From an uncultured Candidatus Saccharibacteria bacterium (GTDB lineage Bacteria > Patescibacteriota > Doudnabacteria > UBA920), in contig CAZVXT010000001.1 of NCBI GenBank assembly GCA_964631145.1, positions 457,237 through 521,236 on the forward strand: 64,000 nucleotides of DNA, given 5' to 3'. The notes below the pieces were generated by a model. The model was not told the origin of the DNA, made no database searches, and saw only the letters and a list, made by a program, of their open reading frames with translations. Below, piece after piece: positions 1 to 64,000 of this stretch. The translations under genes and the position numbers were made by a program. How positions within the stretch are numbered: position 1 is the stretch's first letter; each line of letters begins with the position of its first letter.

Positions 1-180
1 AAACAAGAAGTCTTGTTAAATATCAAGAGATTACGTGAAATTGGTAGTTATCGTGGAACCCGTCATATGCGTAGTTTGCCAGTTCGCGGACAACGTACTA
101 AGACAAATTCTCGAACTCGTCACGGCAATGTTCGTCGTACTGCTGGTTCAGGACGTAAGAAGGCATCTGATAAGACCTAA
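1..180 (+). CDS. rpsM: 30S ribosomal protein S13, C-terminal fragment (N-terminus lies upstream of the window)
   Basis: Frame 1 from position 1 reads ...[42 protein letters not shown]...GRKKASDKT* to a TAA at 178-180. This is the Arg/Lys-rich S13 C-terminus, and it sits directly upstream of rpsK-rpsD-rpoA, the canonical order. Confidence 0.8.
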
Positions 181-193
181 AGATAAGATTTTA

Positions 194-280
194 TTTTGGA
201 CAACTGCGTTGTTATTTCGGAAAAATATTTGTCGCCGTAACTTATATATTACGCCTCCAAATATTTTTCCGAAATGCCTA
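194..280. repeat. Intergenic hairpin element, copy 1 (rpsM-rpsK spacer)
   Basis: The arm ATTTCGGAAAAATATTTG pairs perfectly with CAAATATTTTTCCGAAAT around an inner CGTAA/TTACG stem. A second copy at 1497-1585 is ~85% identical with a compensatory C>T/G>A change in the stem. Confidence 0.6.
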
Positions 281-405
281 GCATTTGCCTCAAAATTAAA
301 TCTTAAGACACGGTTCTTAGATTAGATACTAAGTTTGTATTAGAAAGTTAGAGCTCTGGTAATAAAATCCAGGCCCACACTAAATTATTTTACTTATTAA
401 TTATT

Positions 406-873
406 ATGGCTGAAGAATTACAATCAACAACTCAAACAGAATCAGAAGTTGCAACCGCAAGTGCTGTCGCTACAGATGATATTTCTGCCAAAATCAAATC
501 TTCCAAGAAGAAGCGTGCTAAGCAAAAGTTTCCAAAGGGAAAGATTTTTATCAACTCAACCTACAATAACACCATTATTTCTATAACAGATCCAGTGGGT
601 AACGTTATTGTTTGGGGTAGTGCTGGTCGCGCAGGGTTTAAAGGCTCTAAAAAGTCTACTCCTTATGCTGGTGGTAAGACCATGGAAGATACTTTAGCGC
701 GAGCTAAAGATCGCGGCATGCAAGAAGTTGATATATTTATTAAAGGAATTGGTACTGGTCGCGAATCAGCGATTCGTGCAATCCAAGGTTCCGGTTTAAC
801 CGTTTTATCTATTAAAGACAGAACATCCTCACCTCATGGTGGTGTACGTCAGAAGAAGGTAAGGAGAGTATAA
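406..873 (+). CDS. rpsK: 30S ribosomal protein S11 with ~25-aa acidic N-terminal extension
   Basis: Translation carries the S11 core (...STYNNTIISITDPVGNVIVWGSAGRAGFKGSKKSTPYAGG...), and the gene sits in the alpha operon. Confidence 0.95.
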   Translation: MAEELQSTTQTESEVATASAVATDDISAKIKSSKKKRAKQKFPKGKIFINSTYNNTIISITDPVGNVIVWGSAGRAGFKGSKKSTPYAGGKTMEDTLARAKDRGMQEVDIFIKGIGTGRESAIRAIQGSGLTVLSIKDRTSSPHGGVRQKKVRRV

Positions 874-877
874 AAAT

Positions 878-1486
878 ATGAGATATACAGGACCAAAAGT
901 TAGAAGAGCACGTCGTTTAGGTTTTGCCTTTACTGATAAAGATGCTCGAATTATGCAAAAGCGTAGCACTCCTCCTGGACAACATGGTGCTAACCGTGTG
1001 CGTATTTCAGAATACGGTATGCAGTTGCGCGAAAAGCAAAAAGCTAAGATCAATTATGGTGTTACAGAACGTCAGTTCTTGCGTTATTTTGACAAAGCAT
1101 CTAAACATGCAGGTGTAACCGGTGATTATCTATTGCAATTACTAGAAACAAGACTTGATAATGTGGTTTACCGCATGGGTTATGCAGTTACTATTGCTCA
1201 AGCTCGTCAATTAGTAAATCATGGATTTTTTGATGTAAATGGTAAGAAAGTTGATATACCTTCATTTGCAACTAAACCAGGTGATGTTATTACTGTTAGA
1301 GCTAATAAAAAAGATAGCAAGTACATGCAAGCTCGCAAAGAATTGATGAAGAGTTTTCATCCGCAAGACTGGGTAGAGATTAAAGTTAACGAATTATCTG
1401 GTAAAGTTTTGTCTGTACCAAGTATGGATCAAATCAACAGCCAGATTAATACTCAGCTTATTGTTGAACACTACAGTAGAATTTAA
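878..1486 (+). CDS. rpsD: 30S ribosomal protein S4
   Basis: N-terminus MRYTGPKVRRARRLG... and the S4 domain match; the GGAG-containing sequence 'ggtaaggagagtat' lies just upstream. Confidence 0.95.
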   Translation: MRYTGPKVRRARRLGFAFTDKDARIMQKRSTPPGQHGANRVRISEYGMQLREKQKAKINYGVTERQFLRYFDKASKHAGVTGDYLLQLLETRLDNVVYRMGYAVTIAQARQLVNHGFFDVNGKKVDIPSFATKPGDVITVRANKKDSKYMQARKELMKSFHPQDWVEIKVNELSGKVLSVPSMDQINSQINTQLIVEHYSRI

Positions 1487-1496
1487 TAATATTTAT

Positions 1497-1585
1497 TATT
1501 TGAACAATTGTGTTGTTATTTTGGAAAAATATTTGTCGTCGTAATCTAAATTACGTCCCCAAATATTTTTCCAAAATAACGACCA
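1497..1585. repeat. Intergenic hairpin element, copy 2 (rpsD-rpoA spacer)
   Basis: ATTTTGGAAAAATATTTG pairs with CAAATATTTTTCCAAAAT and the inner stem is CGTAAT/ATTACG; it is paralogous to the 194-280 copy. Confidence 0.6.
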
Positions 1586-1694
1586 TTGTATAAAGATATA
1601 GATCAATTTAATTAATTTTTTACAAAGATCGCAACTACAAGAATATTGGACGTTTGAGAATTACGAGCTTTGTAAAATAAAGGGTATTGCAAAT

Positions 1695-2672
1695 ATGCAA
1701 CCAATTCCTTTGCCAAATCAGGCTAAAGTTAATCATGTAGAAGGTAATAGCTATGAAATTACCTTAGACCCATTGTATCCAGGATATGGAGTTACAATTG
1801 GTAATGCGCTTCGTCGTGTACTTTTGTCTTCTATGCCAGGTGCAGCTGTAACTGGCGTAAAGATTAAATACGTTGACCATGAGTTTTCTACTATACCTCA
1901 TGTTCGCGAAGATGTTATTCAAATTATTTTGAATTTAAAACAACTTCGTTTACGTAGTTTTTCTATCGAACCTGTTCGCTTAAAACTACAAGTTAAAGGC
2001 GAGGGGATTGTAACTGCTGCTCAAATCACTGAAACTGATCAGGTAGAAGTGGTTAATAAAGATATGTATATCTGCAGCCTGGATTCTAAAAATGCTGACC
2101 TTGATATGGAATTGATTATCGAGCAAGGACGTGGTTATCAACCCGTAGAAGTTCGTTCCCGTGAAAATTCTGAACTTGGAATGTTGGCTATAGATGCTAT
2201 TTTTACTCCTGTTCGATCTGTGTTCTTCGATGTTTCTAACGTTCGCGTTGGAAATATGACTAACTTTGATAAGTTGGTTGTTCGCATGGAAACTGACGGT
2301 ACAATTTCTGGAAGCGAAGCTTTAGATATCGCATCTCACATTTTAGTTGATCATTTTACAATGATGTTCAATAACGAAGGTGCGGCTCGTATGGAAATGA
2401 TGCAACAAGCTCAAGGTTTACTTGATGAAGCTGAAAGTGCAGAAGAAGCAGTTTCTGCAGAATCTTTGATGGAAGCAATGGCTGAAGAAGAATCTGGTAC
2501 TAGTGTAAACGATTTGAACTTATCAAATAGAGCAAAAAATGCATTAGTAAAGTCTGGAATTTCTACTTTAGAAAAGCTTCAAACTTTGTCTGATGATGAT
2601 ATTAAAAACATTTCAGGACTAGGCGAAAAAACTATCAACGAAATTTTAGAATTTTTAGGTAGAAGCGTTTAG
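1695..2672 (+). CDS. rpoA: DNA-directed RNA polymerase alpha subunit
   Basis: The N-terminal domain (..GYGVTIGNALRRVLLSSMPGAAVTGVKI..) and the acidic alpha-CTD match; the alpha-operon position agrees. Confidence 0.95.
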   Translation: MQPIPLPNQAKVNHVEGNSYEITLDPLYPGYGVTIGNALRRVLLSSMPGAAVTGVKIKYVDHEFSTIPHVREDVIQIILNLKQLRLRSFSIEPVRLKLQVKGEGIVTAAQITETDQVEVVNKDMYICSLDSKNADLDMELIIEQGRGYQPVEVRSRENSELGMLAIDAIFTPVRSVFFDVSNVRVGNMTNFDKLVVRMETDGTISGSEALDIASHILVDHFTMMFNNEGAARMEMMQQAQGLLDEAESAEEAVSAESLMEAMAEEESGTSVNDLNLSNRAKNALVKSGISTLEKLQTLSDDDIKNISGLGEKTINEILEFLGRSV

Positions 2673-2694
2673 TAACATTATTTAATTAAAGGTC

Positions 2695-2750
2695 ACTGCT
2701 GTTCCCGCTAAAGTTAAAATGCCAATTTTGATTTTAGTGGGAACAGCAAT
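2695..2750 (+). terminator. Long stem-loop after rpoA (possible terminator or attenuator)
   Basis: GCTGTTCCCGCTAAA ... TTTAGTGGGAACAGC forms a 15-bp stem with one G-U pair and a ~21-nt loop. There is no strong U-tract after it, so its function is uncertain. Confidence 0.4.
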
Positions 2751-2827
2751 AAGGCACCCACAAGTCCATTTCGTAGCAACCCCTATATAATACGGAAGGA
2801 TTCAGTAAACAGATTTAATTTATTTAT

Positions 2828-3172
2828 ATGAGACACCGCAAGAAAAAAAAGTTTGGTAAAGGTACTGACCATCGCAGAAAGCTGCTACGTACTTTGGCGT
2901 CCTCAGCAATTTTATATGAGCGTATTGTAACAACTTACGCTAATGCTCGCGCTGTAAAGCCTTACTTAGAAAAACTTATCACTAAAGCAAAGGTCGAAAG
3001 TTTGCATAACCGCAGACAGTTATTGTCTAAGTTGACTCGTAATGCTGCCGCAAAAGCGTTAGAAGTTTACGGTCCTCGTTACGCAGAACGTAATGGCGGT
3101 TACTTAAGACTTACTAAATTAAATAACCCAAAGGCTGGTGCTTCTAAAGTAGTACTAGAATTTGTAGAGTAA
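2828..3172 (+). CDS. rplQ: 50S ribosomal protein L17
   Basis: MRHRKKKKFGKGTDHRRKLLRTLASS... is a typical L17. Confidence 0.95.
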   Translation: MRHRKKKKFGKGTDHRRKLLRTLASSAILYERIVTTYANARAVKPYLEKLITKAKVESLHNRRQLLSKLTRNAAAKALEVYGPRYAERNGGYLRLTKLNNPKAGASKVVLEFVE

Positions 3173-3176
3173 TTAT

Positions 3177-3611
3177 ATGAAGGCACAAAAAGTAACATTG
3201 CCTAAGGTTCAAGATATTTCTCGTACTTGGTATGAAGTTGATGCTTCTAGTATGACTCTTGGAAGATTGGCAAGCCATATTGCAAATATTTTGCGTGGCA
3301 AACATAAGAGACAGTTTACTCCTCACATGGATATGGGTGATTTCGTAGTTGCTACTAATGTAGACAAACTTAAGTTAACTGGTCGTAAGATCGAACAAAA
3401 GAAGTATTACCACCACTCTGGTTATTTAGGTGGTTTGAAGACTAAACTTCTTAAAGATGAAATTATCAGAAGTCCAGAGTTTGTATTGCGTAGCGCAGTA
3501 TTTTCTATGATTGATGATATTAAATTCCGCAAAAAGTTGGTTTCTCGCTTGAAAATGGTTAAGGGCGATAAGCACACTTATAAGATTGATAAGCAACTAA
3601 CTAATAAGTAA
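3177..3611 (+). CDS. rplM: 50S ribosomal protein L13
   Basis: ..TWYEVDASSMTLGRLASHIANILRGKHK..YYHHSGYLGG.. are L13 motifs. Confidence 0.95.
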   Translation: MKAQKVTLPKVQDISRTWYEVDASSMTLGRLASHIANILRGKHKRQFTPHMDMGDFVVATNVDKLKLTGRKIEQKKYYHHSGYLGGLKTKLLKDEIIRSPEFVLRSAVFSMIDDIKFRKKLVSRLKMVKGDKHTYKIDKQLTNK

Positions 3612-3615
3612 TTTT

Positions 3616-4167
3616 ATGGCAACAACTCCAAAAACAACTGCAAAGAAAACTGTAGCAAAAAAGGCACCTGCCAAAAAAGTTGCTGCTAAAAAAGCTCCTG
3701 CTAAAGTAGAAGCTACTGAAGCTGTGGTGTTAGAAATGTCTACTCCAAAAGCAACTAAAATGACTATGGTTGGTTTGAATGGTAAATACTTATTTGCTAC
3801 TGGAAGACGCAAAACTGCTGTAGCGAACGTAAGATTATTTGAAGGATCTGATGATAGTTTGGTTAACAAAAAATCTTTTTCAGTTTACTTTTCTACAGGA
3901 CATATGCGTGATGAAGCTCTCAGACCATTGGCTTTATCAGGCTTAATGGGTGAATACTTCTTTACTGCAACTATTAATGGTGGTGGTAAAAATGCTCAAA
4001 TTGAAGCACTTCGTCATGCTATTGCTCAAGCTTTGGCATCAACCAGCGAAGAAATGCAGAAATTAATGAAGCGCAATGGTTTTCTTACCCGTGATGACCG
4101 TAAAAAAGAACGTAAAAAGCCAGGACTTCGCGGTGCGCGCCGCAGTCCACAGTGGGCGAAGCGTTAA
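3616..4167 (+). CDS. rpsI: 30S ribosomal protein S9 with ~55-aa Lys/Ala-rich (histone H1-like) N-terminal extension
   Basis: The S9 core (..GTGRRKTAVANVRL.. ..GGGKNAQIEALRHAIAQAL.. ..RRSPQWAKR) is preceded by AKKAPAKK-type repeats. Confidence 0.93.
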   Translation: MATTPKTTAKKTVAKKAPAKKVAAKKAPAKVEATEAVVLEMSTPKATKMTMVGLNGKYLFATGRRKTAVANVRLFEGSDDSLVNKKSFSVYFSTGHMRDEALRPLALSGLMGEYFFTATINGGGKNAQIEALRHAIAQALASTSEEMQKLMKRNGFLTRDDRKKERKKPGLRGARRSPQWAKR

Positions 4168-4190
4168 TTTCTTATTCAATAGATATTACA

Positions 4191-4219
4191 AAAAACACCG
4201 ATTTTTCGGTGTTTTTTTT
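4191..4219 (+). terminator. Rho-independent terminator after rpsI
   Basis: AAACACCGATTTTTCGGTGTTTTTTTTG is a GC stem followed by a U-tract. Confidence 0.7.
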
Positions 4220-4284
4220 GCTTGCAGTATGCGATAAATGGGATTATACTATGATAACTAACGAAAATAATTAAATTACTTATT

Positions 4285-7200
4285 ATGCAACAAATAATCG
4301 TTAAGTTTTTGCTTAATGCAAAGCTTAAAATAAAAGGACTCTCAGCCTCAGTGTGTCCGAGTGGTAAGGACATGGTTTTTACCACAGCTTCAGTGATTTC
4401 TGGTGTTTCTTTGGTTTTGTCTACTTTTGTGCCTGTAACAGCAAGTGCTGCAGCGCAAAGCATTAAGACCACAAATGCAAATTGTGTGGCAGTTAATATT
4501 AACCAATACTCAACCGGTGATTTTGTTTGGGTTGATGTAAATGGTTTTGACCCAAATACTGTATATGCTTGGTCTATTACTGGACAGCCAGGATCTGCTG
4601 ATCCTAGCACAATTGTCGCTTCTGGTAACGCAACTACAGATGTAAACGGAGAGCTATGTTTTAATACCAACTATGATGTAAAGTCTGATGATAGTGGTGT
4701 ATATAAAGTAGCTTTTGATAATAAGAATGATAACTATACAGTCCGCTCAATTGTGCCGGATCCTGTACAGTGTTTTGCTGCCCCTGTTACAGTTGTAACT
4801 CCAAGTAATACTCAAGGTTGGAATACTGCAGATACCCGATCTAATGGTTCTGTAACTTATGTAAATGATGCTACAAGCCCAGCTCCGACCGGTGCATTGA
4901 GTTTAGTTACTGGCGCTGCTACAGGAAGCCCGCTTCAAGATAAAGCTCAGTATATGCACGCTGTAGATTCTTTGCCTTTATCCCAGGTCTCAAAACTTTG
5001 TTATTATACAAAGCAAAATAGCGCTTCTTTTGCTGATGGTGCCCCTTCTTATCAGTTAGTTGTTTACTTAAATGGCGGTACTTCTGGCTTTACTACTTTT
5101 GTATATGAACCTTATAATAATGGTTTTCATATTAACCAAGGAACATGGCAATCTTGGGATGTTTCTGCAGGTTCAATGTGGTCGTCAAAGTCAGTCACTT
5201 GTAGCAATGGTTCTGTGATAGCTGGTGGTGGGGGAGCCCCATTTTATACTCTTTCTCAAATAACTACTATGTGTCCTGATGCAGTTGTAGCGGGTTTTGG
5301 TGTTAATGTAGGCTCAAATAATCCTAATTGGGATACAGAAGTAGATTATGTTCAGTTTAATAACAATTTATATAATTTTGAATTAGACCCTGTATTAACT
5401 TCTAATGTAAAAGTTTGTAAAGTTGATAGTAACAAAAACCCTCTATCTGGTTGGGATGTGTTTTTGAAAGGGGATTTGATAGAGACTGTAAATGTAGATT
5501 CTAATGCTTCTACAGGTGCTAATTCTGTTAATGCTTTAGAAGCAGGTAAAAAATATGTTGTAGAAGTAACTGGTACATGGCAGAACCGTGGTTTTGAAAC
5601 CGTTGATGCTAGTTTTACCACACCTGACTCATGGACAACTGTTTTAGACGCTCCTCAGGGTGGTTATCCTGATAATCTGTTGGAATTACAAGTAAATAAC
5701 AATTTTGTTAATTGGGGACCTTATAGTTTAGCTCATAAATACAGCTATATCTACACTGGTGGTGGAGCATCTGCTAATTTTAGAGTATTTGATGGTGATG
5801 TGGATACCAATACAGTTAATTCTAGTTGGTATGGAGATAACGTTGGTCAGCTCCAGGTTAAAATTTATAAGGCATACGCTGGTGTAACGACTAACATTGA
5901 TGGATGCGCTACATTAACAAATGTTCCTTATGGCAACTATGTAGTTTCTGAAATTATGCAACCAGGTTGGGCTAATGTCAGTGGTAATAATGTTGAAGTT
6001 TTAATTAATAAAGCTCAATCAGAATTCGTTTTAGTTAATCGTTGTACAACCGAAGCTTGTGCTCCACAGACAGTGGATCCAAAAATTCATTTTATGAAAG
6101 TTGTCTGCCAAAGTTACTCTAGTATAAACGGAAACGAAGCCGCTGATAGTTATGATCATACTCCAAATAAAAATTATACTCAGTTTGCTAATTTTACTGA
6201 AAGTGGGTTTGTAACAAATTATTTGGTAAATGGTTTTGTTGACCCTTCAGAAATTCCTGGTAAAGACTCTGGTTGTGGTTTGGCTAGTGGTTGGGGATTT
6301 TTACTCTCAACTGATCAAGATCAGCATAATGATAATCAGATTGTAACAACTGATGCTAATGGTGTTTATACAACGAATGTTTCTAGTCTGCCGCAAGCTT
6401 TGTCTTCTGGTATCAGAAACGGAAATTTTTGGGTTAGTGAAGTAGAGAAAAAAGGGTATGATTTCGGTGCTATTAGATGCTATAATGATGCATTAAATGG
6501 CGATAACTTAGAATTAATTAATATTGGAAATTCTAATCCTGCAGACATATATTGTATTGCTTACAATGTAGAACAAATTAAGCCTTGTGTAGTTGAGCCT
6601 ATTAATGTAGTTAGCGGTACTACAACTAAATTTTTAGGTCTTAAAGAGGGTGTTGCTCCAGTAGATTTGAAAGCTCCAGGAAACTATCCAGGTGGGGTTA
6701 TGGATTTTGCTGTTGAGGTTGGACCAACTGGATTCCCTGGTGCTTGGGACGGATCTATTAATAGTCCAGACTTATCTGGTGCCAAATATGTAAGTAATAG
6801 CATTACACAGCCAACCGTTTCTGGTGGTGCTGGATTTGATGGTAGTGTAGATTCTTGGCGCTTATTTAGCCACACATTTACTGTGCCTGCTGGAGCCGTA
6901 AATATCTCTACTCCTTCATTGCATTTTGCTGCTGATAATGAAGTTGCAGTTTATTTGGACGAAACTTTAATTGGAACAAGTTCTAGCTTTAGTAATTCGA
7001 CCACTGTGGGTCCATTAAGTAGTATTAGTGTTGCTCCAGGTACTCACACTTTAAAATTTGCCGTAAAGAATTATGCATTTGACCAAACTAACAACCCTAC
7101 AGGCGTCATTTATAAATTAGATACCATTAATTACGACTGTGGTTCTACTGGCGGCGGTTCAAATAAATTTAGTATTTCCGGTAAAATTTACGAAGATTTG

Positions 7201-7878
7201 GACGAAAGCAATTCTAATAATTCTGGTGATAATCCATTAAATGGTTGGACTGTAAAGTTGGACAATGTTGCAACCGAAACTGATGAAAATACTACAACAA
7301 CTTCTGATTCTAATGGAAATTATATATTTGAAAATTTGGACGCTGGTTGTTACTTAGTTTCTGAAGTACTGCCAAGCGGTTGGGCTCAGACCGAGCCAGC
7401 AGTAGATACTCATACTTACCAAGTTGCGATTGGTGGTGTAAATAATTGTGACGCTTTTAACGGCGAATCTTCAATTATTGGATTCTTTGCAAAGACTGCT
7501 CATGCTGCAGCTGTACAACAACAGTTAGCATTTGCAGGTAATGCGAGTGGAATTAATTTTGGTAATTTTGATATCCCTTCTGGTAATGGCGGTGGTTCTG
7601 GCGGTAATGGTGGAAACGGTGGAGGTTCTGGCGGATCTGGTAGTGGTGGAACACCTCCTGCCGACCCAGGAACTCCAACAAACACCGGTAGAGTGCTAGG
7701 GGATAGTACCAATATCCCTTCTGACAGCATTTCAATTCCTACTCCAAGAGTTTTGGGAGCTGAAACAACTCTTCCACGAACAGGATTACCTCTAAACATA
7801 ATTATTTGGTTTGTTTCAACATTAGCAGCTACTTATTGTGTTTATTCTTTGATAAGCAAAAAACTTTCCAAGAATTAG
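4285..7878 (+). CDS. Giant LPXTG cell-wall-anchored surface protein (adhesin-like; Cna-B/SpaA-type fold repeats, Gly-rich stalk)
   Basis: The C-terminus is ...TTLPRTG + hydrophobic TM (LPLNIIIWFVSTLAATYCVYSLI) + basic tail SKKLSKN, a classic sortase sorting signal. Internal G.Y....E..P.GW motifs occur (YGNYVVSEIMQPGWA; GNYIFENLDAGCYLVSEVLPSGWAQTEP). A GNGGGSGGNGGNGGGSGG linker and an N-terminal signal-like hydrophobic segment are present. The alternative start ATG at 4372 is not excluded. Confidence 0.85.
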   Translation: MQQIIVKFLLNAKLKIKGLSASVCPSGKDMVFTTASVISGVSLVLSTFVPVTASAAAQSIKTTNANCVAVNINQYSTGDFVWVDVNGFDPNTVYAWSITGQPGSADPSTIVASGNATTDVNGELCFNTNYDVKSDDSGVYKVAFDNKNDNYTVRSIVPDPVQCFAAPVTVVTPSNTQGWNTADTRSNGSVTYVNDATSPAPTGALSLVTGAATGSPLQDKAQYMHAVDSLPLSQVSKLCYYTKQNSASFADGAPSYQLVVYLNGGTSGFTTFVYEPYNNGFHINQGTWQSWDVSAGSMWSSKSVTCSNGSVIAGGGGAPFYTLSQITTMCPDAVVAGFGVNVGSNNPNWDTEVDYVQFNNNLYNFELDPVLTSNVKVCKVDSNKNPLSGWDVFLKGDLIETVNVDSNASTGANSVNALEAGKKYVVEVTGTWQNRGFETVDASFTTPDSWTTVLDAPQGGYPDNLLELQVNNNFVNWGPYSLAHKYSYIYTGGGASANFRVFDGDVDTNTVNSSWYGDNVGQLQVKIYKAYAGVTTNIDGCATLTNVPYGNYVVSEIMQPGWANVSGNNVEVLINKAQSEFVLVNRCTTEACAPQTVDPKIHFMKVVCQSYSSINGNEAADSYDHTPNKNYTQFANFTESGFVTNYLVNGFVDPSEIPGKDSGCGLASGWGFLLSTDQDQHNDNQIVTTDANGVYTTNVSSLPQALSSGIRNGNFWVSEVEKKGYDFGAIRCYNDALNGDNLELINIGNSNPADIYCIAYNVEQIKPCVVEPINVVSGTTTKFLGLKEGVAPVDLKAPGNYPGGVMDFAVEVGPTGFPGAWDGSINSPDLSGAKYVSNSITQPTVSGGAGFDGSVDSWRLFSHTFTVPAGAVNISTPSLHFAADNEVAVYLDETLIGTSSSFSNSTTVGPLSSISVAPGTHTLKFAVKNYAFDQTNNPTGVIYKLDTINYDCGSTGGGSNKFSISGKIYEDLDESNSNNSGDNPLNGWTVKLDNVATETDENTTTTSDSNGNYIFENLDAGCYLVSEVLPSGWAQTEPAVDTHTYQVAIGGVNNCDAFNGESSIIGFFAKTAHAAAVQQQLAFAGNASGINFGNFDIPSGNGGGSGGNGGNGGGSGGSGSGGTPPADPGTPTNTGRVLGDSTNIPSDSISIPTPRVLGAETTLPRTGLPLNIIIWFVSTLAATYCVYSLISKKLSKN

Positions 7879-7953
7879 TTAGCTAAAGAAAAGAGCGTTC
7901 TTGCAACGCTCTTTTTAATTTTAGATCAAACTATTTGATGTTAAAATAAGGTT

Positions 7954-8547
7954 ATGAATTTTATTAGAAAATATAAAATTATATTAATTTTAATTTTGTT
8001 GTTACTAGTTATCAGCTTAGTGTTATTTTATCCTTATTTTTATGAGCGATATATTAGAAAAAATAATTTACCCAGCTCTCTTAACTTAGATAATTCTAAA
8101 CAGCAAGATAAAGATAATCCTAATGTTTTGCAAATACCAACTCTTGGGATTTCGGCACCTATTAATTATTTAGATCAGCCCGATGAAAGTTTGTTTCAAC
8201 AGTCTTTGCAAACAGGAGTGGTGCATTATCCTGGCAGTGCTAATCTTGGACAAGAAGGAAATGTATATATTTTTGGGCACTCATCTGATTATCCATTTAC
8301 AAAAGGAGAATATAAAACTGTTTTTGCAAAATTACCAGATATAAAATTAGGATCATCTATATTTTTGACAGACAAAGATGGTAAAAAGTATGAGTATCTG
8401 GTTGCTTCAACCAAAGTTGTTGCTAGCAACGATGTTTCTGTACTATCTCAAGATACAAAAGGACAGAGAATGTTAACATTGCAGACATCTTATCCTGTTG
8501 GTACAGCTTTAAAGAGGTTTGTAGTAATTTGTTACTTAAGAATATAA
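7954..8547 (+). CDS. Sortase-family transpeptidase homolog with Ser at the nucleophile position
   Basis: An N-terminal TM anchor is followed by a conserved His (NVYIFGHSSDYP). The TLXTC-equivalent motif reads MLTLQTSYP, and an Arg lies ~10 residues downstream (ALKRFVV). The gene is immediately downstream of the LPRTG protein. Confidence 0.7.
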   Translation: MNFIRKYKIILILILLLLVISLVLFYPYFYERYIRKNNLPSSLNLDNSKQQDKDNPNVLQIPTLGISAPINYLDQPDESLFQQSLQTGVVHYPGSANLGQEGNVYIFGHSSDYPFTKGEYKTVFAKLPDIKLGSSIFLTDKDGKKYEYLVASTKVVASNDVSVLSQDTKGQRMLTLQTSYPVGTALKRFVVICYLRI

Positions 8548-8774
8548 AAATGGTAGAAGCTTTAAAAATGATATTATTTGCTTTAAATAAGCCATTTTCG
8601 CACTAAGTTAATTGGTAATCCACAGCTATAGTATAAAAATCTTTTTTAATATTATTGACAAAAAGCTTGTAAAACCCCAATATTTTCTATATCATTAAGT
8701 TATAAATATTAGTTGTCCACAACAGGACAAAACAATTAAGATTATCTTCCTAAAAAGAAGATAAAAGGAAAAAT

Positions 8775-9047
8775 ATGACAAAATCAGAGACTTTGCAACA
8801 TTTGGCGGAAAAAACCGGCAAGAGCAAAAAAGAAGTAAGTGAAATGTTAGAGGCAATCGTTGCCTTAGCTTACTCTGAAACAAAGAAGAGCGGTGAATTT
8901 ACTTTACCTGGTTTAGGTAAACTTCAAAAAAAGCATCGTGATGCTCGCACTGGACGCAACCCTGCAACAGGTGCAACTATTCAAATTCCTGCAAAAACTG
9001 TCATCAAGTTCCGTATTGCAAAAGCAGCTAAAGATTCAATTCTTTAA
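8775..9047 (+). CDS. hup: DNA-binding protein HU (HU/IHF family)
   Basis: MTKSETLQHLAEKTGKSKKEVSEMLEAIV..GEFTLPGLGKLQKKHRDARTGRNPATGATIQIPAKTVIKFR is an HU-fold signature; the RBS is AAAGGAAAA. Confidence 0.9.
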   Translation: MTKSETLQHLAEKTGKSKKEVSEMLEAIVALAYSETKKSGEFTLPGLGKLQKKHRDARTGRNPATGATIQIPAKTVIKFRIAKAAKDSIL

Positions 9048-9052
9048 TTTTA

Positions 9053-9087
9053 AAAAACCAGCCCTTTTTGGGCTGGTTTTTATTTTG
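9053..9087. terminator. Bidirectional intrinsic terminator between hup (+) and the response regulator (-)
   Basis: AAAAAACCAGCCCTTTTTGGGCTGGTTTTTATTTT: an A-tract before the hairpin and a T-tract after it serve both strands. Confidence 0.7.
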
Positions 9088-9092
9088 TAATG

Positions 9093-9500
9093 TTAAGCTT
9101 TAGTGTCTGGGGCAGATAAAACTTGATTTACCTTTTTTAAAATTTCTTCGGTGTCGTAGTACGCCTTCACCATATATGCTTGAACATTTAAAGCTTTAGT
9201 CTTGAGGATATCTTTATTGCTCCATAAGTTGCTAAGCACTATAATAGGAGTAGAGGCTATTTTTTTATCAGAATGGTGCCTAACTTGTTCTAGAACTTCA
9301 AACCCATCCATTTCAGGTAACATTAAGTCTAACAGTACCAAAGCTGGACCTTCTGAGATAATTTTTTCTAAACCTTCTTTTCCATCACCAGCTTGTACAA
9401 CTGTAAAGCCATTGTTAGATAGTTTATGTGCGACGATTTCTCGCATTGCAATCTCGTCTTCTACGATCAAGATTTTTTTATTTAAGTCTTGGGTTGCCAT
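9093..9500 (-). CDS. Stand-alone CheY-like response-regulator receiver domain
   Basis: KILIVEDE....LLDLMLPEMDGFEVL...PIIVLSN...KAL carries the REC-fold acidic pocket and phospho-Asp context, and there is no output domain. Confidence 0.85.
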   Translation of the reverse strand: MATQDLNKKILIVEDEIAMREIVAHKLSNNGFTVVQAGDGKEGLEKIISEGPALVLLDLMLPEMDGFEVLEQVRHHSDKKIASTPIIVLSNLWSNKDILKTKALNVQAYMVKAYYDTEEILKKVNQVLSAPDTKA

Positions 9501-9533
9501 CTCTTTTTCAATTAATTGTATTATAACATAGGA

Positions 9534-11075
9534 ATGTCAAAAGTAATTGAGTTGAACGGTAAAGATCTTACTATTTCTCAAATAGTTCAAATAATTTCAA
9601 ACAAAAATCAAAAAATAACTATTGCTACCAAATCTAAAAACATCATTGATGCTTCTTTTGCGTTTGTCCAAAAAAGTTTAACTAAAAATGTTATCTACGG
9701 GGTAAACACAGGTTTTGGACCTATGGCGTCCCATATTTTACCAAAGGATAAGCTAATAGAATTACAATATAATCTGATTCGTAGTCATGCTACAGGCATG
9801 GGTAAGCCATTAGATCAGGATGTAGTGCTAGCAGCAATGATTGTGCGTTTAAATACTTTAGTGAAAGGTTTTTCTGGAGTCTCTATAGAATTACTAAAGA
9901 CTTTAGAGAAATTTATCAATGCTAGGATTATTCCATTTGTACCAGAGCATGGCGCTGTAGGGACTAGTGGTGATTTAATTCAATTAGCTCATATCGCATT
10001 AACTTTGATAGGGGAGGGTCAAGTTTGGTATGAGGGTAAGATCCAATCTACAGATAAAGTATTGCTTAAACTAAAAATAAAGCCTCATAAATTATTTCCT
10101 AAAGAAGGGTTATCTTTGATTAATGGTACTTCTGTAATGGCTGGTGGGGCAGCATTGGTTTGTAATGATGCTAATAAGTTAATACAGAGCTCAATTTTGA
10201 ACGGAGCTGAGTCTTTAGAGATTGTAAATTCGTATAGCGATAGCTTTGATGAAGTTCTTCATCAGCTTCGTCCTCAGCAAGGGCAATCGCAGGTTGCACA
10301 AACTTTGCGTAGTTTATTAAAAGATTCCAAACTAATTAGGCAAAGAGAAAGCTTAACTTACCAAGATAGTTTTAACCAAGGTGTTACTAAAATTGACGAT
10401 AGGGTACAAGAAGTATATTCACTTCGCTGTATACCTCAGATTGTTGGTCCCATATTAGATACTTTGCAAAAGGCAGAAAAAGTTGTAGAAGTTGAATTGA
10501 ATTCTACAACAGATAACCCTATTGTGGATGTTAAAAATAAAAGATTTTTGCATGGTGGAAATTTCCATGGGGACTATATTGCTGTGGCTATTGATCAATT
10601 AAAAGCTTCTTTGGTTAAATTGTCAATGCTATCTGAAAGAAGAATTAATTTCTTTTTAAATCAGAATATAAATAAGATTTACCCACCATTTTTAAATTTG
10701 GATACGCCGGGCTTAACATTGGCTTTGCAGGGTTTGCAGTTTGTAGCTACATCTACTACTGCTGATAATCAGTCTTTGGCTTTTCCGCATTCAGTTCATA
10801 GTATTAGTACAAACGCTGATAATCAAGATGTTGTAAGTATGGGCACTGATGCAATGTTATTTGCAAGACAAGTAGTAGAAAATTGCTACATTGTTACTGC
10901 AATTGAAAATGTTGTTCTTACTCAAGCTGTTGATGTTTTGAATTTTTCAAATAAGCTATCCAGCTCCACTAAGCAAAATTACAAAGCAGTTCGCAAGGTT
11001 TTTCCAGTTGTTATATCAGACAAACCTTTATTTAGCCTTTTGCCAAAAGTCATTGATTTATTAAAGCATGAATAA
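9534..11075 (+). CDS. MIO-dependent aromatic amino-acid ammonia-lyase (HAL/PAL/TAL family; HAL-like)
   Basis: YGVNTGFGPMAS..IRSHATGMGKPL.. ..IPFVPEHGAVGTSGDLIQLAHIALTLIGEG.. match the family. The MIO-forming triad position reads Thr-Ser-Gly rather than Ala-Ser-Gly. The six-frame ORF track begins at a TTG at 9516, but the ATG at 9534 is more plausible. Confidence 0.85.
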   Translation: MSKVIELNGKDLTISQIVQIISNKNQKITIATKSKNIIDASFAFVQKSLTKNVIYGVNTGFGPMASHILPKDKLIELQYNLIRSHATGMGKPLDQDVVLAAMIVRLNTLVKGFSGVSIELLKTLEKFINARIIPFVPEHGAVGTSGDLIQLAHIALTLIGEGQVWYEGKIQSTDKVLLKLKIKPHKLFPKEGLSLINGTSVMAGGAALVCNDANKLIQSSILNGAESLEIVNSYSDSFDEVLHQLRPQQGQSQVAQTLRSLLKDSKLIRQRESLTYQDSFNQGVTKIDDRVQEVYSLRCIPQIVGPILDTLQKAEKVVEVELNSTTDNPIVDVKNKRFLHGGNFHGDYIAVAIDQLKASLVKLSMLSERRINFFLNQNINKIYPPFLNLDTPGLTLALQGLQFVATSTTADNQSLAFPHSVHSISTNADNQDVVSMGTDAMLFARQVVENCYIVTAIENVVLTQAVDVLNFSNKLSSSTKQNYKAVRKVFPVVISDKPLFSLLPKVIDLLKHE

Positions 11076-12591
11076 TGATAATTTTAATTGGTTAGACAAA
11101 CAGTTTGATTACAAGAAGCATCTGGCAATTGAAAATCGTATTAACCAATTTGAATATAAGCAATACCAAAAAACCTTCCAATCTGTAAGCTCAGAAGAAA
11201 TAGAAAAGCATAGCTTTAAAAGAGCTTTATCATTTTTTAAGTACGTAAGTAAGAATGTGCCTGCCTATAAGGATTTTTTGAAAAAGAATAAAATAGATCC
11301 TGAAAAAATACAAAATCAAAATGATTTTAATCTAATTCCATGGACAGACAAAGAAAATTATATTTCTAAATATAGTTTAGAGGATAGAAGCTTTGGCGGA
11401 GGTAACTTAAAAAATAATTTAATAGCCATAAGTTCTGGCACCACAGGCAATCCAACCTTATGGGCTCGCAGTGCATACCAAGAGTATGAGGCTTTTGTTT
11501 TTCATCAAAAATTGTTTATTGATCAATTTGAAGTTCATAAAAAAACAACTTTAGTTTTGATTGGCTTTCCAATGGGTGTGTATGTTTCGGGGATAGCGAC
11601 ATTATTGCCTACTTGGCTATTAACCCAAAAATACCCAGGACTATCAGTGGTTAGTGTGGGAAATAACAAAGCTGATATGCTGAAGGCAATGGAGCAGCTA
11701 AGTTATTCTTATGATCAGACTATTTTGGTTGGACATCCATTTTTTTTGAAAGATGTTATAGAAACTGCCACCGCTAGAAAAATAAAGCTAGACAAATTTA
11801 ACATTAGCTTAATGTTTTGCAGTGAGGGGTTCTCTGAAGATTGGCGAGAGTATGTTTCATCTGTTTTAAATCCTAAAGGCAAGGTAAAAGCAATTAATAC
11901 CTACGGCTCATCAGAATTTTTATTAATGGCTAATGAAAATCAGAGGACCATTGATTTTAGAAAGGCTGTTAATGGCACAGCTCTTGGTGACAAGCTTTTT
12001 GGTAGTCGTAACGTGCCAAGTTTATTTGAATACAATCCTTATCATAGATATTTGCAAGAAAGCAGTAATGGGGAAATTCTTTGTACAGCAGTTAGTGGTG
12101 TTCCTCTTATAAGATATAATATGCACGATGCTGGAAAAATTATTTCTGCCCAACAGTTTAATTTGTATAGCAGGCAGTTAAATTTGAAACCGACGAAATC
12201 AAATTTACCTATAGTGGTTTTGCAAGGTAGGAGCGATTATGGTGCTGTTTTTTATGCGGCGAATATTTATCCTAATAATATCCATGCTGCATTACAACAC
12301 GATAAGTTATTTAAAAAATTAACAGGTAAGTTTTCATTAGAAAAAAAATATAAAAATAATATGGATGAAGATTTGGTCATTCATATAGAATTGCAAGACA
12401 AAGCCTTAGCAAATAAAGACCTTCTAAAATTTATTAAAGATAATGTAATAAAAACTTTATCATCTTTAAATTTAGAGTATCAATTTTTGCAAAAGAATTT
12501 GGATAAAAACATTGATCCTAAAATAAAACTCCATGCTTATCAACACCCCAAATATTTTAAGCCGGGATTAAAACCAAGATACATTGTATAA
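11068..12591 (+). CDS. PaaK-like adenylate-forming ligase (phenylacetate-CoA ligase / CoF390-synthetase-like, ANL superfamily)
   Basis: The AMP-binding P-loop SSGTTGNPT and the PaaK-like IPWTDKENY motif are present. The gene overlaps the upstream lyase by 8 nt. Confidence 0.7.
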   Translation: MNNDNFNWLDKQFDYKKHLAIENRINQFEYKQYQKTFQSVSSEEIEKHSFKRALSFFKYVSKNVPAYKDFLKKNKIDPEKIQNQNDFNLIPWTDKENYISKYSLEDRSFGGGNLKNNLIAISSGTTGNPTLWARSAYQEYEAFVFHQKLFIDQFEVHKKTTLVLIGFPMGVYVSGIATLLPTWLLTQKYPGLSVVSVGNNKADMLKAMEQLSYSYDQTILVGHPFFLKDVIETATARKIKLDKFNISLMFCSEGFSEDWREYVSSVLNPKGKVKAINTYGSSEFLLMANENQRTIDFRKAVNGTALGDKLFGSRNVPSLFEYNPYHRYLQESSNGEILCTAVSGVPLIRYNMHDAGKIISAQQFNLYSRQLNLKPTKSNLPIVVLQGRSDYGAVFYAANIYPNNIHAALQHDKLFKKLTGKFSLEKKYKNNMDEDLVIHIELQDKALANKDLLKFIKDNVIKTLSSLNLEYQFLQKNLDKNIDPKIKLHAYQHPKYFKPGLKPRYIV

Positions 12592-13795
12592 TATAAATAT
12601 GATAAAAACTCCCAAGTGGTTAAAAGTTGCTGATATAAATACAAAACCTGTTGTTCAAATTTTTGATTTGCAAAAATTATATAACCAAAGCAAAATTGAA
12701 GAGATTATAAAAATAAATAAACCACATATCATTGATACATATACAGAGCAGTTAGAAGACTTGTATTTGGTTAGGCATCCATTTTTAAAAACACAACCCG
12801 ATAAAGCGCATCTAGAATTATCAGAACATATAGGGCAAATTTCTAAAAATCCATTATGGATGCAAGGCAGTTGGATTTTTTTACCGTGGAGTAATAGTTT
12901 GATTCATTTGTTATCAAATACAGATTATTATGAGTTGCGCACTTCAAGAAATAAAAATTTAATTACAAGTTTGGAGCAAAATAAAATTAAAAAATCTAAA
13001 ATCGGAATTGCCGGTTTGAGCGTTGGTAATGCTGCCGCCGTAGGTGCCGCTTTAGAAGGCTTTCAAAATATTAGAATTGCTGATTTTGATAATTTAGCTG
13101 TAGTAAATTTAAATCGCATTCGAGCTGGTATTACAGATTTGACTGTTAATAAAAGCTATATTACCGCAAAGCAGATTTATGAAGTTGATCCATACGCAAA
13201 AGTTGATATTTATCATCAAGGTTTGAATGGTAATAAGCTAGAGCAGTTTATTAAGGATTTGGATGTTATGATTGATGAGATTGATGATGTGGAAGTAAAA
13301 ATTAAGCTTAGACAATTAGCTCAAAAATATAAAATTCCGGTAATTTCTGCTGCTGATAATGGCGATGGGGTTATTGTAGATATACAAAGATTTGATCTTA
13401 ATAATAAATATCCAATTTATCATGGAGACTTACACGAAACCAAACTTGATAGTATAGCCAAAATGGGATTTGGATCAAAGATAAAATTAATTAATGAAAT
13501 GGTGGGTATAGAGTACGTGACCGATAGGATGAAACAATCTTTGCTTGAAGTAGGGAAGAGTTTATATTCTTGGCCTCAGCTTGGCGGTGCTGCAATGATA
13601 ACTGGCGGGGTCTTGGCTTATTTAGCAAAAGGAATTGTGCTTGGGCATGATTTGCAAAGTGGTAAGTATGATTTTAACCCTGACTCAGTATTTATAAAAG
13701 CATTTAATTCTGCCAAGCAAAAAGCCCAGCGTAGAGCTGGTACAAAGAAGTTTTTGAAAACTCAATCAGAAATTTTTAATTTTAAAGTAATTTGA
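12584..13795 (+). CDS. E1-like ThiF/MoeB/MccB-family adenylyltransferase with ~130-aa N-terminal extension
   Basis: A Rossmann GxGxxG motif (KIGIAGLSVGNAAAVGAALEGF) is followed by IRIADFDNLAVVNLNRI, the E1 Asp/Arg motif. The gene overlaps the upstream ligase by 8 nt. Confidence 0.75.
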   Translation: MYNINMIKTPKWLKVADINTKPVVQIFDLQKLYNQSKIEEIIKINKPHIIDTYTEQLEDLYLVRHPFLKTQPDKAHLELSEHIGQISKNPLWMQGSWIFLPWSNSLIHLLSNTDYYELRTSRNKNLITSLEQNKIKKSKIGIAGLSVGNAAAVGAALEGFQNIRIADFDNLAVVNLNRIRAGITDLTVNKSYITAKQIYEVDPYAKVDIYHQGLNGNKLEQFIKDLDVMIDEIDDVEVKIKLRQLAQKYKIPVISAADNGDGVIVDIQRFDLNNKYPIYHGDLHETKLDSIAKMGFGSKIKLINEMVGIEYVTDRMKQSLLEVGKSLYSWPQLGGAAMITGGVLAYLAKGIVLGHDLQSGKYDFNPDSVFIKAFNSAKQKAQRRAGTKKFLKTQSEIFNFKVI

Positions 13796-14847
13796 TGATA
13801 CAAAAAGAGGTTTTAGTAAAAATTATTACAGCGGGTGGACACGCTCCTTCAGGCGATAACTGCCAGCCATGGTCTGTTCGTTTGTATGACGATGGTTTTG
13901 CTCTATACAACTTACCTGATAGAGATAACTCTTTGTATAGTTTTGGGCAACGGGCTTCTATGGTTGCTTTAGGGGCTTTTATAGAAAACTGCCTTATTAA
14001 GGCAGCTGATTTGGGTTATAAAACAGATATTAAATATTTCCCTGATGGTGAAGACAGTGATTTGGTGGCTTATTTAAATTTTGAGATAAATAACGAAAGC
14101 TACGGAAACGATTTGGCTAGATTTATAGAGCAAAGAATAACAAATCGTAAAATGTATCTAGGGCAATTAGTCGAACCTCTAAAAGTTGACAAACTTTTAC
14201 AAACTAGCGATTCATTAAAGTTGGTTAGTGAGAAGTCTATGATTAATCAGCTTGGACAAATCGCTAGTATCAATGAGAGGATTTTATTTGAAAATCAGCA
14301 GATGCATAGTTTTTTTTATAACCATATAAATTGGACCGAGGAAGAAGATATAAATAAAAAAATTGGCTTTTATTTACCGACCTTAGAAATTCCTAAAAAT
14401 AAGCAATCGGGCTTTAAGTTATTTAAGCATTGGTTGGTGTGTAAAACCTTGAATGTGTTACTAGGTTTTTCTAAGATATTAGCTAAAGAAAATTCTAAGG
14501 TATATGGCTCTGCTTCAGCAATGGGTATTATTACCATTAAAGATTATAGTAAGCTTGGGTATATTAAAGCAGGACAAGAATTTCAGCGAGTTTGGCTACA
14601 AGCGACAGAACTTGGTTTAAGCTTTCAGCCTTTAACAGGAGTGCCATTTTTAAAGCTACGAATCGATAATAATAAAGCAGGAGAGTTAAGCCTTACACAT
14701 CAAAAATTAGTTAACGATGCTTATTTATCGATACAAAAAATTTTTGAGACTAATGATAGGGTGGCGATGATGTTTCGTTTAGGTTACGCAGACTCGCCAT
14801 CCGCACATTCTCGTCGTTTTAATGTTTTAGATATAATTCAGTCATAA
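13792..14847 (+). CDS. Nitroreductase-superfamily oxidoreductase, apparently two-domain (SagB/McbC-like dehydrogenase candidate)
   Basis: The N-terminal AGGHAPSGDNCQPW matches the nitroreductase PS..N.QPW signature. At 351 aa it could hold a tandem fold. A 4-nt ATGA overlap links it to the E1-like gene. Confidence 0.7.
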   Translation: MMIQKEVLVKIITAGGHAPSGDNCQPWSVRLYDDGFALYNLPDRDNSLYSFGQRASMVALGAFIENCLIKAADLGYKTDIKYFPDGEDSDLVAYLNFEINNESYGNDLARFIEQRITNRKMYLGQLVEPLKVDKLLQTSDSLKLVSEKSMINQLGQIASINERILFENQQMHSFFYNHINWTEEEDINKKIGFYLPTLEIPKNKQSGFKLFKHWLVCKTLNVLLGFSKILAKENSKVYGSASAMGIITIKDYSKLGYIKAGQEFQRVWLQATELGLSFQPLTGVPFLKLRIDNNKAGELSLTHQKLVNDAYLSIQKIFETNDRVAMMFRLGYADSPSAHSRRFNVLDIIQS

Positions 14848-14848
14848 A

Positions 14849-16513
14849 ATGGGTATAGATTTTGGAACATTTGCAAATATTGATTTATTAATCATTGGTA
14901 TTGCGATTGCGGGTATCGCTATTTTATCAATGGTTGTGTACTTAAATAATAGAAGAAGTATTACCGCTAAGTCCTTCTTGTTTTTTGCATTGATGACAAT
15001 CGCATATGGTGTTATAAATTTTTCTTCTAGCAAATTCATAGATCATGATCTTGCATTGTGGAGTTTACGTTTAACTTTATTTAGCGCAGTATGGCATGCA
15101 TTTTCTTTGTATCAGTTATTTGTGGTGTTTCCTTTGGAGCAAACGAGTTATGATTGGAAATACAAGTATATAGCTGTTCCCGCTACTATTATTGCTTCTC
15201 TTTTAACTTTAACACCATTAGTATTCTCTGGGATTAGTCAAGAGATTGCTTTTGGGCAAGTAGCAAATCCAGAAAAAGGCCCTGGTATTGCACTATTCGG
15301 TTTAGTCGCATTTGGTTTGGTATTCTCGGCTTTGTATGTGCTGATAAATAAGGTTAGAAATTCTCAAAGTTTAGAAAAGAAACAGTTAAGCACTGTCTTA
15401 ACTGGCACAATTTTTACTATGATGTTAATTTTTGTGTTTAACTTTGTCTTGCCAGTTTTTTATAATAATACTCGTTATGTACCGCTAGCACCTCTTTATA
15501 TCCTACCGTTCATAGCTTTCACGACTTACGCTATAGTTAGACACAAACTATTGGATATTAAAATAGTTGGAACAGAAATTTTAGTATTTGTCCTAGCGGT
15601 TACATCTTTAATCGAAGTTATTATTTCACAAAATTTTGGCGTTTTGTTTTTTAGAAGCAGTGTATTTTTACTAGTTTTGGGAGTAGGTGGTTTGTTGGTT
15701 AGCAGTGTGTTTAAGGAAGTTAAACAGAGACAAGAGTTGGAGATTTTGAGTACAGATTTAGCCAAGGCAAACGAAAAACTAAAATCTTTGGATAAAGCAA
15801 GGGCAGAATTTATCTCAATCGCTAGTCATCAACTAAGAACACCTCCAGCTACAATTAAATGGTATATGTCAGCAATTTTATCTGGCGACTTTGGTAAAAT
15901 ACTCCCAGAAACTTTACCAGCATTGCAAACAGTACAAGTAACTAATGATGCTCAGATTTCTACTATTGATGACTTGCTTAATGCTTCCAGGATTGAGCGA
16001 GGTAAGCTGGAATTCTTTTTTCAACCAGGCGTGATCGAGCCAATAGTACAAAATCTGGTTAATCAATTACAACCTTTGGCACAAATGAAAAAGTTGCGCA
16101 TTAATTATCAGCCACCAAAGACCACAATACCAGAGTTTATTATGGATCAGGAGAAGATTCGCCAGGTAATAAATAATATGATTGATAATGCTATTAAATA
16201 CACTAAACAAGGGGATATTGATGTAAAATTGGTTCGAAATAGAGACGGGGTTACGCTTAGTGTTTCTGACCAGGGCAAAGGTATTAGACAAGAGGATGTG
16301 AAGAAGTTATTTGCTAAATACTCCAGAGGACAAGATTCTGCTACTCAAGCAACTGGGCTAGGTTTGGGGATGTATGTTGCTAAGGTTATAGTAGAGCAAC
16401 ATAATGGAAAGATTTGGGCAGAGAGTGCGGGGCTCGATAAAGGTTCTACTTTTTCTTTCTTTATTCCATCAAAGAATAATTTAAAAGCAACTACTTTTGA
16501 TTTAACTAAGTAG
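14849..16513 (+). CDS. Sensor histidine kinase with ~7-8 N-terminal TM helices
   Basis: H-box ASHQLRTPP, N-box NMIDNAIKYT and G-box GLGLGMYVAKVIVEQHNGKIW are present. The start is 2 nt after the nitroreductase stop. Confidence 0.85.
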   Translation: MGIDFGTFANIDLLIIGIAIAGIAILSMVVYLNNRRSITAKSFLFFALMTIAYGVINFSSSKFIDHDLALWSLRLTLFSAVWHAFSLYQLFVVFPLEQTSYDWKYKYIAVPATIIASLLTLTPLVFSGISQEIAFGQVANPEKGPGIALFGLVAFGLVFSALYVLINKVRNSQSLEKKQLSTVLTGTIFTMMLIFVFNFVLPVFYNNTRYVPLAPLYILPFIAFTTYAIVRHKLLDIKIVGTEILVFVLAVTSLIEVIISQNFGVLFFRSSVFLLVLGVGGLLVSSVFKEVKQRQELEILSTDLAKANEKLKSLDKARAEFISIASHQLRTPPATIKWYMSAILSGDFGKILPETLPALQTVQVTNDAQISTIDDLLNASRIERGKLEFFFQPGVIEPIVQNLVNQLQPLAQMKKLRINYQPPKTTIPEFIMDQEKIRQVINNMIDNAIKYTKQGDIDVKLVRNRDGVTLSVSDQGKGIRQEDVKKLFAKYSRGQDSATQATGLGLGMYVAKVIVEQHNGKIWAESAGLDKGSTFSFFIPSKNNLKATTFDLTK

Positions 16514-16572
16514 GCTTAGTGTGGTATAATACATAGGTAAGAGTAATTTGACCGCTTGAAATAATTTGGCGA

Positions 16573-17022
16573 ATGCAAATTATGATCATAAACAAACAAA
16601 TCGAAATCAAAACTCAAAAACAGTTTGAATTAGTTGATATTACTCAGCTTATAAATGCAGAAGTTACTTCTAGCAATGTTAAAGATGGTTTGGTTAGTAT
16701 TTTTTGTCCTCATACCACTGCGGCAATTAGGCTAAATCATAATGAACCATTGCTAATACAGGATATTATGCATATGATTTATCGATTGGTTCCTATCGAC
16801 CAAAATTACAATCACGATTTGTTTGAGCTTCGTAGCGGAGTTGATGTAAATGAAAGAACTAATGGCCACGCTCATGTAAAAGCATTTTTACTTGGATCTT
16901 CATCGGAATCGGTTCCTATAAAAGATGGCAAGCTTATTTTAGGAGACAGGCAAAGTGTGTTTTTTGTTGAGCTCGATGGCGGGAGAGATAGAAATTTTAA
17001 TATTACCATTATTGGAGAATAA
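16573..17022 (+). CDS. YjbQ/UPF0047-family protein (secondary thiamine-phosphate synthase-like)
   Basis: ..FCPHTTAAIRLNHNEP.. ..NGHAHVKAFLLGSS..PIKDGKLILGDRQSVFFVELDGGRDR match the family. Confidence 0.8.
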   Translation: MQIMIINKQIEIKTQKQFELVDITQLINAEVTSSNVKDGLVSIFCPHTTAAIRLNHNEPLLIQDIMHMIYRLVPIDQNYNHDLFELRSGVDVNERTNGHAHVKAFLLGSSSESVPIKDGKLILGDRQSVFFVELDGGRDRNFNITIIGE

Positions 17023-17047
17023 CGATTTTTGTCGTTATTTTTTTATT
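17019..17047 (+). terminator. Intrinsic terminator after yjbQ-like gene
   Basis: AATAACGATTTTTGTCGTTATTTTTTTTATT is a hairpin followed by a T-tract. Confidence 0.6.
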
Positions 17048-17105
17048 ATTTATTAAAGCCATACTTGGTCGATGGTTGGTTAAAACAAATTAAGAAAGGA
17101 AATTT

Positions 17106-17798
17106 ATGAATTATTATGATAGTTATCCTGATGTCGTAAAAGGTTCTGTAGTAACTCTTTATGACCGGGTTATTCAATTTTTACCAAATATATTTGCTGC
17201 GCTAATTGTATTATTAGTGGGGTGGGTAATTGGTATATTCTTGGGAAATTTATTTAAAAAAGCCTTAGAATCTATTGGCATTGATGGTTTAGGCGATCAG
17301 GTTGGTTTGAAAAGGCTATCCGAACGCAGTGGTCGCCATATTAAGATATCTAGTATTGTTCAATGGATTATAAAGTGGTTCTTTATACTTGCAAGTATTA
17401 TTGCTGCCGCTGATATTTTGAATTTAAATACAGTAACTAACTTCTTTTATCAAGATGTTTTGGGATATGCTGGGCATGTTGTAATTGCAGTAATTATTTT
17501 GTTATTGGGTATGCTTGCTGCAAACTTTTTGGGTGATATTGTTGAGGGGACAGTTAAGGCTGGTGGTTTTGAAGGGTCTGGGGTTTTAAGTTCTATTACT
17601 CGTTGGTCTATTACTGTTTTTGCAGTTATTGCTGCATTATCAGAATTGCAAATCGCCCAAAGCTTTTTAGCTGATTTATTTAGAGCTGTGATTGCTATGT
17701 TGGCAATTGCAGGAGGTTTGGCATTTGGACTTGGTGGCAAAGATCATGCCCGCAAAGTTCTCGATTATATAGAAAATATTATCTCTCGCCGAAATTAA
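17106..17798 (+). CDS. Multi-TM membrane protein with repeated conserved TM-helix units (MscS-associated 'TM_helix'/CmpX-like)
   Basis: Three repeated hydrophobic units follow the pattern ...NIFAALIVLLVGWVIG / ...WFFILASIIAAADILN / ...VFAVIAALSELQIAQSF. The family call rests on pattern only. Confidence 0.45.
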   Translation: MNYYDSYPDVVKGSVVTLYDRVIQFLPNIFAALIVLLVGWVIGIFLGNLFKKALESIGIDGLGDQVGLKRLSERSGRHIKISSIVQWIIKWFFILASIIAAADILNLNTVTNFFYQDVLGYAGHVVIAVIILLLGMLAANFLGDIVEGTVKAGGFEGSGVLSSITRWSITVFAVIAALSELQIAQSFLADLFRAVIAMLAIAGGLAFGLGGKDHARKVLDYIENIISRRN

Positions 17799-17817
17799 AA
17801 AATAAAATAAACTAAGA

Positions 17818-17847
17818 GCCGCTGCAAATTTTGCAGCGGTTTTTTTC
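17818..17847 (+). terminator. Intrinsic terminator
   Basis: GCCGCTGCAAATTTTGCAGCGGTTTTTTTCT. Confidence 0.7.
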
Positions 17848-17880
17848 TGACACATATTGTTGATTTGCTATAATAACTAC

Positions 17881-18771
17881 ATGTTTAAAAAGATAATAAT
17901 AGTGTTAGCTTTATTGATATTAGCTGGATTTGCTTTGGCTGGAATGTGGGAGTATCGTCAATATAAAAACAGACTGGCAGAAAGACAAGCAAGATTAGCA
18001 AAACAATCTGAAGAAGTAAAAGTTGTAATTAAAGAAGGGGAGACTTTGCAAGAGATAGCTGAACAGTTTGATGAGTTGGGGATGTTTGATGCTGATAATT
18101 TTATCCGAGCTGCAAAAAACTTTGATATCAGTCAATACAATTTAATTGCTAAACCTAAATCATCAAACGGTTTAGAGGGTTATTTATTTCCAGACACATA
18201 TCGATTTTCTAAAAATTCCACTGCAGAAGAAGTTATTGGTAAGATGTTAGATAATTTTGATTATAGATTAAGGAGTATAGGAATTAAAACTTCTGATAAT
18301 CAAATAATCCCTGGATACGATAAGTTAACTTTAGCTGGAAGCTCTGAAGCTGGCTTAAATTTATATCAAATTCTAACTTTAGCTTCCATTGTAGAGCAGG
18401 AAAGTGGTGGTAAAGGGTCAGCATCAGGAGATATGAGTTTAGAGGAAGAAAGAGCTTTGGTTGCAGGAGTGTTTTATAATAGACTTACGATAGGGCAAGC
18501 CTTGGAAAGCGATGCGACCATCAATTATATAACTGGTAAAAATGCTCCATCTTCTAGCTTAGATGATTTACAGACAAAGTCGGCTTATAACACATATAAA
18601 AATGCTGGTCTTCCTCCTGGTCCAATTGGTAATCCTTCTTTAGGTAGCATAGAGGCGGTATTAAAACCTATAAAATCGGATTATTTTTACTTCTTACATT
18701 ATCAACCATCTGGAAAAGTAGATTTTAGCAAAACATTTAGCGAGCATGTAAAAAAGAAAACAGCACTTTAG
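17881..18771 (+). CDS. mltG: Endolytic murein transglycosylase MltG (YceG-like)
   Basis: An N-terminal TM is followed by LEGYLFPDTYRF and GLPPGPIGNPS, both MltG signatures. An upstream in-frame extension to 17857 is possible. Confidence 0.85.
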   Translation: MFKKIIIVLALLILAGFALAGMWEYRQYKNRLAERQARLAKQSEEVKVVIKEGETLQEIAEQFDELGMFDADNFIRAAKNFDISQYNLIAKPKSSNGLEGYLFPDTYRFSKNSTAEEVIGKMLDNFDYRLRSIGIKTSDNQIIPGYDKLTLAGSSEAGLNLYQILTLASIVEQESGGKGSASGDMSLEEERALVAGVFYNRLTIGQALESDATINYITGKNAPSSSLDDLQTKSAYNTYKNAGLPPGPIGNPSLGSIEAVLKPIKSDYFYFLHYQPSGKVDFSKTFSEHVKKKTAL

Positions 18772-19685
18772 TTAAAAGTGCTGTTTTTAAATTCTGGGTA
18801 ACCGTTTATAAAAGTTTGAATATCGACTGGGTTTTTACCTTCAATTTGAATAGTCTTTATTTCTAATGAAGTATTGTTTCCACAGCTGATCAGGTTATTT
18901 TCAATTGATCCGGGTTGGCTAGAGAAGGTTTGTTTACTGGGGGTGCATTCTAGAATTTTGATACGCTTGCCATGCCAAGATGTGTGTATTCCTGGCCATG
19001 GTTGATATGCTCTCCATTGGTTATAAATTTCGCGGGCCGGTTTAGACCAATTGATTAATCCATCTTCCTTCTTTATTATTTTAGTAAAGGTCGCTAGGTC
19101 GTGGTTTTGTGGCTGAATTTTGATTTCATTTTTACTAAACTTATCTAATGTATTTAGCAGTAAAGGTATAGATAGTTGCGCTAATCTTAGTTGCAGTTGT
19201 GGATTGGTTTCATCAGGGCTTATATCTGTTGTTATGCTTTCCAGAATTGGACCGTGATCTAATTCTTCATCCATAAGCATTATGGTGCTACCAGTTTTTA
19301 CCTCATCATTTAATAAAGCAAATTGTACAGGTGAAGCTCCTCGATACTTTGGTAACAACGAAAAATGAACATTAATTGTTTTTAGTCTTGGCAATTCTAT
19401 AATTTCTTTTGGTAGAATTTTGCCGTAAGCAATAACAATAAAGATATCTGCATCCAATTTCGAAAGCTCTTGTAATAGATTCTCGTTATTTTTTACCTTT
19501 TGTGGTTTAAGGATGGGTAAACCTATTTTTTCTGCTGCGTTCGAAATACTACTAGGGGTTAATAATTGTTTCCGCCCTACTGGTTTATCCGGAGATGTGA
19601 TTACAGCTTGGATTTGATGATGTTCGGCAAGTGAATTTAAGATTTCTGCACCAATATCTGCCGTTCCAAAGAAAACTATTTTCAT
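18768..19685 (-). CDS. fmt: Methionyl-tRNA formyltransferase
   Basis: MKIVFFGTADIG.. ..INVHFSLLPKYRGASPVQ.. match Fmt. Confidence 0.93.
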   Translation of the reverse strand: MKIVFFGTADIGAEILNSLAEHHQIQAVITSPDKPVGRKQLLTPSSISNAAEKIGLPILKPQKVKNNENLLQELSKLDADIFIVIAYGKILPKEIIELPRLKTINVHFSLLPKYRGASPVQFALLNDEVKTGSTIMLMDEELDHGPILESITTDISPDETNPQLQLRLAQLSIPLLLNTLDKFSKNEIKIQPQNHDLATFTKIIKKEDGLINWSKPAREIYNQWRAYQPWPGIHTSWHGKRIKILECTPSKQTFSSQPGSIENNLISCGNNTSLEIKTIQIEGKNPVDIQTFINGYPEFKNSTFN

Positions 19686-19686
19686 A

Positions 19687-20250
19687 CTATTTAATATGCT
19701 TAATTAGTTTTCTAAAAACCTCGGCTTCGTATCTACAATCAGTTAAAGCATCGTGCAGATTACTAGGAGTTTTGATTTTTAAATAACCTGCTAGTTCTTC
19801 CAATGTAAAGCCAGCAAATCTATCTTGATTTTTTAGTTGTTTATTTGTTGCCATAAATATATAGCACAGTGCCCAAAAATTAAGTGTGTGGTAATCAAAT
19901 GGATATTTTATTTTACAAGAACGAAAAGCCGCAGGGAAAAATATAATATCTAAATTGCCTCCATAGGTTGTAGGGATAACTTCTGTTGGTTTAAACTGCT
20001 TGCAAAAGTTATTCAAAACAGTTTTTAGGGAAGGGGCTTTCTTTAGTTTCTCCCAAGTAATTTTATTTATATCTATAGATTCTGGATCACGATTGTCCCA
20101 ATTTTTAGGTTTGATATAACTACTAAAAGAAGCTTTTTCTTTCAGAGTTTTTTTATCTAAAAGTATGGCAGCAAGTTGAATAATTTCGTGTTGAGTTACA
20201 TCAATTCCTGTTGCTTCAATATCGTAAATTAAAATATCTTTATTAAACAT
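19687..20250 (-). CDS. DEDDh-type 3'-5' exonuclease domain protein (DnaQ/Orn/KapD-like), catalytic residues intact
   Basis: Motif I is YDIEATG, motif II is GGNLDIIFF and motif III is NLHDALTDCRYEAEVF. Confidence 0.75.
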   Translation of the reverse strand: MFNKDILIYDIEATGIDVTQHEIIQLAAILLDKKTLKEKASFSSYIKPKNWDNRDPESIDINKITWEKLKKAPSLKTVLNNFCKQFKPTEVIPTTYGGNLDIIFFPAAFRSCKIKYPFDYHTLNFWALCYIFMATNKQLKNQDRFAGFTLEELAGYLKIKTPSNLHDALTDCRYEAEVFRKLIKHIK

Positions 20251-20252
20251 AA

Positions 20253-20786
20253 TTATCCTAATACTATTTTTCTAAAAATTTCTGCAGTTAGGCGAACTTT
20301 CTCAAAAGCGTTATGGGGGTGCTTAACTTTAAGGTTAAAATGGTTGGCTAAAGTAGAAAGGGTTGGAATTTTTTTCACTCCGTAATGCATCATGTAAATA
20401 TAGCCCAAGGACCAAATATTTATATAATGATTATCATAGTCGAAAGAGTTTAAAGTTCGTTTAAAAGCTTTTTGCAAAAATAAATAACTTGTGATGTCGT
20501 GACTGGCGATTAATGGGTCAGATCCAAAAGTTTTGATAAAGTTATTAATTACTTCGCTTAATTTGGGACTCTTACGCAATTGATCAAAAGTAATACCTAA
20601 ATAATCAGAATGATCCATGAGGGTTTTATCCAAAAAGCTAGCTTTGATATAAAAGTTAAAATTATTTTTTTCTAAAAGATTATCTTTATCAAGCAAAACT
20701 GCAGACAATTGAATGATGTGGTCTGTTTCGGTGTTTGGTCCACTAGTCTCTGCTTGAATTATTAAGATATCTTTTATTAGTTTCAT
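20253..20786 (-). CDS. Paralog of the DEDDh exonuclease-fold protein with degenerate catalytic motifs (likely inactive)
   Basis: It has the same length and architecture as the upstream neighbour, but motif I reads IIQAETSG (Asp>Gln) and motif III reads HPHNAFEKV (Asp>Asn/absent). Confidence 0.65.
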   Translation of the reverse strand: MKLIKDILIIQAETSGPNTETDHIIQLSAVLLDKDNLLEKNNFNFYIKASFLDKTLMDHSDYLGITFDQLRKSPKLSEVINNFIKTFGSDPLIASHDITSYLFLQKAFKRTLNSFDYDNHYINIWSLGYIYMMHYGVKKIPTLSTLANHFNLKVKHPHNAFEKVRLTAEIFRKIVLG

Positions 20787-21286
20787 TTTGATTTATTAGG
20801 TATGTACTTGGATAATAGTTCTTTGCCCGTTGTGACTTTATCTATTTTGTCAGCAATAAGTGTTTGGTTGAGATGGTCAATTTCATGCTGTAATACTCTT
20901 GCTAAAAACGTATCATCGTTGATTGTAAATTGCTCTCCATCAATGTCGTAAGCAGTCATAGTAATTTTCTTTGGGCGTTTTACAAAGCCAAAAACTCCGG
21001 GCATGGATAAGCAACCTTCTTCCATATCTGTCTGTTCTTTGGACGACTTTGTTATTTTTGGGTTGATTATAGGAAAAGCTGGTAATCCCATTTCTTCTAA
21101 ATAAATAATGGCAAGATTTAAATTTTTTCCGATCTGGGGAGCTGCTAATCCTACGCCATTGGCATGTTTACATGTTGCTACCATGTTTTTGATTAGCCTT
21201 AGATCTGATTTGCTTAATGGAAACTGTAGATCTTTAACAGGTGTTCTTAATATTTTAGAAGGTAAGTGTGATAGAGGTAATATCAT
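20783..21286 (-). CDS. def: Peptide deformylase
   Basis: GVGLAAPQIG, EGCLSMPG and HEIDHL are the three PDF motifs. Confidence 0.93.
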   Translation of the reverse strand: MILPLSHLPSKILRTPVKDLQFPLSKSDLRLIKNMVATCKHANGVGLAAPQIGKNLNLAIIYLEEMGLPAFPIINPKITKSSKEQTDMEEGCLSMPGVFGFVKRPKKITMTAYDIDGEQFTINDDTFLARVLQHEIDHLNQTLIADKIDKVTTGKELLSKYIPNKSK

Positions 21287-21287
21287 G

Positions 21288-21569
21288 TTATTTCTTTTGC
21301 TCTTTGGATGATTGATTATATTGTTTAACTAAGTAAGAAAACAGCTTGCCTTTATTAGTAATATTATGCCCCTCCAATACTTGTCCCATAAGTCTTTTTA
21401 ATACATCATGAGGGTGGGTAAGGGCAAGTTTTAAATATAAAGCAAAGTGTTTTGGGTCTGAGAGCTTAGTAGCTAATTCGTCAGCCAAAACATGAGCCGC
21501 AGAATGCAAATGCGGATCTCGTTTAGTCGGTAATTTAACTTTTTTTGCTAAATCTGCTATTGAATCCAT
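21288..21569 (-). CDS. Hypothetical small protein (His-rich), upstream of def
   Basis: The ORF has a tight 1-nt junction with def; no recognisable domain was found. Confidence 0.4.
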   Translation of the reverse strand: MDSIADLAKKVKLPTKRDPHLHSAAHVLADELATKLSDPKHFALYLKLALTHPHDVLKRLMGQVLEGHNITNKGKLFSYLVKQYNQSSKEQKK

Positions 21570-21647
21570 AATACTATAATTATACTAAGCTTTATCTGAT
21601 TGTACAAAAACTAGCTATTTTATTGAAAAAACGCTATAATTAGGGCT

Positions 21648-22508
21648 ATGTTGAACAAGATTTTTACTGGAATATTAATAATTGCTTTTATTTTTATAGC
21701 TTGGCAAGAAGGGTTGCCTGGTAAGGTTTCGAAGTGGATTTCCGGTGCATTTAACAATTCAAAAATTAGCACACTTTCTAATATAGACGATGGTGCGTCT
21801 TTTCCAGGACCATTAAAATCTTTGGTTTCAAATTTTGCTGATAAATCTAAACTAACAAACGAAGGGGTTATATTGGAGACAAACAAGCAGCGTACAGAAC
21901 AAGGGGTTTCTATTTTAACTTATAATGCAAAGCTGGCTCAGGCAGCAGAGTATAAAGCAAATGATATTTTGGCGAAGCAATATTTTGAACATAATTCCCC
22001 TGAAGGTAAAAAACCCTCAGATATTATTTCTGCGACAGGTTATGAGTATATTGTTGTTGGAGAAAATTTAGCCTTAGGAAACTTTTTGAATGACTCAGAA
22101 TTAGTAATAGCCTGGATGAATAGTCCGGGTCACAGAGCAAATATCTTAGATAAGAAATATACTCAGATTGGAGTTGCTGTTAAGAGAGGTACCTATGAAG
22201 GTAAAACAGTGTGGGTTGCTGTTCAGGAATTTGGTGCTCCTTTAAGTGATTGTCCGGGTGCTAATAAAGAGTTAAAAAATAGTATAGAATCTAATAGGCA
22301 AAAGATGCGATCAATTCAAATCCAATTAGATGACCAAAAGTCTAAGTTAGAAAATAATTATTACCAAACTCCAAGCTCTTATAATCAAGCAATTGATAAT
22401 TATAATAGTTTGGCAAATCAATATAATAATTTAGTAGCAGACACTAAGCAATTGGTAGAAACATACAATTCCCAAGTTAATAGTTTTAATAGTTGTTTAC
22501 AAAAATAG
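21648..22508 (+). CDS. CAP/SCP/PR-1-like (YkwD-type) extracellular protein with N-terminal TM and Q/N-rich coiled-coil tail
   Basis: ..AQAAEYKANDILAKQYFEHNSPEGK.. ..WMNSPGHRANIL.. is the CAP-domain HNSP/GH signature. Confidence 0.75.
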   Translation: MLNKIFTGILIIAFIFIAWQEGLPGKVSKWISGAFNNSKISTLSNIDDGASFPGPLKSLVSNFADKSKLTNEGVILETNKQRTEQGVSILTYNAKLAQAAEYKANDILAKQYFEHNSPEGKKPSDIISATGYEYIVVGENLALGNFLNDSELVIAWMNSPGHRANILDKKYTQIGVAVKRGTYEGKTVWVAVQEFGAPLSDCPGANKELKNSIESNRQKMRSIQIQLDDQKSKLENNYYQTPSSYNQAIDNYNSLANQYNNLVADTKQLVETYNSQVNSFNSCLQK

Positions 22509-22512
22509 TTTT

Positions 22513-23835
22513 ATGAATAAAGAGGTGTTTGTGGCAGGGTTAAAATTTAATAGTTACAAATTATCAGAACTAAAGTCTGAGGTTTTGTTGCGTTTAAAAA
22601 ATAAAACCAAAACTTACATAGTAACTCCATATTCTGAATTTTTATATCATAGCTTAAGAAATGTAGATATCATGAGATTATTTAATAAAGCTGATATTTC
22701 TTTGCCAGACGGTATTGGTATATTTTGGGCTGATTATTTTTTATCTTTTCCTTTAACGTTTGAAAGTTATTTTTTAAAAATTTTGCAAGCTATATGGCAG
22801 GTTGTTTATTCGGGAGCTTCCATTATTTTTAACCCCAAAAAATTATATAAAAATATTCCAGAGAAAATTTCTGGATCTGATTTTATTTGGGACTTGGCAC
22901 AAATCGCCAGCGAAAATAATTTCAGCATTTTTCTTTTAGGTGGATTTGGTAATGTCACAAATATAGTCGAGCAAAGGCTTAAAGAAAAATTTCCTAACTT
23001 AAAAATTGTTGGCAAAAGTAACTTAAATTACAATGATCCAGCAGTAATACAAGTTGTAAAAGATAAACAGCCAGATATTTTGCTTGTTGCTTTCGGTCCC
23101 ATAAATCAAGAACAATGGATAAACGAGAACTTAAAAAATTTGCCTGTTACTTTGGCTATAGGAGTAGGGGGGAGTTTTGATTATATAGCTGGTGAAGTTG
23201 CTGTGCCTCCAAAATGGATTAGGGGTGTAGGACTGGAATGGCTATTTAGGTTAATTACTCAACCAAGTAGATGGCATAGAATTTATTTGGCTACTTATGG
23301 GTTAGCGAGGTCTTTAGTGCGTTATAAAGTATTTGGCACTATGCCATTGCGAGAAAATGCAGTAGCCGTTGTTATTAACCAACAGAATAAAGTTTTATTG
23401 TGTAAGCGTATCCCAGGGCTAGCAAGTAATGGTCAAGCACCAATACATATGTACAAGAATTATTGGCAGCTGCCTCAAGGTGGTGTAGAAAAAAATGAAA
23501 ACTATATAGTTGCAGCACAAAGAGAATTGTATGAAGAAACTGGTTTGTCAGAAGGTGTAAAGTTTTGGTTTGAAAGCAAACATTCTAATTCATATGATTG
23601 GCATAATGTAAGTAGATCAGTATTAGTTTTGCCTAGATATCGGTATCGCGGACAAATTCAAAAAACTTTTTATTTTAAGTTTGAAGGTTTGGATACGGAT
23701 GTAAAAATTGATCAACATGAGTTTGAAGATTATAAATGGCTTAGTCTTGAAGATGCTGAACGATTAATTGCCGAAGAACGCAAACCTCATTTTAAAAACA
23801 TCAGTTTAGAGTTATCAGAAAAATTTAAATCATAA
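22513..23835 (+). CDS. Fusion protein: WecG/TagA-family glycosyltransferase (N-term) + NUDIX hydrolase (C-term)
   Basis: The TagA-like part carries ..LPDGIGIFWA.. ..LLVAFGPINQEQWI.. ..GVGGSFDYIAGEVAVPPKWIRGVGLEWLFRL.. The Nudix box reads LPQGGVEKNENYIVAAQRELYEETGL. Confidence 0.75.
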   Translation: MNKEVFVAGLKFNSYKLSELKSEVLLRLKNKTKTYIVTPYSEFLYHSLRNVDIMRLFNKADISLPDGIGIFWADYFLSFPLTFESYFLKILQAIWQVVYSGASIIFNPKKLYKNIPEKISGSDFIWDLAQIASENNFSIFLLGGFGNVTNIVEQRLKEKFPNLKIVGKSNLNYNDPAVIQVVKDKQPDILLVAFGPINQEQWINENLKNLPVTLAIGVGGSFDYIAGEVAVPPKWIRGVGLEWLFRLITQPSRWHRIYLATYGLARSLVRYKVFGTMPLRENAVAVVINQQNKVLLCKRIPGLASNGQAPIHMYKNYWQLPQGGVEKNENYIVAAQRELYEETGLSEGVKFWFESKHSNSYDWHNVSRSVLVLPRYRYRGQIQKTFYFKFEGLDTDVKIDQHEFEDYKWLSLEDAERLIAEERKPHFKNISLELSEKFKS

Positions 23836-23839
23836 ATAT

Positions 23840-25345
23840 ATGAATAATAAAATTAGAACAAGATTAGCACCAAGTCCAACTGGTATGGTTCATGTTGGTA
23901 CGCTTAGGACTGCATTATTTGGTTATCTATTTGCAAAAAAGAATAATGGGGTAAGTATTTTGCGTATAGAAGATACAGACCAAACAAGAAAAGTAGAAGG
24001 GGCTTTAGAAAATTTATTAAATTCAATGAGCAAGATGGGGATTGAATTTGATGAAGGTTTGTATATTGAAAATGGACAGATAAATTCTCGAGGTGGCTTT
24101 GGTCCTTATGTGCAATCAGAAAGATTGGACTTATATCACAAATACGTAAAAGAACTGCTTGATAATAAAAAAGCATATTATTGTTTTTGTAGTAGCGAAA
24201 GATTAGACGAATTGCGTAAGGAGCAGATAGCTTTAAAAAAACCTCCAATGTATGACAAGCATTGTCGCAATTTGAGTGAACAAGATGTTAATGCTAAACT
24301 AGACGAATTTAAAAATTTAAATCAAAATCCTGTTGTTAGACAAGCAATTCCAGAAAGTGGGGAGACAGTAGTAAGCGATTTAGTTTATGGTGAAATTAAA
24401 TACGATAATGCAACTTTAGATGATCAGGTTTTATTAAAGTCAGACATGTTTCCTACATATCACTTAGCTGTTGTAGTTGATGATCATTTAATGGGAATTA
24501 GCCATGTGTTTCGGGGTGAAGAATGGCTGCCTTCTACGCCAAAGCATATTTTGTTGTATCAAGCTTTTGGTTGGCAATCACCAGAGTTTGCGCATTTACC
24601 GTTAATTTTAAATGCAGATAAAACTAAGTTATCCAAGAGACAAGGTGATGTCTCGGTAGAAGATTTTTTGCAAAAAGGATATTTACCAGAAGCATTAATT
24701 AATTTTGTAGCCTTGCTTGGTTGGAATCCAAAAACGGAGCAAGAGATTTTTTCTATGCAAGAATTGATTGCTCAGTTTGATTTGGCTAAGGTGCATAACA
24801 GTGGTGCTGTTTTTGATTATAATAAATTAGATTGGATAAATGGATTTTATATCCGCCAATTATCTCCAAATCATTTATTTGAATTAACTAAGCCTTACAT
24901 TGCAAGCTTTATTTCTAATATAAGCAATTTTTCCGATGAATATTTGCTTGAAGTTGTAAAGTTGGAGCAGGAGAGACTTAAGACCTTATCTCAAATTACT
25001 GAGCAGATTAATTTTTATTTTGAAGAACCTGTTTATGAGTCAGATAAATTAGTATGGAGAAAATCCGACAGCCAAACCACAAAAGATAATTTGCAAAAAT
25101 TAGTAGATTGTTTGTCTAATCTCGAAGATTCAGACTTTATGAGTTTGTCAGTCTTAGAAGAAAAGGTAAAAAAATGGATAAGTCAATCCGGATTAGATAA
25201 TGGATCTGTTTTGTGGCCAATGCGCGTTGCTTTAACAGGACTGGATAAAAGTCCTAGTCCATTTGAAGTAGGAACTGTTTTGTTTAAACATTTTGGCAAA
25301 GAGGGTATTGTTGAAAGATTGAATACTGCTATTAGAAAATTGTAA
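23840..25345 (+). CDS. gltX: Glutamyl-tRNA synthetase
   Basis: The HIGH-type motif (..PSPTGMVHVGTLRTALF..) and KLSKR (KMSKS) are present. Confidence 0.93.
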   Translation: MNNKIRTRLAPSPTGMVHVGTLRTALFGYLFAKKNNGVSILRIEDTDQTRKVEGALENLLNSMSKMGIEFDEGLYIENGQINSRGGFGPYVQSERLDLYHKYVKELLDNKKAYYCFCSSERLDELRKEQIALKKPPMYDKHCRNLSEQDVNAKLDEFKNLNQNPVVRQAIPESGETVVSDLVYGEIKYDNATLDDQVLLKSDMFPTYHLAVVVDDHLMGISHVFRGEEWLPSTPKHILLYQAFGWQSPEFAHLPLILNADKTKLSKRQGDVSVEDFLQKGYLPEALINFVALLGWNPKTEQEIFSMQELIAQFDLAKVHNSGAVFDYNKLDWINGFYIRQLSPNHLFELTKPYIASFISNISNFSDEYLLEVVKLEQERLKTLSQITEQINFYFEEPVYESDKLVWRKSDSQTTKDNLQKLVDCLSNLEDSDFMSLSVLEEKVKKWISQSGLDNGSVLWPMRVALTGLDKSPSPFEVGTVLFKHFGKEGIVERLNTAIRKL

Positions 25346-25348
25346 AAA

Positions 25349-25378
25349 TAAAGCCGCAATTTGCGGCTTTATTTTATA
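25349..25378. terminator. Bidirectional intrinsic terminator after gltX
   Basis: AAAGCCGCAATTTGCGGCTTTATTTTAT. Confidence 0.7.
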
Positions 25379-25734
25379 AAATGCTTATAATTTATTTTTT
25401 TGTAAAGACTATAAAATAAAATTACGAATATGTTTATTAAGCCTAACAATACCCAAGGAAATAAAATACTAAAACCTGTATTAAGATGATCAGGGCTACC
25501 ATTATCTATGTACTCAATGGGATGGAGAATAAAATACGTTGTTAAGCTAAAAGCAGATAATAATTGCAATATTAAAAGTTTTAGAATATTAATAGACCTG
25601 CTTCTATAGAAATTAATGATTAAGTAAAGAGTTATAGCTACGCTAATAATTATTAACATTAATGGTATATAGAGTAAAATTATTGGTCCCATAAAATTGG
25701 GAAGGCTGTAGTCCATTATAAAAAAATTTGCCAT
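25369..25734 (-). CDS. Hypothetical small integral membrane protein (~4 TM)
   Basis: Supported by hydrophobicity pattern only. Confidence 0.4.
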   Translation of the reverse strand: MANFFIMDYSLPNFMGPIILLYIPLMLIIISVAITLYLIINFYRSRSINILKLLILQLLSAFSLTTYFILHPIEYIDNGSPDHLNTGFSILFPWVLLGLINIFVILFYSLYKKINYKHFIK

Positions 25735-25778
25735 CGTTTAGTGTATAATACAGTTAAGAACTTATAAATGCATTATAC

Positions 25779-26837
25779 ATGATTTTACATAAAAAAATTA
25801 TTTTATATTTTATCGTTGTTATTCTTATTGTTTTGTTAGGAGTTATATTTTGGCAAACAAAATTGACTGATAAAATTAATAACGATTCCTCCCAAATCAA
25901 CGGACACTCTTTGATAAAAAGTAAAACAGAAAGTTCGTTAGAACAAAAATTTTTAGAATGGAAAAATTCTAAAGACTTTGGCTACAATGTATTGGATTAC
26001 AAGGTTGACCCAGCAAATCCAAAAGTTATTTATTATATTTTTGCCGAAAGTACAAAAACCCCATCTCAGACTATTTATAGATATGACTCTTCTAATGATC
26101 AATCTTATAATGGTTCCGGAAGGCTTGATGTGGACAATAATAAAGTGGATCTGATTCAAGAGACTATGCCGTCGAATGATTTTGTTTTAAAAATTGCTGA
26201 TATTATTGATAATAAGATAATCTATTACGGATATGTTGACGATGGTGGTCCTATGCAGTGTTTTGATCCATTTGTGGATAATAAATTTGCGCCGTTATAT
26301 TATCTGGATTTAGTGAGTGTAAATAATTTAGATTCTAAAGTTAAGTTTGCTGATTTACAAAAACATAAATACACGCCCTCCTCAGAAATTAAAGATCAAC
26401 ATCAAAATTTAGTAGAAAAATGTAACGACAAATATAATGGTAATGCTACATATAGTAATAAAGATCTTGGTTTTTCTTTCAAATATCCAAACGAGTTGCA
26501 AATTGGTAAATCTGATTTATTTTTATGGAGTGGCTCCTTTAAAGACGGCGAATATTTATTTGATATAACAAAAGGGAATACTAATAAGTTGAACCCTAAT
26601 GAAGGTAAAAAAATAAAAATTGGTTCATCTAATCAAGGGCAAAAATTGTATGGTTATAAATTTTCGGAATGTGGGCTTGGCGGGTGTCAAAATGTTTATT
26701 TAATTCCTGTAAAAAATGACTATGTGTCCATTTTTGGTGCTATGTGCGAAAAACATTTGGAGGATGATAAATGTATTTTTAAACCCGGGGATGTATCCGT
26801 GGAAGATTTCATCCTAAATACTTTTAAAACTTTTTAA
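25779..26837 (+). CDS. Hypothetical membrane-anchored/secreted Cys-containing protein
   Basis: An N-terminal TM is followed by a hydrophilic domain with several Cys; no domain was recognised. Confidence 0.45.
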   Translation: MILHKKIILYFIVVILIVLLGVIFWQTKLTDKINNDSSQINGHSLIKSKTESSLEQKFLEWKNSKDFGYNVLDYKVDPANPKVIYYIFAESTKTPSQTIYRYDSSNDQSYNGSGRLDVDNNKVDLIQETMPSNDFVLKIADIIDNKIIYYGYVDDGGPMQCFDPFVDNKFAPLYYLDLVSVNNLDSKVKFADLQKHKYTPSSEIKDQHQNLVEKCNDKYNGNATYSNKDLGFSFKYPNELQIGKSDLFLWSGSFKDGEYLFDITKGNTNKLNPNEGKKIKIGSSNQGQKLYGYKFSECGLGGCQNVYLIPVKNDYVSIFGAMCEKHLEDDKCIFKPGDVSVEDFILNTFKTF

Positions 26838-26844
26838 AAAAATA

Positions 26845-26892
26845 AGCCGAATAATATTATAATTGCATAAATATTATTCGGCTGTTTTTATT
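26845..26892. terminator. Long AT-rich hairpin terminator between convergent genes
   Basis: AGCCGAATAATATTATAATTGCATAAATATTATTCGGCTGTTTTTATT. Confidence 0.55.
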
Positions 26893-28747
26893 GATTATTT
26901 TGTCCTAGCGGAGGGTCTGAGTTAGACTGTTCTGGTGACGTTTTTTCTAATTCGTCAGCAGAAGCATCATCGTCTTCAGCTTTGCTAGAAATTTGGTTGG
27001 AATAGAAGTCTGAGAAGAATTCTCGCGCTTCTTCTGTTGGGGCGACAACTACATGGTAGCAGTTGTTGTTTTCGCGGACCCAAGATATCATTCCCGCAGA
27101 TTCTAAATCTGTTAAAACAAATTCAATATCTGACTTTTCATCAGCGGTAAGCGATGAATAGGGAATATCAAATGCTAATCCATAGTAATGCCAAGATTTG
27201 TCTTTGGTGGCAAATCTATTAGTTTTTGTAATTTGGTTCTGATACCAAATTGTTCTTGTGTATGAACTTATATCAAAACTAACTGCTTGCTTGGATTTGC
27301 TATTGCGTAATTCTTGAAGCGCAGTAGCAACGTATAGTAGCATTCCAGTTGTGTATTTGTAAGCGTAGTGGTAATACTTTCTATCACTTACATTTGGATC
27401 ACTAGAACCTAAGGGTCTAACGGTGTATCCGTATTTATCTCCTTTTGGTATCGGAACCAAAGTGCCATCTTTAACCTTATTTTTTAAATCATCCATATCC
27501 TTAAAGGCAGGATCATTGTGTTGGTTAAAAAATGACCACATTCTACTTTTTTGTGCCTTGCCTTTATAAAATTGTTGCTTGGACAGAGTAATAAATTGAT
27601 CTTTATTTGTTCTATACAACGTCATCAAATTTTTCCAGCAAGCCACTTTAAACCAATAACGGGGCGACCAATCTTTTTGAGTTAAAGTTTTGATCATTTG
27701 GTATGTTCCGCCATTATGGTATGGTGTGTTACGAAAGAATATATCACGGTAGTGAATATTATACTTTTGCAGAGCTTGTTTTACAGTGCCTTCAATTTGC
27801 TTTGGTGCAATATACATCATAATAAGTTTGGTTAAAGCACCTCTTCCCATATGATATTCTACAACTGCAAATTGCCAGTCACCATAAGTATCGTAAGAAT
27901 CTTTAAGTGCCCTTGCTGCAGCGGGGATAGCTAGTTCTGGATTGTAGCGGTCATCTCGACCATCTTCAATTACCAGTCCAACTTCACGCGCCCTAGCTTT
28001 AGAAAACATCGCGATCCCACATGGTCCAGTTGGGCTGGCTCCAGTAGATTTGCCTTGATTTTCTGTTAGCAGTAAAGCCTCTAATAAATTTGGATCCAAT
28101 CCCACAGCGTTGGCAGATTCTTCGATTAAGGAACGATATTCCATAATTCGATCTGGTGCTTCTCGCTGAGGGTCTGTTTTTAAAACATTAAACGATTGAG
28201 TTTGTATATACTCTTGTTCCCGCTTTACCAAATCTTCATCCTTTGCTTTTACCCGAGATAAACCCAAACTTTCTTTTGCAGATTTTGGATTTATTTTTAT
28301 GGGTAAGATCGTTGGTTGAGGGGTTGGTAGAGTCGGTGTTTCCGAGTTTTTAACTTCTTCGTTTGCAATTTTTTTGGAAACAGATTTGCTAGACCATATT
28401 CTAATTGCTATATAAGCAAATATGGTTGTATTTAGAATTGCCGCTAAACAGATTACGCAAATTGTTGTCGCTACTATAGCCTTAGTTTTTGAGCTAAGTC
28501 TTTTAAGGTAACGACCAAAATTATCCAATTTTACGCTAATAATTTTCCCATACCACTTAGTTTCTTTATATAGTTCTGGTAAATTCATACCAGCTAATTG
28601 AGAAATAACTGTGATGGTAAATTTAGTCCAAAAGATAATCTTTTCAAAATTATTTCTGGATACATAAAAATCAGAATTGAGCCATGCAATTCTTATCCTC
28701 TTAAACACACCTAGTAAGGAACTAGGATTTAAATAGCTTTTCTTCAT
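26888..28747 (-). CDS. Membrane-anchored protein with lytic-transglycosylase (SLT)-like domain and Pro-rich linker
   Basis: ..EESANAVGLDPNLLEALLLTENQGKS..GPCGIAMF.. resembles the SLT E-S...GLMQ signature. An N-terminal TM is present. Confidence 0.55.
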   Translation of the reverse strand: MKKSYLNPSSLLGVFKRIRIAWLNSDFYVSRNNFEKIIFWTKFTITVISQLAGMNLPELYKETKWYGKIISVKLDNFGRYLKRLSSKTKAIVATTICVICLAAILNTTIFAYIAIRIWSSKSVSKKIANEEVKNSETPTLPTPQPTILPIKINPKSAKESLGLSRVKAKDEDLVKREQEYIQTQSFNVLKTDPQREAPDRIMEYRSLIEESANAVGLDPNLLEALLLTENQGKSTGASPTGPCGIAMFSKARAREVGLVIEDGRDDRYNPELAIPAAARALKDSYDTYGDWQFAVVEYHMGRGALTKLIMMYIAPKQIEGTVKQALQKYNIHYRDIFFRNTPYHNGGTYQMIKTLTQKDWSPRYWFKVACWKNLMTLYRTNKDQFITLSKQQFYKGKAQKSRMWSFFNQHNDPAFKDMDDLKNKVKDGTLVPIPKGDKYGYTVRPLGSSDPNVSDRKYYHYAYKYTTGMLLYVATALQELRNSKSKQAVSFDISSYTRTIWYQNQITKTNRFATKDKSWHYYGLAFDIPYSSLTADEKSDIEFVLTDLESAGMISWVRENNNCYHVVVAPTEEAREFFSDFYSNQISSKAEDDDASADELEKTSPEQSNSDPPLGQNNQ

Positions 28748-28862
28748 AAAAAGCCTCCTTTGATAGATTTTTTGTGGAAAAATTGAAGTTCTCCAGCGAA
28801 GTCATAGTAATATGACATCAAATTATACGTTATTGTAATTATTTTGTCAAGTATAATGGTAT

Positions 28863-28891
28863 TGACAATTAATTAAATCTATACTATAATA
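28863..28891 (+). promoter_or_regulatory. Sigma-70-like promoter
   Basis: TTGACA-17nt-TATAAT, followed by a GGAGGA RBS 7 nt before the ATG at 28969. Confidence 0.6.
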
Positions 28892-28968
28892 TTGGTGCTT
28901 AAAATATTTTAGGCAAATTCAAAACTCGCTGACCATCCAAAAAGGTCACAAAAATGGAGGACATACCT

Positions 28969-29568
28969 ATGAAAACAGTTATTGATTTTCTCAAAACCGC
29001 GAAATCAATCAACTTATTGATTTTAACTTTATTTGCATTTTCAATTCTTGGACTCTTAATTTGGCATTTTGCCGGTATTATTAAGTCCATGCATCTGAAT
29101 ATACCCTTAGGATTTTGGTATTTATTTATCTTTTCTTTATTTTTGATTAGCTTAGGAAAATTTTATGTTTACCCTAGTATAAAAAATAAAGAAATTGCTA
29201 AAAATACTAACGATTCCAAAAAGCTCACTCCAGCCAAAAGAATCGAACTTCTAATTTATCCCGTCATGCTTCTATTAGTTGCTAATATTGCTTTTACTAA
29301 TTATAAAGCCGATACTAGCTATCTACTTATAAGTCAATCTAATAACAACACTTGCCCAAGTGCTGTAAAAGGGGAGACTCTTAGTGCTTCTGCTGAACTT
29401 GAAGCTACTTTGGAAGAAAAAACTGATTCCGATACGCCCGTATCTACAGTAAATGATGAGAATAAAGAAAAAATAGAAGAAAAGCCTAAAGAAGAAGATA
29501 CTTTAACTGATAGAATCAAAAAAACTATCGTAGATTACTTCTTGGATAAAGTTAAAAAGAATATATAA
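28969..29568 (+). CDS. Hypothetical membrane protein with acidic Glu/Lys-rich C-terminal tail
   Basis: The start was reassigned to the ATG preceded by GGAGGA. Three predicted TMs are present. Confidence 0.5.
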   Translation: MKTVIDFLKTAKSINLLILTLFAFSILGLLIWHFAGIIKSMHLNIPLGFWYLFIFSLFLISLGKFYVYPSIKNKEIAKNTNDSKKLTPAKRIELLIYPVMLLLVANIAFTNYKADTSYLLISQSNNNTCPSAVKGETLSASAELEATLEEKTDSDTPVSTVNDENKEKIEEKPKEEDTLTDRIKKTIVDYFLDKVKKNI

Positions 29569-29701
29569 CTACCTCAAATAAGAGGTAAACCAAAGCTGCT
29601 ATTTAAAATAAGCAGCTTTTTATTTTTTATTAATCAAAACAGCATAATTTCTTCATAAAAAATACGTTTCCACTGTAATTTAGTGGTATAATATAGTAGA
29701 A

Positions 29702-30994
29702 ATGAATTTGAATAATATCAAAAATAAAATTAGCAAATTTTTTATCGGAGCTACTGCTTTAGTAGCAATTTTTGGCTATGTTTTTCCAGTGTCGGCACAA
29801 CAAAACAATGATAACCGTAAAGACGCATTGCAGTTAAGATTAAATCAAATCAAAAGTCAGATAAATAGTTATCAACAGCAAATTAGTCAATATAAAAATC
29901 AAGCAGCTAGTTTGAAAAATGAAATTGGTATTTATGATAATCAAATCAGCTCTTTAGAATTACAAATCCAGGCTAATGAAACTCAAACCGAAGATGCTAA
30001 TTTACAAATTAATGAGCTACAGATTCAAATAGATAAGCGCAAAGCAGAAATTGAAGAGAATAAAGCTTTAATGGGGCAATTAATAGCTCAATTGGCTGAG
30101 TTAGATGGTAATTCTTTTTTGCAAATGGGACTTGGTAGCGATGATTTTTCAAGTTTCTTGGATCAGGTTCAATATACAAAAAGTGTTCAAAGTAAAGTTT
30201 ATGACTTAGTTTCAAAAATTAAGGAAATTAAGCAAAAGTTAGAAACTCAACAGAAGGATTTAAAAGAACAATTGCAAAAGTTGGAATCATTAGCAGAGCA
30301 ACTGGGTATTAGTCAAGATGCGTTAGAATCACAACGTAAATCTAAAGAGTCACTGCTTAGTCAGACTAAAGGCGCAGAAAGCAATTATCAAAAATTGTTG
30401 TCACAAAGTAAGAGCGAACAGGATCAGCTAACTAAAGAAATTAATGATCTAGATTCCGCAGCTCAGTCTAAAGGTGGTAAATCCATCTCTGTTAGTAAAG
30501 GTATTTTGGGTTGGCCAATGGATGGTGTAATGTCCCAGGGTTATGGTAATACTGGATTCACTTCTTTGGGTTATAATTTTCACAACGGTGTAGATATTAC
30601 TGCGCCAGCAGGAAAGCCTATTTATGCTCCAGCTGATGGTACAGTTGCAAATTGTGATACTGGAGAAGCAGCTTATGGAAATTGGTGTACTATTAGACAT
30701 ACTATTGAAACTAAAAATGGTAAGAGAAATATTGTTACTTTGTTTGGTCATATGAGGTCATACAAAGTTAAGCCTGGTCAAAAAGTCGAGCGTGGAGATC
30801 TTATCGGTTATGAAGGAAACACCGGTAATACAACTAGATTGTTATATGGACCAGAACGTGGTTATCATTTGCATTTTACTGTTTTTGACGCAGATACTTA
30901 TAAGGTAACAAAAGGTCAATACACATCAGTCTACGGAAGTTATTCTATACCATCAGGATATACTTATAACCCGTTAGAATTTTTAGGTAAATAA
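29702..30994 (+). CDS. M23 (LytM-type) peptidoglycan metalloendopeptidase with long N-terminal coiled coil (EnvC-like)
   Basis: A signal/TM and Q-rich heptad repeats are followed by ..HNGVDITAPAGKPIYAPADGTV.. ..HLHFTV. Confidence 0.85.
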   Translation: MNLNNIKNKISKFFIGATALVAIFGYVFPVSAQQNNDNRKDALQLRLNQIKSQINSYQQQISQYKNQAASLKNEIGIYDNQISSLELQIQANETQTEDANLQINELQIQIDKRKAEIEENKALMGQLIAQLAELDGNSFLQMGLGSDDFSSFLDQVQYTKSVQSKVYDLVSKIKEIKQKLETQQKDLKEQLQKLESLAEQLGISQDALESQRKSKESLLSQTKGAESNYQKLLSQSKSEQDQLTKEINDLDSAAQSKGGKSISVSKGILGWPMDGVMSQGYGNTGFTSLGYNFHNGVDITAPAGKPIYAPADGTVANCDTGEAAYGNWCTIRHTIETKNGKRNIVTLFGHMRSYKVKPGQKVERGDLIGYEGNTGNTTRLLYGPERGYHLHFTVFDADTYKVTKGQYTSVYGSYSIPSGYTYNPLEFLGK

Positions 30995-30999
30995 ATTTT

Positions 31000-32049
31000 G
31001 TGAGAAAATTTTATAACCCACTTAAAATCGGTTTGCTTGTCAGCATGCTTATATTTCAGTTATTAGCATATTCGCCGTATGCACAAGCACAAGGTTTGCC
31101 TGATCCTTTAAAGCCGAGCACGTCTGTTACATCTAACGATCTTCCAAAATACAATGCAGGGGTTGACCAGAGCATTAAAGATTATCTTTGTACTCCAAAT
31201 GATAATAATTTGGGAGTCGGTTTGTATGATTGTATAACTAGATTATACAAATTTGGTATTTCTTTTGGTGCTATTGTACTGGTATTTTTCGTTGTATATG
31301 CAGGATATTTATATATAATTTCTGGAGAAAAGGGGAAGGGGAGTGCAAAAAATTATATAAGTAGCGCAATAACAGGAATGATAATTATACTTTCCAGTTA
31401 TGTACTATTAAATTTTATTAGTCCAGAATTAGTAAAGTTTAAGCCTATTCAGCCGCCAATTTTTAGTGCAGCCGATTTGCCTAAATGTGAAGATATCGGG
31501 TTTAGCACAAACTGTATTGTTGGTGATCCGACTAGCCCAAATGTTGGGCAGGTGGTTTATAGTGGTAAGACAAGCGGTGGTAGTTGTCGAATTTCTAATA
31601 CCGCTGGATGTGCTGTTGGTGTAATGAAGCAATGTAGTTTATGGAATCCAGAAGATGCATCTCGTATATGTAATTTAGAAAGTGGTGGGGGAACTAAACT
31701 TAATATTGCTAGTGGTAGCGACAAATGTACTGCGGATGGGACGCCTTTTTCTTATGGGTTGTGGCAATTCAATTTGACTGTTCATCAAGGGCAATCTTAT
31801 ATGCCTGCAGCATGTCAGAAAAAGTTATTTAGCGGAGTTAACTTTGGTTGTAGATTGATAGTTTCAAAAGCAGAGTTGGATGCTTGTGTAAACGCTTTGG
31901 GTACTGCGGAAGCCCAAACAAAAGCTGCATGTGGATTGTATCAACAAAGTAAATTTAATCCATGGAAATGTTCTGCCTTTCGATGTCAGATTTCTGGATA
32001 TGGTAATCCGAATAGTAAATATTGCCCAGCAACATTCCCAGCTAGATAA
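31000..32049 (+). CDS. Secreted/membrane protein: signal peptide + two-TM pilin-like module + Cys-rich lysozyme/lytic-transglycosylase-like C-terminal domain
   Basis: The signal peptide ends ...AYSPYAQA|QG. Then come DLPKYNAGVDQSIKDYLC, two TM helices and KPIQPPIFSAADLP. The C-terminal domain carries CNLESGGG ... SYGLWQFN (an E-S...GLxQ-type signature). Confidence 0.6.
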   Translation: MRKFYNPLKIGLLVSMLIFQLLAYSPYAQAQGLPDPLKPSTSVTSNDLPKYNAGVDQSIKDYLCTPNDNNLGVGLYDCITRLYKFGISFGAIVLVFFVVYAGYLYIISGEKGKGSAKNYISSAITGMIIILSSYVLLNFISPELVKFKPIQPPIFSAADLPKCEDIGFSTNCIVGDPTSPNVGQVVYSGKTSGGSCRISNTAGCAVGVMKQCSLWNPEDASRICNLESGGGTKLNIASGSDKCTADGTPFSYGLWQFNLTVHQGQSYMPAACQKKLFSGVNFGCRLIVSKAELDACVNALGTAEAQTKAACGLYQQSKFNPWKCSAFRCQISGYGNPNSKYCPATFPAR

Positions 32050-32065
32050 ATATTTTATAAAATAT

Positions 32066-32521
32066 ATGAGTATAAATACCAAATTAACAATTTTATTAGC
32101 AGTAGTATTTTTAATATGTACATCAGTTGTAATTTATTTTGTTTTGCAACAAAATAAAAGCTCTAATAATACACCAATTAAATCTGGCAACTCTGGTATT
32201 TATTCTGAAGAGCAATTAAAACAGAGTGCTATTAAATCTGATATGGATATATTAACTTTAGCTGATCAACCTGACTTTTATATTACATATTCGCTTACTG
32301 CAAAAGAATTTATAATCGAATTAACACCTCAAGATTTATCTACAGATTATAATCAATTAAGACTTCAAGCTGAAGACTCATTTTTAAATTTATTAAAGAT
32401 AGGGGATAAGCAAAAATTATGTGGACAAAACATTTCTGTGCTGGTGCCGCCGTCTTATAAACCAGAATACTCAGGATTTAACTATGGTTTAAGTTTTTGT
32501 ACAGGATCATTAAAATTTTAG
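32066..32521 (+). CDS. Hypothetical small membrane-anchored protein
   Basis: The ATG at 32066 gives an N-terminal TM (LTILLAVVFLICTSVVIYFVL). The longer upstream ORF would overlap the preceding gene. Confidence 0.4.
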   Translation: MSINTKLTILLAVVFLICTSVVIYFVLQQNKSSNNTPIKSGNSGIYSEEQLKQSAIKSDMDILTLADQPDFYITYSLTAKEFIIELTPQDLSTDYNQLRLQAEDSFLNLLKIGDKQKLCGQNISVLVPPSYKPEYSGFNYGLSFCTGSLKF

Positions 32522-32531
32522 GTAATTAAAT

Positions 32532-33251
32532 ATGAACGAAAATAATTTGCAAGAAAATAAAAATAGCAATATTAATTGGTGGCTTATATCGCTAGCGATT
32601 GTGATTGGATTTTGGCTAGTTGCTATGGGTATTGTTGTAGCTGGTTGGTTAATATCAAAAGAAATGGCAAAAAAAGAAATCGGTACCAATCCATATGCTC
32701 AAGTATCTAACAAAATTGATTTTGCTACCGATGACCAAATGCCTTCACTCGGGGATGCTAATAGTAAGGTTAATTTTGTTTTATTTGCTGATTTTCAATG
32801 TCCTTATTGTAAACAATTTCATGACGAAGTATATCCGCAATTGAAAAAAGAATTTATAGATACTAACAAAATTAAATTTACATTTGCTGATTTTGCTTTT
32901 TTGGGAGAGGAGTCTAAACAGGCGGCAAGTGCATCTAGGTGTGCTCTAGAGCAAAATAAATATTGGGAATATTTTGACTATTTATACAACCACCAAGCGG
33001 GCGAAAATGAAGGTGGCTTTTCAGATGAAAATTTAAAAACGTTTGCAGAGGTTTTAGGTTTGGATAAAACTAAATTCAATTCTTGTATTGATAGTGCAAA
33101 ATACAAAACAACAATAGAAAATCTAACTAAATCAGCTAGCGATGCCGGTGTTTCTTCTACGCCTACAATATTAATAAATGGTTTAAAATTTGAAGGTGTG
33201 TTGCCATACGAAAATTTAAAACAAATAATTTTATCAGAACTATCTAAGTAG
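32532..33251 (+). CDS. DsbA-family thiol:disulfide oxidoreductase (membrane-anchored)
   Basis: An N-terminal TM is followed by FQCPYCKQFHDE, a thioredoxin-fold CxxC, and a DsbA-like helical insert. Confidence 0.8.
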   Translation: MNENNLQENKNSNINWWLISLAIVIGFWLVAMGIVVAGWLISKEMAKKEIGTNPYAQVSNKIDFATDDQMPSLGDANSKVNFVLFADFQCPYCKQFHDEVYPQLKKEFIDTNKIKFTFADFAFLGEESKQAASASRCALEQNKYWEYFDYLYNHQAGENEGGFSDENLKTFAEVLGLDKTKFNSCIDSAKYKTTIENLTKSASDAGVSSTPTILINGLKFEGVLPYENLKQIILSELSK

Positions 33252-33274
33252 CTTTGTATTAAAGGATTTAATAT

Positions 33275-34960
33275 ATGAATCATAGTAAGTTTTTTAAAAA
33301 AATATTTATTATTACCTTATCGATAATTTTATTAAATCCTTTGTTTGTTTATGCTCAAGGTTCTACAGGTGCTAAGCCTACTAGTACAACCTCTAAAACT
33401 CCTACAACACAAGCTCCAACTCAGATCAACACTAACCCCACTTCTAGTGATTTACCAAAATATAATGCAGGGGTTGATCAAAGTATAAAAGATTATTTGT
33501 GTTCGCCATCAAATGACGGTAATGATTTGGTTAGATGTATAAATAGAGTATATAAATTTGGTGTATCATTTGGCGCCATTGTTTTGGTATTTTTTGTAGT
33601 TCTTGCTGGATATATTTATATTATGCAAGGAGAAAGTGGCAAAGCAAAAGCTAAGAATATTTTACAAAATTCTATTGTGGGGATGGGTATATTGCTTGGT
33701 AGCTATGTGTTACTATATTTTATCAATCCACAACTTACAACTTTTAAACCTATTCAGCCACCAATTTTTAGTGCAGCCGATTTGCCTTCATGTGAAGAAG
33801 TGGGATTTGGTACTAATTGTGTAATAACAACAGGAGCAAATGCAGGGCAGGTTGTAGATGGAGATGGGGCATGTGCCATGCCTTTGGATGCGACTAAAGT
33901 AAAAGGGTTTAATGCCACAGTTCATAACCCTTGGGATAATAATCCCGCAACACCGGATAGGCATAGAACAGTTCATTATCAGCCTAATAGTCCACCGCCA
34001 GAAGGTGCTGTAGATGCTGCAATGGGTAAAGGTAATCCATCTGCTTCTGTTTTTGCTCCAATCTCAGGAAAGGTGTATGTCCGTAAAGACCTTGGTGATG
34101 GTACCGGTAGTTATATTACCATTACCTCAGATACCAGACCTGGAGCAGATTGTTCTAATGCCAATCGTTGTGCGAGTTTGGCTCACATTGATCCTTCTGT
34201 TCAAGTAGGAAATTCTGTAACTGCTGGACAACAAGTAGGGATTACTCATATGTATACAGGTTCTCTTGGACCTCATTTGCATTTTGAATTAAAGTTAAAT
34301 GGACAGTGGATTACTGGAGACGGTAAATCAGGAACATGGGGAAATATGAAATCAGCATTATCTTCATGTAAAGCTAATAATGGTGGAGATACTCCTTCAG
34401 GTTTGGTGAATGCAAATAGCATTGTTCCTAGTTTGCAAGTAGATATGCAGTATGCTTCCGCTATTCCTTCTAGTAATAATTTCACTAAGACTGCTTTATA
34501 TATCGGCAATGATGCAAAGTTCGGCTCAGCATGTTTCTTGACCAAAGACATGGCTAATAAGTTAAAAGTTGCTTATGAACAATTGCAAAAACTAAAACCT
34601 GGTTGGAAAATAAAAGCATGGGATTGTTATAGGCCAATGTCCATACAACAAAAAATGTATGATATAGTTCAAAATGATTCTAATAAAAATAATGATGGTC
34701 TTGTGGCAAAACCTACTGATACCGCCCAGCATCCGCGTGGCGTTGCTATAGATGCAACATTGGTAGATGCAAATGGTAAAGATGTTTCAATGCCAACATA
34801 CTTTGATTATTATAATAAGTCCGATCCAAAGCAGGATCCAGGTACTAGTTCTTATAACTCGTCTCCTTATAAAAATAATTCAGAGATATTAAATTCTATT
34901 ATGACTTCTGCTGGACTAATTAGGGCTGGTACTGAATGGTGGCATTTTGGATTGCCTTAA
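33275..34960 (+). CDS. Secreted/membrane protein: same pilin-like N-terminal module + M23 peptidase domain + M15 (VanY/LAS-type) D,D-peptidase domain
   Basis: The N-terminal ~190 aa are ~70% identical to the 31000 gene. The M23 domain shows ..FAPISGKVYV.. ..HLHFEL.. The M15 domain shows ..AQHPRGVAIDA.. ..EWWHFG. Confidence 0.75.
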   Translation: MNHSKFFKKIFIITLSIILLNPLFVYAQGSTGAKPTSTTSKTPTTQAPTQINTNPTSSDLPKYNAGVDQSIKDYLCSPSNDGNDLVRCINRVYKFGVSFGAIVLVFFVVLAGYIYIMQGESGKAKAKNILQNSIVGMGILLGSYVLLYFINPQLTTFKPIQPPIFSAADLPSCEEVGFGTNCVITTGANAGQVVDGDGACAMPLDATKVKGFNATVHNPWDNNPATPDRHRTVHYQPNSPPPEGAVDAAMGKGNPSASVFAPISGKVYVRKDLGDGTGSYITITSDTRPGADCSNANRCASLAHIDPSVQVGNSVTAGQQVGITHMYTGSLGPHLHFELKLNGQWITGDGKSGTWGNMKSALSSCKANNGGDTPSGLVNANSIVPSLQVDMQYASAIPSSNNFTKTALYIGNDAKFGSACFLTKDMANKLKVAYEQLQKLKPGWKIKAWDCYRPMSIQQKMYDIVQNDSNKNNDGLVAKPTDTAQHPRGVAIDATLVDANGKDVSMPTYFDYYNKSDPKQDPGTSSYNSSPYKNNSEILNSIMTSAGLIRAGTEWWHFGLP

Positions 34961-35017
34961 ATTATGATATAGTAGGCGATCGTGCATAATAAAAAGTTTT
35001 TAAATATATTAGAGAAT

Positions 35018-35052
35018 AAAAACCCACAACAGAATAATTGTGGGTTTTAATT
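35018..35052 (+). terminator. Intrinsic terminator
   Basis: AAAAACCCACAACAGAATAATTGTGGGTTTTAATT. Confidence 0.65.
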
Positions 35053-35420
35053 ATGAGTGTGAAGTGCTTATAAATTTATCTATCTATACTATAGAACATA
35101 ATTGCAACATACTATTTGTTATATTATATGTGTCGTACAAGATACATTGTGCGACGAATGAAATATTTCAAAAAATATACCTTCCCTGATATCCAAGCAT
35201 CTATATTGTGATGGTTTAATTGATCAGTAAGTATTAATCTATCGTATAGGAATTATAAGTCTTATGTTGTTAGGTAGATAAACTTTTAAAGCTTGTGATA
35301 TAGGGAGTGTATAGTGCAATCTGGGATGTAAGATGCTTTAATAACTAAATCAGTACTTCCCTACCTTACTAATTTTTTTTATATAGCATAGAAATGTATG
35401 GTTTTTAAATAAATCACATT

Positions 35421-36677
35421 TTATAATTCTTGAGTTGTATCCTTAGTAAGTTCTACCGCCTTTTCCAGAGCGGAAATAAATTTATTTATGTCTTCTTTGC
35501 TATTATCAGAACTCAAAGAAACTCTCAAACTATTTTTAGCCAACTTTTTATTTGCTCCGATCGCTATTAATACATGTGATGGATTATCGCTTCCGCTAGT
35601 ACATGCACTACCAGTACTAACTGCAAATCCTTCCGCGTCTAAATAATACATTAAAGCTTCGCCTTCTGTTCCTTCTATATAAAAGTTTGTTGTTCCTGGA
35701 AGTTTAGATAGTCCATAATTCCATTCCTCATCTTCGTTATATAAAGTTGAATTATTTTTTGGACCATTGATTACTATATGGTTAAAAGTCTTAATCAATT
35801 TTTCTTCCAAGTATTTTTGTAAAAATAAAACTTTCTTGATATTTTTTTCTTTATTGATTTGCGCTACTTTTAGCGCGGTGCTAAATCCTACAATCCCGGC
35901 TAAGTTTTCTGTGCCACTGCGTATTCCCCATTCTTGACCACCGCCATAAATAATAGGTTCGATTGCGCAGCTATTTTGTATATATAAAATTCCAACACCT
36001 TTTGGCCCATGAATTTTACTGCCATTTAGGCTTAGTAAATCTACTTTTAAATTTTGCATATCAAGATCTAAAAGTTCTCCTGCCTGGCAGGCGTCAGAAT
36101 GAAATTTGATTACTGGTAATTTGTTACGTAACCTTTTTTTATTTATACCATTAATAATTTTTCCTAATTTATAAATTGGTTGTATGGTACCGAGTTCATT
36201 ATTAGCATACATGATAGATACTAATGCAGTATCTTTTTTAATAAGATTTTGTAATAGATTAATATCTATAACACCTTCTTTATCTACAGGCAGGTAAGAC
36301 ACTCTCCATCCCTGCTTCTTTAACTCATTGAGTGATTCTAAAACTGCTTCATGCTCTATTTGTGTAGAAATTATATGACCGGGTTTTTTATACATCTCCA
36401 CAAAGTTTTTACACACACCAAAAATTGCCAAGTTTATACTTTCGGTTCCTCCGGATGTAAAAATAATTTCTTTACTATTATGAGTATTTAATATTTGAGA
36501 AATATTGCTACGGTGTGTTTCTAAAATACTTCTCGCTTCCCTACCCTGTGAATGTAAACTTGATGGATTGGCAAACTGGTTTTTTAAAAACGGCAACATA
36601 GCTTTAAAAACTTGATCATTGATATTGCCGCTTGCTGCGTTATCAAAATAAATTTTAGGATTTAGTCTCTTTTTCAT
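35421..36677 (-). CDS. Cysteine desulfurase (NifS/IscS, class V aminotransferase)
   Basis: ..SLNGSKIHGPKGVGILY.. is the PLP-Lys region, and the C-terminal ..STGSACTSGS.. holds the active-site Cys. Confidence 0.9.
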   Translation of the reverse strand: MKKRLNPKIYFDNAASGNINDQVFKAMLPFLKNQFANPSSLHSQGREARSILETHRSNISQILNTHNSKEIIFTSGGTESINLAIFGVCKNFVEMYKKPGHIISTQIEHEAVLESLNELKKQGWRVSYLPVDKEGVIDINLLQNLIKKDTALVSIMYANNELGTIQPIYKLGKIINGINKKRLRNKLPVIKFHSDACQAGELLDLDMQNLKVDLLSLNGSKIHGPKGVGILYIQNSCAIEPIIYGGGQEWGIRSGTENLAGIVGFSTALKVAQINKEKNIKKVLFLQKYLEEKLIKTFNHIVINGPKNNSTLYNEDEEWNYGLSKLPGTTNFYIEGTEGEALMYYLDAEGFAVSTGSACTSGSDNPSHVLIAIGANKKLAKNSLRVSLSSDNSKEDINKFISALEKAVELTKDTTQEL

Positions 36678-36680
36678 ACC

Positions 36681-36709
36681 TTGACATTATAAAATTTTTA
36701 TGACATAAT
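36681..36709 (+). promoter_or_regulatory. Sigma-70-like promoter of the 'TATGAtAAAAT' family
   Basis: TTGACA-17nt(TTATAAAATTTTTATGA)-CATAAT, then a GGAGGA RBS 8 nt before the ATG at 36738. Confidence 0.6.
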
Positions 36710-36737
36710 GTCAATAATAAATTCAGGAGGATATTTT

Positions 36738-37502
36738 ATGAATTCGAAAGAAATAAATCAAGAATCTATTGAGGATTCAATTGTTAAAATTAATAATATT
36801 AAATTTCTTAGACGAGCTGCGATTACAAAGCAGCAAGAATCATTAGATCTATTTCGTCAGTCTAAAAATTTGCTACGTGAGTTAATTGATGATATTAATT
36901 CTGGTATTACTACTACAGGCGACATATCTAAAGATTGGTGCTTGGCAAATTATCACGATGTAGAAACTAGTGATATAGATATTTTTGAATTATTTAAATC
37001 TATAGAAAAATTAAAGCAAAAATTTATCAATAATACAGGAAAGTTGATTTGGATTATTGGAATCGAACAAACCCCTTTTAATGATTATATTGAGTCTCAT
37101 GTATTAGGCAGATTAATAGATAGTGATTTTAAACTATCTTATATTGGTGCTCGTTTAGATCTGCAATACGCAGATCTAAGTTTTCCAATAAAAAATTTTG
37201 TGATGATTAGCGGTTCTAAAAATGGACCTTATCATGCTAATGGAGTTAGTATTACTTTAACAATTGGCGAGACTCATAAACAATATTCCTTTGATCTAAC
37301 TAAGTTTGGTAAAAACTGTAAGCATTTGCCACCTTTGCGGTATCTAAATGAAGGGTTCCCTATAGAGCGTGTATGGTTAGAAGTAATTATCGGAGAAGAA
37401 AGTATAGATGAGTGGATAGTTTTTGCTGATAAAACTTCCTCAGACAGTTATTACAGGAGCATAATGGATAAATTAAAATCCGCTCTAGATAATCTAAAAT
37501 AA
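36738..37502 (+). CDS. Hypothetical protein
   Basis: The start was reassigned to the ATG with a GGAGGA RBS; the track's upstream ATG would read through the RBS. No domain was recognised. Confidence 0.5.
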   Translation: MNSKEINQESIEDSIVKINNIKFLRRAAITKQQESLDLFRQSKNLLRELIDDINSGITTTGDISKDWCLANYHDVETSDIDIFELFKSIEKLKQKFINNTGKLIWIIGIEQTPFNDYIESHVLGRLIDSDFKLSYIGARLDLQYADLSFPIKNFVMISGSKNGPYHANGVSITLTIGETHKQYSFDLTKFGKNCKHLPPLRYLNEGFPIERVWLEVIIGEESIDEWIVFADKTSSDSYYRSIMDKLKSALDNLK

Positions 37503-37538
37503 ATATTATGATGTCAATTATAAATTTAGGAGGACTTT

Positions 37539-37910
37539 ATGAGTAATATACTTGTTATTTTTAAAACCGACACTTTTAATAAAGGATCATATAACTGTTT
37601 AAGTTTTATGAGTTGGGAAAATTCTATCACACCTTCTGAAGCAATAAACTCTTGTTTAAACGGAACATGGAAAAATTCTTATATAGCAGGTAATTTTGAG
37701 CAATTAAAGCTGATGCTAGAAAAAGAAGTAATTCGTAGAAAGATCAAACGCGAAGATCTAATTTTAAGCCCAGTTCAAATTATTACAATCCCTGCCCCAT
37801 TTATGAGTATTAGTATAAATTCAGAAAATCAACCTGTTAACACAATATGCCAACCTATAAATACAGCAGAGCTGCAAAATTTAGGCGAAATTATAAACCA
37901 TCTTTTATAA
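37539..37910 (+). CDS. Hypothetical small protein
   Basis: A GGAGGA RBS ('ttaggaggactttATG') precedes it; no domain was recognised. Confidence 0.45.
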   Translation: MSNILVIFKTDTFNKGSYNCLSFMSWENSITPSEAINSCLNGTWKNSYIAGNFEQLKLMLEKEVIRRKIKREDLILSPVQIITIPAPFMSISINSENQPVNTICQPINTAELQNLGEIINHLL

Positions 37911-37914
37911 TTGT

Positions 37915-38280
37915 TTATCTGCTGGATTTGTTGAAACCTGCATCTATGGCTTCTTGTTCAGAATCAAAACAAAGTTCGGCAGTTGTCCGATCATAAAATG
38001 CACCACCTACCACATGGTAGGTTTTCTTTTGTCCAGAAATATTTCCTTTGATTAAGCAATTAGTATCCCCTGCTCCTGTTATATTATTAACAGGTTTTTT
38101 ATTTTCTGTTTTTTGCGAGCTCTCTTTATTTGTGGTATAATTAGATTGATTTTTATTCTTATTGGGATATAATTTACTACCTACAGAAACACCAAAACCG
38201 AATGTTATGCCACAAACTAGTATTATCAGCCCAAATAACTTTAATTTAATATTTATATTAGGATCATTAATAAAATTCAT
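37915..38280 (-). CDS. Small membrane-anchored protein with C-terminal IKGNIS...YH...CF...EA..AGF motif domain
   Basis: An N-terminal TM is present. The C-terminal motif resembles a small domain seen N-terminal to secreted nucleases and DNA-uptake proteins; this is an uncertain recollection. Confidence 0.35.
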   Translation of the reverse strand: MNFINDPNINIKLKLFGLIILVCGITFGFGVSVGSKLYPNKNKNQSNYTTNKESSQKTENKKPVNNITGAGDTNCLIKGNISGQKKTYHVVGGAFYDRTTAELCFDSEQEAIDAGFNKSSR

Positions 38281-38299
38281 TTAATAAGAGGGTTAATTT

Positions 38300-39583
38300 A
38301 TGCAATACGCATTTGTTTTGGGTAGGGTCCATACTCTATCAATAGCAGAAATATTTTTTTATTTTCAAAAGCAAAATATAGCTTTACGGGTGATTGATAT
38401 GTCCCCTGAAGTTTTGATTATCGATACAGATAGTCAGATTGATTTTCTTAAAATTCAAAAAGAACTTGGTGGGGTTGTTAAAATTTTGAAAGTCATAGAT
38501 GAAGTTAAGAAAAAAGAAACTGATTATCTTAACTTTGCTTTGCAAAATTACTTTAAGCCTAGCAAGTTAAAAAACGACTTTTTAAAAAACGCTAAAGGTA
38601 AGCTTCAGATTGGCATTAGTGTTTATTTATTAGACTCTACTGTTAAAGCTTTTGGTGAACCAAAGCGTATTGGTATGTTTATTAAGAGGTCTTTGCAGGA
38701 TGCTGGTTCTATTATTCGTTTAGTTTTACCTCAGTTTAATGGTTTGGCTTTGCCTTCGGTATCTGTTACGCATAATCATTTATTAGAAAAAGGTGTGGAA
38801 ATTTGTATTCTTGCTGCTAACAAAAAGGTTTATGTGGCTAAGACATTGGTTGTACAAGCTTTCGAAGACTATGGGCGCCGTGATTATCAAAGACCTGTTC
38901 GCGATGACAAGCAAGGAATGATACCTCCAAAAGTTGCTCAGATGATGATTAATTTTTCTGGAGGTAAAATTGGCGAGACTTTATATGATCCTTTTTGCGG
39001 TATTGGGACAATTTTACAAGAAGGTATACTGCTTGGATATAGATTTTTAGGCACGGACCTTAACCCGATTGCTATTTCTGGTAGTGAGAAGAATTTAGAA
39101 TGGTTTAGAAATCGATATAAAATCCCTAAAGGAAAATATCATGTAGAGGTTAGTGATGCAATAAAATGCAATCACATTGTAGAAAACCTCAAAACTATAG
39201 GGGCTTTTAGTACTATCTCCGGGATTGTCACAGAGGGTTATTTGGGACCTATGTATACCGAGTTTCCAAAATCAGATGATATTGAAAAGAATTTTAATGA
39301 TCTAAAACAATTATATACTGCTAGTTTTCAAGAATTTTTAAAGTTTTTACCTACTGGTGGGCGTGTGGTTTTGTGTATTCCTGCTTATAAAAAACGCGAT
39401 AATTATACCCTTTTTCCTTATATTGACGATTTGCTTCAAATTGGCTATAATTTGATAGACTTAATTCCTCAGAATTTAGCTCAAAATGTACCTTTTTTGA
39501 AGCTCACAGAGCGTGGTACTGCCATATATGATCGTAAGGATCAGATTGTGGCGAGAGAAATAGTCATCTTTGAAGTTAAGTAA
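38300..39583 (+). CDS. THUMP-like domain + class I SAM-dependent RNA (N2-G / N6-A type) methyltransferase
   Basis: ..KVAQMMINFSGGKIGETLYDPFCGIGTILQEG..GTDLNP.. matches the DPFCGSGT-type methyltransferase motif. Confidence 0.65.
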   Translation: MQYAFVLGRVHTLSIAEIFFYFQKQNIALRVIDMSPEVLIIDTDSQIDFLKIQKELGGVVKILKVIDEVKKKETDYLNFALQNYFKPSKLKNDFLKNAKGKLQIGISVYLLDSTVKAFGEPKRIGMFIKRSLQDAGSIIRLVLPQFNGLALPSVSVTHNHLLEKGVEICILAANKKVYVAKTLVVQAFEDYGRRDYQRPVRDDKQGMIPPKVAQMMINFSGGKIGETLYDPFCGIGTILQEGILLGYRFLGTDLNPIAISGSEKNLEWFRNRYKIPKGKYHVEVSDAIKCNHIVENLKTIGAFSTISGIVTEGYLGPMYTEFPKSDDIEKNFNDLKQLYTASFQEFLKFLPTGGRVVLCIPAYKKRDNYTLFPYIDDLLQIGYNLIDLIPQNLAQNVPFLKLTERGTAIYDRKDQIVAREIVIFEVK

Positions 39584-39852
39584 ATTACATATTTGGTAAT
39601 TTCTTCGTTAAAATGCTCCGGTAATTTTCACTGTAGTTATAACTACAGCTCAAATTATCCCCACATTTTGCCTCGAATTTACTCAAATATCTAATTTACC
39701 ACGAAGACTTCTAAGATTTTATATACATGCAATCTTCCCAAATATTAATTGGCTCGCCAGCTTATTAGTTAACTGGAAGTTTTTACAAGTTAAGTTTTGT
39801 TAATCGAGGCATCGCCAAAAGCGAAATTGATTAGCAAATTGCAGAAGTTCTT

Positions 39853-40137
39853 ATGGCTCATAAGAAAGCTGGTGGATCTACTAGTTTAGGTCGCGATTCT
39901 GTCTCCAAGCGTCTTGGTGTTAAAGTTTTTGGTAACCAACGTATTAGTAAAGGTGAAATTATTGTTCGTCAACACGGTAATAAATTTCATGCTGGAAAAA
40001 ATGTTAACAACGGTGGCGATAATACTCTTTATTCTCTAATCGATGGTATTGTGAAGTTTCAAGTTAAAATGGTTCGTAAGTTCCATGGTAACCTCCGCAA
40101 AACTAAAATCGTTAGCGTAGAACCACTTCAGAAATAA
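39853..40137 (+). CDS. rpmA: 50S ribosomal protein L27 with short C-terminal extension
   Basis: [42 protein letters not shown].. Confidence 0.93.
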
Positions 40138-40143
40138 TTAAAA

Positions 40144-40168
40144 ACACCCTCATAGGGTGTTTTTAATT
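40144..40168. terminator. Bidirectional intrinsic terminator
   Basis: AAAAACACCCTCATAGGGTGTTTTTAATTTT. Confidence 0.7.
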
Positions 40169-40572
40169 TTAGATAATACTTTGTCATGATGGCTATGATG
40201 TCTTGGTCTACTCATAAATCTATTTTTCAACTCTTCTTCATTTGCTTTACAATGTATTATATAGATTTTTGGTTGATATTTATTTCCCCATTTGGTAAAT
40301 AAATCGATATTACCTTCAAAAATAAATGGGGCTTCTATAATTAAATTTGCTTTGTTAGATAGTTGTTCTTCCGTTAAGGACTCTAAAATTTGCATACTAA
40401 TATTGCCAGCTTTTTTACTCTCATCAAGCGTTTTCATATCTAATTCATGATATAAAACTTCTTTAATAGAATCTTTACTGATTAATGCAATATTTAATTT
40501 TTTAGCTAATGCCATGGCTAACGTTGTTTTGCCGCTCCCAGAGCTTCCACATACTATAAATAATCTGTTCAT
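40150..40572 (-). CDS. Small P-loop NTPase / kinase-like protein (AAA_33-type)
   Basis: Walker A motif GSSGSGKTT lies near the N-terminus. Confidence 0.55.
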   Translation of the reverse strand: MNRLFIVCGSSGSGKTTLAMALAKKLNIALISKDSIKEVLYHELDMKTLDESKKAGNISMQILESLTEEQLSNKANLIIEAPFIFEGNIDLFTKWGNKYQPKIYIIHCKANEEELKNRFMSRPRHHSHHDKVLSKIKNTL

Positions 40573-40577
40573 ATTCT

Positions 40578-42266
40578 TTATTTAAGAGATTTTACAAAAG
40601 CGTTAAATAGTGGGTGTGGGCTAAACGGTCGAGATTTAAATTCTGGGTGAAATTGGGTGGCTATAAAAAATGGATGATCTGGTAATTCTATGATTTCTAC
40701 CAAGTGACCGTCTGGACTAGTCCCGGCAATGATCAATCCTAAATCTTCTAGCTTTTGACGATAATCATTATTAAACTCATAGCGATGACGATGACGTTCC
40801 GAGATTTTTGCTTGCTTTATTCCTTTTTTAAACCAACCTGATCTTTCGTAAGCTGTATAGGTTTTGGTTCCGGGGGTTAATAAGCAATCCCATACCCCTA
40901 ATCTCATTGTTGCGCCGTACTCGCGGTTAAGAAGTAGTTTTTCTTGTTCAGGCATAATATGTATTACAGGATGTTTTGTGTTAGGCTCAACTTCAGTTGT
41001 ATTTGCAGTACGAAGTTTAGCAATGCTTCGGGCAAATTCTATGGTTGCAAGCTGCATGCCGTAACAAAGCCCTAAATAAGGAATTTTGTTGATCCTGGCG
41101 TATTTTGCTGCTTGAATAATGCCTTCTATTCCCCTACTGCCAAATCCTCCCGGTACACATATGCCGCTGTAGCCTTGTAAGACAGCTTTAGCACCGTCTT
41201 TTTCTATTTTACTGCTTGATATCCAATCTAGTTCAATTTTTTTATTTTGAGCCCAAGAAGCATGTTTAAGCGCTTCAATTACTGATACATATACATCAGC
41301 AAGTTGATAATTTCCTGTTTCAAAATACTTGCCAACAACAGCAATTTTATGAACAGAGTTTTGTTTGCTGACACTAGAAATTTTTTGTGAAAGTTTCTGC
41401 CAATTTTGTAGACCTGATTTTTTTACAGGCATACCAAATTTTTCTAGCAATTTACTCGCAAGCCCTTCTTTGTCAAAATTTACCGGCACATGATAAATAC
41501 TATCAACATTTGGAGCTGCTATGATATGGCTTTTGGGAATATTTGTAGTCCAAGCCAGTGTTTCTTTTCTTCTATCATCAATTTTATTTTCTGCTCTAGC
41601 AATCAGAAAGTCTGGTTGAATACCAGAGGCAATAAGTTGCTTCACAGAATTTTGTACAGGTTTGGACTTCATCTCTCCAACGCTTGGTGGTGTTGGTAGA
41701 TAAGCTACATGTATATGTGCAACATCTCGACCATCTCTGTACTTCATTATGCGATTTGCTTCGATGAATAAAATGTTTTGGTATTCTCCTACTGTACCGC
41801 CAATTTCACAGATAACAAAGTCTGCTTTGCGCTTTCGAGCTGCTTCTTCGAGCCTGTATATAATTTCTTCAGGAACATGCAAGGCAACTTCTACATCTTC
41901 ACCGCCGTATTCAAAATTTCTTTCTTTCTGAATTATGCGCTGAAATAATTGACCATTGGTAACATAATTAGCGCTAGATAGATCCGTGTTTAAAAATCTT
42001 TCGTAATTTCCTAAGTCTTGATCGGTTTCCATACCGTCATCTGTTACAAAAACTTCACCATGCTCTTGAGGTCTTATAGTTCCTGCATCAACATTTAAAT
42101 AAGCATCGCATTTTACAGGAGCGACAGTGTATCCACGTGCTTGAAGTAATGCTGACAATGAAGCTGTGGTAATACCTTTACCAACCGAAGAAATTACTCC
42201 ACCAGAAATAAATATAAATTTGGTATTAAGTTTTTTTGCTTTTCGGGTTTTAACGTGATAAGACAT
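40578..42266 (-). CDS. pyrG: CTP synthase
   Basis: ..KFIFISGGVISSVGKGITTASL.. and the GATase GLCYGMQ motif match. Confidence 0.95.
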   Translation of the reverse strand: MSYHVKTRKAKKLNTKFIFISGGVISSVGKGITTASLSALLQARGYTVAPVKCDAYLNVDAGTIRPQEHGEVFVTDDGMETDQDLGNYERFLNTDLSSANYVTNGQLFQRIIQKERNFEYGGEDVEVALHVPEEIIYRLEEAARKRKADFVICEIGGTVGEYQNILFIEANRIMKYRDGRDVAHIHVAYLPTPPSVGEMKSKPVQNSVKQLIASGIQPDFLIARAENKIDDRRKETLAWTTNIPKSHIIAAPNVDSIYHVPVNFDKEGLASKLLEKFGMPVKKSGLQNWQKLSQKISSVSKQNSVHKIAVVGKYFETGNYQLADVYVSVIEALKHASWAQNKKIELDWISSSKIEKDGAKAVLQGYSGICVPGGFGSRGIEGIIQAAKYARINKIPYLGLCYGMQLATIEFARSIAKLRTANTTEVEPNTKHPVIHIMPEQEKLLLNREYGATMRLGVWDCLLTPGTKTYTAYERSGWFKKGIKQAKISERHRHRYEFNNDYRQKLEDLGLIIAGTSPDGHLVEIIELPDHPFFIATQFHPEFKSRPFSPHPLFNAFVKSLK

Positions 42267-42403
42267 ATTAATTTACTTTATATTTTTCTACTCTAACTAA
42301 ATTTGCCTTCACTCCGTCAGGAGTTTGTATGGAAGATTTGGCAATAATCACCATGTATATTTTATTGTTCATTTTGTATCGGTTAGTAAATTAAAGTTAT
42401 CTA

Positions 42404-43066
42404 TTAAAATGTATTAAAAGATTTTACTATGCTTTCAGTGGTTTTGGGATAATCATATTGAAAGGTTTCTTGTATGCTGATAACATAAATACTATTATTT
42501 TTTCCTTCTATGTAATAAGTTGGATAATTGCCGAATCCGCCAAGTATTGTTGAGTATGCTCTTTGGTTATTGATCTGCATTTCTTTGTAACCATAATTTT
42601 TACCACTTGCATCGTGTGCGTAAGAATCCATTGCATCTAATAGTCTAGGTATTGTTGTGATAGCTTTTTTATCAATAGTTTCGTCATGCAAAAATTGTTC
42701 TGCTACCAAATCTCGTAAAGTATTGTATTTGCGAATTTGTATATCCTCGCCATATCCTTCACCCCATACTTCTCCTGACTCTATTTGTCTTGTGGTTTCT
42801 TCATTTTTCGGACTATTAAATGTAATAGTTTGATTGAGGTATTTTGATTCTGTAATAACCCAATCTTCAGGAATACCGATTGAAAATTTTAAATCCTGAT
42901 TTTTATATTCCTTTAAACTAGGTATCATCTCCGGCGGGTTATTTTTAGTTGTAATTGGTATGCTGCCACCATTTTCAGCATGGTTGCGTGTTAGCTGTAA
43001 TGTAAAAACCGCTCCAATTAGAATAACTAAAATAATTATATATAAAATTGCAAACTTTTTATTCAT
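42404..43066 (-). CDS. Hypothetical secreted protein (N-terminal TM/signal)
   Basis: An N-terminal hydrophobic segment is present; no domain was recognised. Confidence 0.45.
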   Translation of the reverse strand: MNKKFAILYIIILVILIGAVFTLQLTRNHAENGGSIPITTKNNPPEMIPSLKEYKNQDLKFSIGIPEDWVITESKYLNQTITFNSPKNEETTRQIESGEVWGEGYGEDIQIRKYNTLRDLVAEQFLHDETIDKKAITTIPRLLDAMDSYAHDASGKNYGYKEMQINNQRAYSTILGGFGNYPTYYIEGKNNSIYVISIQETFQYDYPKTTESIVKSFNTF

Positions 43067-43068
43067 AT

Positions 43069-43515
43069 TTATTTGCTTTCTATATTAACTTTTAAAATCA
43101 TGTTTACACCACTGCCCAGTTTAACTTTAATTTCATGAAGTCCTGGCTTTTTTAAGCTATGCAAGTTGGGTAACAGATTGGCATCCAATTCAATTTTTGT
43201 TTTTTGGTATATTACCGCAAGAAGATCTTTTTTCTCAATTGCTCCAAAGACTTGCCCCTTGCTTCCAACTTTAATTAGCACTGTAAAAATCCTTTTTTCC
43301 AATTCTTTTTTTATTTTATGATTTCTTTCCAATTCTCTTTTTTGTTTTGCAGTTTTTTCTGTTAATTCTTTTTTTAATTTTTGCTCTGCTTCTGGGGTTG
43401 CGACAATAGCTGATTTGGTTTTGATAAGAAAGTTATTAGCATAGCCGTCATTAACCTCTTTTATCTCCCCCTTTTTACCCACCCCTTTAACATCTTTTAG
43501 TAAAATGACTTTCAT
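43069..43515 (-). CDS. rplI: 50S ribosomal protein L9
   Basis: [31 protein letters not shown].. Confidence 0.9.
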
Positions 43516-43614
43516 AATAATAAATTAAAAATAAAAAGAACCAGACTTTTGAGAGTCATGGCTCTTTTTTATTATATCTGGTTGTATTAATGCGTCAATG
43601 CTTGCTGTGGACAA

Positions 43615-44532
43615 TTAAATCTTTAAATATTTACGCATTGCCCAAAGACTGGAAATCGTACTTAGGGTAAAAGCAATAATTAGTTGTAATAAAATAACTA
43701 GTAAGAAATTGATAATATTACCATTGAAAATCTGATTTCCAGGAGCTAGATACATACCAATTTTAGGTAAAATATTAAAATAAATTGGCGTTAATAGTAT
43801 GCTGGTAATAATTGCTGCAATTACGCTATACATTAAAGCTTCGACTATAAATGGACCTCTAATATACCAATTTGTTGCACCTACTAAGCGCATTATTTCT
43901 ACTTCTTCTCGCCTGTTGTATATAGTTAAGGCAATTGTATTAAATATTACTAAGATTGCAATCAAGCAGAAAACTGTCATCAAAATAAGCCCGAAAGTGA
44001 TAATAAATTTTAGTAATGTATTTAATCTATTAATTATTACTCTGTTATCTTCAAAGTTTACTTTTTCAATTTTATCTTTGTATTTATCCGAAGAAAGATT
44101 TTCAGCTATAGCGCTATAATCATCTAGATTATCTGCTTTAATTTGAAGTGTTGCTGGTAAAGGATTTTCTGACAACTCATCGATAGATTCCATTATAAGT
44201 TTGTCGTTTTTATGTTTTTCTTTAAAATCCCTAAAAGCTTGCTCTGATGAGATGTAGGTAACAGTTTTTACTTTAGGATTAGACCTAAGATCATCTCTAA
44301 CCACTAATATTTGAGGTTCTGTGGTGCCTGTTTTGAAATAAGCACTAATATCTACTCTTTGTTGGATGGATTCTATAGAGTAGTTAGTAATTATAAACAA
44401 TAAACTTAGGACAGATAAAATAATCAAGGTAACAGTCATGATTAGAGTGGATGCACCTGCTAGCCATAAGTTTCTTTTTAGATTAAGAATACCGTTTTTA
44501 ATTATACGGTAAAGAGAAATAAGTGACTTCAT
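43615..44532 (-). CDS. ftsX: Cell-division ABC-transporter-like permease FtsX
   Basis: It has FtsX topology: TM1, a large extracytoplasmic loop and three C-terminal TMs. It overlaps ftsE by 1 nt. Confidence 0.85.
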   Translation of the reverse strand: MKSLISLYRIIKNGILNLKRNLWLAGASTLIMTVTLIILSVLSLLFIITNYSIESIQQRVDISAYFKTGTTEPQILVVRDDLRSNPKVKTVTYISSEQAFRDFKEKHKNDKLIMESIDELSENPLPATLQIKADNLDDYSAIAENLSSDKYKDKIEKVNFEDNRVIINRLNTLLKFIITFGLILMTVFCLIAILVIFNTIALTIYNRREEVEIMRLVGATNWYIRGPFIVEALMYSVIAAIITSILLTPIYFNILPKIGMYLAPGNQIFNGNIINFLLVILLQLIIAFTLSTISSLWAMRKYLKI

Positions 44533-45209
44533 TATAGTTTGTACTTTCCTTTCTCTTGCTCTAATGTAACTTGCCCACCTTCGATAGTAATTACACGCTT
44601 TTTTATTTTGTTAACAATATCAGCTGCGTGGGTTGCAAGAATTACAGTTGTGCCTAGTTTATTAATCTTCAAAAGAAGATCAATGACTTCTGCTGCATTA
44701 ATTTCGTCTAAGTTTCCGGTCGGTTCGTCTGCTAATAGCAAAACAGGTCTATGTGATAGGCTTCTTGCAATAGCAACGCGTTGCTTTTCGCCGCCACTCA
44801 TTTCATGAGGAAAACTCTCTTGTTTATGTCCAAGTCCAACTAACTCTAAAATTTTAGGTACGTCTTTGAGAATTTGTTCTTTTCTATGTCCGGCTACTTC
44901 CATGGCAAAAGCTACATTTTCAAATGCAGTCCTCTTTGGGAGCAATTTTATATCTTGAAATACGGTTCCGATTTTACGTCTGAGATAAGGCAGATCGGAT
45001 TTTTTGATGCGTGACATATCTATATCATCAATCAAAATGCTTCCATCGTCTAGTTCTTCTTCTCCGATGATAAGCTTCATTAAAGTAGATTTTCCTGCAC
45101 CGCTCATCCCTACCAAAGAAATAAACTCCCCTTGCTTAATATGCAAGTTGATGTTGTTTAAAGCTTTGTGATCACCGTAATATTTTATAACGTTTTTAAA
45201 CGTAATCAT
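44532..45209 (-). CDS. ftsE: Cell-division ATP-binding protein FtsE
   Basis: Walker A GMSGAGKST, the ABC signature LSGGEKQRVAIAR and Walker B LLLADEPTGNLD are present. Confidence 0.93.
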   Translation of the reverse strand: MITFKNVIKYYGDHKALNNINLHIKQGEFISLVGMSGAGKSTLMKLIIGEEELDDGSILIDDIDMSRIKKSDLPYLRRKIGTVFQDIKLLPKRTAFENVAFAMEVAGHRKEQILKDVPKILELVGLGHKQESFPHEMSGGEKQRVAIARSLSHRPVLLLADEPTGNLDEINAAEVIDLLLKINKLGTTVILATHAADIVNKIKKRVITIEGGQVTLEQEKGKYKL

Positions 45210-45314
45210 ACTAGATAATTATACCATAATAGCATATAGGTTGAAAATTTGTGACGGTTGTGTTATATTATTTGGTGCTTAAATAAAGCATTGATCACAA
45301 ATTTTTGGAGGAAA

Positions 45315-45407
45315 TATGTATACTAAAGTTGCTTGTCCAACTCAATCAGATTTTGAAAATTTATTGAACTTTTATCAAAATAAAACTAAATTGATAAAGG
45401 CAAATTA
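45315..45407 (+). CDS. Candidate 30-aa small ORF with strong Shine-Dalgarno (MYTKVACPTQSDFENLLNFYQNKTKLIKAN)
   Basis: 'ttttGGAGGaaatATG' gives a consensus SD 6 nt from the ATG, in an otherwise ORF-poor 480-bp intergenic region divergent from ftsEX. Confidence 0.3.
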
Positions 45408-45688
45408 ATTTCTATTAAAAATCATGCTAGAGATTGTCATAAATGTCACAATACTATTTTGAATCTTGTTTTAAGGACTGATAATGAAAATGAAGTTGTC
45501 GCTTCTCCAAACGATATTAGTGAAGTTATGGCATTAGAATCTAATAATACTGCAAACCAACCTTTTTGCAATTTCCCGCATTTAACGATTGTGGATCCAG
45601 AAAGAAATAACGATGGAAAATTGTCTTTGACTGCAAAAAAAAGTTATATAAAAAATTAACTGGAGCTATACTTAATAGCCCCAGTATT

Positions 45689-46783
45689 TTATTTATTTAA
45701 ATTTTGTTCTAAGTATTTTTCTACAAAATTATCGAGATTTCCATCTAGAACTTTATCGGGATCTGATTCTTCATAATTAGTGCGATGGTCTTTGACCAGT
45801 TTGTATGGATGTAGGACATAAGACCTAATTTGATTGCCCCATTCTGCGGACTTAAATTCTCCCCTTAGCTCTTTTTTTTCTGCCGCCAGTTTTTGGTCTT
45901 CTAATGCTTGAAGTTTGCTTTGCAGGATCTTTAATGCAAGTTCTTTATTTTGATGTTGACTTCTTTCATTTTGGATACTAACTTTTATTCCCGTAGGTTT
46001 ATGGGTAATTCTGATGGCACTATATGTAGTATTAACGCTCTGTCCACCATGACCCGATGCTGTATTGGCTTCGATTTCTAAATCTTTAGGGTCTAGCTTT
46101 ATTTCTTCTTGTTCTTCCAATTCTGGAATAAGTTCGAGCAGTGCAAAGGATGTTTCTCTTGTATGCGCAGGGTTAAAAGGGCTAAGCCTGACTAGTCTGT
46201 GCACTCCAGCTTCACTTTTTAGATAACCATAAGCATAGCTTCCTTTTACATGAACAGTGCAAGATTTTATACCAGCTTCTCCACCTTTGCTTTCATCAAT
46301 TATCTCTGCTTTGAGATTTTTGCCTTCGCAGTACCTTAAAAACATCCGTACTAACATTTCTGCCCAGTCTTGGGCATCTGTCCCGCCAGCACCAGCATGG
46401 ATACTAAAAATAGCATTGTGGTTATCAAATTTATCAGATAGAAGTGTTAAAAGCCTATTGTCGTGATATTTTTTTTCTAAATCTTCGACTTGGCTTTGCA
46501 AGAAATTAATAGTCTCGGTGGTATTATCTGTATTAGACTTTAGCAGTTCTGCTAACTCTGTGCCATTTTCTTGTAAATGATTCCAAAACTCAACAAAACT
46601 TTTTAAAGTATTGTATTCCTGACTGGTCTTCTGAGCTTGCTCGGGATTTGACCAAAAATCTGCACCTTGCATTAATTCTTCTAATTCTGCAATTTTTTGG
46701 CGCTTGTGATCTAAATTTAAATAAGATATCAAGTTATCTGCCTCTGATAATATGTAATGTACTCTGGTAATATATTCATTCAT
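45689..46783 (-). CDS. prfB: Peptide chain release factor 2 (single uninterrupted frame)
   Basis: The GGQ motif (ASGHGGQSVNTT) and the SPF tripeptide (RLSPFNPAH) are present. The full length sits in one frame, so no +1 frameshift site is needed. Confidence 0.93.
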   Translation of the reverse strand: MNEYITRVHYILSEADNLISYLNLDHKRQKIAELEELMQGADFWSNPEQAQKTSQEYNTLKSFVEFWNHLQENGTELAELLKSNTDNTTETINFLQSQVEDLEKKYHDNRLLTLLSDKFDNHNAIFSIHAGAGGTDAQDWAEMLVRMFLRYCEGKNLKAEIIDESKGGEAGIKSCTVHVKGSYAYGYLKSEAGVHRLVRLSPFNPAHTRETSFALLELIPELEEQEEIKLDPKDLEIEANTASGHGGQSVNTTYSAIRITHKPTGIKVSIQNERSQHQNKELALKILQSKLQALEDQKLAAEKKELRGEFKSAEWGNQIRSYVLHPYKLVKDHRTNYEESDPDKVLDGNLDNFVEKYLEQNLNK

Positions 46784-46831
46784 ATGATAATTATAGCCAA
46801 GATTTCTACAAAATAAAAAGCCCGCTGTATA

Positions 46832-47353
46832 TCATCTGCGAGCTTTATAATGAATCACTTTATAACCGTGTTCAAAATATCGATCTGTGCTAACAATATC
46901 CCAATCTTCAGGATTGTAGTCTGGAAATTTTACATCTCCTTCATATTCGTGATCTGTAACTGTTATATACATTTCATTTACTATTTTGCTATCAAGAGCT
47001 TCTTGGTAAATTTTATTTCCACCGATTATAAAAATGCATTCTGCATAGAGCTCATAATGTTGTATTGCGGCAGCCATGCTAGAAAACTTCTTAAATCCTA
47101 TCGGTGGATGCCATAGTTCATCTCGAGACAAAACTATGTTTACTCTATTTGGGAGCGGTTTTGGTTCTTCCTCTCCGGGTCGCTTTAGGGATTCCATGGT
47201 TTTTCTACCCATTATCACGACGTGTCCTGTAGTTAAAGCAGAAAATCTAGGTAAATCTCCTTTTAATGGTTTGTCCCATGGTAGTCTGCCATTTTTGCCA
47301 ATATAGAGATTAGGGGTGTGTGCTGCAATAAGAATTATTTTAGCTGTTCTCAT
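46832..47353 (-). CDS. folA: Dihydrofolate reductase
   Basis: ..IILIAAHTPNLYIGKNGRLPW.. ..VIMGRKT.. Confidence 0.9.
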   Translation of the reverse strand: MRTAKIILIAAHTPNLYIGKNGRLPWDKPLKGDLPRFSALTTGHVVIMGRKTMESLKRPGEEEPKPLPNRVNIVLSRDELWHPPIGFKKFSSMAAAIQHYELYAECIFIIGGNKIYQEALDSKIVNEMYITVTDHEYEGDVKFPDYNPEDWDIVSTDRYFEHGYKVIHYKARR

Positions 47354-47370
47354 AATATTGATTCTCCTAT

Positions 47371-48225
47371 TTATACTGCAACAGGTGCAGAAATTTTTCC
47401 ATGACTATTATAACCTTCTAACTTGAGATCTTCATATTTAAAGTTTAATAAAGCTTGCAATCCGCCACCTTTAAGATTATTTTCTGGATCAACTATATTC
47501 AAGGTTGGAAGTGGTAATGGTTTGCGTTTTAATATTTCTTTAACTTGTTCCAGATGGTTGCTATAAATATGCAGGTCTCCAAATGTATGTATAAACTCTC
47601 CTACTTCCAGTCCACAAGCATAAGCAATCAATTGGGTTAATAATGCGTAAGAAGAAATATTAAATGGAACACCTAAAAATGCGTCGGCACTTCGTTGGTA
47701 TAACTGACAATGCAAAATCTTTTCGCTTTCCACTTTAAATTGAAAAAGCGTGTGGCATGGTGGTAGATCTACCATTATTGCCTGTTTTGGGTTCCAACCA
47801 GTAACAATTAATCTACGAGAATTAACATTAGTTTGAATTTGCTTGATTAAATCTGCAATTTGGTCAAAGCCATTAAATTCTGGATAATCTCCACCAAAAC
47901 TTCGCCATAAGTATCCATACACAGGTCCTAAATCCCCTTCTTCTCTTCCAAACTTTTTGGTATGGTCTTCATCTGCCCATTCTGCCCAAATATCTACACC
48001 CTTGGCGTTAAGATTTTTTTCATTAGTGTCACCACTTAAAAACCAGAATAATTCTTCAGCAATCCACCTGAATGGAACTCTTTTGGTAGTCACAATAGGA
48101 AATCCTTCTCTAAGATTATACCTATTTTGGTATCCAAAAGTAGATATTGTTCCTACCCCAGTTCTATCTTTATGTTCTACACCTTTATCTAAAATATGTT
48201 GTAATAATGCATGATATTGCTTCAT
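47371..48225 (-). CDS. thyA: Thymidylate synthase
   Basis: ..DLPPCHTLFQF.. is the active-site Cys region. Confidence 0.95.
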   Translation of the reverse strand: MKQYHALLQHILDKGVEHKDRTGVGTISTFGYQNRYNLREGFPIVTTKRVPFRWIAEELFWFLSGDTNEKNLNAKGVDIWAEWADEDHTKKFGREEGDLGPVYGYLWRSFGGDYPEFNGFDQIADLIKQIQTNVNSRRLIVTGWNPKQAIMVDLPPCHTLFQFKVESEKILHCQLYQRSADAFLGVPFNISSYALLTQLIAYACGLEVGEFIHTFGDLHIYSNHLEQVKEILKRKPLPLPTLNIVDPENNLKGGGLQALLNFKYEDLKLEGYNSHGKISAPVAV

Positions 48226-48361
48226 AAAGCCTCCTTAAATTATGCTTGGATATTAGCATGCGACTAATAAAATAGCAAAATTTAATTAATTTATTAATTA
48301 CGCTTATGTTCTAGTATATTGGCTGTGTTTCTATTATCGACGTATTGGTTAAAACTGTTTT

Positions 48362-49066
48362 TTACTTCAAGACAATTCTGCGAATTAGCTCCCAAACTTT
48401 TGCGTGGATTTTTCCAGGAGATAAAAGCTCTCCGTTTTCTGTGCATTCAACAATTTTAGTATTAGGAATAAGCTCCGCAAGTTCTAGGTAAATTTTCTCA
48501 GCGGTTTTGAGGTGTTCTCTATCTAGTTCGTGGATATCTCTTGGGCGGTTTTGTTCCATCGCTCTTTTTTCAATTAGTTGCCAAGAAATTTCTGCTGGCA
48601 CATGTAATATTATATTGATATCTGGTTTGGGGATTTGAAATATACCGTATTCCAAATTGTCTAACCATTTGTAGTAAGCTAGTCTGTCTTGTAAATTAGG
48701 TATTTTTGCCCCTTGGTGTCCAGCATTGCTAATCATGTATCTGTTAGACAAAACTATGTGTCCTTCATTCAAAAATTTTCTCAGCTTAAAGCTGGCGTCA
48801 TATCTATCTACTGCATAAAAAATGGAAGCAGCTTCGGGTCCAACATCTTCTCCAAAACCACCAGCTAAATACTTTTCTAACATACCAGCTGAGACTGTGT
48901 TGTATTGAGGGAAGTCAAATACTACGCCATTGTAATTATTTTCTGATAAAGTTTGAGCTAACAGTTTGGTTTGCGTAGCCTTACCGCTACCATCTGGTCC
49001 GTCTATTACTATAAATTTTCCTGTTTGTATTTTTGTCTTCTCTGATGATTTTGAAAATATTCCCAT
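48362..49066 (-). CDS. tmk: Thymidylate (dTMP) kinase
   Basis: The P-loop IVIDGPDGSGKAT and the DRY motif (AVDRYDAS) are present. Confidence 0.8.
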   Translation of the reverse strand: MGIFSKSSEKTKIQTGKFIVIDGPDGSGKATQTKLLAQTLSENNYNGVVFDFPQYNTVSAGMLEKYLAGGFGEDVGPEAASIFYAVDRYDASFKLRKFLNEGHIVLSNRYMISNAGHQGAKIPNLQDRLAYYKWLDNLEYGIFQIPKPDINIILHVPAEISWQLIEKRAMEQNRPRDIHELDREHLKTAEKIYLELAELIPNTKIVECTENGELLSPGKIHAKVWELIRRIVLK

Positions 49067-49081
49067 ATCTTATCTTTCTAG

Positions 49082-49672
49082 TTATTTAAATTTAATCCAC
49101 TGATTATTTTTTACAAAATTTTTATAATACTGAGATGCTTGTGGTTTGGTTGCTCCGTAATACTTACTACCAAGTTGATCTTTGCCATAAGGCACTTCTG
49201 CTTCACTGGTCATTTGTATAAAAGTCATTTGTCCAATTGGCATTTTGTAATACAGCTTAATCGGCATATTGGCTATATTATGAAGCTCTAAAGTAATTTT
49301 TAATTTGTTTCCAGGGTCAATATAACCAGCTGTGGCATGAACGATCAATCCTATTCTGCCAAGGCTAGATTTACCATCTAAATGTCCTACGATGTCATTA
49401 GCTAGTCCAATTGTTTCGTATGTCATACCAAGAGCAAATTCCCCCGGGTGCAATATGAACTGAGTTTTTTCATCAATTTTTACTTCTTTCATCATATCGT
49501 CTACTGGGAGTTTTGGATCTATAACAATATGCTTAGAAGATTCAAAAATTAGAAAATCTGCCCCTAAATGCACATCAACGCTGGCTGGTTGGATTGCATT
49601 AGGAAAAATTGGATCAATTAAGATTCTCCCATCTTTTAAGGACTTTTTGATATCTTGGTCAGAAAAAATCAT
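49082..49672 (-). CDS. dcd: dCTP deaminase
   Basis: MIFSDQDIKKSL..GRILIDP......ASVDVHLG.. matches the Dcd/dUTPase-fold N-terminus. Confidence 0.85.
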   Translation of the reverse strand: MIFSDQDIKKSLKDGRILIDPIFPNAIQPASVDVHLGADFLIFESSKHIVIDPKLPVDDMMKEVKIDEKTQFILHPGEFALGMTYETIGLANDIVGHLDGKSSLGRIGLIVHATAGYIDPGNKLKITLELHNIANMPIKLYYKMPIGQMTFIQMTSEAEVPYGKDQLGSKYYGATKPQASQYYKNFVKNNQWIKFK

Positions 49673-49785
49673 AAAATATTTTAGTTACTATGACTATTTT
49701 ACTATAAGTAGCACTTGCTCACAAACCATCAAATTTAAGGAGTTTTGGCAAAAATAAGCTAGCTATCCCCAATTTAAAAATGATT

Positions 49786-49818
49786 AAAATAAAAAAGCAA
49801 AGGAATTCCTTTGCTGTA
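49786..49818 (-). terminator. Intrinsic terminator after sigma-factor gene (minus strand)
   Basis: Plus-strand AAAATAAAAAAGCAAAGGAATTCCTTTGCTG; the A-tract is upstream on plus, so it reads as a T-tract on minus. Confidence 0.55.
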
Positions 49819-49827
49819 AATTATAAG

Positions 49828-50439
49828 CTACCAGACAAGTTTTGGATTTGCTTTTTCATTTATTAATTTCCGCATTTTAAGACGGGCTTTGTGGAGTTGA
49901 GATTTAGAAGTCCCTAACGAACATCCTAAAATTTTTGCAACTTCAGAGTGCTCATATCCTTCAACATCATGTAATACAAAAACATTTCTGTAGCCTTCCG
50001 GTAGTTGTGATATGGCTTTATCTAGGGATATTTTTTCAATTAATGGCATGTTAAATCTTTTGCTAGCATCAATTTTAAATTTAATCCATTCCTCGCCTTT
50101 TTCTGTAGTCTCTTTTTTAACCACTCGTTTTCTAAAGTGCATTAATACTTGGTTAACAGTCATTCTGTGTAACCATGTAGTAAATTCGGATTTTCCCGCA
50201 AAAGTATGAATCTTTCTGTGAAGCTGTATAAATACATCTTGCGTTAGGTCCTCGGCTTCATGTGTGTTTTGTAGCATTCTTAAACACAAACTATAAACTC
50301 TTGGTCTATGCCTTTCGTATAAAGTTTCAAAAGCTTTAGTATTATTTGAAGCAGATGCAGCTAATACTTTATCATTTTCTTCGTTTAAGCTACCTATGCT
50401 AACTTCGGTTACGCTAGTATCAGTTAAGAAACTTTTCAT
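49828..50439 (-). CDS. RNA polymerase sigma-70 family factor (ECF-like)
   Basis: Region 2 is ..[27 protein letters not shown].. and region 4 is ..[33 protein letters not shown].. Confidence 0.8.
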
Positions 50440-50512
50440 ATAAAAACCTCCTAGATAGAATTTTAAGTATTATAAAGATTTATCTTACATCTGTCAAATT
50501 TGATGTAAAATA

Positions 50513-50542
50513 AAAAACATCCATTTAAGGATGTTTTTAAAT
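50513..50542. terminator. Bidirectional hairpin after rplA
   Basis: AAAAACATCCATTTAAGGATGTTTTTAAAT. Confidence 0.6.
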
Positions 50543-50547
50543 AAAAT

Positions 50548-51228
50548 TTATTTGAATTTGATACCAGGACCCATTGTGCTATTTAAGCTTGTCCCAATAA
50601 TAAATTGCTTTTTAACTGCAGATGGTTTTGCTGCATGTACAGAATCCATAAAAGACTTTAAGTTTTCTTGCAATTGTTCTTTTGTAAAATTGGTTTTACC
50701 AATTGCTTGATGGATATTACCAGAACTGTCATTTTTGTAGTTAACTTTACCGCCCGCAATTTCTTTAACTGCTGCTGAAATATTCTCTGATACGGTTCCA
50801 TTTTTTGGATTTGGCATCAAACCCCTAGTTCCCAAAATCTTAGCAATTTGAGCCAATTTTGGCATCATAGCAGGTTCTGCTACTGCTACATCGAAGTCAG
50901 TTTTACCAGTTTCTTTAATTTGCTTAATCAGCTCTTCACCACCTACAACGGTAGCACCTGCAGCTTTAGCCTCTGCTTCTTTGCTTTCGCTAACAAAAGC
51001 AGCAATTTTTTTAGTCTTACCAGTACCGTGAGGTAGGGTTACAGAACCGCGAATAGCTTGATCTGTTTTCTTTACTTCAATTGCTGTTCTTACATGAACT
51101 TCAACAGAACCAGTAAACTTAGAGTTAGCTGTTTGTAAAGCCAAATCAATTGCTTCTTCTGGTGTGTAAACTTTATCTTTATCCACTAATGCATTATTTG
51201 CTTTGTGACGTTTTGATATATGTGACAT
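50548..51228 (-). CDS. rplA: 50S ribosomal protein L1
   Basis: ..KFTGSVEVHVRTAIEVKKTDQAIRGSVTLPHGTGKTKKIAAF.. Confidence 0.93.
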   Translation of the reverse strand: MSHISKRHKANNALVDKDKVYTPEEAIDLALQTANSKFTGSVEVHVRTAIEVKKTDQAIRGSVTLPHGTGKTKKIAAFVSESKEAEAKAAGATVVGGEELIKQIKETGKTDFDVAVAEPAMMPKLAQIAKILGTRGLMPNPKNGTVSENISAAVKEIAGGKVNYKNDSSGNIHQAIGKTNFTKEQLQENLKSFMDSVHAAKPSAVKKQFIIGTSLNSTMGPGIKFK

Positions 51229-51282
51229 ATTTTCCTTTCGTGGTAATCGTTTGCTTTAACAAACTCCCACAAATTAATTAAT

Positions 51283-51606
51283 TTAACTATTATTTGATTC
51301 GATCTGAAGGATTAGTCTATCTTTTAAATCTTCAAATAATTCTTTTCCATCACCTGTGTTACCAGGATTATTTAAAAAGTACTGTGAAGTGATATTCTCA
51401 AATTGAGAATAAGCATTAGGTCCAATAAGTTTTTCTTTATACCCAGGACGATTTTTGCAAAAATCTTCAAACATAGATATTAAGTTATTGTAAACTTGAA
51501 TATCGTTAGTTCGTTGTTCTTTTGCTTTGCATTGTTCTAAAAAAGAAATAATATTGATACTGTCATCCAGCATTTCTGGACTAAATGATCTTTCAGCGTT
51601 ATTCAT
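51283..51606 (-). CDS. Hypothetical small protein
   Basis: It sits 2 nt downstream of the preceding gene; no domain was recognised. Confidence 0.4.
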   Translation of the reverse strand: MNNAERSFSPEMLDDSINIISFLEQCKAKEQRTNDIQVYNNLISMFEDFCKNRPGYKEKLIGPNAYSQFENITSQYFLNNPGNTGDGKELFEDLKDRLILQIESNNS

Positions 51607-51608
51607 TC

Positions 51609-51974
51609 TTATGCTTCTTTTCTAGCAAGCTTCCAGTGATAATAAAATACTGGGCTAGCTACAATTATCATTGCTAATGCTTGTGCAGCGTCTTGCTGCT
51701 TTTGAGCTGTTTTGCGTTCTTTTTCTTCCGCTAACTGCTTGGCTTGATATTCAGGGTTGTTGCAATTTGGATCTTGTGGAAGTACTGTACCATCGGTATT
51801 TTTTACTTCAGCACACATTAATTGCGGGCTGTAATAACTATTGTTATCAGCTTTAGTTAAGATCCAAGTTTTTAGTCCGAGATTTATAAGGATAATCCCT
51901 GCTACAACTAAAATAACTAATGAGATTAGTGAAACCATATATAGGTACACTGTTTTGATCCATGATAGGTTCAT
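51609..51974 (-). CDS. Hypothetical bitopic membrane protein (N- and C-terminal TM)
   Basis: It lies immediately downstream of the SPFH gene, an NfeD-like position, but no OB-fold signature was seen. Confidence 0.4.
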   Translation of the reverse strand: MNLSWIKTVYLYMVSLISLVILVVAGIILINLGLKTWILTKADNNSYYSPQLMCAEVKNTDGTVLPQDPNCNNPEYQAKQLAEEKERKTAQKQQDAAQALAMIIVASPVFYYHWKLARKEA

Positions 51975-51977
51975 TTT

Positions 51978-52751
51978 TTATTTGTTAATATTTTCGCTAT
52001 CTATAAAGTTTTTTATATTTTTTATAGTGCTCATAAATTGAGCGGGAAAAATAATTGTAGAATTTTTCTCAATAGAAATTTCTGCCATTGTTTGCAGATT
52101 TCTAAGTTGCAAGGCTATTGGATGCTGTGCCATAACATCAGCAGTTTCAGCCAATTTTTGAGAAGCTAAAAATTCTCCTTCAGCAGAAATAATTTTTGCT
52201 CTTTTCTCTCTTTCGGCTTCAGCTTGTTTTGCCATGGCTCTTTGCATGCCTTCTGGCAATTCAATATCTTTAATCTCAACTACTGGTACTAAAACTCCCC
52301 AAGGTTCTGTATGTGTATCCAAAACTTTGGTGATTTCGTTATTAATAGTTTCTCGTTCAGATAGAATTTCATCTAGCTGAAACTTCCCTACTATATTTCT
52401 GACAGATGTTTGGGCAATTTGGTCAATTGCTCTACGGACATCTTCTATCGCAATTATAGATTTGATCGGATCTGTGATTCTGTAATACGCAACTGCAGAA
52501 ACGTCCACCGAAACATTATCTTTTGTGATAATTTTTTGGGGAGGAATAGGTAGGGTTACAGTGCGAAGATCAATCTTTTTAACCCATTCTATATAAGGAA
52601 TTATCCAAGATAATCCTGGCTTTTTTTGTCCGACTATTTTACCTAGCCTAAAGACTACGCCTTCTTGGTATTGTTGTATGATTCGTAGTCCCGGTAGGAC
52701 TATGAAAATTATTATACCTAACACCAGGAAGAACAATATTATGAAAATCAT
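51978..52751 (-). CDS. SPFH/band-7 (stomatin/prohibitin-like) membrane protein
   Basis: An N-terminal TM is followed by the band-7 core (..QEGVVFRLGKIVGQKKPGLSWIIPYIE..RTVTL..) and a C-terminal coiled coil AEAEREKRAKII. Confidence 0.85.
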   Translation of the reverse strand: MIFIILFFLVLGIIIFIVLPGLRIIQQYQEGVVFRLGKIVGQKKPGLSWIIPYIEWVKKIDLRTVTLPIPPQKIITKDNVSVDVSAVAYYRITDPIKSIIAIEDVRRAIDQIAQTSVRNIVGKFQLDEILSERETINNEITKVLDTHTEPWGVLVPVVEIKDIELPEGMQRAMAKQAEAEREKRAKIISAEGEFLASQKLAETADVMAQHPIALQLRNLQTMAEISIEKNSTIIFPAQFMSTIKNIKNFIDSENINK

Positions 52752-52818
52752 ATTTATATGATTAATGATTAAATTAACAAAGCTAATTTAATATATTTTG
52801 TCTATAAGGGTTTTATAG

Positions 52819-53247
52819 TTAATCAATTACGTCAACACCCATAGAACGAGCTGTGCCGCGGATGATTAATTCTGCAGCTGCTAAATCAACAGCGTTAAGG
52901 TCTGGCATTTTCTTCTCTGCAATTTCTGTAACTTGTGCAGCGGTAATTTTTGCAACTTTAGTTGTAAGTGGATTTCCTGATCCTTTAGCAATTCCTGCAG
53001 CTTTCATTATAAGGTTAGAAGCAGGAGGTGTTTTAAGGATAAATGTAAATGAACGATCTTCGTAGATGGTCATTAAAACTGGGATGATAATATCTCCCAT
53101 TGGACCAGTTTGGTCATTAAATTGCTTGGTAAAATCGGCAATGTTAATACCGTGGGGTCCAAGAGCAGTACCTACGGGAGGTGCTGGGGTCGCTTTTCCA
53201 GCTGGTAGCTGAAGCTTGACTATAGCTTTGACTTTTTTTGCAGCCAT
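52819..53247 (-). CDS. rplK: 50S ribosomal protein L11
   Basis: [36 protein letters not shown].. Confidence 0.95.
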
Positions 53248-53356
53248 GTATTTGAGTAGTATCCTTCTTAGGGACGAGACGGCAAACGTATTTGCCAGCC
53301 AACTACTTATTAATAATTTACCTATATTTTAGTATATTTCAGTTATTTTGACAAGA

Positions 53357-53385
53357 GTTGATAATTTTAGTTTTATATGGTATAA
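53357..53385 (+). promoter_or_regulatory. Sigma-70-like promoter with extended -10
   Basis: TTGATA-17nt-TATAAT with TGn immediately upstream of the -10; an AGGAGGA RBS follows and the ATG is at 53424. Confidence 0.55.
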
Positions 53386-53423
53386 TTTATTAAAATTTGA
53401 ATTTTTAGGAGGAAGAAAAATAG

Positions 53424-53840
53424 ATGAAAATTATACTTTTGATGTGTCTATTATTTTTATTAAACGGGTTAATATCTCTGTATTTACTACCGATAATCAG
53501 ATATAAAATTTATTGGCATAGATATACCTATTACCAACATTCAAATGATATGTATTTTGATAAAAAATATGAATTTGGCAATTTCTGCTTAGCCATTCTG
53601 TTTCCTTATCAATTTTTTGATGGCGACAAATTAAGTAGTTTTAGCTATTCGTTTGGAGGTGGCGAAATTTCTAATTACAACAATTACGCAGATATGAAGA
53701 AATCATTTAATTCTGAAAATGTTGTAATATGGTATTTATTTTCCGTAAGTTATTTTCTATCTTGCTTGTTATGGGCATCATTTGCATTTGTATTCATAAA
53801 AACAGCTAAAGTTGTTGCTAAGTTACTTTATGCATCTTAA
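53424..53840 (+). CDS. Hypothetical small membrane protein (3 TM) inserted between nusG and rplK on the opposite strand
   Basis: It has a strong RBS and its own promoter and terminator. Confidence 0.5.
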   Translation: MKIILLMCLLFLLNGLISLYLLPIIRYKIYWHRYTYYQHSNDMYFDKKYEFGNFCLAILFPYQFFDGDKLSSFSYSFGGGEISNYNNYADMKKSFNSENVVIWYLFSVSYFLSCLLWASFAFVFIKTAKVVAKLLYAS

Positions 53841-53850
53841 ACAGTAAAGA

Positions 53851-53880
53851 CGGATTAAAAATCCGTCTTTTTTTATGCTT
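53851..53880. terminator. Bidirectional intrinsic terminator
   Basis: AAGACGGATTAAAAATCCGTCTTTTTTTATGC. Confidence 0.7.
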
Positions 53881-54418
53881 TTTTAACTTGTAGAAAATCC
53901 AATTCAACTGGTGTTTCGCGTCCAAAGATTGTTACAAATACTTTTAGCTTGCCTTTGTCTTGATCGATTTCTGCAATTTTACCTTCATAGTCTTTAAAAG
54001 GACCATCTGTGATTGTAACCATCTCCCCTGCTGTATAATCGACTTGGAATTTTGGCTCTTCTGTTCCCATGCGCTTTTGAAGATAGCTCCATTCTTCAAT
54101 AGATACTGGAGTAGGGATAGTACCACTGCCCACAAAACCTGTTACGTTAGGGGTGTTTCGAACTACATACCAAGAGTCATCTGTTACTATCATGTTTACC
54201 AAAACATAACCTGGGAAGATTTTTTCTTCAATAGTAGAACGCTTACCATCTTTGATTTTTACCTTTTTTTCTTTAGGTACAATAGCATCAAAGATTTTGT
54301 CTTGCATATTTAAGTTTTCGATACGCTGCTTTAAGTTGAAAGCAACGCTATCTTCGTACCCACTGTAAGTGTGAAGTACATACCAGTTTTTTTCGCCGGT
54401 AACTTGTTGTTTAGACAT
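53873..54418 (-). CDS. nusG: Transcription termination/antitermination factor NusG
   Basis: The NGN domain (..NWYVLHTYSGYE..) and the KOW domain (..GEMVTITDGPFKDYEGKI..) match. Confidence 0.93.
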   Translation of the reverse strand: MSKQQVTGEKNWYVLHTYSGYEDSVAFNLKQRIENLNMQDKIFDAIVPKEKKVKIKDGKRSTIEEKIFPGYVLVNMIVTDDSWYVVRNTPNVTGFVGSGTIPTPVSIEEWSYLQKRMGTEEPKFQVDYTAGEMVTITDGPFKDYEGKIAEIDQDKGKLKVFVTIFGRETPVELDFLQVKKA

Positions 54419-54443
54419 ATTATTTATTAAGAATACTCAATAA

Positions 54444-54626
54444 TTATTTTAGTATTGCTTCAAAGCCCTTTAGTAAGCCGTAGTCAGCAGCACCCAAAAT
54501 ACCTGCTACAACCAAAGAGAAAACAATCACAGTAACGGTGTAACGGATAGTATCATATCTTGATGGCCAAATTACTTTACGCAATTCTGCCAAAACATCT
54601 TTAAAAAATTGTATAATTTTAGACAT
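54444..54626 (-). CDS. secE: Preprotein translocase subunit SecE
   Basis: It is a 60-aa protein with a single C-terminal TM (..VIWPSRYDTIRYTVTVIVFSLVVAGILG..), immediately upstream of nusG. Confidence 0.85.
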   Translation of the reverse strand: MSKIIQFFKDVLAELRKVIWPSRYDTIRYTVTVIVFSLVVAGILGAADYGLLKGFEAILK

Positions 54627-54740
54627 ATTTTATTAAGCTTTGCTATATTCGCATTCGCTTTATTAAAAAATAAGTTTTTTTAAAACCCCTTCCGGGATTT
54701 GCTTATATTATACTAGATTTAATTTGAATATGTCAAATTA

Positions 54741-54769
54741 TTGACAGAACGTAGTATTAATTATATAGT
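54741..54769 (+). promoter_or_regulatory. Sigma-70-like promoter
   Basis: TTGACA-17nt-TATAGT, then a GAGGAGGA RBS; the ATG is at 54795. Confidence 0.6.
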
Positions 54770-54794
54770 TATAAAAATTTCTGAGGAGGAAAAT

Positions 54795-55325
54795 ATGGAA
54801 GATTATTACCAATATACTTTTTTGATTTTAACTAGTTTAATAGGAATCGCACTCAATGGCTTTATTGGACTTTCGGTTATACCTCGTTTAAGATGGTTTG
54901 TGTTAGTAAAATTGTCAGATAAGGTTAATACTTTTGAAAGCAAACTTAGTTTTTGGGATAAATTTGTTATTTTATTTTTATTCCCAGTCAATTCTTACAG
55001 TATTTTATTGGATTGTGAAGAATTAGCAAAAATTAAAAATTTTTGCCTAAATAAATATTTAGATGCAAACACTTACGATGATTTTAAAAATATGCATAAC
55101 ATACTTGGAAAAGCTGTTGCTTATATATTTGCGTTTCCGACCTACTTATTTTTATTGCTAGTAGTTTCCCCTATTTGTTGGTTATTTGTATATATTATCA
55201 TTTCCTTAGATTGGACGATCAAGTTAATCGGCAATTTTTTATCCAGTTTTGGATTTAAATTTACGTTTAGATTTGATCAGAGTATTTTAAGTAAACAAAA
55301 TTTGCAAAAAGAAAAAGAAAAATAA
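54795..55325 (+). CDS. Hypothetical multi-TM membrane protein
   Basis: The start was reassigned. The track's ORF begins at the TTG of the -35 hexamer TTGACA. Confidence 0.5.
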   Translation: MEDYYQYTFLILTSLIGIALNGFIGLSVIPRLRWFVLVKLSDKVNTFESKLSFWDKFVILFLFPVNSYSILLDCEELAKIKNFCLNKYLDANTYDDFKNMHNILGKAVAYIFAFPTYLFLLLVVSPICWLFVYIIISLDWTIKLIGNFLSSFGFKFTFRFDQSILSKQNLQKEKEK

Positions 55326-55417
55326 TTTTGCATATTTTTTAAATCTTATATTTAAGTGTTGGTAATTCCAACACTTTAATAAAAACACTTTGTACAAAAT
55401 ACAAAGTGCTTATTATT

Positions 55418-57502
<2,085 letters not shown>

Positions 57503-57563
57503 TCAATATTTAAAGGATTATTTAGTACTTATATTTTACCATAACCACGCAGGTTTTTATACT

Positions 57564-57596
57564 TGACAATACATGCATTTTATGATAAAATATAAT
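57564..57596 (+). promoter_or_regulatory. Sigma-70-like promoter (TTGACA-N17-TATGATAAAAT family) + conserved leader ATTTCGGAGGAAA
   Basis: TTGACA-17nt(ATACATGCATTTTATGA)-TAAAAT/TATAAT; the RBS is TTTCGGAGGAAATTATG. Confidence 0.6.
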
Positions 57597-57626
57597 GGTT
57601 TTTTAAAAATTATTTCGGAGGAAATT

Positions 57627-57974
57627 ATGTACCCATATGATGATAAGTTATTAGAAAAAATGAAAAAGACAGATCGTTGTAAATTTTATTTTTGTAATAA
57701 GTTAAAAATAAATTTCTTTGTGATTGACTATTTCCCTCAAGGAGATGTGCATGTTGAAAAAATACCAGCCCTGGTCGCAAACATGAAAAATGTAGAAAAT
57801 ATAGCTCATGATTTCTGTGAAGCAACAGGATTTGATTTTTCAACTATGAATATCTCAATAATCAAACAATCTCACTTTATGAAAGATTTTAAAGTTTTAT
57901 GGTCTTCTACTAAAGATCAAATCCCTTTTAATAAATCTCTTGAGGTTGATGGCTTTTGGGAGTATGTAAAATAA
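57627..57974 (+). CDS. Hypothetical small soluble protein (115 aa)
   Basis: The start was reassigned to the ATG 7 nt after GGAGGA; no domain was recognised. Confidence 0.45.
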   Translation: MYPYDDKLLEKMKKTDRCKFYFCNKLKINFFVIDYFPQGDVHVEKIPALVANMKNVENIAHDFCEATGFDFSTMNISIIKQSHFMKDFKVLWSSTKDQIPFNKSLEVDGFWEYVK

Positions 57975-57977
57975 GGT

Positions 57978-58005
57978 AAAGCGGCAAATAACCGCTTTTT
58001 TATTT
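57978..58005 (+). terminator. Intrinsic terminator
   Basis: AAAGCGGCAAATAACCGCTTTTTTATTTT. Confidence 0.7.
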
Positions 58006-58014
58006 TATGCATTG

Positions 58015-58043
58015 TTGACATGCTTGGTCAAAATTGGTTAAAT
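58015..58043 (+). promoter_or_regulatory. Sigma-70-like promoter + conserved leader ATTTCGGAGGAAAA
   Basis: TTGACA-17nt-TTAAAT; the leader ATATTTCGGAGGAAAATTATG is nearly identical to the one at 57610. Confidence 0.55.
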
Positions 58044-58068
58044 ATAAAAAATATTTCGGAGGAAAATT

Positions 58069-58578
58069 ATGTCAGATAAAAAAGATAAACCGCATATTAT
58101 TTATGATAAATATAGCAATCTAGAAGATTGTAGTGTTTCTGTTGATAGTAATCTAGAACTTGCAGAGTATTTGACTTTGAAACCTGGTGTTAACATTTCT
58201 TTATTAATAAGTGAAGAGATTAGTGGCGAGCCGATCTGTTATATAGATCTGTTTGAGACTAGTAAAAATAATTTAAGTGAAGATGAGGGTTATTTGCAAA
58301 TTAAAATGAAAGATTTGGTTAATGTAAATTTATTTCCTCATCGGCTATTATTGGATATAAATTCGTATTTCGATGCACCTGGAGCAATAGAGACCTGGCT
58401 TGCATCCTGCATCCAAGATTATTTTAAAAATTATTCTAAAATTATAGTTAAACTTTACGATGCTAGCTTTTATCAAATTATTTTAAAAATTGGCGAATAT
58501 GAAATTTCTAGCGACAAAATTGAAACAAAAATTTTAGCTCAATTTTTTGAAATTGATAGAGAACGGTATTTTTCTTAA
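58069..58578 (+). CDS. Hypothetical acidic soluble protein (169 aa)
   Basis: It has a strong RBS; no domain was recognised. Confidence 0.45.
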   Translation: MSDKKDKPHIIYDKYSNLEDCSVSVDSNLELAEYLTLKPGVNISLLISEEISGEPICYIDLFETSKNNLSEDEGYLQIKMKDLVNVNLFPHRLLLDINSYFDAPGAIETWLASCIQDYFKNYSKIIVKLYDASFYQIILKIGEYEISSDKIETKILAQFFEIDRERYFS

Positions 58579-58588
58579 TCTATAACAA

Positions 58589-58616
58589 AAGCCTAACAAA
58601 TGTTAGGCTTGTTTTT
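58589..58616 (+). terminator. Intrinsic terminator (copy 1 of duplicated terminator sequence)
   Basis: AAGCCTAACAAATGTTAGGCTTGTTTTTTATC is identical to the hairpin at 59456-59486. Confidence 0.7.
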
Positions 58617-58631
58617 TATCAATTTTTACAT

Positions 58632-58660
58632 TTGACAAATTTGTATATTTATGATAAAAT
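58632..58660 (+). promoter_or_regulatory. Sigma-70-like promoter (TTGACA-N17-TATGATAAAAT family)
   Basis: TTGACA-17nt(AATTTGTATATTTATGA)-TAAAAT, then TTGGAGGAAAGTATG. Confidence 0.6.
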
Positions 58661-58693
58661 AATATAGTTTTCAAAATTTCATTGGAGGAAAGT

Positions 58694-59104
58694 ATGATGT
58701 TTAAAAAATCTATTCGAGTTATTTTGTCATTTGGTTTGTTGGGGTTGTTTTTGCCAAGCTTTTTGTATTTATACATAAACAATAAGATTGAGTTAAGAAC
58801 AGCCGGACAAATTTATGGTGTTTTGTTACTCACCGTATTTTATATCGGTTTGATGTATGTGTTTATTACAAATGCCTTCAAAACTTCACAACAGGCTAAG
58901 TGGATTCTTTCTTTTTCAGTAGGATTAAATTTATGCCCTATTGGAACTGTTACCACTGTTGCAGGATTAGTTTTATTTGTAATGGGTCAGGTTTATGCGC
59001 CTTTGGTGGTGTTGCTTGGACAAGTTATTTTGATCCCAGCATGTCTTGCCCTTGTTAATAGGGGCTTTATACCAAATGTGTTAAATAGATATTTATACAA
59101 TTAG
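58694..59104 (+). CDS. Hypothetical small membrane protein (4 TM)
   Basis: The start was reassigned: the track's TTG start is the GGAGGA RBS. Confidence 0.45.
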   Translation: MMFKKSIRVILSFGLLGLFLPSFLYLYINNKIELRTAGQIYGVLLLTVFYIGLMYVFITNAFKTSQQAKWILSFSVGLNLCPIGTVTTVAGLVLFVMGQVYAPLVVLLGQVILIPACLALVNRGFIPNVLNRYLYN

Positions 59105-59131
59105 GTCTAACCTAAAACAGAGGATAAATCT

Positions 59132-59440
59132 ATGAAAAGAATAATGTGTTTAAGTATTTTTATTTTGACTTTTTCTTTAAGTGTTGTTCTCGGACAAGCT
59201 CGTAATACCACTGCTTCAGAAGCTTCTGATCAATATATATTGATAGCTCGATTAGTTAAAAGCAATGAATTACTTAAAGAACAAGTTAAATCTTTGCAGA
59301 GTCAAATTGATATGTGCGCTGTTGAAGCTTGCCATCAGAACGATGATGAAAATATAACGTCAGCCTTTAATGTAGGCATGGCTTTTGGATTATTGGCAGG
59401 GCTGCTTATATATATCTTGTATAGAATATTTCTCACTTAA
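59132..59440 (+). CDS. Hypothetical small secreted/C-terminally anchored protein (102 aa)
   Basis: It has an N-terminal signal-like segment, a C-terminal TM and an RBS 'acagaGGAtaaatctATG'. Confidence 0.4.
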   Translation: MKRIMCLSIFILTFSLSVVLGQARNTTASEASDQYILIARLVKSNELLKEQVKSLQSQIDMCAVEACHQNDDENITSAFNVGMAFGLLAGLLIYILYRIFLT

Positions 59441-59455
59441 TTGAAGAGAATATTA

Positions 59456-59486
59456 AAGCCTAACAAATGTTAGGCTTGTTTTTTTA
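59456..59486. terminator. Bidirectional intrinsic terminator (copy 2 of duplicated terminator sequence)
   Basis: AAGCCTAACAAATGTTAGGCTTGTTTTTTTATC; it also terminates pheS, which converges from the minus strand. Confidence 0.7.
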
Positions 59487-60623
59487 TCTTAGTTCTGCAG
59501 AAAATACTTCTGCGGTTTTTTTGTATACTTCGTCTTGGATTGGATCTATTTCTGATGCTTCTAATGTTCTTTCATTGCTTCGATATAAAATTCGGTAAGT
59601 ATAGCTCATTCTGTCTGCACCAAATTTCGCATCATTTTCATACTTATCCGTTAACTGAACTTCTTCTACTAGATCTCCCCCAATATCGCGAATTAAATCA
59701 AAATAATCATTTGGTGTAAAGTTTTTTGAAACAATAAATGAAATATCTCGAATTACTGGAGGAAACTTAGAAACCTCTACAAATTTTTGTCCAAGCTTTA
59801 GCTGCTTCTTTACTCTTTCGTCTTCGCTCCAGAGTAGTCGGATGTCAGGTAGTTCCATGCTGATAATTGCTAAGCGTTCTAGACCAAAACCAAAGGCCCA
59901 GCCAGTATATTGCTTTGGATCTAGTCCTAACTTCTCTAACACACTTGTTTGAACAAGTCCTGCTCCAAGAACTTCAATCCATTTACCATCTTTATCAACT
60001 TCCATTTCTAGAGAATCGTACGTGTAAGGGAAGGTGTCGTCATTAAATCTATATTTGATATCTTCACCGAAAATAGTTTTGGCGATTTGTGCTAGAACTT
60101 CTTTAAGTTCATCTTGCTTAACTTCGCCTTGGTTAACCGGTCTAAGATATAGTCCATCCATTTGATGGAAAATATTCATATGATTACGATCGATCTCATC
60201 TTTACGATATACCTTACCGTGGCATAAAACTTTAATCTCTTGGTTATCTTTAATCTTTGCTACTATTTGAGGTTCTCTTAAATAGTAATACCACATTACT
60301 GTTGTGTGTGGGCGAAGAATATAATCTTCATTTATAAAATAGGTATCAGATTTGCTGCGTGCAGGATGATCTGGTGGAAAATTAAACAAGTCAAAGCTCT
60401 GGCTGACCGGGACTATTTCCGGGACATTTGCTATATCAAAACCTTTAAAGATATCTAGTGACTTAATTCTGTTTGCAAGTTCTGCTATTGGACCATCGGA
60501 CTTTCGCGATAAGTCGGACATGTCCAAATAACGCTTAATTCTGATGCTTTCTGCATTGGATTTTGCTTTAACTTCTTGAAGTAAGCTTTCTGTTTCTGGG
60601 GAAGTAATTATAATGTCTGACAT
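59484..60623 (-). CDS. pheS: Phenylalanyl-tRNA synthetase alpha subunit
   Basis: Motif 2 region (..FPPDHPARSKSDTYFI..) and motif 3 (..GWAFGFGLERLAI..) are present. Confidence 0.95.
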   Translation of the reverse strand: MSDIIITSPETESLLQEVKAKSNAESIRIKRYLDMSDLSRKSDGPIAELANRIKSLDIFKGFDIANVPEIVPVSQSFDLFNFPPDHPARSKSDTYFINEDYILRPHTTVMWYYYLREPQIVAKIKDNQEIKVLCHGKVYRKDEIDRNHMNIFHQMDGLYLRPVNQGEVKQDELKEVLAQIAKTIFGEDIKYRFNDDTFPYTYDSLEMEVDKDGKWIEVLGAGLVQTSVLEKLGLDPKQYTGWAFGFGLERLAIISMELPDIRLLWSEDERVKKQLKLGQKFVEVSKFPPVIRDISFIVSKNFTPNDYFDLIRDIGGDLVEEVQLTDKYENDAKFGADRMSYTYRILYRSNERTLEASEIDPIQDEVYKKTAEVFSAELR

Positions 60624-60706
60624 ATATTTTTATCAATTATATAAAGTATATCTAAAAAACGCCTTAAAACACAAGAACCCGCTTTTTGCGGGCCTATGCA
60701 GTTAAA

Positions 60707-61132
60707 TTAAATAATAGCGGATCCTAATTTTGTTGTTTGGGGTAATACCATAATCCCTTTCCCTATTTCTTCACTTTTTCCTAGTTCGAAAGCAGCGCAA
60801 ATCATACCTTGACTTTCTATCCCCCTAATCTTAGCTTTATCTAAAATAAAGCTTTCGTGTTGTTCAGAGTGAATATTTTTTGCTATGCGTGCTCCTGGTA
60901 GTGCCAGAGCAACAATGTCGCCTGCTGAAAAATTTTTTGCTCCGCATACAACTGGGTCATAAGTATTATTTCCGTCTGTTAATTTTACTACAACTAGTCT
61001 GTCTGCATTTGGATGCTTGTTAACCTCCAAAACTTTTGCGGCAATAATTTTGCTATCGCTTGCTGGATGTTGTTTAGAAAATAAATTTTTAAGTCTTTCT
61101 ATTATATTCATAAATTTTAAAATTCTTGGCAA
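60707..61132 (-). CDS. Stand-alone tRNA-binding domain protein (Trbp111/CsaA/PheT-N-terminal OB-fold type)
   Basis: ..VLEVNKHPNADRLVVVKLTDGNNTYDPVVCGAKNFSAGDIVALALPGA..KIRGIESQGMICAAFELG.. matches the fold. Confidence 0.8.
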   Translation of the reverse strand: MPRILKFMNIIERLKNLFSKQHPASDSKIIAAKVLEVNKHPNADRLVVVKLTDGNNTYDPVVCGAKNFSAGDIVALALPGARIAKNIHSEQHESFILDKAKIRGIESQGMICAAFELGKSEEIGKGIMVLPQTTKLGSAII

Positions 61133-62481
61133 GATTCTTGATTACACATATATCCGGTCGTGCCAGCAACTGGTGCTTGTAGGATAGCTTTTATGGTAAA
61201 AGTGGTTGCGTCAGGTCCTAGCTGGTATTGATAATTAATTTTGCTTACCGGATCTTTTGGTAAAGAACTGATGTATTTTGGCACTAAAGATTTTTCTAGA
61301 TTTTGAGCAGTAGGAAAAACATTTAGAGCTGCTGGATCATTTGGATCCATTTGTCCTGCTGCATAAACCACTAAAGCATTGCGGATATTTTCTAAGTCGC
61401 CGCGACGTTGGTCATCGTTAACTTGAGAGCCTTCTTTTTTTGCTGTTGCTTCTGCATCTTTATTTGTGTATTTGATCAATTGTTTTTGTGTCTCGCTGTA
61501 ATAAGATAATATAAAATTATTTTTATCTGTTGATTCGTAATTGTATACGTAAGGTGATTGATTGATTGGATCGTTATAATTAGTTGCTACTGTATTATAA
61601 TTTTTAACTTCATCAGACATTTTGATAAAATCTTTGCCTTGTGGGAAAGTTTTTTTATCTGTTTGGTAAGCGATTAAGGCGTTACCGATTTTCTTGATTG
61701 TTGATTGGCGTTGTGTATCTCTATCGAGTTTGGATTCTGGAGATAAATCTAAATCAGCTGGCAATGGTGGGTTGCTTGGATCTGAAAAGTCGTATAATAC
61801 AAATGAAACTTCCCCTAAGGTTGTTATTGTAGGTTGATGAAGTCCTTTGTCTTTAATTTTTGCTTTAATTTCTACTAATTTATCAGCGGTATAAGGTTGG
61901 TTGGTTGTGATATCGTAACCACCTTGCACAAATTGACTGTCATTATAACTACCATCTCGGTAGGTTCTAGAAATTAATGGATCGGTGTTAAAAATGTTAA
62001 CTTCATCGCCATCTGCTAGTCCGTCATTATCGCTGTCTGCATTATTGGGGTCTGTTGCTTTATTGCTTTCGTCTACATTTATTAAGCCGTCACGATCTGG
62101 GTCAGATTTGTCTCCACAAATAGGTAAATCTGTACATGTTTCTGAGCCAAAGTATTTTTGCAACCATTCTGGGCTTGTGGTTACATCTGCTGTTTGAGTT
62201 TGGTCATTAGAAGTCTGTACATTGTTTGTGGTATCTGTAGACTTCTTTTTTGATAATAATTTATAAGCCAAAAATACTCCCCCACCCATTATTAATAGTA
62301 TTAAAATTACAACTATAATTTTAAATAGGTTTGGATGATTTGCTGGCAAAATTTTTGCACCAACTTTATTAGCAACAGGTGTGACTAATTTTGGCTTTGG
62401 TTTTGGAATGATTTTACCAGGTATTGATTCTGGTAAAACATTAAAAAATTTTGCTTGATTTTTGTTATTGTTTTCTTCCAT
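61117..62481 (-). CDS. Membrane-anchored extracellular protein with Asp-rich calcium-binding (TSP3-like) repeats
   Basis: An N-terminal TM is followed by repeats DPDRDGLINVDE / DSDNDGLADGDE and a Ser/Thr/Asn-rich region. The family call is tentative. Confidence 0.45.
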   Translation of the reverse strand: MEENNNKNQAKFFNVLPESIPGKIIPKPKPKLVTPVANKVGAKILPANHPNLFKIIVVILILLIMGGGVFLAYKLLSKKKSTDTTNNVQTSNDQTQTADVTTSPEWLQKYFGSETCTDLPICGDKSDPDRDGLINVDESNKATDPNNADSDNDGLADGDEVNIFNTDPLISRTYRDGSYNDSQFVQGGYDITTNQPYTADKLVEIKAKIKDKGLHQPTITTLGEVSFVLYDFSDPSNPPLPADLDLSPESKLDRDTQRQSTIKKIGNALIAYQTDKKTFPQGKDFIKMSDEVKNYNTVATNYNDPINQSPYVYNYESTDKNNFILSYYSETQKQLIKYTNKDAEATAKKEGSQVNDDQRRGDLENIRNALVVYAAGQMDPNDPAALNVFPTAQNLEKSLVPKYISSLPKDPVSKINYQYQLGPDATTFTIKAILQAPVAGTTGYMCNQESCQEF

Positions 62482-62484
62482 ATT

Positions 62485-62862
62485 TTAGTTGGCACTTAAA
62501 AATAATTCTATCATCACAACTAATAAAACTGTTGTAAGTGCGCTCCACCAGTTAAATAAATGTAGGCTTGAAAGTAATACGCACCCAGAAATTAATATAC
62601 TGATTAATATTGATTGTCTAAAACTTACTTTAATACTACTTTCGAAAAGTTGTTTTTTAATAATTTTTTGTCTGACTAGCAAATTTACTAGGAAAAAAAT
62701 AGACCATAAGCTTAAAAGCAAAGTTATATAAAATAAACTGATAATAAGTACTGTTGTATGAAAAGGGTCTATATACTTTATGATTGCTACTAATCCGCTG
62801 ATCGAGCTTAACGCAACTAATAAGCTTGCTATATAAACATATCTGTTTTGATGCTGAATCAT
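62485..62862 (-). CDS. Hypothetical small membrane protein
   Basis: Supported by hydrophobicity only. Confidence 0.35.
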   Translation of the reverse strand: MIQHQNRYVYIASLLVALSSISGLVAIIKYIDPFHTTVLIISLFYITLLLSLWSIFFLVNLLVRQKIIKKQLFESSIKVSFRQSILISILISGCVLLSSLHLFNWWSALTTVLLVVMIELFLSAN

Positions 62863-62869
62863 GCATTAA

Positions 62870-63280
62870 TTATAACAGTTTTAATCCTTTTTTATCTAGC
62901 CAAGCAATAAATTTTTCTGGTAATGGCATTACTGAAAGTCGAGATTGCTTTACTAGAGCTATATCTGAAAATTGCTTTTCCTGCTTTATTTGCTGTAAAG
63001 AAATTAAAGGCTCGGAAAACTTTTTTAAAAATTTAATTTCTACAAGATAGCTTTTGGGGTTTTTTGGGTCTATACCGATAATTTTACTAACTTGCGCTAA
63101 TCCTTGAATATTTTTATCACTCCCAGAATGGTAAATAAGTACTCTATCTTTTAACTTCATGGATTTAAGATTTTGTACTGCTTGTGCATTATTAACTCCG
63201 TCCCAAATTGTAACTTTGTCTTTTTGAAGATTGTCTATGCTATAGGTACTTGGTTCGGTTTTGGCTAAGAAATAATTCAT
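62870..63280 (-). CDS. EVE (PUA-like) domain protein
   Basis: MNYFLAKTEPSTYSIDNL....WDGVNNAQAVQNLKSMKLKDRVLIYHSG.. is the canonical EVE N-terminus. Confidence 0.75.
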   Translation of the reverse strand: MNYFLAKTEPSTYSIDNLQKDKVTIWDGVNNAQAVQNLKSMKLKDRVLIYHSGSDKNIQGLAQVSKIIGIDPKNPKSYLVEIKFLKKFSEPLISLQQIKQEKQFSDIALVKQSRLSVMPLPEKFIAWLDKKGLKLL

Positions 63281-63334
63281 AAGTTTATTATAACAAAAAA
63301 GAGTCTAGAAAAAGACTCTATTATATAAAATAAG

Positions 63335-63616
63335 TCACACTCTATCAAAATCATCAGCAATCCTTTGTATATCTGCTTCATCAAACTTTCCGAAAGTAAT
63401 TTCGATAAATTCTAAATTAATAAAAGATATGTTTTTTATACGATGAAGTTGGTTTTGAGCAATAACAACAACTGATCCCTGGTTAACCATTATAGGCTTG
63501 AGATAGTCGATGGTGACCAGTCCGTAACCCCCCGTAACTACCCATGTTTCTTCTCTTAATAAATGTTTTTGCAAAGAAAGTTGCTTATCTGGATAAACAG
63601 TAATTTGCTTTATCAC
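63335..63616 (-). CDS. Cupin-fold small protein
   Basis: ..WVVTGGYGLVTID.. ..VIAQNQLHRIKN.. are cupin motif 1/2-like spacings; the call is tentative. Confidence 0.5.
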   Translation of the reverse strand: MIKQITVYPDKQLSLQKHLLREETWVVTGGYGLVTIDYLKPIMVNQGSVVVIAQNQLHRIKNISFINLEFIEITFGKFDEADIQRIADDFDRV

Positions 63617-63757
63617 TCCATTGTTTCCACTTTCATTTTGGTATTGACCTATTACTTTAAATTTACCCCACGGCCGTTCTTCTTCTATCTGAGCATTTTT
63701 TGGGTTGATATCATTTAAAAAGCCATAACTTACCTCCTTTAAGTTATGGCTAGTTTA

Positions 63758-64000
63758 CTACTTTTTTAAGTATCTTACAATTAAAGTTTTTAGATAAGGA
63801 CTGATTGAAATTAATATAATAACTCCGGCAATTGGAATAATGTATTTGTCTATATGCTCAACTTTTGTACCTAAGTAGTAACCTAAACCTGTAATGCTTA
63901 CCACCCATAATATTGCTCCAACTATGTTATAGGTTAAAAATTGATAATAGTTCATTTTGCCCACACCAGCTATTGTAGGCGCGAATGTTCTGATCACTGG
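63758..64000 (-). CDS. DedA/TVP38-family membrane protein, C-terminal part (N-terminus beyond window end)
   Basis: ..YNIVGAILWVVSITGLGYYLG.. is the DedA C-terminal motif; the ORF is open to the window edge. Confidence 0.6.
   Translation of the reverse strand, partial: PVIRTFAPTIAGVGKMNYYQFLTYNIVGAILWVVSITGLGYYLGTKVEHIDKYIIPIAGVIILISISPYLKTLIVRYLKK

Follow-up and report, generated by a model that had tools for sequence, protein, structure and literature searches.

Correia/NEMIS of Neisseria, ERIC/IRU of enterobacteria and RUP/BOX of pneumococcus are A+T-rich, non-coding, imperfect palindromes of ~100 bp that occupy intergenic positions inside operons, are present or absent at a given site among relatives and form long stem-loops as RNA (PMC2229807). 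Small palindromic repeats of this sort are co-transcribed with their neighbours and modulate the flanking mRNA: the RNA of Correia/NEMIS is cut by RNase III, while ERIC is a target of RNase E and changes the stability of the mRNA on either side (PMC2229807). The element described here, which lies in the alpha operon of a Patescibacteria genome and is presumably transcribed, has the same size, composition, placement and site-to-site presence/absence. It differs from these families in that a single operon holds the only two copies seen, in that neither a target-site duplication nor a cognate transposase was identified, and in lacking sequence similarity to any described family (no Rfam hit; scans of the collections empty). 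Judged by its sequence features, it is an element of known kind, a small palindromic repeat, that has no sequence relatives in the libraries searched.

REP and REPIN sequences are likewise palindromes next to a conserved 5′ stretch that is not itself palindromic (a tetranucleotide in REP/REPIN-RAYT systems), and their arms, too, are expected to evolve in a compensatory manner. However, a REP is short, as a rule G+C-rich and repeated tens to hundreds of times in a genome with a RAYT gene, none of which was seen in ~80 kb here; as just two copies exist in the window and it encodes no Y1/HUH transposase, a REP/REPIN-RAYT system was rejected as the identity of the element.

Long duplexes between cistrons are also known from the E. 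coli rplL-rpoB spacer, the R sites of phage T7 early mRNA, the malE-malF REP and the 3′ inverted repeats of chloroplasts. These RNase III sites and stabilisers resemble our element in being long intercistronic duplexes without a terminator U-tract; the element separates ribosomal protein (r-protein) and RNA polymerase cistrons and follows closely on the stop codon of the upstream gene. Such sites are conserved in their operons and have been demonstrated by experiment, whereas the element here is a recent insertion for which cleavage or stabilisation is predicted. The S4 leader of the alpha operon (RF00140) and other r-protein leaders have only the operon context in common with it, RF00140 being a pseudoknot at the start of rpsM that is conserved in its clade, while here simple, unconserved hairpins follow stop codons.

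The window, i.e. the whole 64-kb stretch of DNA analysed, comes from a genome of 33.7 % G+C whose S4 best matches proteins labelled Patescibacteria or Candidatus Doudnabacteria, the closest non-self relative being 81 % identical. It opens within rpsM and continues with rpsK, rpsD, rpoA, rplQ, rplM and rpsI, the operon being infA-rpmJ-rpsM-rpsK-rpsD-rpoA-rplQ. The features discussed below are as follows.

End at 180: rpsM
About 184–305, + strand: copy A, full imperfect palindrome (the MFE fold pairs 184–191 with 298–305; nhmmer envelope 186–305)
195–213 (copy A, TTTGGACAACTGCGTTGTT) and 1499–1517 (copy B, TTTGAACAATTGTGTTGTT), + strand: conserved 5′ flank, which gives the orientation of the element
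209–280, + strand: copy A core hairpin, with 27-nt arms that are 89 % complementary
406–873: rpsK
878–1486: rpsD
About 1487–1603, + strand: copy B, full imperfect palindrome (from the fold; absent from relatives)
1512–1583, + strand: copy B core hairpin, with arms 1512–1545 and 1550–1583 (34 nt, 88 % complementary)
1618–1677, + strand: putative ancestral leader, conserved in relatives, with a helix ACAAAG.A.UCG / CGA.G.CUUUGU around the loop motif AUUGGACGUUUGAG
1695–2672: rpoA
2697–2748, + strand: third hairpin, of unrelated sequence, with 24-nt arms, in the rpoA-rplQ spacer; the most stable window in the sliding fold
2828–3172: rplQ

The rpsM-rpsK and rpsD-rpoA spacers measure 225 and 208 nt, respectively, and the rpoA-rplQ spacer 155 nt. 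The first two had been described in the initial annotation as unusually long for this operon, which is correct, and the element accounts for the length. The sole ORF across copy A (35–325) is out of frame with rpsM, which it overlaps, and is probably spurious.

Both spacers carry a single element, in two copies 1.3 kb apart that share the orientation of each other and of transcription. The palindrome of copy A begins 3 nt past the rpsM stop codon, and its outermost inverted repeat in the MFE fold is TAAGATTT...AAATCTTA. Its 18-bp perfect stem is formed by the 5′ arm ATTTCGGAAAAATATTTG (214–231) and the 3′ arm at 258–275; inside it, beyond an internal loop, an inner stem (CGTAA, 236–240; TTACG, 249–253) carries an 8-nt apical loop. 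Copy B begins directly past the rpsD stop codon, with the 18-bp stem formed by ATTTTGGAAAAATATTTG (1518–1535) and 1560–1577 and the inner stem by CGTAAT (1540–1545) and ATTACG (1550–1555). The 5′ flank consensus ACAAyTGyGTTGTTATTT is common to both copies, and nhmmer scored them at 111.6 and 101.4 bits on the + strand vs about 50 bits on the − strand. A 23-nt arm-plus-flank pattern returned four matches, corresponding to both arms of both copies, vs 0.00 expected from 100 shuffles. The two copies, the 18-bp perfect stem, the inner stem and the 5′ flank are thus as initially described, and so is the C/T change in the 5′ arm that is offset by G/A in the 3′ arm: C218-G271 in copy A corresponds to T1522-A1573 in copy B. 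The size then proposed, ~85 nt, holds for the core (overall range 86–122 nt), but the helix and the palindrome reach further, with 34-nt arms in copy B and a full extent of 112–122 nt. The helix comprises about 20 consecutive pairs in copy A and at least 24 in copy B, seven outer pairs of copy B (GTTGTTA/TAACGAC) being broken in copy A (GCCTAGC). The core has a G+C content of 0.32, and the element as a whole is A+T-rich, non-coding and shorter than 200 bp. Its sequence is identical across independent Logan assemblies of the same organism, which excludes an assembly artefact; all assemblies of the species were identical over their overlaps, with zero SNPs.

The predicted folds are exceptionally stable. 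Whole-spacer RNA folds gave z scores of −4.2 and −6.9, with 0/200 shuffles folding as well. Sliding 90-nt windows in 10-nt steps along both strands of the whole 64 kb (6,392 windows) placed the three most stable structures at 2697–2748 (−38.5 kcal/mol), copy B (−38.3 kcal/mol) and copy A (−35.8 kcal/mol), against a background mean of −13.8/−12.1 kcal/mol (sd 4.7). An inverted-repeat census ranked the same three hairpins at the top, the others being short stems with T-runs, i.e. ordinary terminators.

Comparison of the two copies suggests constraint on this fold. Among positions paired in both copies (18+5 bp), 2/46 sites differ, both of them in the compensated pair, vs 15/42 non-stem sites (Fisher P=2.5e-4), a contrast that is partly circular because the stems are defined as paired in both copies. 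That stem sites differ far less than non-stem sites indicates that the fold is constrained, and the ability to form the hairpin was retained in the lineages that separate the two copies. Strand preference was inconsistent: copy A folds better as antisense (−52.2 vs −41.7 kcal/mol for sense) and copy B as sense (−41.5 vs −34.9 kcal/mol for antisense), and a strand-asymmetry test (G.U vs C.A) on ten hairpins of the operon in four genomes found six better in sense and four in antisense. With no consistent preference for the sense strand, fold constraint cannot tell selection on RNA from selection on DNA. What is conserved is the structure and not the primary sequence, and the proposal that the structure is under selection therefore stands as regards the low divergence of the stems, tempered by the circularity of their definition, while its alternatives of RNA and DNA are indistinguishable on these data.

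One reading that operates at the level of DNA would have the 18-bp inverted repeat bind a dimeric protein as an operator, or act as a cruciform or a signal in replication, independently of any RNA. Both strands offer arms of equal quality, with copy A folding better as the minus strand, and apart from one symmetric change they are identical between the copies, as such a reading would have it. However, the arm centres are 44 nt apart with an inner stem-loop between them, which is atypical of operators, and the copies sit inside an operon directly past stop codons, not at a promoter (a promoter scan returned nine hits vs 9.3 expected from shuffles, i.e. chance level, so that nothing indicates that the inserts bring promoters). 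All relatives lack the element, and unrelated sequences fill the same slots elsewhere, which points to shape over sequence. We regard a DNA-level function as very improbable.

Termination can be set aside more directly. An intrinsic terminator needs a G+C-rich stem followed by a U-tract; here, the stems are A-U-rich, the sequence 3′ of them is GCCUAGC or AACGACC, and positions 1–3000 contain zero terminator-like sites, which bears out the earlier observation that no U-tract follows either copy. Readings as an integron attC site, an S4 pseudoknot or a T-box/riboswitch were rejected likewise, their defining features being missing.

The initial annotation had also proposed an r-protein (e.g. S4) autoregulatory operator or an attenuator, and in this form the element would act as an operator, attenuator or terminator of the alpha operon itself. 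The position is suggestive, with the two copies flanking rpsK-rpsD in the alpha operon, and the structure is strong. Against this, no Rfam match to the alpha-operon leader or to any other r-protein leader was obtained and the copies are not located at the start of rpsM. A plain, long A-U duplex is also unlike the S4 site on rRNA. An attenuator or terminator is further contradicted by the missing U-tract, while canonical stem and T-run terminators exist elsewhere in the window. Moreover, the element is absent from every relative, while a different, conserved leader lies downstream at 1618–1677. An operator conserved with the operon is at odds with nine of nine relatives lacking the element and having mostly compact spacers, and the same absence, with no Rfam match, tells against a conserved attenuator. 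We consider this family of explanations extremely unlikely.

These relatives, with S4 proteins 76–81 % identical to that of the present genome (L003, L004/L005, L019, L020, L021, L146, L147, L148 and L149), allowed the operon to be compared spacer by spacer. A two-copy HMM found no match in any of the nine. The rpsM-rpsK spacer is 9–41 nt in the relatives, the rpoA-rplQ spacer is 2–26 nt in most of them and the rpsD-rpoA spacer is 96–182 nt. Of the three spacers, only 1599–1668, the 3′ ~70 nt of the rpsD-rpoA spacer, has a BLASTn counterpart in the relatives, which identifies copy B as an inserted block of ~112 nt that separates the rpsD stop codon from an older, conserved leader. At the other site, ~210 nt of new DNA, copy A included, have expanded a spacer formerly ~11–18 nt long. 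A filled site here thus faces empty sites in all nine relatives, distant as these are (S4 at most 81 % identical). Absence of the element from the relatives and their compact spacers argue for a lineage-specific insertion and not an ancestral operator, and this genome comparison shows the element to be a lineage-specific palindromic insertion. It had been recognised from the outset that lack of conservation in related genomes would weaken the case for a selected structure, and the search of the nine relatives for further copies indeed found none. The two copies themselves represent a local duplication within 1.3 kb, in the same orientation and directly 3′ of stop codons. The leader at 1618–1677 lies outside the repeat and delimits the insertion.

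Further copies were sought in the 64-kb window and in extensions of 9.6 kb upstream (L142) and 6.7 kb downstream (L144), ~80 kb in all. With all filters off (--max), nhmmer detected no third copy, intact or degenerate, in the window (next hit E=1.6) or in either extension, and blastn-short searches for degenerate copies were also negative; the proposed search of the genome for additional copies was therefore carried out over ~80 kb and recovered these two. An exact two-arm pattern gave ten hits in unrelated phyla in the genome collection (this genome itself being outside it), three unrelated, G+C-richer hairpins in metagenome contigs, two of which (L017/L018) are the same locus in opposite orientations, and zero hits in viral contigs, with no homologue in any of these collections; an S4-based search of the viral contigs found no relative. 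No Rfam family reached its gathering score over the window, and at E≤10 positions 1–3000 returned only sub-threshold miRNA-like hairpin hits. A Pfam scan of ~60 window ORFs and the flanking loci revealed no transposase and no RAYT. The ends of MITEs often show a target-site duplication of TA. Copy A starts and finishes with TA and has AGA flanking it on both sides, while the ends of copy B are ambiguous in AT-rich sequence; no target-site duplication was readable in the AT-rich flanks, and the empty sites of the relatives are too diverged to define insertion junctions. The element agrees with the description of a MITE in size, composition, inverted repeats (27–34-nt arms, 88–89 %) and filled/empty sites, and ~80 kb contained no cognate transposase. 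The element is thus only presumed to be mobile, as just two copies occur in ~80 kb and none in the collections.

The main rival to our preferred explanation is built on the same data: a purely selfish, multi-copy repeat of MITE/REPIN type without a host role, with further family members across the other 88 % of the genome. The conserved stem and the compensated pair would then have been selected in a master copy, for a hairpin recognised by a transposase, and not in situ. Terminal inverted repeats in an A+T-rich, non-coding palindrome shorter than 200 bp match the definition of such repeats (PMC2229807); filled and empty sites among related genomes, the TA at the start and end of the outermost repeat of copy A and fold energies without strand preference are equally in keeping with it. 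It is less easily reconciled with the finding of no further copy in 64 kb plus 16 kb despite 16 other gaps of at least 100 nt, with a window that holds no transposase or with collections that held no homologue, and a purely selfish repeat is, in our view, possible but rather unlikely. Random insertion would also not be expected to cluster three long hairpins in one operon, and to do so again in a relative (L146).

This clustering is apparent from the third hairpin, in the rpoA-rplQ spacer, which folds at −36.4 kcal/mol with four G.U pairs on the + strand and is the same phenomenon as copies A and B in the form of a different element. All three long hairpins of the window fall in three consecutive spacers of one operon, and no other gap of at least 100 nt (16 of the 19 such gaps, among 67 intergenic gaps totalling 5.4 kb) has a hairpin of this kind. 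At their ancestral size, the three spacers make up about 2.5 % of the intergenic DNA, so that two independent hits have a probability p^2 of ~6e-4. Hairpin placement in the window is non-random.

Hairpins of unrelated sequence are found at the same boundaries in some of the relatives. In L019, a 19-bp perfect stem (GATCCATACATTCCGGATG...) lies 15 nt past the rpsD stop codon and a 13-bp stem lies in the rpmJ-rpsM spacer; in L149, ~8 nt past the rpsD stop codon, an outer stem of 15+3 bp is combined with an inner stem of 7 bp. In L146, hairpins occupy four spacers (rpsK-rpsD, rpsD-rpoA, rpoA-rplQ and rplQ-rplM), the one behind rpsD being weaker than in L019 and L149. L146 also possesses a two-copy element of its own in the adjacent spacers rpoA-rplQ and rplQ-rplM (L146:4841–4889 and 5271–5319, 86 % identical), one copy of which contains a nested extra hairpin; read by eye, the terminal pair of this element is C-G vs U-A, a compensated change, and one A-U is now G.U. 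All these hairpins have a common layout of long outer stem, small internal loop and short inner stem-loop, with no common sequence. No hairpin was detected in any available spacer of L003, L004/L005, L147, L148 and L020 (whose contig covers two spacers), the rpsD-rpoA spacer was the sole readable one in L021, and this spacer has no hairpin in 6/10 genomes. A hairpin thus lies directly behind rpsD in 4/10 genomes, and a same-sequence pair occupies neighbouring spacers in two; local copying into an adjacent spacer has occurred at least twice. Either palindromes insert preferentially at the boundaries of the alpha operon, chiefly that behind rpsD, or these sites favour an intercistronic duplex.

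Of the options considered in the initial annotation, a small MITE/REP-like repeat as the origin and an RNase III-type processing hairpin as the effect remain. Our favoured reading, to which we give somewhat less than even confidence, unites the two: a MITE/REP-like insertion that was duplicated locally and now probably acts between cistrons of the operon mRNA, as a hairpin that affects processing or stability. An A+T-rich, non-coding palindrome entered the alpha operon of a Doudnabacteria-like Patescibacteria genome and was duplicated locally, the two sense-oriented copies coming to rest immediately 3′ of the stop codons of rpsM and rpsD. Both copies would be transcribed within the polycistronic mRNA, co-transcription being expected because the genes are co-oriented and no terminator or above-chance promoter lies between them. 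Each transcribed copy would then fold into a hairpin of 20–34 bp without a U-tract. The fold has been maintained since the copies diverged.

RNase III sites call for about two turns (at least 20 bp) of near-perfect dsRNA, a length that both copies reach. Duplexes of 20–34 bp are substrates of bacterial RNase III, stems at a 3′ end block 3′-exonucleases, and a hairpin just 3′ of a stop codon can protect the upstream mRNA segment. As the duplex is long enough, the element may act as an RNase III substrate and/or a 3′-exonuclease barrier, and the likeliest effect would be intercistronic mRNA processing or differential stability; neither the flanks nor the ~60 ORFs scanned in the window yielded an RNase III domain. 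The fates of rpsM, rpsK-rpsD and rpoA would thereby be uncoupled, and the third hairpin would likewise uncouple rplQ-rplM-rpsI. If this reading is right, the locus is an example of a streamlined CPR genome gaining structured RNA inside an essential, tightly coupled operon, with palindrome insertion and local copying, and not an inherited regulator, as the source of the RNA. It also cautions that a single compensated pair between two paralogous copies does not establish an ancient riboregulator.

Unrelated hairpins at these boundaries in relatives raise the question of an insertion hot spot or a selected intercistronic duplex. A bolder extension, which we think unlikely, is that unrelated long hairpins have been recruited repeatedly and independently to alpha-operon boundaries in this clade as selected dsRNA punctuation, selfish palindromes supplying the raw material. 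Were this true, a dsRNA mark, whether cut or acting as an exonuclease barrier, would set the stoichiometry of S13, S11/S4, RNA polymerase alpha and L17, and sequences that began as selfish palindromes would have been kept by the host.

The rpsD-rpoA spacer contains a further structure, the conserved leader at 1618–1677 noted above. The helix has a fixed A/G mismatch, and the motif in its loop is identical in 8/10 genomes; L148 and L149 differ by one or two substitutions, and the version of L146 has diverged. An RNAalifold run on a MAFFT alignment of the leader gave zero pairs because that alignment put the stems out of register, and covariation was measured instead on an anchor-fixed, ungapped alignment of eight sequences. 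Compensatory double changes occur there in 3/8 pairs, the covariation score is 0.321 vs 0.123±0.041 in shuffles (attained by 0/500), and the paired fraction of cells is 75 % vs 22–47 % with the partner slid. The leader has no Rfam match, and a 14-mer taken from it gave at least 120 random hits in the viral contigs, which is uninformative. Judged by this conservation and covariation, a genuine cis-regulatory RNA of rpoA is more plausibly seen in the leader than in the repeat, and the true regulatory RNA of the rpsD-rpoA spacer may be the leader.

The spacer between rpsD and rpoA also holds a conserved leader just ahead of rpoA, and a third long hairpin lies in the spacer that follows.

Window 1618-1677: conserved rpoA leader, upstream of rpoA; a helix with the loop motif AUUGGACGUUUGAG
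Window 2697-2748: third long hairpin, rpoA-rplQ spacer; 24-nt arms, 88 % complementary, with four G.U pairs on the sense strand

Of the ten genomes compared (the source genome and nine relatives), nine have a recognisable rpoA leader, the version at the L146 alpha-operon locus having diverged. Its helix (ACAAAG.A.UCG / CGA.G.CUUUGU) retains a fixed A/G mismatch, and AUUGGACGUUUGAG, carried in the loop, is exact in eight genomes, with one to two substitutions in relatives L148 and L149. The two sides of the stem covary: double changes were found in three of its eight pairs, and its covariation score was matched by none of 500 shuffles. Rfam returned no match for window 1618-1677. We regard the leader as a candidate new cis-regulatory RNA.

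The hairpin at 2697-2748 ranked highest in stability among all 90-nt folds in the 64 kb, and the spacer around it is expanded to 155 nt. Its sequence is unrelated to that of the two-copy repeat, and no second copy of it was found within the 64-kb window. Long hairpins were also detected in the alpha operons of three relatives.

L146:4841-4889 and 5271-5319: two-copy hairpin element, one copy in each of two neighbouring spacers (rpoA-rplQ and rplQ-rplM)
L019:3618-3693: long hairpin of about 19 bp, directly 3′ of the rpsD stop codon
L019:2049-2096: second stem, 13 bp, between rpmJ and rpsM
L149:3621-3685: long hairpin directly 3′ of the rpsD stop, outer stem 15+3 bp, inner stem 7 bp

The two-copy element of L146 (S4 79 % identical) is its own, with the core GAGCACAGCGAAGAATCTCGCAA...TGTTCAGRATGACA and an additional hairpin nested inside one of the copies; spacers of this locus are also expanded between rpsK and rpsD (232 nt) and between infA and rpsM (428 nt). 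The hairpins that follow the rpsD stop in L019 and L149 are unrelated in sequence.

Across the window (1-64000), neither tRNA genes nor Rfam families at gathering score were found. Several intergenic gaps of 250-480 nt are present (32050-32531, 34961-35420 and 39584-39852), none of them containing a long hairpin. Two copies of a terminator-like 30-nt hairpin, AAAGCCTAACAAATGTTAGGCTTGTTTTTT, occur at 58588-58617 and 59455-59484 (100 % identity, 867 nt apart) and bracket small ORFs without a Pfam hit. Separately, neighbouring genes share paralogous stretches (31129-31515 vs 33440-33820; 74-80 % identical across 69-141 nt); the first lies in a gene without a Pfam hit (31000-32049), the second in a gene for a Peptidase_M23/M15 protein (33275-34960).

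The genes for ribosomal proteins L11 and L1 are usually neighbours; in the window, three unrelated genes split them (50548-53247), encoding an SPFH/Band_7 protein, a DUF5671-like protein and a third without a Pfam hit. The 625-nt gap between nusG and L11 contains only an unannotated ORF on the opposite strand.

Follow-up and report, generated by a model that had tools for sequence, protein, structure and literature searches.

The gene at 7954 to 8547 on the plus strand of the 64-kb window, by which we mean the whole stretch of DNA analyzed here, encodes what sequence matches and a predicted model identify as a membrane-anchored protein of the sortase fold, in which Ser179 is, by alignment, the positional homolog of the catalytic cysteine. 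On balance we favor the interpretation that the product is a natural, conserved sortase with Ser179 as its nucleophile, probably catalytically competent and paired with the LPRTG protein encoded upstream. It belongs to a large group of Ser-for-Cys sortases in CPR/Doudnabacteria-type bacteria that was previously undescribed within the literature searched. A preliminary description of the gene had left three explanations side by side, namely a single-base error, a variant with a serine nucleophile and a dead pseudo-sortase. The first of these is refuted below, and the evidence on the two natural ones leans to an active serine enzyme.

The sortase-like gene and its LPRTG neighbor in the window

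The features of the locus are given below by position in the window, with their basis in brackets.

4285 to 7878, plus strand: presumptive substrate, a 1197-aa surface protein (ORF reading; Pfam)
7771 to 7785, plus strand: LPRTG sorting motif of that protein, residues 1163-1167 (direct sequence reading)
7888 to 7916, plus strand: terminator-like hairpin with a 12-bp stem and a T-run, between the substrate and sortase genes (consensus match only)
7920 to 7947, plus strand: promoter-like TTTAGA-16-TAAAAT, TG-extended, just 5' of the sortase ATG (consensus match only, weak)
7954 to 8547, plus strand: Ser-type sortase gene, 197 aa (Pfam PF04203; AF2 model; Foldseek)
7972 to 8040, plus strand: putative N-terminal membrane anchor, approximately residues 7-29, KIILILILLLLVISLVLFYPYFY (sequence reading; AF2 helices 3-24 and 26-37)
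8278 to 8280, plus strand: His109 (CAC) in GNxYIFGHSSD, counterpart of the catalytic His, His120 of Staphylococcus aureus SrtA (alignment, invariance)
8287 to 8289, plus strand: Asp112 (GAT), Ser-clade-specific, at +3 from the catalytic His (group comparison)
8482 to 8484, plus strand: Gln177 (CAG), Ser-clade-specific, at the position of S. aureus SrtA Ile182 (group comparison, alignment)
8488 to 8490, plus strand: Ser179 (TCT) at the position of the catalytic Cys, Cys184 of S. aureus SrtA (alignments, invariance, codon spectrum)
8515 to 8517, plus strand: Arg188 (AGG), counterpart of the catalytic Arg, Arg197 of S. aureus SrtA (alignments, conservation)

The ORF is translated through GNVYIFGHSSD to MLTLQTSYPVGTALKRFVVICYLRI, and its product matches the Pfam Sortase family PF04203 with E=4.3e-23 (81.8 bits against a cutoff of 26.6). 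This bears out the earlier recognition of a sortase homolog with an N-terminal anchor and a conserved His. The protein barely passes the generic sortase model TIGR01076 of NCBIfam (39.7 bits against a cutoff of 39.35) and falls well short of the cutoffs of all NCBIfam class models, scoring 56.7 bits against 140 for the SrtD-exception model, 53.2 against 165 for class D, 40.5 against 160 for class E, 38.1 against 160 for class C, 33.3 against 166 for class F, and 30.4 against 158 for the marine GN model. The N-terminal hydrophobic helix is the predicted anchor, and a C-terminal TM segment is absent.

The AF2 model, for which 120 homologs served as input, has a mean pLDDT of 87.6 and is predicted to be the eight-stranded sortase barrel. 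One strand ends at residue 108 and is followed by His109, another ends at 178 and is followed by Ser179, and a third starts at 187 and holds Arg188; in the numbering of the barrel these strands are beta4, beta7, and beta8. The best 50 Foldseek matches of this model in the PDB are exclusively sortases A, C, or D (E ~1e-11 to 6e-10), and the target-normalized TM-score (TMt) against PDB sortases is 0.51-0.78. When PDB chains were searched with phmmer, LTLQTS fell on the (L)TLVTC/TLITC of class A sortases, GHSS on the catalytic-His motif, and the Arg of ...KR on the catalytic Arg; in Streptococcus pyogenes SrtA, His109 lies on the His of SHH and Arg188 on the catalytic-Arg position, residues that we take to be His142 and Arg216. 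A profile-to-sequence alignment (hhalign) with a sequence taken to be that of S. aureus SrtA pairs His109 with His120, Gln177 with Ile182, Thr178 with Thr183, Ser179 with Cys184, and Arg188 with Arg197. The two alignments agree on serine in place of the catalytic Cys, as the preliminary description had read it, while several of its measurements need adjustment: the TCT codon lies at 8488-8490 and not at ~8486-8488; the Arg that it placed about 10 residues past the nucleophile is present, at a distance of nine (Ser179 to Arg188); and the in-frame Cys in VVICYLRI, thought to be about 12 residues downstream, exists as Cys193, at a distance of 14.

Taken against the features that define the sortase superfamily (PF04203/MEROPS C60), the domain match, the predicted barrel, the His and Arg positions, the membrane anchor, and an LPXTG-like cognate substrate are found here, and the catalytic Cys of the TLXTC signature is lacking, the motif reading TLQTS.

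The adjacent LPRTG protein noticed earlier is also real. The 1197-aa protein has a likely signal peptide from Met30 (MVFTTASVISGVSLVLSTFVPVTASA), Pfam domains SpaA PF17802 (E=1.5e-13) and SdrD_B (E=3.3e-10), which are prealbumin-like, and a linker rich in Gly. Its C-terminus reads PRVLGAETT-LPRTG-LPLNIIIWFVSTLAATYCVYSLIS-KKLSKN, with a hydrophobic stretch of 21 residues. It is the single LPXTG-tailed ORF of the 64-kb window, just as 7954-8547 is the single sortase-like ORF. The gene order is rpsK-rpsD-rpoA-rplQ-rplM-rpsI, LPRTG protein, Ser-sortase, HU, and then, on the minus strand, a response regulator. The promoter-like site in front of the sortase gene is a weak candidate, because site counts in the region are not above the shuffled expectation.

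Conservation of serine at the nucleophile position

An alignment of orthologs, which the preliminary description had proposed as a check on the serine, gave a uniform answer. A search over 5.8 billion proteins returned 564 relatives, and the best 120 of the 564 (42-64% identity; from NCBI, JGI, ENA, and Logan assemblies) were aligned. Serine occupies the nucleophile column in 120/120, within the motif L-[TS]-L-Q-T-S-[YW]-P-x-G-T-A-x-x-R, whose Q, S, P, G, and T never vary. His109 is invariant in these 120 and in 149/149 cluster representatives, and Arg188 is kept in 119/120 and in all 144 cluster representatives without a gap at that column. Many of the best 120 homologs carry Doudnabacteria or Patescibacteria names. 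Because 82 of the 120 are wholly without Cys, the Ser clade has no alternative thiol.

Two further candidates were considered. Cys193, which had been raised earlier together with a TLXTC motif elsewhere as the true nucleophile, is unconserved (its column holds Ala in 94 and Cys in 4 of the 120 homologs), and with most homologs free of Cys both proposals are refuted. Recoding or post-translational conversion of the serine is unsupported, all TCN codons and AGC being used at this position.

The same column was followed further out with an exhaustive phmmer search over 1.84 billion 50%-identity representatives, which gave 4812 matches at E<=1e-3 and 101 at E<=1e-30. Among the best 150 of the 4812, the nucleophile column holds Ser in 118, Cys in 26, and Ile in one, the rest being truncated there. 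The first Cys sequences appear in the ranking at E ~1e-29 and none at a better E. All Ser-clade representatives with a residue at this column have Ser except the one degenerate Ile member, and neither Ala, Gly, nor Thr occurs at it among more than 230 diverged Ser-clade sequences, with catalytic-domain identity inside the clade going down to 39% (median 55%). These comparisons indicate that Ser, His, and Arg are under strict purifying selection.

What had looked like the oddity of a single gene is actually the property of a whole clade. Scanning 185,579 species-representative genomes gave 172 relatives, mostly in Doudnabacteria or Patescibacteria MAGs, and 80 loci were retrieved; by these sequence matches the Ser clade spans at least 172 species-level genomes. 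The scan gives no frequency of Cys forms, because the bait peptide patterns held the Ser motif. In 83 DNA copies (the 80 loci plus the window), which were chosen by the Q[TA]S motif itself, the serine is encoded by TCT in 31, TCG in 19, TCC in 18, TCA in 13, and AGC in two, so that the third codon position is free and the amino acid fixed. Public annotation calls the Ser-clade proteins 'sortase', 'sortase A', or 'class E sortase'.

A sequencing or assembly error, in which the TGT of an ordinary Cys sortase was read as TCT, would need one substitution only. We regard this explanation as effectively refuted by the invariance of Ser in all full-length homologs from NCBI, JGI, ENA, and Logan, hundreds of which were assembled independently, and by its five codons. 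In addition, the same protein, identical, is present on two contigs from two sources, and the window gene itself has D112, P128, Q177, Y180, and A185, the residues that characterize the Ser clade (see below).

The Ile member, P0250 from a Doudnabacteria genome, nests within the Ser clade, and its motif is decayed (QAIYTVGSEEKR / LTLQAIYTVGSEEKRF). Loss of the serine together with a decayed motif is the picture expected of relaxed selection or lost function, and the other members differ from it. A pseudoenzyme should combine loss of the nucleophile with relaxed constraint elsewhere; here His, Arg, and the motif flanking the serine are invariant or nearly so, and decay is found solely in P0250. 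Such observations bear on the possibility that the clade consists of conserved pseudo-sortases, which would keep the fold and the LPRTG groove without cleaving and would act as a membrane receptor, chaperone, or retention partner, another enzyme or none processing the signal. We consider this, the main rival explanation, rather unlikely, although it has points in its favor: all characterized sortases are described as Cys enzymes in papers up to 2026, and the C184S exchange cripples S. aureus SrtA (PMC4827206). On the other side, a mere binder has no obvious need of a serine that is invariant in more than 230 sequences, nor of the catalytic His and Arg, and the only member that has lost the serine is the one whose motif has decayed.

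Residues and gene neighborhoods that accompany the serine

An NJ tree of the catalytic domains, rooted at the midpoint, separates the Ser-type from the Cys-type sequences into two clades that exclude each other. The two groups have in common His109, Arg188, Thr178, Pro181, Gly183, and the GN.Y.FGHSS block. A comparison of the 118 Ser-type with the 26 Cys-type representatives shows five positions that change together with the nucleophile.

Asp112: 110/118 of the Ser group; 5/26 of the Cys group, which has mostly Tyr
Pro128: 107/118 of the Ser group; 4/26 of the Cys group
Gln177: 117/118 of the Ser group; Met/Ile/Val in the Cys group
Tyr/Trp180: 117/118 of the Ser group (Tyr 104, Trp 13); Thr/Trp/Tyr/Val in the Cys group
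Ala185: 107/118 of the Ser group; Asn/Thr/Ala/Asp in the Cys group

The stretch QTS[YW]PxGTA around the serine is under tighter constraint than the equivalent stretch of the Cys relatives, which again argues against a pseudo-sortase. Gln177 should face the same side as Ser179 because it lies two residues ahead on the same strand, and its counterpart Ile182 in SrtA lines the floor of the LPXTG pocket, beside His and Cys. Judging from these positions, Gln177 and Asp112 are the obvious candidates for making a Ser nucleophile workable.

A sortase ORF was detected in 79 of the 80 retrieved loci (up to ~20 kb each), and the context survey covers these 79. In 61 of the 79, the immediately upstream gene on the same strand ends in LPxTG, a hydrophobic segment, and a basic tail, and the 60 motifs scored were LPRTG in 55, LPVTG in four, and LPKTG in one. 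The extended consensus of the sorting signal is P-Q-V-L-G-A-x-T-E-LPRTG-x-P, and the substrates range in size from 99 to 1684 aa. Each residue of LPRTG uses its full synonymous codon set, including CGN and AGR for Arg, so that the motif is selected at the amino-acid level. The order rpsI - substrate - sortase - HU - response regulator is repeated in about 8-20 loci.

Substrate and Ser-sortase are fused in four ORFs, two of them in the loci L038 (its protein being P0127) and L047 and two among database proteins (P0130 and P0143). The layout is surface protein, LPRTG, TM, basic loop, second TM, and Ser-sortase domain, a topology that should put both ectodomains outside the cell. Linkage and fusion of this kind suit a binder no less than an enzyme, and to that extent they are compatible with a pseudo-sortase.

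In five loci (L043, L046, L050, L053, and L058) the order is ftsW-murG-Ser-sortase, with the genes nearly abutting or overlapping. The FtsW/RodA and MurG identities are backed by Pfam, and these copies of the Ser-sortase adjoin lipid II synthesis genes. Paralogs occur as tandem pairs in L030 and L043, and L018 and L072 come from one MAG; all are Ser-type. That the paralogs and the murG-linked, housekeeping-like copies alike have kept the serine, and that no Cys-type sortase was found in the 64-kb window or in the 80 Ser-bait loci (up to ~20 kb each), are further points against a pseudo-sortase, the second holding for that window and those loci.

The neighborhoods examined among the nearest Cys relatives are heterogeneous and allow no clean comparison with the Ser loci. 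At one of them, the upstream protein ends in LPATG without a TM segment.

Heterogeneous contexts among the nearest Cys relatives would fit a different role, in which the Ser enzyme is active mainly as a hydrolase, that is, a sheddase or maturation protease whose cut at LPRT-G frees or matures the surface protein with no link to peptidoglycan. As a matter of general chemistry, oxo-ester intermediates favor hydrolysis more than thioesters do, and the substrate-enzyme fusions would need self-cleavage only. We nevertheless judge this role improbable, considering that two features of classical wall-anchoring systems, the full sorting signal (TM and basic tail) and the N-terminal anchor, are kept, that the adjacency to ftsW-murG in five loci points to lipid II, and that the Ser acyl-enzymes of the serine DD-transpeptidases (PBPs) are well established to manage transpeptidation.

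Probable catalytic competence and comparison with known systems

We lean to an active Ser enzyme because His and Arg are invariant, five residues co-vary with the serine, the motif around it is tight, and the gene is linked or fused to that of an LPRTG protein. The Ser-only column, the lack of a spare Cys, the copies in lipid II operons, and the paralogs that keep the serine also count for activity. Counted against it is the less favorable partitioning of oxo-ester acyl-enzymes to aminolysis, compared with thioesters. Counted likewise is the possibility of a co-resident Cys sortase elsewhere in the genome that would do the actual processing. The C184S mutant of S. aureus SrtA has lost most of its activity (PMC4827206), so that serine fails in an unmodified sortase active site.

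Our best explanation, held with moderate confidence and resting on the comparisons above, is that this monophyletic, Doudnabacteria-centred CPR clade represents the first natural Ser-nucleophile sortases, in which the His-Cys-Arg triad would have been rebuilt to His-Ser-Arg, possibly in a Ser-His-Asp-like form with Asp112/Gln177, and which would anchor LPRTG proteins through an oxo-ester, in some lineages by way of self-processing fusions. The N-terminal helix would hold the enzyme outside the membrane, where it would bind the extended sorting signal (VLGAxT-LPRTG; peptide stretch VLGAETTLPRTGLP) of a membrane-retained precursor. His109 may act as the general base that activates the O-gamma of Ser179, with assistance from the clade-specific Asp112 and/or Gln177. 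Ser179 would then attack the Thr-Gly bond to give an oxo-ester acyl-enzyme, Arg188 would stabilize the substrate or the oxyanion, and an amine of lipid II or peptidoglycan would presumably resolve the intermediate and fix the protein to the cell wall.

Being strictly conserved and having kept its substrates, such a deep Ser clade would amount to a natural switch of nucleophile from Cys to Ser within one fold, and, if the explanation is true, it would break the rule that sortases are cysteine transpeptidases. The candidate compensating residues D112, Q177, Y180, A185, and P128 can be tested directly by swaps between Ser and Cys relatives; the natural fusions and the Cys sister enzymes also make the clade open to direct experiment, on a matter where it contradicts a textbook generalization. 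The clade bears on how ultra-small, host-attached CPR bacteria display large adhesin-like surface proteins. An active enzyme of this type would be a cysteine-free sortase, which may resist oxidants and thiol reagents and is relevant to sortase-mediated protein ligation, for which it would offer a thiol-free, oxidation-insensitive scaffold. If the enzyme is inactive, what is conserved so widely would be a pseudo-sortase, and its function would be a new one.

Sortases are stated to be cysteine transpeptidases, all with a His-Cys-Arg triad (PMC13257024), and two reviews agree with this statement (PMC8225981, PMC11987632). No description of Ser-type sortases was found in the full-text literature searched, whose coverage is incomplete, so that this absence is no proof.

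The closest relatives of the Ser type are the Cys sortases of other CPR/Patescibacteria (e.g., P0242 from Candidatus Berkelbacteria), which are unclassified and 36-52% identical to it. Common to both types are an N-terminal anchor, the His motif GN.Y.FGHSS, the spacing of P.GT...R, and a short loop between beta7 and beta8. The Cys motif TL[MVI]TC[WYT]PxGTxxxR aligns column for column with the Ser motif; since the same motif stands in the same register, the homology of Ser with Cys is unambiguous. The Cys sortases differ in their nucleophile, in Met/Ile/Val two residues earlier, in the residue after GHSS, which is mostly Tyr, and in the residue after the nucleophile, which is more variable than in the Ser type.

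The classical sortases A-F (MEROPS C60; S. aureus and S. pyogenes SrtA) resemble the Ser type in fold, Pfam family, His and Arg positions, and the Thr before the nucleophile, and their LPXTG-type substrates likewise carry a TM segment and a basic tail. Unlike them, the Ser type has a Ser nucleophile and scores below all NCBIfam class cutoffs, so that classes A-F do not fit it, and its sorting motif is fixed as LPRTG and preceded by a conserved extension, VLGAxT(E/T). The SrtA C184S laboratory mutant carries the same nucleophile substitution in an otherwise unchanged Cys-type site (PMC4827206), whereas the natural clade has four to five extra co-varying changes.

Rhombosortase of the GlyGly-CTERM system is likewise a serine enzyme paired with a C-terminal protein-sorting signal (PMC3237569). 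It differs in having the polytopic intramembrane protease fold of the rhomboid family, another signal, and no homology to sortases. A further parallel is offered by peptidoglycan transpeptidation, which serine DD-transpeptidases (PBPs) carry out via a Ser oxo-ester and cysteine LD-transpeptidases via a Cys thioester acyl-enzyme; the folds of these enzymes are unrelated to that of the Ser-sortase, and the likeness is one of analogy only.

Sorting signal and flanking sequences

In the LPRTG surface protein encoded directly upstream of the Ser-type sortase in the window (signal at 7744-7791) and in the products of the upstream genes at 60 loci, the X of LPXTG is almost always Arg, Pro is frequent two residues past the Gly, and LPRTG is preceded by the extension P-Q-V-L-G-A-x-T-E. 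Judging from these sequence features, the near-fixed Arg, the Pro and the extension together suggest that recognition reaches past the pentapeptide. A low-complexity linker rich in Gly, Ser and Asn, GNGGGSGGNGGNGGGSGGSGSGG, occupies substrate residues ~1105-1140 (window ~7600-7700) and is followed by a Pro-rich stretch directly ahead of the sorting signal. The substrate and sortase genes are separated by a strong terminator-like hairpin (window 7888-7916) with a 12-bp stem and a T-run; it could keep expression of the substrate high relative to that of the enzyme. The 242-aa product of L086:7265-7993, a gene located upstream of a Cys-type CPR sortase, has the C-terminal end ...QTLPATGPNSADI, with neither a TM segment nor a basic tail past LPATG; either the gene is truncated or the signal is of a different kind.

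Genes downstream in the window

9093-9500, minus strand: response regulator, divergent from the following run
9516-16513, plus strand: run of overlapping genes

The run encodes an aromatic amino-acid lyase of the HAL/PAL family (E=2e-162), a member of the ThiF family, a nitroreductase-like protein, a 7TM histidine kinase, and a protein of 507 aa that has no match in Pfam. This operon, unusual for a CPR genome of small size, may be a cluster for small-molecule or peptide modification.

Ser-type sortases at other loci

The gene order ftsW(SEDS)-murG-Ser-sortase was found at five loci (L043, L046, L050, L053, and L058; about 7700-10600 in each), where the three genes abut or overlap and no LPxTG protein is encoded within 10 kb. 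This sortase looks like a housekeeping-type copy within a cell-division and lipid II gene cluster.

P0250 (MBI4363768.1, Candidatus Doudnabacteria) carries Ile at the nucleophile position, and its motif, LTLQAIYTVGSEEKRF, has decayed. This protein is probably a genuine dead paralog and serves as a contrast from within the Ser clade. Among 83 motif-selected copies, the nucleophile Ser is encoded by AGC, not TCN, only in two paralogs of one genome, MAG CAZMHN01 (L018:~9708 and L072:~2644). The change from TCN to AGC requires two substitutions, possibly with Cys (TGC) or Thr (ACC) as the intermediate.

Fusions of substrate and sortase

An LPRTG surface protein and a Ser-type sortase share one ORF at two loci:

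L038:8858-10429: fusion ORF
L047:7985-10465: fusion ORF

P0127 is the protein of L038, and the proteins P0130 and P0143 are further single-ORF fusions of this kind. The LPRTG surface protein is followed by the sorting-signal TM segment, a basic loop, and then the sortase TM anchor and catalytic domain. To our knowledge, no natural substrate-sortase fusion has been described, and these fused proteins could be self-processing.

Follow-up and report, generated by a model that had tools for sequence, protein, structure and literature searches.

A conserved Patescibacterial operon that joins a predicted split oxazolone synthase to an ammonia-lyase, an adenylating ligase and a sensor kinase

Organization and conservation of the operon

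The DNA analyzed, a 64-kb stretch referred to here as the window, carries a tightly packed plus-strand operon at 9534-16513 and a receiver gene (9093-9500) transcribed divergently from it. All six open reading frames were present at the coordinates given for them, and the motifs GAVGTSGDL, SSGTTGNPT and APSGDNCQPW were each found in the window proteins; together with the Pfam domains, these results agree with the gene identities and tight coupling of the original prediction. The lyase and ligase genes overlap by 8 nt (ATGAATAA, read from the sequence). At the ligase/ThiF junction, a TTG start at 12584 yields an 8-nt overlap and the ATG at 12599, where the database gene call begins, a 7-nt gap; at the ThiF/nitroreductase junction, a TTG at 13792 yields a 4-nt overlap and the ATG at 13795 a 1-nt overlap. 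The nitroreductase and kinase genes are separated by a 1-nt gap. Thus, of the junctions given originally as 8, 8, 4 and 2 nt, the first stands, as does the third with the TTG start at 13792, the second holds only with the TTG at 12584, and the last should read as a 1-nt gap.

A strong, bidirectional intrinsic terminator (9053..9081), with a 12-bp stem that includes 6 G-C pairs and is flanked by T/A runs on each side, separates the HU gene (8775-9047) from the receiver gene's 3' end and forms the left boundary of the module. As read from the sequence, the start codons of the receiver and lyase genes are only 33 nt apart (9501..9533), so any promoters must overlap coding sequence; a scan for promoter consensus sites returned 36 against 37.3 expected, and thus no excess.

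About 90 loci, fetched independently and in nearly every case labelled Patescibacteria, share this gene order, with differing flanking genes and GC contents from 0.33 to 0.60; the arrangement is therefore far beyond chance. Conserved co-occurrence had been anticipated, as had the novelty of the four-enzyme combination: the literature searched contained no description of this operon arrangement. Among the cassette genes surveyed, only three accessories recurred besides the six query types, namely a methyltransferase, an alpha/beta-hydrolase and a receiver-PilB protein. No GNAT-type acyltransferase was found in the Pfam tables or by clustering of extra open reading frames, which covered 13 of the 45 loci available by that point; for the 52 loci of the kinase-anchored set, scoring was confined to the window proteins and the three accessories. 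A TrmB-family regulator gene adjoins the cassette in loci L001 and L026, and a Peptidase_M50 open reading frame lies upstream of it in L012.

Enzymes encoded in the operon

The ThiF/E1-like protein (12599..13795, plus strand; 398 aa; Pfam ThiF, 77 bits) matched the NCBIfam model PRK07877, "Rv1355c family" (308.6 bits; aligned profile positions 8-351 of 722). The next gene (13795..14847, plus strand; Pfam Nitroreductase) encodes a 350-aa, single-chain tandem nitroreductase-fold flavin-dependent oxidase (FDO) belonging to type FDO-A, which scored 187 bits against the same model (positions 373-714), 192 bits against PRK14851 and 130 bits against the Acg family; Acg (PDB 2ymv) was the only solved relative found by sequence. 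When joined, the two window proteins reached 504.9 bits against PRK07877 (cutoff 476; positions 8-714 of 722), similar to the 500.1 bits of a natural ThiF-FDO fusion in locus L032. Further, Asp229 of the adenylation motif, the NxNR motif and Lys185 of the ThiF-like protein are invariant relative to actinobacterial Rv1355c proteins, as are APSxxNxQPW, R114, R118, H171, W180, R328 and R341 of the FDO. Alignment of the window pair with PGAP-named Rv1355c proteins gave 75 invariant columns, including the adenylation Asp and the FDO motif; R540 and Q651 of TrzS had no mapped positions in it.

ThiF together with this type of nitroreductase is the characterized oxazolone synthase pair, known as OxzB, TyzB/TyzC and TrzS, which adenylates an N-acyl aromatic amino acid at its carboxylate, closes it to an oxazol-5-one and then, in the FDO step, uses FMN and O2 to desaturate the C-alpha/C-beta bond, yielding a 4-arylidene oxazolone (PMC10404671, PMC12856293). 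Rv1355c is TrzS, for which cyclization followed by desaturation of N-acyl-Trp was shown biochemically, and TyzB/TyzC and OxzB perform the same reactions with Tyr and Phe (PMC12856293, PMC10404671). By homology, the window pair is thus shown to be a split TrzS/OxzB/TyzBC oxazolone synthase. Two identities named beforehand as grounds against a dedicated pathway were rejected: MoeB/ThiF with a Gly-Gly carrier partner, and a housekeeping NfsB-like nitroreductase. The N-terminal extension of the ThiF-like protein, about 110 aa long, is collinear with the N-terminal part of Rv1355c/TrzS family proteins, which counts against its earlier comparison with a peptide clamp or leader-binding domain. The translated ThiF-like sequence contains no cysteine, and hence neither a Zn-tetrathiolate nor a catalytic Cys.

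The first gene of the operon (9534..11075, plus strand) encodes a 513-aa MIO aromatic amino-acid ammonia-lyase (Pfam Lyase_aromatic, 541 bits) whose Thr-Ser-Gly triad is invariant in all 39 cassette lyases compared. Its best NCBIfam model was the FlxA tyrosine ammonia-lyase (TAL; 618 bits, cutoff 700), which was also the best model for 5/5 other cassette lyases tested. The window lyase is 44.3% identical to FjTAL and 34.4% to PpHAL, eight of its eight active-site segments are FjTAL-like rather than HAL-like, and its His85 aligns with His93 of SgTAM, the Tyr-binding His. HutH, which had been put forward as an identity that would undercut the prediction, was rejected: the hutH model scored 460 bits, short of its 539-bit cutoff, and HAL-specific motifs were not found in the protein. 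The lyase is most likely a tyrosine ammonia-lyase of the FlxA/FjTAL type, judging from these comparisons; as its top solved matches were AdmH and SgTAM, there is room for histidine or aminomutase chemistry. The gene is optional: in the kinase-anchored sample, roughly 40% of cassettes lack it, which indicates that coumarate is not the universal acyl group, and in one version an amino-acid dehydrogenase takes its place.

The second gene (11068..12591, plus strand) encodes a 507-aa PaaK-fold adenylate-forming ligase of a distinct clade, to which no Pfam family was assigned. Its NCBIfam matches, to PaaK, FlxY and F390, were weak and far under the cutoffs (65 vs 646; 45.6 vs 520 for FlxY). Foldseek with an AF2 model (pLDDT 90.8) gave BT_0428 and PaaK1 as best matches (E about 5e-23, TM 0.65-0.77), followed by NatL2, AjiA1 and ClxA (E about 1e-16 to 1e-14), so that the closest solved relatives are true CoA ligases. 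The ANL motifs SSGTTG, TYGSSE, HD.G and GRSD and the C-terminal Lys are conserved, and homology shows the protein to be an adenylation-competent PaaK-fold enzyme. Elsewhere its family is fused to ThiF in both orders (ThiF-ligase and ligase-ThiF), and an amino-acid-dehydrogenase-ligase-ThiF fusion was also found; such direct fusion suggests that ligase and ThiF catalyze consecutive steps. The PaaK family includes CoA-independent ester- and amide-forming members (NatL2, AjiA1 and ClxA), a precedent for PaaK-type enzymes in which an O or N nucleophile, not CoA, accepts the aryl-acyl adenylate. We propose that the window ligase supplies an N-acyl amino acid to the ThiF/nitroreductase pair.

Sensor kinase and proposed pathway

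The last gene (14849..16513, plus strand) encodes a 554-aa polytopic histidine kinase with an N-terminal HisKA_7TM sensor, in which hydropathy indicated 8-9 hydrophobic segments, followed by HisKA (His327) and HATPase_c domains. The sensor half is conserved like the catalytic half (40% vs 42%), with conserved polar residues N57, R74, Q179 and K238 in its membrane segments; neither a conserved Cys nor a PAS/PYP domain was found in the sensor. When loci were retrieved by the 7TM sensor domain alone, FDO, ThiF or ligase genes lay directly upstream in 45 of 50, and the kinase family is retained in variant cassette architectures. The divergent gene (9093..9500, minus strand; 135 aa; Pfam Response_reg, 72 bits) encodes a stand-alone CheY-like receiver without an output domain, in which Asp58, Ser90 and Lys112 are present. 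It is the sole receiver in the window, and close orthologues occupy the same divergent position in loci L008, L011, L038 and L058 (146-152 bits). The link of the operon to a two-component system is therefore upheld, although only about one locus in three has an adjoining receiver gene; in 8 loci, receiver-PilB fusions lie downstream of the kinase.

This sensor kinase hardly occurs away from these enzymes, which suggests that the signal is a small molecule made by the cell itself. The 90% co-occurrence, together with conservation of the sensor, is the pattern expected of a ligand-receptor pair, without being proof of one, and adjacency is equally compatible with a kinase that merely regulates the operon. 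We give about half of our credence to a small-molecule biosynthesis-plus-sensing module of Patescibacteria, in which a ligase-fed oxazolone route makes a product sensed by the kinase. Family assignments in this model come from homology, and from them we infer the later chemistry and the sensing. The lyase would convert Tyr to 4-coumarate, and the ligase would activate this deaminated amino acid as an acyl-AMP and couple it to an amino acid's amino group. It would do so in place of an acyltransferase, as no GNAT was found in the loci surveyed for extra genes and the ligase is fused to ThiF elsewhere. The ThiF-like protein would cyclize the N-coumaroyl amino acid, and the FDO would desaturate it to a conjugated 2-styryl-4-arylidene-oxazolone or a ring-opened dehydro-amino acid. 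The 7TM kinase may sense the product or an intermediate and signal through single-domain receivers or, in some relatives, a PilB-type pilus ATPase that carries a fused receiver. Such a route would consume only amino acids and ATP, without fatty acyl-CoA, and would suit organisms reported to lack fatty-acid synthesis, as Patescibacteria generally are. Counted against it is the use of O2 by characterized FDOs; many Patescibacteria are thought to be anaerobes.

A tentative alternative keeps the enzymes as proposed and confines the kinase and receiver to control of the operon in response to an external cue (such as host, oxygen or light), with the product serving as a pigment or UV screen, an antimicrobial, an electrophilic acylating agent or an envelope component. 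Kinases commonly adjoin operons under their control, and the TrmB-family regulator next to two cassettes fits regulation of this kind. The physiological role of known oxazolones is unresolved (PMC12856293), and N-acyl-dehydrotyrosines with antimicrobial activity exist (PMC12856293, PMC12479983). However, the receiver lacks a DNA-binding output domain, the receiver-PilB fusions point to a non-transcriptional output, and the sensor equals the enzymes in conservation and accompanies them 90% of the time.

It is improbable that the ligase is an ordinary aryl-acid CoA ligase (cf. FlxA/FlxY and TAL/4CL) making 4-coumaroyl-CoA, with ThiF/FDO either acting on another substrate or depending on an acyltransferase encoded elsewhere. 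Its top fold matches and weak NCBIfam matches to PaaK and FlxY favor this view, as does the FlxA-like lyase, since FlxA partners FlxY in flexirubin synthesis; against it stand the sub-cutoff family scores, the direct ligase-ThiF fusions, and the lack of a recurring acyltransferase in loci surveyed for extra genes.

The originally favored RiPP framing, a TOMM- or microcin-C-like system with a peptide C-terminus adenylated by the E1-like protein and a heterocycle oxidized by the nitroreductase, now appears very unlikely: the nitroreductase is FDO/Acg-type, and the cysteine-free E1-like protein shares its N-terminal extension with TrzS, which acts on a small molecule (PMC12856293). Further, Pfam gave no YcaO among the window proteins, the Pfam tables consulted for related loci listed neither a YcaO nor, within the cassette, a protease or transporter, and the operon has no precursor open reading frame and too little intergenic room for one. 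A TAL and an aryl-acid ligase form the chromophore route of photoactive yellow protein (PYP), the predicted product is highly conjugated and electrophilic, and the sensor has conserved polar residues in its membrane segments; by analogy, the conjugated oxazolone or coumaroyl unit might be attached to the 7TM kinase as a photoreceptor chromophore, but this is slimmer still, given the many cassettes without a lyase, a largely groundwater and subsurface origin, and a sensor without PAS/PYP domain or conserved Cys.

Comparison with characterized systems

The closest known system is TrzAS (Rv1356c/Rv1355c) of M. tuberculosis, M. smegmatis and Rhodococcus, which makes N-acyl tryptazolone (PMC12856293) and shares the ThiF cyclase, the FDO and the N-terminal extension. 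Patescibacterial relatives in loci L006, L022 and L032 are fused exactly as TrzS, whereas in the window the two halves are separate genes, only 25-27% identical to the actinobacterial proteins. The cassette lacks a TrzA-type GNAT acyltransferase and an acyl-CoA donor, and has instead a PaaK-fold ligase, which a MIO lyase may or may not accompany. Its operon holds a dedicated 7TM histidine kinase, whereas trzAS lies near c-di-GMP genes (PMC12856293); a Rhodococcus plasmid copy adjoins a GGDEF gene. TyzACB of M. tuberculosis (N-acyl tyrazolone) and OxzAB of Pseudoalteromonas rubra (N-acyl phenazolone) likewise proceed from an N-acyl aromatic amino acid through ThiF cyclization to FDO desaturation (PMC10404671; bioRxiv 10.1101/2020.06.11.147165). 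TyzB and TyzC are separate adjacent genes, as in the window, although TyzB (318 aa) is shorter than the window protein; both systems use fatty acyl-CoA via a GNAT-like acyltransferase and have no lyase, ligase or kinase.

The flexirubin enzymes FlxA/FlxY and FjTAL resemble the window in the lyase, at 44% identity to FjTAL, and in having a PaaK-like ligase as its neighboring partner. They differ in that the window lyase scores below the FlxA cutoff and has Thr-Ser-Gly in place of Ala-Ser-Gly, its ligase matches FlxY poorly, and polyene and type II FAS genes are absent. The CoA-independent benzoxazole-pathway ligases NatL2, AjiA1 and ClxA share the fold of the window ligase at 13-18% identity; the latter is about 80 aa longer and structurally nearer the CoA ligases BT_0428 and PaaK1.

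In CqsA/CqsS of Vibrio and LqsA/LqsS/LqsR of Legionella, enzymes for a small hydrophobic molecule are encoded beside a histidine kinase that crosses the membrane several times, and a receiver-type regulator lies close by. The likeness is one of architecture only, with no sequence relationship expected and entirely different chemistry, and product sensing in the window is a proposal. Set against these systems, the oxazolone-making enzyme pair is known, and what is new is the proposed substrate supply route and the sensor kinase within the operon.

The ThiF and flavin-dependent oxidase pair

By homology, the ThiF-family protein and the nitroreductase-fold flavin-dependent oxidase (FDO) encoded within the operon at 9534-16513 (+ strand) are a known oxazolone synthase, an identity that the original prediction had missed. 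Both were scored against the NCBIfam model PRK07877 ("Rv1355c family protein"; 722 positions, cutoff 476 bits). Alone, the ThiF protein yielded 308.6 bits over profile positions 8-351, and the FDO 187.0 bits over positions 373-714; joined in silico, the two, which are separate polypeptides in the window, reached 504.9 bits over positions 8-714 of 722, above the cutoff. ThiF and FDO are naturally fused in three of the homologous loci that we fetched (L006, L022, and L032), with scores of 500.1 bits for the L032 fusion and 474.2 bits, just under the cutoff, for that of L006. The FDO also matched PRK14851 (192 bits, a match to the C-terminal half), and it scored 130 bits against the Acg family, whose cutoff is 199. 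Rv1355c is TrzS, which cyclizes and then desaturates N-acyl-Trp (PMC12856293), and the same reaction is carried out by TyzB/TyzC of M. tuberculosis with tyrosine and by OxzB of Pseudoalteromonas rubra with phenylalanine (PMC12856293, PMC10404671, bioRxiv 10.1101/2020.06.11.147165). At the level of HMMs, the enzymatic core of the operon belongs to this TrzS/OxzB family.

We aligned the window pair with six proteins, three of them Patescibacterial fusions and the other three plasmid-encoded proteins of Rhodococcus and Mycolicibacterium that PGAP names Rv1355c, and 75 columns were invariant. These include W92, P96, W97, R114, R117, N118, E126, and Q127 of the N-terminal extension; the ThiF adenylation residues GLSxG, D162, D164, N170, N172, R173, K185, E227, and D229; and the FDO motif APSxxNxQPW. 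The ThiF adenylation machinery (glycine motif, NxNR, lysine, and aspartate) is present. D229 lies in IDEIDD at the position of ThiF D127 and MoeB D130, and would be the equivalent of TrzS D217, as judged from motif position rather than from the M. smegmatis sequence. Mutagenesis has indicated R540 and Q651 (M. smegmatis numbering) as FDO residues that matter in TrzS; the conserved FDO arginines found here are R53, R114, R118, R328, and R341, the plasmid paralogues being numbered differently from M. smegmatis TrzS. The closest solved relative of the window ThiF is AclA (PDB 9egb), for which neither the literature searches nor the ThiF review gave a function.

Other identities for the E1-like protein fared poorly. 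The RiPP framing of the original prediction (TOMM or microcin) found no support: YcaO is absent from the operon and from the Pfam tables of its relatives, the intergenic gaps (≤59 nt) hold no free short ORF that could encode a precursor, and the window ThiF contains no cysteines, nor is cysteine conserved among its orthologues, which excludes a C-protein with a Zn-tetrathiolate site as well as an E1 that forms thioesters. A housekeeping sulfur-carrier E1 of the MoeB/ThiF type, serving Moco or thiamin synthesis, was rejected on its best scores (54-62 bits, against cutoffs of 152-376) and on the absence of partner genes, and no plausible GG-ended carrier protein was found in the 64-kb window. 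An anti-phage E1 (CBASS Cap2 and similar) was rejected too: PADLOC E1-E2 models gave at most 38 bits over the Rossmann region only, and the lyase, ligase, and FDO had no matches among PADLOC models.

The lyase and the ligase

The first enzyme of the operon matched Lyase_aromatic (PF00221) at 541 bits, and has both the X-Ser-Gly triad (in GAVGTSGDL) and the catalytic tyrosine loop (Y55 in YGVNTGFG) of MIO lyases. The Thr-Ser-Gly form of the triad, to which the original prediction had drawn attention, is real, and all 39 of the cassette lyases compared have it; an enzyme with this invariant triad would be of biocatalytic interest. Its best NCBIfam model was FlxA (NF053541, flexirubin tyrosine ammonia-lyase), at 618.1 bits; the equivalog cutoff of 700 bits was not reached, so that FlxA is the best-matching family, but the window lyase is not an equivalog. 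FlxA likewise ranked above HutH in five of five other cassette lyases, and scores against the FlxA model were 537-610 bits for other cassette lyases and 902 bits for FjTAL. The window lyase shares 44.3% identity with FjTAL and 34.4% with PpHAL (our FjTAL reference matched ABQ04142.1 exactly, and our PpHAL reference was identical to PDB 1gkm_B but for one residue, the engineered C273A site). All eight of the eight active-site segments are FjTAL-like, including GFGPMA, LIRSHxxG, GGNFHGDYI, and NxDNQDVVSMGT; where the window lyase has GGNFHGDY and NADNQDVVSM, HAL has GGNFHAEP(V) and SANQEDHVSM(AP), with Glu414. In addition, His85 aligns with SgTAM His93, which we take to be the residue that binds the hydroxyl of tyrosine, and Phe-specific AdmH has Ala-Val there. 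Against HutH (TIGR01225) the lyase scores 460.3 bits; as this lies under the cutoff of 539, the HAL segments are absent, and there are no partner genes, a HutH of the HUT pathway was rejected. The window lyase is most likely a tyrosine ammonia-lyase, although it may have histidine or aminomutase activity.

The ligase belongs to no Pfam family and has weak NCBIfam matches to PaaK, FlxY, and F390. Against the PaaK equivalog TIGR02155 it scored 65.1 bits where the cutoff is 646, sharing with that family no more than its fold and ANL motifs; the ANL motifs are conserved among its own relatives. A structural model (pLDDT 90.8) has the PaaK fold, with BT_0428 and PaaK1 as top matches (E ~5e-23). NatL2, AjiA1, and ClxA, CoA-independent ligases of benzoxazole pathways, also match the model. 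The acceptor of the window enzyme may be CoA or an amine; if this PaaK-clade ligase is an amide synthetase, it would be of biocatalytic interest. Placement in the GH3 amido-synthetase family was rejected, with a weak GH3 match in only three of 36 members and a fold that is that of PaaK, and GH3 can serve for the ligase as a functional analogy only.

Gene fusions bear on the order of the reactions. In a census of 1.84 billion cluster representatives, 429 relatives of the ligase were found at E ≤ 1e-30, and among them were a ThiF-ligase fusion (P0282), a ligase-ThiF fusion (P0309), and a fusion of a Glu/Leu/Phe/Val dehydrogenase with ligase and ThiF (P0283), the loci of which also have an FDO, an alpha/beta-hydrolase, and a kinase of the same 7TM family. 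These fusions indicate that ligase and ThiF catalyze consecutive steps. Further, the amino-acid dehydrogenase that takes the place of the lyase in P0283 suggests that the first enzyme deaminates an amino acid to a carboxylic acid. The fusions are encoded at 7001-10729 of L046 (dehydrogenase-ligase-ThiF, 1242 aa), 4095-6737 of L048 (ThiF-ligase, 880 aa), and 1114-3705 of L049 (ligase-ThiF, 863 aa); each adjoins the hydrolase and 7TM kinase genes, and the FDO was found nearby in L046/L047 and L048. In L046 and L048, the genes that come next encode a bactofilin and a protein resembling diacylglycerol kinase.

Operon boundaries and conservation of the cassette

All six ORFs originally proposed for 9093-16513 are present, and they had been identified correctly, with Pfam and NCBIfam agreeing for the lyase, ThiF, nitroreductase, HisKA_7TM/HisKA/HATPase_c kinase, and stand-alone receiver. 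The junctions are as tight as claimed, with small corrections. The lyase and ligase genes overlap by 8 nt; an 8-nt overlap between ligase and ThiF requires a TTG start, and the database gene call, an ATG at 12599, leaves a 7-nt gap; the start of the nitroreductase gene runs into the ThiF stop codon, for an overlap of either 4 nt or 1 nt; and 1 nt lies between nitroreductase and kinase. A divergent spacer of 33 nt separates the operon from the receiver gene (9093-9500, - strand), beyond which a strong bidirectional terminator (9053-9081) marks the left end of the module. This terminator alone stands out, and a promoter consensus scan was uninformative, with 36 sites where 37.3 were expected. 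An Rfam scan of the whole window returned no match at gathering thresholds.

No terminator was detected 3' of the kinase gene, so read-through into the following gene (UPF0047 family, 149 aa) is possible. That gene has a promoter-like site of its own (TTAACT, 17 nt, TATAAT, with an upstream TG), which overlaps the end of the kinase gene; site and gene together lie at 16502-17022. Just upstream of the module, the stretch 4285-8547 encodes two proteins. The first, a predicted secreted protein of 1197 aa, has at its C-terminus LPRTG followed by a hydrophobic segment and a basic tail, a predicted sorting signal of the sortase type. The second is a membrane protein of 197 aa and, by its position, a candidate sortase.

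The conserved co-occurrence foreseen in the original prediction was borne out across loci. Homologues of ThiF and of the ligase number in the hundreds, and the named ones are almost all from Patescibacteria; with the ligase alignment as query, 40 loci were found in species-representative genomes, all but two of them labelled as Patescibacteria lineages. When 41 non-duplicate loci were mapped with phmmer, the lyase gene was directly upstream of the ligase gene in about 39, ThiF was directly downstream of it in about 33, and an FDO was present in about 33 and the kinase in about 30. The flanking genes vary between loci, as does GC content (0.33 to 0.60). The only recurrent accessories were a SAM methyltransferase of about 240 aa, in the gap between FDO and kinase, and the alpha/beta-hydrolase of fusion-type variants; genes found between ThiF and nitroreductase in L015, L016, L024, L025, and L030 did not recur and were treated as unrelated insertions. 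The methyltransferase gene occupies 10219-10938 in L001 and is also present in L017, L020, L022, L027, L033, L069, L072, L075, L078, and L080; its best NCBIfam match, at a below-cutoff 82 bits, was the "DVU_1556 family methyltransferase". There is also a weak match of the ligase to the "DVU_1553 family AMP-dependent CoA ligase", and a fused ThiF-FDO query matched four Nitratidesulfovibrio plasmids; the cassette may have a distant link to a Desulfovibrio-type cluster.

The lyase is not universal. In the kinase-anchored sample, about eight clear cases lacked it and about 12 had it, which implies a universal core of ligase, ThiF, FDO, and 7TM kinase; in the versions without the lyase, the acid substrate must come from elsewhere. 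Loci with this ligase-ThiF-FDO-kinase arrangement are L077, L082, L089, L091, L095, L100, L103, and L065, and their ligases are more divergent (~230 bits). Two full cassettes (L004 and L005; GC 0.35) lie in a MAG labelled Gammaproteobacteria, which is probably a case of mis-binning. A MAG labelled Bryobacteraceae (Acidobacteriota; GC 0.60) has a lyase and a ligase at 7389-10464 of L034 but lacks ThiF, FDO, and kinase genes in the 9 kb around them, suggesting that either (i) this contig is mis-binned, or (ii) the lyase-ligase pair occurs alone outside the CPR.

The kinase and the proposed pathway

The 64-kb window has no two-component genes besides those for the kinase and the receiver, and the closest orthologues of both are in MAGs of Candidatus Doudnabacteria. 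We retrieved metagenome loci by the sensor domain alone, using a subset of more closely related aligned sequences as the query; 45 of the 50 loci with enough upstream sequence (90%) had FDO, ThiF, or ligase directly upstream of the kinase. Conservation is as high in the sensor half of this protein as in the catalytic half (40% vs 42% identity). In the available text of the literature searched, HisKA_7TM appeared only in general surveys, whether census or review, of the histidine kinases. Additional 7TM paralogues, one or two per locus, adjoin the cassette kinase in L004 (8005-9645), L042 (3951-7160), and L066 (7246-10556).

A receiver gene is adjacent in about one-third of loci, and in eight loci a gene downstream of the kinase encodes a receiver joined to a type II/IV secretion ATPase of the PilB type. 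This fusion of about 576 aa is encoded at 14352-16470 of L019 (Pfam T2SSE, 397 bits) and also in L036, L040, L044, L067, L068, L079, and L100, in most cases with a stand-alone receiver gene just upstream; no such fusion gene is present in the 64-kb window. It is possible that the receiver-PilB protein is a non-transcriptional output that ties the module to type IV pili.

Homology shows the cassette products to be the two halves of an oxazolone synthase, a lyase resembling TAL, a PaaK-fold ligase that adenylates its substrate, and a polytopic kinase dedicated to the cassette. We propose that the lyase would convert tyrosine to 4-coumarate, which the ligase would activate and use to amidate an amino acid, replacing the missing acyl-CoA-dependent acyltransferase. 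ThiF would then cyclize the N-acyl amino acid, and the FDO would desaturate it to a conjugated oxazolone or a hydrolyzed dehydro-amino acid; the predicted product is a 4-arylidene oxazol-5-one, and the kinase would sense the product of the pathway. Amino acids and ATP would be the only inputs. In Patescibacteria, which are probably mostly anaerobic, the FDO may use O2 or some alternative electron acceptor. We give this mechanism as a whole even chances, placing the enzyme family assignments above that level, and the amide-forming step and product sensing below it. The kinase may regulate the operon instead of sensing the product; its position directly behind the enzymes in sensor-retrieved loci would fit either role.

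A further step, which we consider rather doubtful, is that the cassette is a self-contained synthase-receptor pair, in which an arylidene oxazolone derived from an amino acid, or the corresponding dehydro-amino acid, would be the cognate ligand of the 7TM kinase, with output through receivers to type IV pilus ATPases and hence to host-cell attachment or movement. If true, no earlier chemical signalling of the autoinducer type would be known from the CPR, nor any earlier receptor for oxazolones as a class. The genomes of Patescibacteria are very small and contain few biosynthetic clusters; the cells depend on hosts, with which they probably make contact by type IV pili. Against this background, a conserved module that would both make and sense its signal, and is in some loci connected to a receiver-PilB ATPase, could plausibly help in learning how these uncultivated bacteria coordinate attachment; it also suggests that chemical signalling may exist in the CPR.

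The ThiF-FDO oxazolone (azlactone) natural products were discovered only in 2021-2025, and according to a review from 2025 no ThiF-like enzyme except OxzB is known to have a small-molecule substrate; the cassette would carry this chemistry to another bacterial radiation, and to another route of substrate supply. The authors of the TrzS study call the physiological role of oxazolones "a major unresolved question" and note no more than a resemblance to signalling molecules (PMC12856293); the cassette kinase gives the class a specific candidate receptor. The arrangement as a whole appears to be undescribed, as the original prediction had held for the four enzymes. Literature searches for the combination gave nothing relevant, and in those of the oxazolone and ThiF papers that were searched for each term, the available text made no mention of ammonia-lyase, PaaK or ligase (save one "ligase" in a reference title), Patescibacteria or Candidatus, or histidine kinase.

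No GNAT N-acyltransferase gene of the OxzA/TyzA/TrzA type was found in the window operon, the Pfam tables of its relatives, or the clusters of extra ORFs, a survey distinct from the 52 kinase-anchored loci, which were scored against the window proteins and three accessories only. A Streptomyces relative of ThiF does adjoin a GNAT gene. The oxzAB, tyzACB, and trzAS clusters each have an adjacent GNAT acyltransferase, whereas the window cluster has none and in this respect departs from the genomic context of the known systems. On a plasmid of Rhodococcus sp. AQ5-07 (L052, 3013-7106), a gene for an "Rv1355c family protein" stands beside one for a GGDEF-domain protein; on Mycolicibacterium and Mycobacterium plasmids (L054, L055, and L056), the adjacent genes encode a cytochrome P450 and a TetR regulator instead. 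Oxazolone synthases are found near signalling genes in Actinobacteria too, and in M. tuberculosis trzAS lies next to genes for c-di-GMP turnover (PMC12856293).

Follow-up and report, generated by a model that had tools for sequence, protein, structure and literature searches.

In Gram-positive conjugation, VirB1-like hydrolases such as PrgK (pCF10), TraG (pIP501) and CwlT (ICEBs1) are membrane-anchored enzymes that act on the membrane-near wall. They combine lytic-transglycosylase or muramidase domains with peptidase domains (LytM/M23, CHAP, NlpC/P60) and have a simple transmembrane (TM) segment or signal peptide as their anchor; their genes lie within T4SS operons. In PcsB, CwlO, RipC and EnvC, which are FtsEX-coupled hydrolases or activators, a signal/anchor segment and a coiled coil precede a C-terminal hydrolase domain. 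VirB2-like T4SS pilins (PF18895; related to TrbC/VirB2, PF04956) have a signal peptide and a pair of TM helices with a short basic loop between them. In Southlakia epibionticum, they (SEML1_0014-0019) form essential pilin arrays in an essential T4SS cluster, where lysozyme and peptidase genes adjoin virB4 (PMC10633639). Most Patescibacteria with VirB2 homologues have no recognisable VirB1, which is generally missing near virB4 (PMC12102498), and no Patescibacterial T4SS pilus has been visualised so far (PMC12857230). In our literature search, we found no paper mentioning PF18896 (SLT_3, 'lysozyme like domain'), no characterised member of PF18895 or PF18896, and no paper on a pilin-related anchor shared by differing cell-wall hydrolases.

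Here, a window of 64 kb (the whole stretch of DNA analysed) from a small-genome Saccharibacteria-type bacterium was found to contain a conserved five-gene operon with two membrane-tied cell-wall hydrolases, B and E. Homologue and profile comparisons showed that these predicted enzymes belong to a very large family, here mainly from Patescibacteria, in which a VirB2-like hairpin bears interchangeable C-terminal hydrolase domains.

Organization of the operon

The five consecutive plus-strand genes of the original prediction are present at 29702-34960 and form a single tight operon (A to E), with intergenic gaps of 5, 16, 10 and 23 nt. Gene A (29702-30994, + strand) encodes a secreted or anchored protein with a coiled coil and an M23 metallopeptidase domain. 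Gene B (31000-32049, +), whose GTG start is backed by orthologue N-termini, encodes a signal peptide, a VirB2-like pilin hairpin module, a flexible linker and a Cys-rich SLT_3-type lysozyme-like domain. It is followed by gene C (32066-32521, +) for a small N-terminally anchored protein and gene D (32532-33251, +) for a membrane-anchored DsbA-like thiol-disulfide oxidoreductase. Gene E (33275-34960, +) encodes a signal peptide, a second pilin-like module, an M23-like domain and a VanX-type M15 domain.

The pilin-like module of B and E

B and E share an N-terminal module of 130-150 aa. In B, it covers residues ~45-175 (31132-31524, +) and runs from a DLPKYNAGVDQSIKDYLC...C segment through TM1, the basic loop GEKGKGSAKN and TM2; in E, it covers residues ~57-184 (33443-33826, +). 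TM2 closes with an (N/S)P motif, which reads SP in B and NP in E; in the B module, KPIQPPIFSAADLPKCxxxGxxxxC comes next. The AF2 model of the B module has helices at residues 71-107 and 109-140 (pLDDT 83-89), and the positive-inside rule predicts that both hairpin ends and the enzyme domain lie outside the membrane. The amino-acid identity of the two modules, expected to be about 70%, was measured at 66-70% (BLASTP E 4e-63, 66% over 151 aa; 70% over 129 aligned codons). The expected nucleotide identity of ~85% was not recovered. The modules are 67-69% identical in nucleotides, with dS of ~1.5, so they do not stem from a recent duplication as had been proposed; third codon positions are 53% identical and the longest common word is 27 nt.

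The proposed TrbC/VirB2-type topology turned out to reflect a real family. In profile searches against T4SS pilin models, PF18895 matched B (21.7 bits, residues 86-140) and E (20.2 bits, residues 85-147) just under the gathering threshold, which the full-length homologues P0210, P0129 and P0148 pass with 32.3, 38.8 and 37.7 bits. When B and its 120 best homologues were scanned, 65 of the 121 matched PF18895 (best E 1.8e-25) and 4 matched PF04956 (TrbC). These profiles place the module in PF18895, the family of VirB2-like pilins of Patescibacteria. As with those pilins, there are several paralogues per genome with non-pilin genes between them. Unlike them, B and E carry C-terminal hydrolase domains of 190-400 aa, have an additional N-terminal segment that is conserved and contains Cys, show a conserved linker after TM2, and are encoded far from any virB4.

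Fourteen module positions are near-invariant across 150 homologues, among them L63, C64, P66, C78, Y83, A101, G102, Y103, Y105, K117, L137, N141 and P142. This conservation, together with the PF18895 matches, contradicts the view that the N-terminus combines a generic signal peptide with a hydrophobic linker and has no family meaning, or that it is a prophage holin-like lysis module. Such a view could appeal to the sub-threshold scores of B and E and to the low information content of a two-helix hairpin, for which Foldseek finds just generic helical hairpins, but the hairpin comes after a cleavable signal peptide and the chromosomal housekeeping context holds no phage genes. We consider it highly improbable.

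The linker motif after TM2 is strongly conserved in B, E and their orthologues, and low model confidence (pLDDT < 50 at B residues 149-156 and 179-192) predicts a disordered linker. C-terminal processing is a feature of TrbC- and VirB2-type pilins. With these features in mind, the hairpin could be a Sec/YidC-dependent pro-domain, with a protease cutting the KPIQPPIF/LPxC linker and releasing soluble bacteriolytic enzymes that would attack host or competitor walls for nutrients. The enzyme set, which spans the bond types of peptidoglycan, would suit this role, and Saccharibacteria have an epibiotic lifestyle that can be lytic (PMC10633639; PMC11880426). However, the operon has no protease gene, distant lineages replace the linker motif with other sequence while retaining NP at the end of TM2, and the locus keeps conserved chromosomal synteny with division genes. 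A cleavable export carrier is therefore an unlikely explanation.

Swapped hydrolase domains on a common anchor

The B family comprises 5,156 cluster representatives at E<=1e-3, and the best 150 B homologues have a median C-terminal extension of 190 aa. The C-terminal domains among the best homologues (SLT, SLT_3, M15, M23, M15_4, Amidase_2, VanY, CHAP, C39_2 and GDSL) are all of wall-active types. In syntenic genomes, the equivalent slot holds differing hydrolase domains, and in another lineage, modules 79-98% identical sit on VanY/M15, CHAP, amidase+CHAP or M23+beta-lactamase-like proteins. The original idea that different enzymatic warheads were swapped on a common scaffold is thus strongly supported. 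Three homologues (P0110, P0112 and P0130) are single polypeptides with 3-4 tandem modules, which suggests side-by-side packing.

Under the VirB2 search criteria of PMC12102498 (i-E<0.001, >50% HMM coverage), proteins of the B/E type would probably be counted as 'VirB2', with their enzymatic domains unnoticed.

Enzymes and companion proteins

The coiled-coil M23 peptidase assigned to gene A was borne out. Peptidase_M23 matches residues 293-396 (82.7 bits, E 2.2e-23), weak coiled-coil-type matches extend across residues 33-255, and a signal/anchor hydrophobic segment occupies residues 10-32. This arrangement, with a coiled coil of ~220 aa, resembles PcsB, CwlO, RipC and EnvC. The M23 motifs are intact (HNGVD at 294, HLH at 389), indicating a catalytically competent domain; HxxxD and HxH are retained in A, whereas the EnvC domain is degenerate, and A reaches no more than 21.5 bits with the EnvC equivalog model, whose cutoff is 270. 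In L001, L004, L006, L007 and L008, the gene immediately before the first fusion gene is an orthologue of A.

In protein B, the signal peptide, DLPKYNAGVDQSIKDYLC and the two hydrophobic helices are followed by KPIQPPIFSAADLP and a Cys-rich C-terminus with CNLESGGG...SYGLWQFN. This C-terminal domain (residues ~192-349; 31573-32049, +) is probably SLT_3, lysozyme/lytic-transglycosylase-like, as its homologues and motifs suggest. In alignments of 29 and 25 sequences, E227 (NLES), G253 and Q256 (GLWQ) are invariant, as are five Cys (C272, C284, C296, C329 and one more), and four further Cys are near-invariant. The homologue P0210 aligns through the Cys-rich domain (E 9e-57) and scores 29.9 bits for SLT_3 against a cutoff of 27; P0210 and P0128 exceed the gathering thresholds of both PF18895 (T4SS_pilin) and PF18896, and align with B end to end. 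The architecture, motif and homologue score favour the lysozyme/SLT-like assignment made earlier, although B itself is sub-threshold for PF18895 and has no SLT_3 match, and its C-terminal domain gave no direct Pfam or PDB match. The AF2 model of this domain is confident (pLDDT > 90), and Foldseek returned no PDB or BFVD match for it.

Both domains foreseen in protein E were matched, with a qualification for M23. The M23-like domain (residues 246-345; 34010-34309, +; 41.7 bits, E 1.4e-10) lacks the canonical first His of HxxxD in the family alignment (EGAVD), and retains D, AHI and HLH. The M15 domain (residues 376-561; 34400-34957, +; Peptidase_M15 77.1 bits, E 2.1e-21) is of the D-Ala-D-Ala dipeptidase/VanX type, with intact metal and catalytic motifs (HPRGVAID at 486, EWWH at 554). 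It matches PDB 1r44 with E 3.6e-4, and E scores 89 bits for the NCBIfam D-alanyl-D-alanine dipeptidase model, under the equivalog cutoff.

Gene C, the small anchored protein, encodes 151 aa with an N-terminal anchor; its start is most likely 32066, with no overlap with B. Classed as 'type I' among the proteins of this slot, it carries a conserved pair of Cys and the C-terminal sequence YGLSFC. Its position is conserved across relatives and filled by two unrelated families; a Pfam search gave no match, and its AF2 model (pLDDT 51) is unusable. Gene D is a membrane DsbA, as predicted (Thioredoxin_4 131.9 bits, E 3.3e-38; DSBA E 6e-16; CPYC at residue 90; N-terminal TM segment 12-43). A DsbA is present at the equivalent position in L004, L006 and L007, and absent in L001, L002 and L008. 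Its proximity suits Cys-rich extracellular enzymes, B having 16 Cys and E 10, all extracytoplasmic.

Genomic context and probable role

The locus was shown to be vertically conserved among housekeeping genes. Synteny is kept in at least seven related genomes (L001, L002, L004, L006, L007, L008 and L011), in the order def-CAP-WecG/NUDIX-GluRS-(coiled-coil M23)-(fusion 1)-(small protein)-(+/-DsbA)-(fusion 2)-IscS...L9-FtsX-FtsE; the conserved chromosomal neighbours can also be given as def-fmt, GluRS, IscS and L9-FtsXE. FtsEX is encoded at 43615-45209 of the window, 8.6 kb from the operon and not adjacent to gene A. The search for T4SS genes advised with the original prediction, run on the 64-kb window, found none there (VirB4, VirB6 and VirD4 included), and six relatives likewise showed none in the 10 kb on either side of the locus. 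The cluster had been viewed as an attack toolkit rather than housekeeping. Since the module is a widespread hydrolase anchor in related genomes and the operon lies in conserved housekeeping synteny, the data better fit the contrary case named at the time, that of common anchors of housekeeping autolysins.

We favour, with about even confidence, extracytoplasmic, membrane-tethered peptidoglycan hydrolases that most likely remodel the cell's own wall in growth and daughter-cell separation, perhaps also opening passages for envelope machines. Protein A would be an FtsEX-controlled endopeptidase, B would cleave glycan strands, and the M15 domain of E would trim or cleave stem peptides, its M23-like domain being either active or regulatory. 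DsbA would oxidise the Cys residues of B and E, and C may be an accessory or regulatory protein. The hairpin and the disordered linker of ~35-50 residues would confine the enzymes to the membrane-near wall, while pilin-type lateral packing of hairpins could gather different activities in one membrane patch. Remodelling of the own wall is favoured by the coiled-coil M23 gene of FtsEX-partner type that opens the operon, by the conserved housekeeping synteny with FtsEX in the window, and by the lack of VirB4, VirB6 and VirD4 there. Against it stand the distance to ftsEX and the pilin role of the standalone anchor homologues in S. epibionticum (PMC10633639). The operon is also missing in S. epibionticum ML1, whose annotation table is without PF01551, PF01464 and PF13539, so it is not a universal housekeeping requirement.

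A tentative alternative is that the T4SS assembly machinery of Patescibacteria recognises the hairpin, with the enzymes standing in for VirB1 at the channel or becoming minor or tip subunits in a VirB2-type pilus, and cutting producer or host peptidoglycan where the pilus crosses. In known conjugative pili (F- and T-pilus structures), both pilin termini point outward, which would allow a C-terminal domain to be displayed on a long linker. Such coupling is in line with the homologous relationship between the module and the PF18895 and TrbC pilins, and with the essential pilin arrays and the lysozyme and peptidase genes by virB4 (PMC10633639); because VirB1 is mostly missing in VirB2-bearing Patescibacteria (PMC12102498), the fusions could fill its role. 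Nevertheless, T4SS genes are absent near the locus, a division-type coiled-coil M23 gene heads the operon, domains of 20-45 kDa would be bulky for a regularly packed pilus shaft, and the pilus itself has never yet been visualised (PMC12857230). In contrast to PrgK, TraG and CwlT, B and E have a pilin-homologue anchor and a housekeeping locus. One distant B-type member, P0229 (pilin-like module plus SLT_3-like domain), is the exception: it is encoded beside dnaA, in the origin region, two genes downstream of a VirB4-like ATPase, and it counts for T4SS coupling and against own-wall remodelling.

A sigma-70-like promoter candidate recognised by consensus match alone (28862-28890, +; TTGACA-17-TATAAT, 12/12) may drive a 204-aa membrane-protein gene together with the operon. 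A mirror promoter-like site (28850-28822, -) also matches the consensus at 12/12, and promoter-like sites are, in total, no more numerous here than in shuffled sequence. A 12-bp hairpin with A/T runs on either side (35019-35048, no strand), located between E and a cysteine desulfurase gene convergent to it, is a candidate bidirectional terminator.

A VirB2-like pilin module shared by genes B and E

Genes B and E of the operon begin with a common module that, on sequence evidence, truly belongs to the superfamily of VirB2-like pilins described recently from Patescibacteria. Gene B has a GTG start and encodes 349 aa, beginning with a signal peptide followed by the segment DLPKYNAGVDQSIKDYLC...C and two hydrophobic helices linked by the loop GEKGKGSAKN, with KPIQPPIFSAADLPKC after the second helix. 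Its hydrophobic segments span residues 10-28, 79-110 and 119-145 and have equivalents in gene E, and the AF2 model of the B module contains long helices at 71-107 and 109-140 (pLDDT 83-89). A signal peptide and two TM helices joined by a short basic loop are also the topology of PF18895 (T4SS_pilin) proteins. Both modules scored below the PF18895 gathering threshold of 26.6 bits (B, 21.7 bits, E-value 2.2e-4; gene E, 20.2 bits, E-value 6.2e-4), as did the orthologues in two relatives' loci, L001 and L002 (17.9 and 24.7 bits), one of which also touches TrbC/VirB2 PF04956. The threshold was passed by the full-length homologues P0210 (32.3 bits), P0129 (38.8), P0148 (37.7) and P0139 (33.3), which places B and E in the family by transitivity; the alignment of P0210 with B spans residues 17-329 (E-value 9e-57). 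An exhaustive phmmer search with B returned 5,156 cluster representatives at E-value ≤1e-3 and 368 at ≤1e-10, the zero relatives obtained by a word-indexed search with the module alone being a limit of the index. When B and its 120 best relatives were scanned, 65 of the 121 sequences matched PF18895 at E-value ≤1e-3 (best 1.8e-25) and four matched TrbC. Fourteen positions are near-invariant across 150 homologues. The PF18895 matches, the passing homologues, these conserved positions and the AF2 helices argue for a true pilin-superfamily module, and the TrbC/VirB2-type scaffold originally predicted is upheld by the family signal from PF18895, TrbC and the passing homologues. A generic signal peptide plus linker was ruled out by the PF18895 signal and the conserved positions. 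According to the positive-inside rule, the basic loop would be cytoplasmic, which would put the Cys segment at the N-terminus and all of the C-terminal enzyme outside the membrane.

The original prediction gave the two modules ~70% amino-acid and ~85% nucleotide identity and took this as a sign of recent duplication. The amino-acid figure stands (66% over 151 residues, E-value 4e-63; 70% over 129 aligned codons). Nucleotide identity is 67-69%, with 53% at third codon positions and a longest common word of 27 nt, and dS is ~1.5 (dN 0.25); the nucleotide figure and the recent duplication drawn from it are therefore wrong. No third copy of the module was found in the window by tblastn. In the window and in the relatives' loci L001 and L008, the two modules within one genome resemble each other at least as closely as they resemble their same-position orthologues, while those of L002, L004, L006 and L007 group by position, with weak bootstrap values outside that large clade. 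This mixed pattern appears to fit an old duplication followed by some homogenisation or co-evolution, not a recent event.

Exchange of hydrolase domains on the module

In the 150 best relatives, the module was followed by an extension with a median length of ~190 aa, and only six proteins had none; the use of full-length B as query skews this sample to long matches. C-terminal types, assigned by Pfam and our own clustering, included an SLT_3-like Cys-rich domain (39 proteins), an unassigned type with a weak HxH-like ending (~42 proteins), canonical SLT, M23+M15, M23+C39_2, M15_4, Amidase_2, glucosaminidase-like, CHAP, VanY and GDSL domains. In the Colwellbacteria-type homologues P0230-P0245, modules that are 79-98% identical over 85 aa are carried by four protein types (VanY/M15, CHAP, Amidase_3+CHAP, and M23+beta-lactamase-like). 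One scaffold with exchangeable peptidoglycan-degrading domains, as originally proposed, is thus well supported at the sequence level by the variety of domains after the module and by the Colwellbacteria-type modules on four protein types.

Other arrangements were also observed. The module of P0243 lies within the protein and is preceded by an amidase domain. Three to four or more tandem modules per polypeptide (461-983 aa) occur in P0110, P0112 and P0130 (relatives' loci L009, 10765-12150, and L010, 3226-6177 and 8438-10876). The tandem-module genes cluster with pilin+M23(+beta-lactamase-like) fusions and with conserved small proteins of ~197 and 149 aa. Their cluster adjoins an MS_channel_1st_1 gene, and a gene with the same domain lies in the window at 17106-17798.

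Operon structure and predicted enzymatic domains

The ORF listing contained the five consecutive plus-strand genes of the original prediction at 29702-34960, with intergenic gaps of 5, 16, 10 and 23 nt. Upstream is a candidate sigma-70-like promoter with a 12/12 consensus match (28862-28890), and downstream, before the convergent cysteine desulfurase gene, is a 12-bp hairpin with flanking A/T runs (35019-35048). Two 12/12 TTGACA-17-TATAAT sites stand back to back on opposite strands at 28822-28890, between the genes for a 619-aa and a 204-aa protein, and look like a divergent promoter pair. Scans of the whole window for tRNAs and Rfam families were empty.

Gene A encodes 430 aa, comprising an N-terminal hydrophobic segment, ~220 residues with coiled-coil-type matches and a Peptidase_M23 domain above threshold (82.7 bits, E-value 2.2e-23) with intact motifs (HNGVD at 294, HLH at 389). 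Its score against the EnvC equivalog was 21.5 bits (cutoff 270), and its overall architecture fits the coiled-coil + LytM type. In the EnvC/FtsEX-coupled system, the partner protein binds FtsX and is usually encoded with or near ftsEX; here ftsX and ftsE (43615-45209) lie on the other strand, 8.6 kb downstream of the operon.

The C-terminal domain of B has 12 further cysteines and contains NLESGGG and SYGLWQFN. B itself gave zero matches for this domain against Pfam and PDB sequences, and a profile of the domain gave nothing significant against PDB sequences. SLT_3 (PF18896; cutoff 27 bits) was sub-threshold in close orthologues of B (15-21 bits) and above the cutoff in the homologues P0210 (29.9 bits) and P0128 (28.2 bits). 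In two alignments of the domain, A4 (29 sequences) and A5 (25 sequences), E227 of NLES, G253 and Q256 of GLWQ and five cysteines are invariant, and S228 and four more cysteines are near-invariant. The B-type domain is accordingly predicted to have a catalytic Glu in an E-S motif together with a G-L-x-Q motif. An hhalign comparison with the canonical SLT domains in the same slot of relatives was not significant (E-value 0.068) and brought no more than the ES and GLxQ motifs into register.

Gene E (561 aa) repeats the module and continues with a Peptidase_M23 domain (41.7 bits against a cutoff of 28.7, E-value 1.4e-10) and a VanX-type Peptidase_M15 domain. The M23 domain keeps HLH and the mid-domain His, and the first His of HxxxD is replaced (EGAVD). 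This position varies across the subfamily (E/Q/T/L/R), and a conserved upstream His could stand in for the missing residue. The M15 domain is above threshold (77.1 bits, E-value 2.1e-21), carries HPRGVAID at 486 and EWWH at 554, and matches VanX in the PDB (1r44) with an E-value of 3.6e-4.

For gene C, orthologue comparison puts the most likely start at 32066, giving a 151-aa protein with an N-terminal anchor. It has six detectable homologues only, and the pLDDT of its AF2 model (51) is too low for use. Gene D matches Thioredoxin_4 (131.9 bits, E-value 3.3e-38) and DSBA (59.2 bits) and has CPYC at 90, preceded by a TM segment near the N-terminus (12-43); by these features it is a membrane-anchored DsbA-type protein.

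Conserved chromosomal context

The window is chromosomal and housekeeping in character, with rpoA, rpsD, def, fmt, GluRS, IscS, CTP synthase, L9, FtsX/FtsE, RF, thyA, folA, L1, L11, gyrB and PheRS. Syntenic relatives were L001 (a Patescibacteria MAG), L002 (a Saccharibacteria MAG), L006, L007, L008 and L011, as well as L004/L005 from the complete 943-kb genome CP064996.1. All relatives had the order def, CAP, WecG/NUDIX, GluRS, coiled-coil M23, first module+hydrolase gene, small anchored protein, DsbA (present or absent), second module+hydrolase gene, IscS on the minus strand and, further on, L9, FtsX and FtsE. A third module+hydrolase gene occurs in the CP064996 locus. The first fusion carries an SLT_3-like domain in the window, L004, L006 and L011, SLT in L001, L002 and L007, and a glucosaminidase-like domain in L008. 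The second carries M23+M15 in the window and L004, M23+C39_2 in L001, M15_4 in L007, and an unassigned domain in L002, L006 and L008. The slot between the fusion genes always holds a small N-terminally anchored protein from one of two unrelated families (window 32066-32521; L001 7798-8328; L002 853-1368; L004 11100-11549; L006 11121-11576; L007 8752-9261; L011 1490-2014). One family has a conserved Cys pair and ends in YGLSFC, and in four of five loci its member is accompanied by the DsbA gene. A prophage lysis cassette or holin was rejected on the housekeeping synteny and on the signal peptide that precedes the hairpin.

In the window alone, GluRS and gene A are separated by a block of four genes (25369-25734, minus; 25779-26837, plus; 26888-28747, minus; 28954-29568, plus). 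The block is missing from all syntenic relatives and is therefore taken as a lineage-specific insertion. Its gene at 26888-28747 encodes a 619-aa TM-anchored protein with SLT (E-value 1.1e-14) and DUF5715 domains and an M15-like HxxGxAxD motif (WHYYGLAFD), a predicted additional bifunctional wall hydrolase. At ~39600-40150, gene orientation switches from plus to minus and cumulative GC skew peaks, and the syntenic locus in CP064996.1 (L004) falls at about the midpoint of the chromosome (508-529 kb of 943 kb); for these reasons the operon may be near the replication terminus.

Relation to type IV secretion and proposed role

The scanned ORFs of the window and the flanking regions of L004-L008 contained no homologue of VirB4, VirB6 or VirD4, and a place for the operon within a T4SS locus was rejected, there being no T4SS genes within 64 kb. 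The suggestion that these genes serve attack rather than housekeeping is not supported in view of the conserved housekeeping synteny and the lack of T4SS genes nearby. Elsewhere, P0229, a distant B-type homologue with a pilin-like hairpin and an SLT_3-like domain (E-value 4e-17 against B residues 87-262), is encoded by the second gene after that for a VirB4-like ATPase (P-loop_TraG, 88 bits). The locus (L014, 69-5231) comprises this ATPase, a 327-aa secreted protein, the P0229 fusion and a 449-aa anchored protein, and lies next to the origin, abutting jag-yidC-yidD-rnpA-rpmH and dnaA-dnaN. The family therefore has members inside T4SS loci, a location seen for this distant relative and not for B or E.

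PF18895-type VirB2-like pilins have been reported in 1,948 Patescibacteria assemblies, and VirB1 near virB4 is missing in most of those VirB2-bearing genomes (PMC12102498). A T4SS cluster with six small pilins is essential in Southlakia epibionticum (PMC10633639), and the only Saccharibacterium amenable to genetics cannot do without its T4SS and VirB2-like pilin arrays (PMC10633639, PMC11665869). Pilus polymerisation has been shown for no Patescibacterial PF18895 member (PMC12857230). The annotation table of S. epibionticum ML1 has seven PF18895 entries only and no PF01551, PF01464, PF13539 or PF18896, so the operon is missing there and the Tn-seq results for that organism do not bear on it. 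PF18895 pilins are small and standalone (~100-180 aa), whereas B (349 aa) and gene E (561 aa) have enzymatic C-termini. The Gram-positive VirB1-like hydrolases (PrgK/TraG/CwlT) likewise combine an anchor with hydrolase domains, but are encoded inside a T4SS operon, which the window lacks, and are needed for transfer.

Two readings link the fusions to such machinery. In the main rival to our interpretation, which we regard as possible though doubtful, the hairpin couples the enzymes to a T4SS or pilus, where they would stand in for VirB1 or form minor subunits of the pilus; the position of P0229 and the scarcity of VirB1 near virB4 sit with it, and the surroundings of B and E do not. It is unlikely that the fusions are true minor or tip subunits of a Patescibacterial T4SS-type pilus, carrying interchangeable peptidoglycan-cutting enzymes and boring through the host's or the cell's own wall; if they were, warhead diversity would track the wall chemistry of different hosts.

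We consider it an even chance that the operon is a membrane-tethered wall-remodelling set. Gene A would act as an FtsEX-type coiled-coil endopeptidase, B would cleave glycan strands and gene E would be a stem-peptide peptidase, its M23-like domain being either active or regulatory given the replaced first His of HxxxD. The DsbA of gene D would supply disulfides to the extracytoplasmic cysteines of B (16) and gene E (10), numbers that bear out the earlier argument from its adjacency to Cys-rich enzymes. The pilin hairpin and the disordered linker would keep the enzymes at the wall near the membrane, where pilin-type lateral packing may cluster them. A cleavable carrier that releases soluble lysins is distinctly unlikely.

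The components come from known families, and Pfam already implies the architecture (PF18895+PF18896). In the literature searched, no description of the fusion as a widespread combinatorial class was found: pilin-hydrolase fusions go unmentioned in PMC12102498, PMC10633639 and a 2025 T4SS review (PMC12857230), and a full-text search on PF18895, PF18896, T4SS_pilin or pilin-hydrolase fusion found nothing further. B (E-value 2.2e-4, 75% model coverage) would pass the HMM search settings of PMC12102498 (i-E<0.001, >50% HMM coverage), so the fusions are probably counted among 'VirB2' matches away from virB4. The same pilin scaffold serves, thousands of times, to anchor every major cell-wall hydrolase class. 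The alternatives are that many of the counted Patescibacterial 'pilins' are autolysins tethered to the membrane, or that wall degradation is physically linked to the pilus system; either outcome alters the reading of pilin arrays and leads to predictions on localisation, linker processing and self versus host wall. The family also provides a ready-made collection of muralytic domains, rich in disulfides, from uncultured bacteria.

Other features of the window

At 4285-8547, a sortase gene comes after a gene for a 1197-aa surface protein that has a prealbumin-like domain of the SpaA/SdrD type. A single signal related to type IV pili was seen in the window: a 454-aa protein (61117-62481, minus) with a bacterial TSP3 repeat and a weak C-terminal T2SSG (type IV pilin-like) match. 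The region 9516-16513 encodes an aromatic amino-acid ammonia-lyase (541 bits), a 507-aa protein without a Pfam match, a ThiF-family protein, a nitroreductase-like protein and a 7TM histidine kinase, and is a candidate small-molecule or peptide-modification cluster, something uncommon in reduced genomes.
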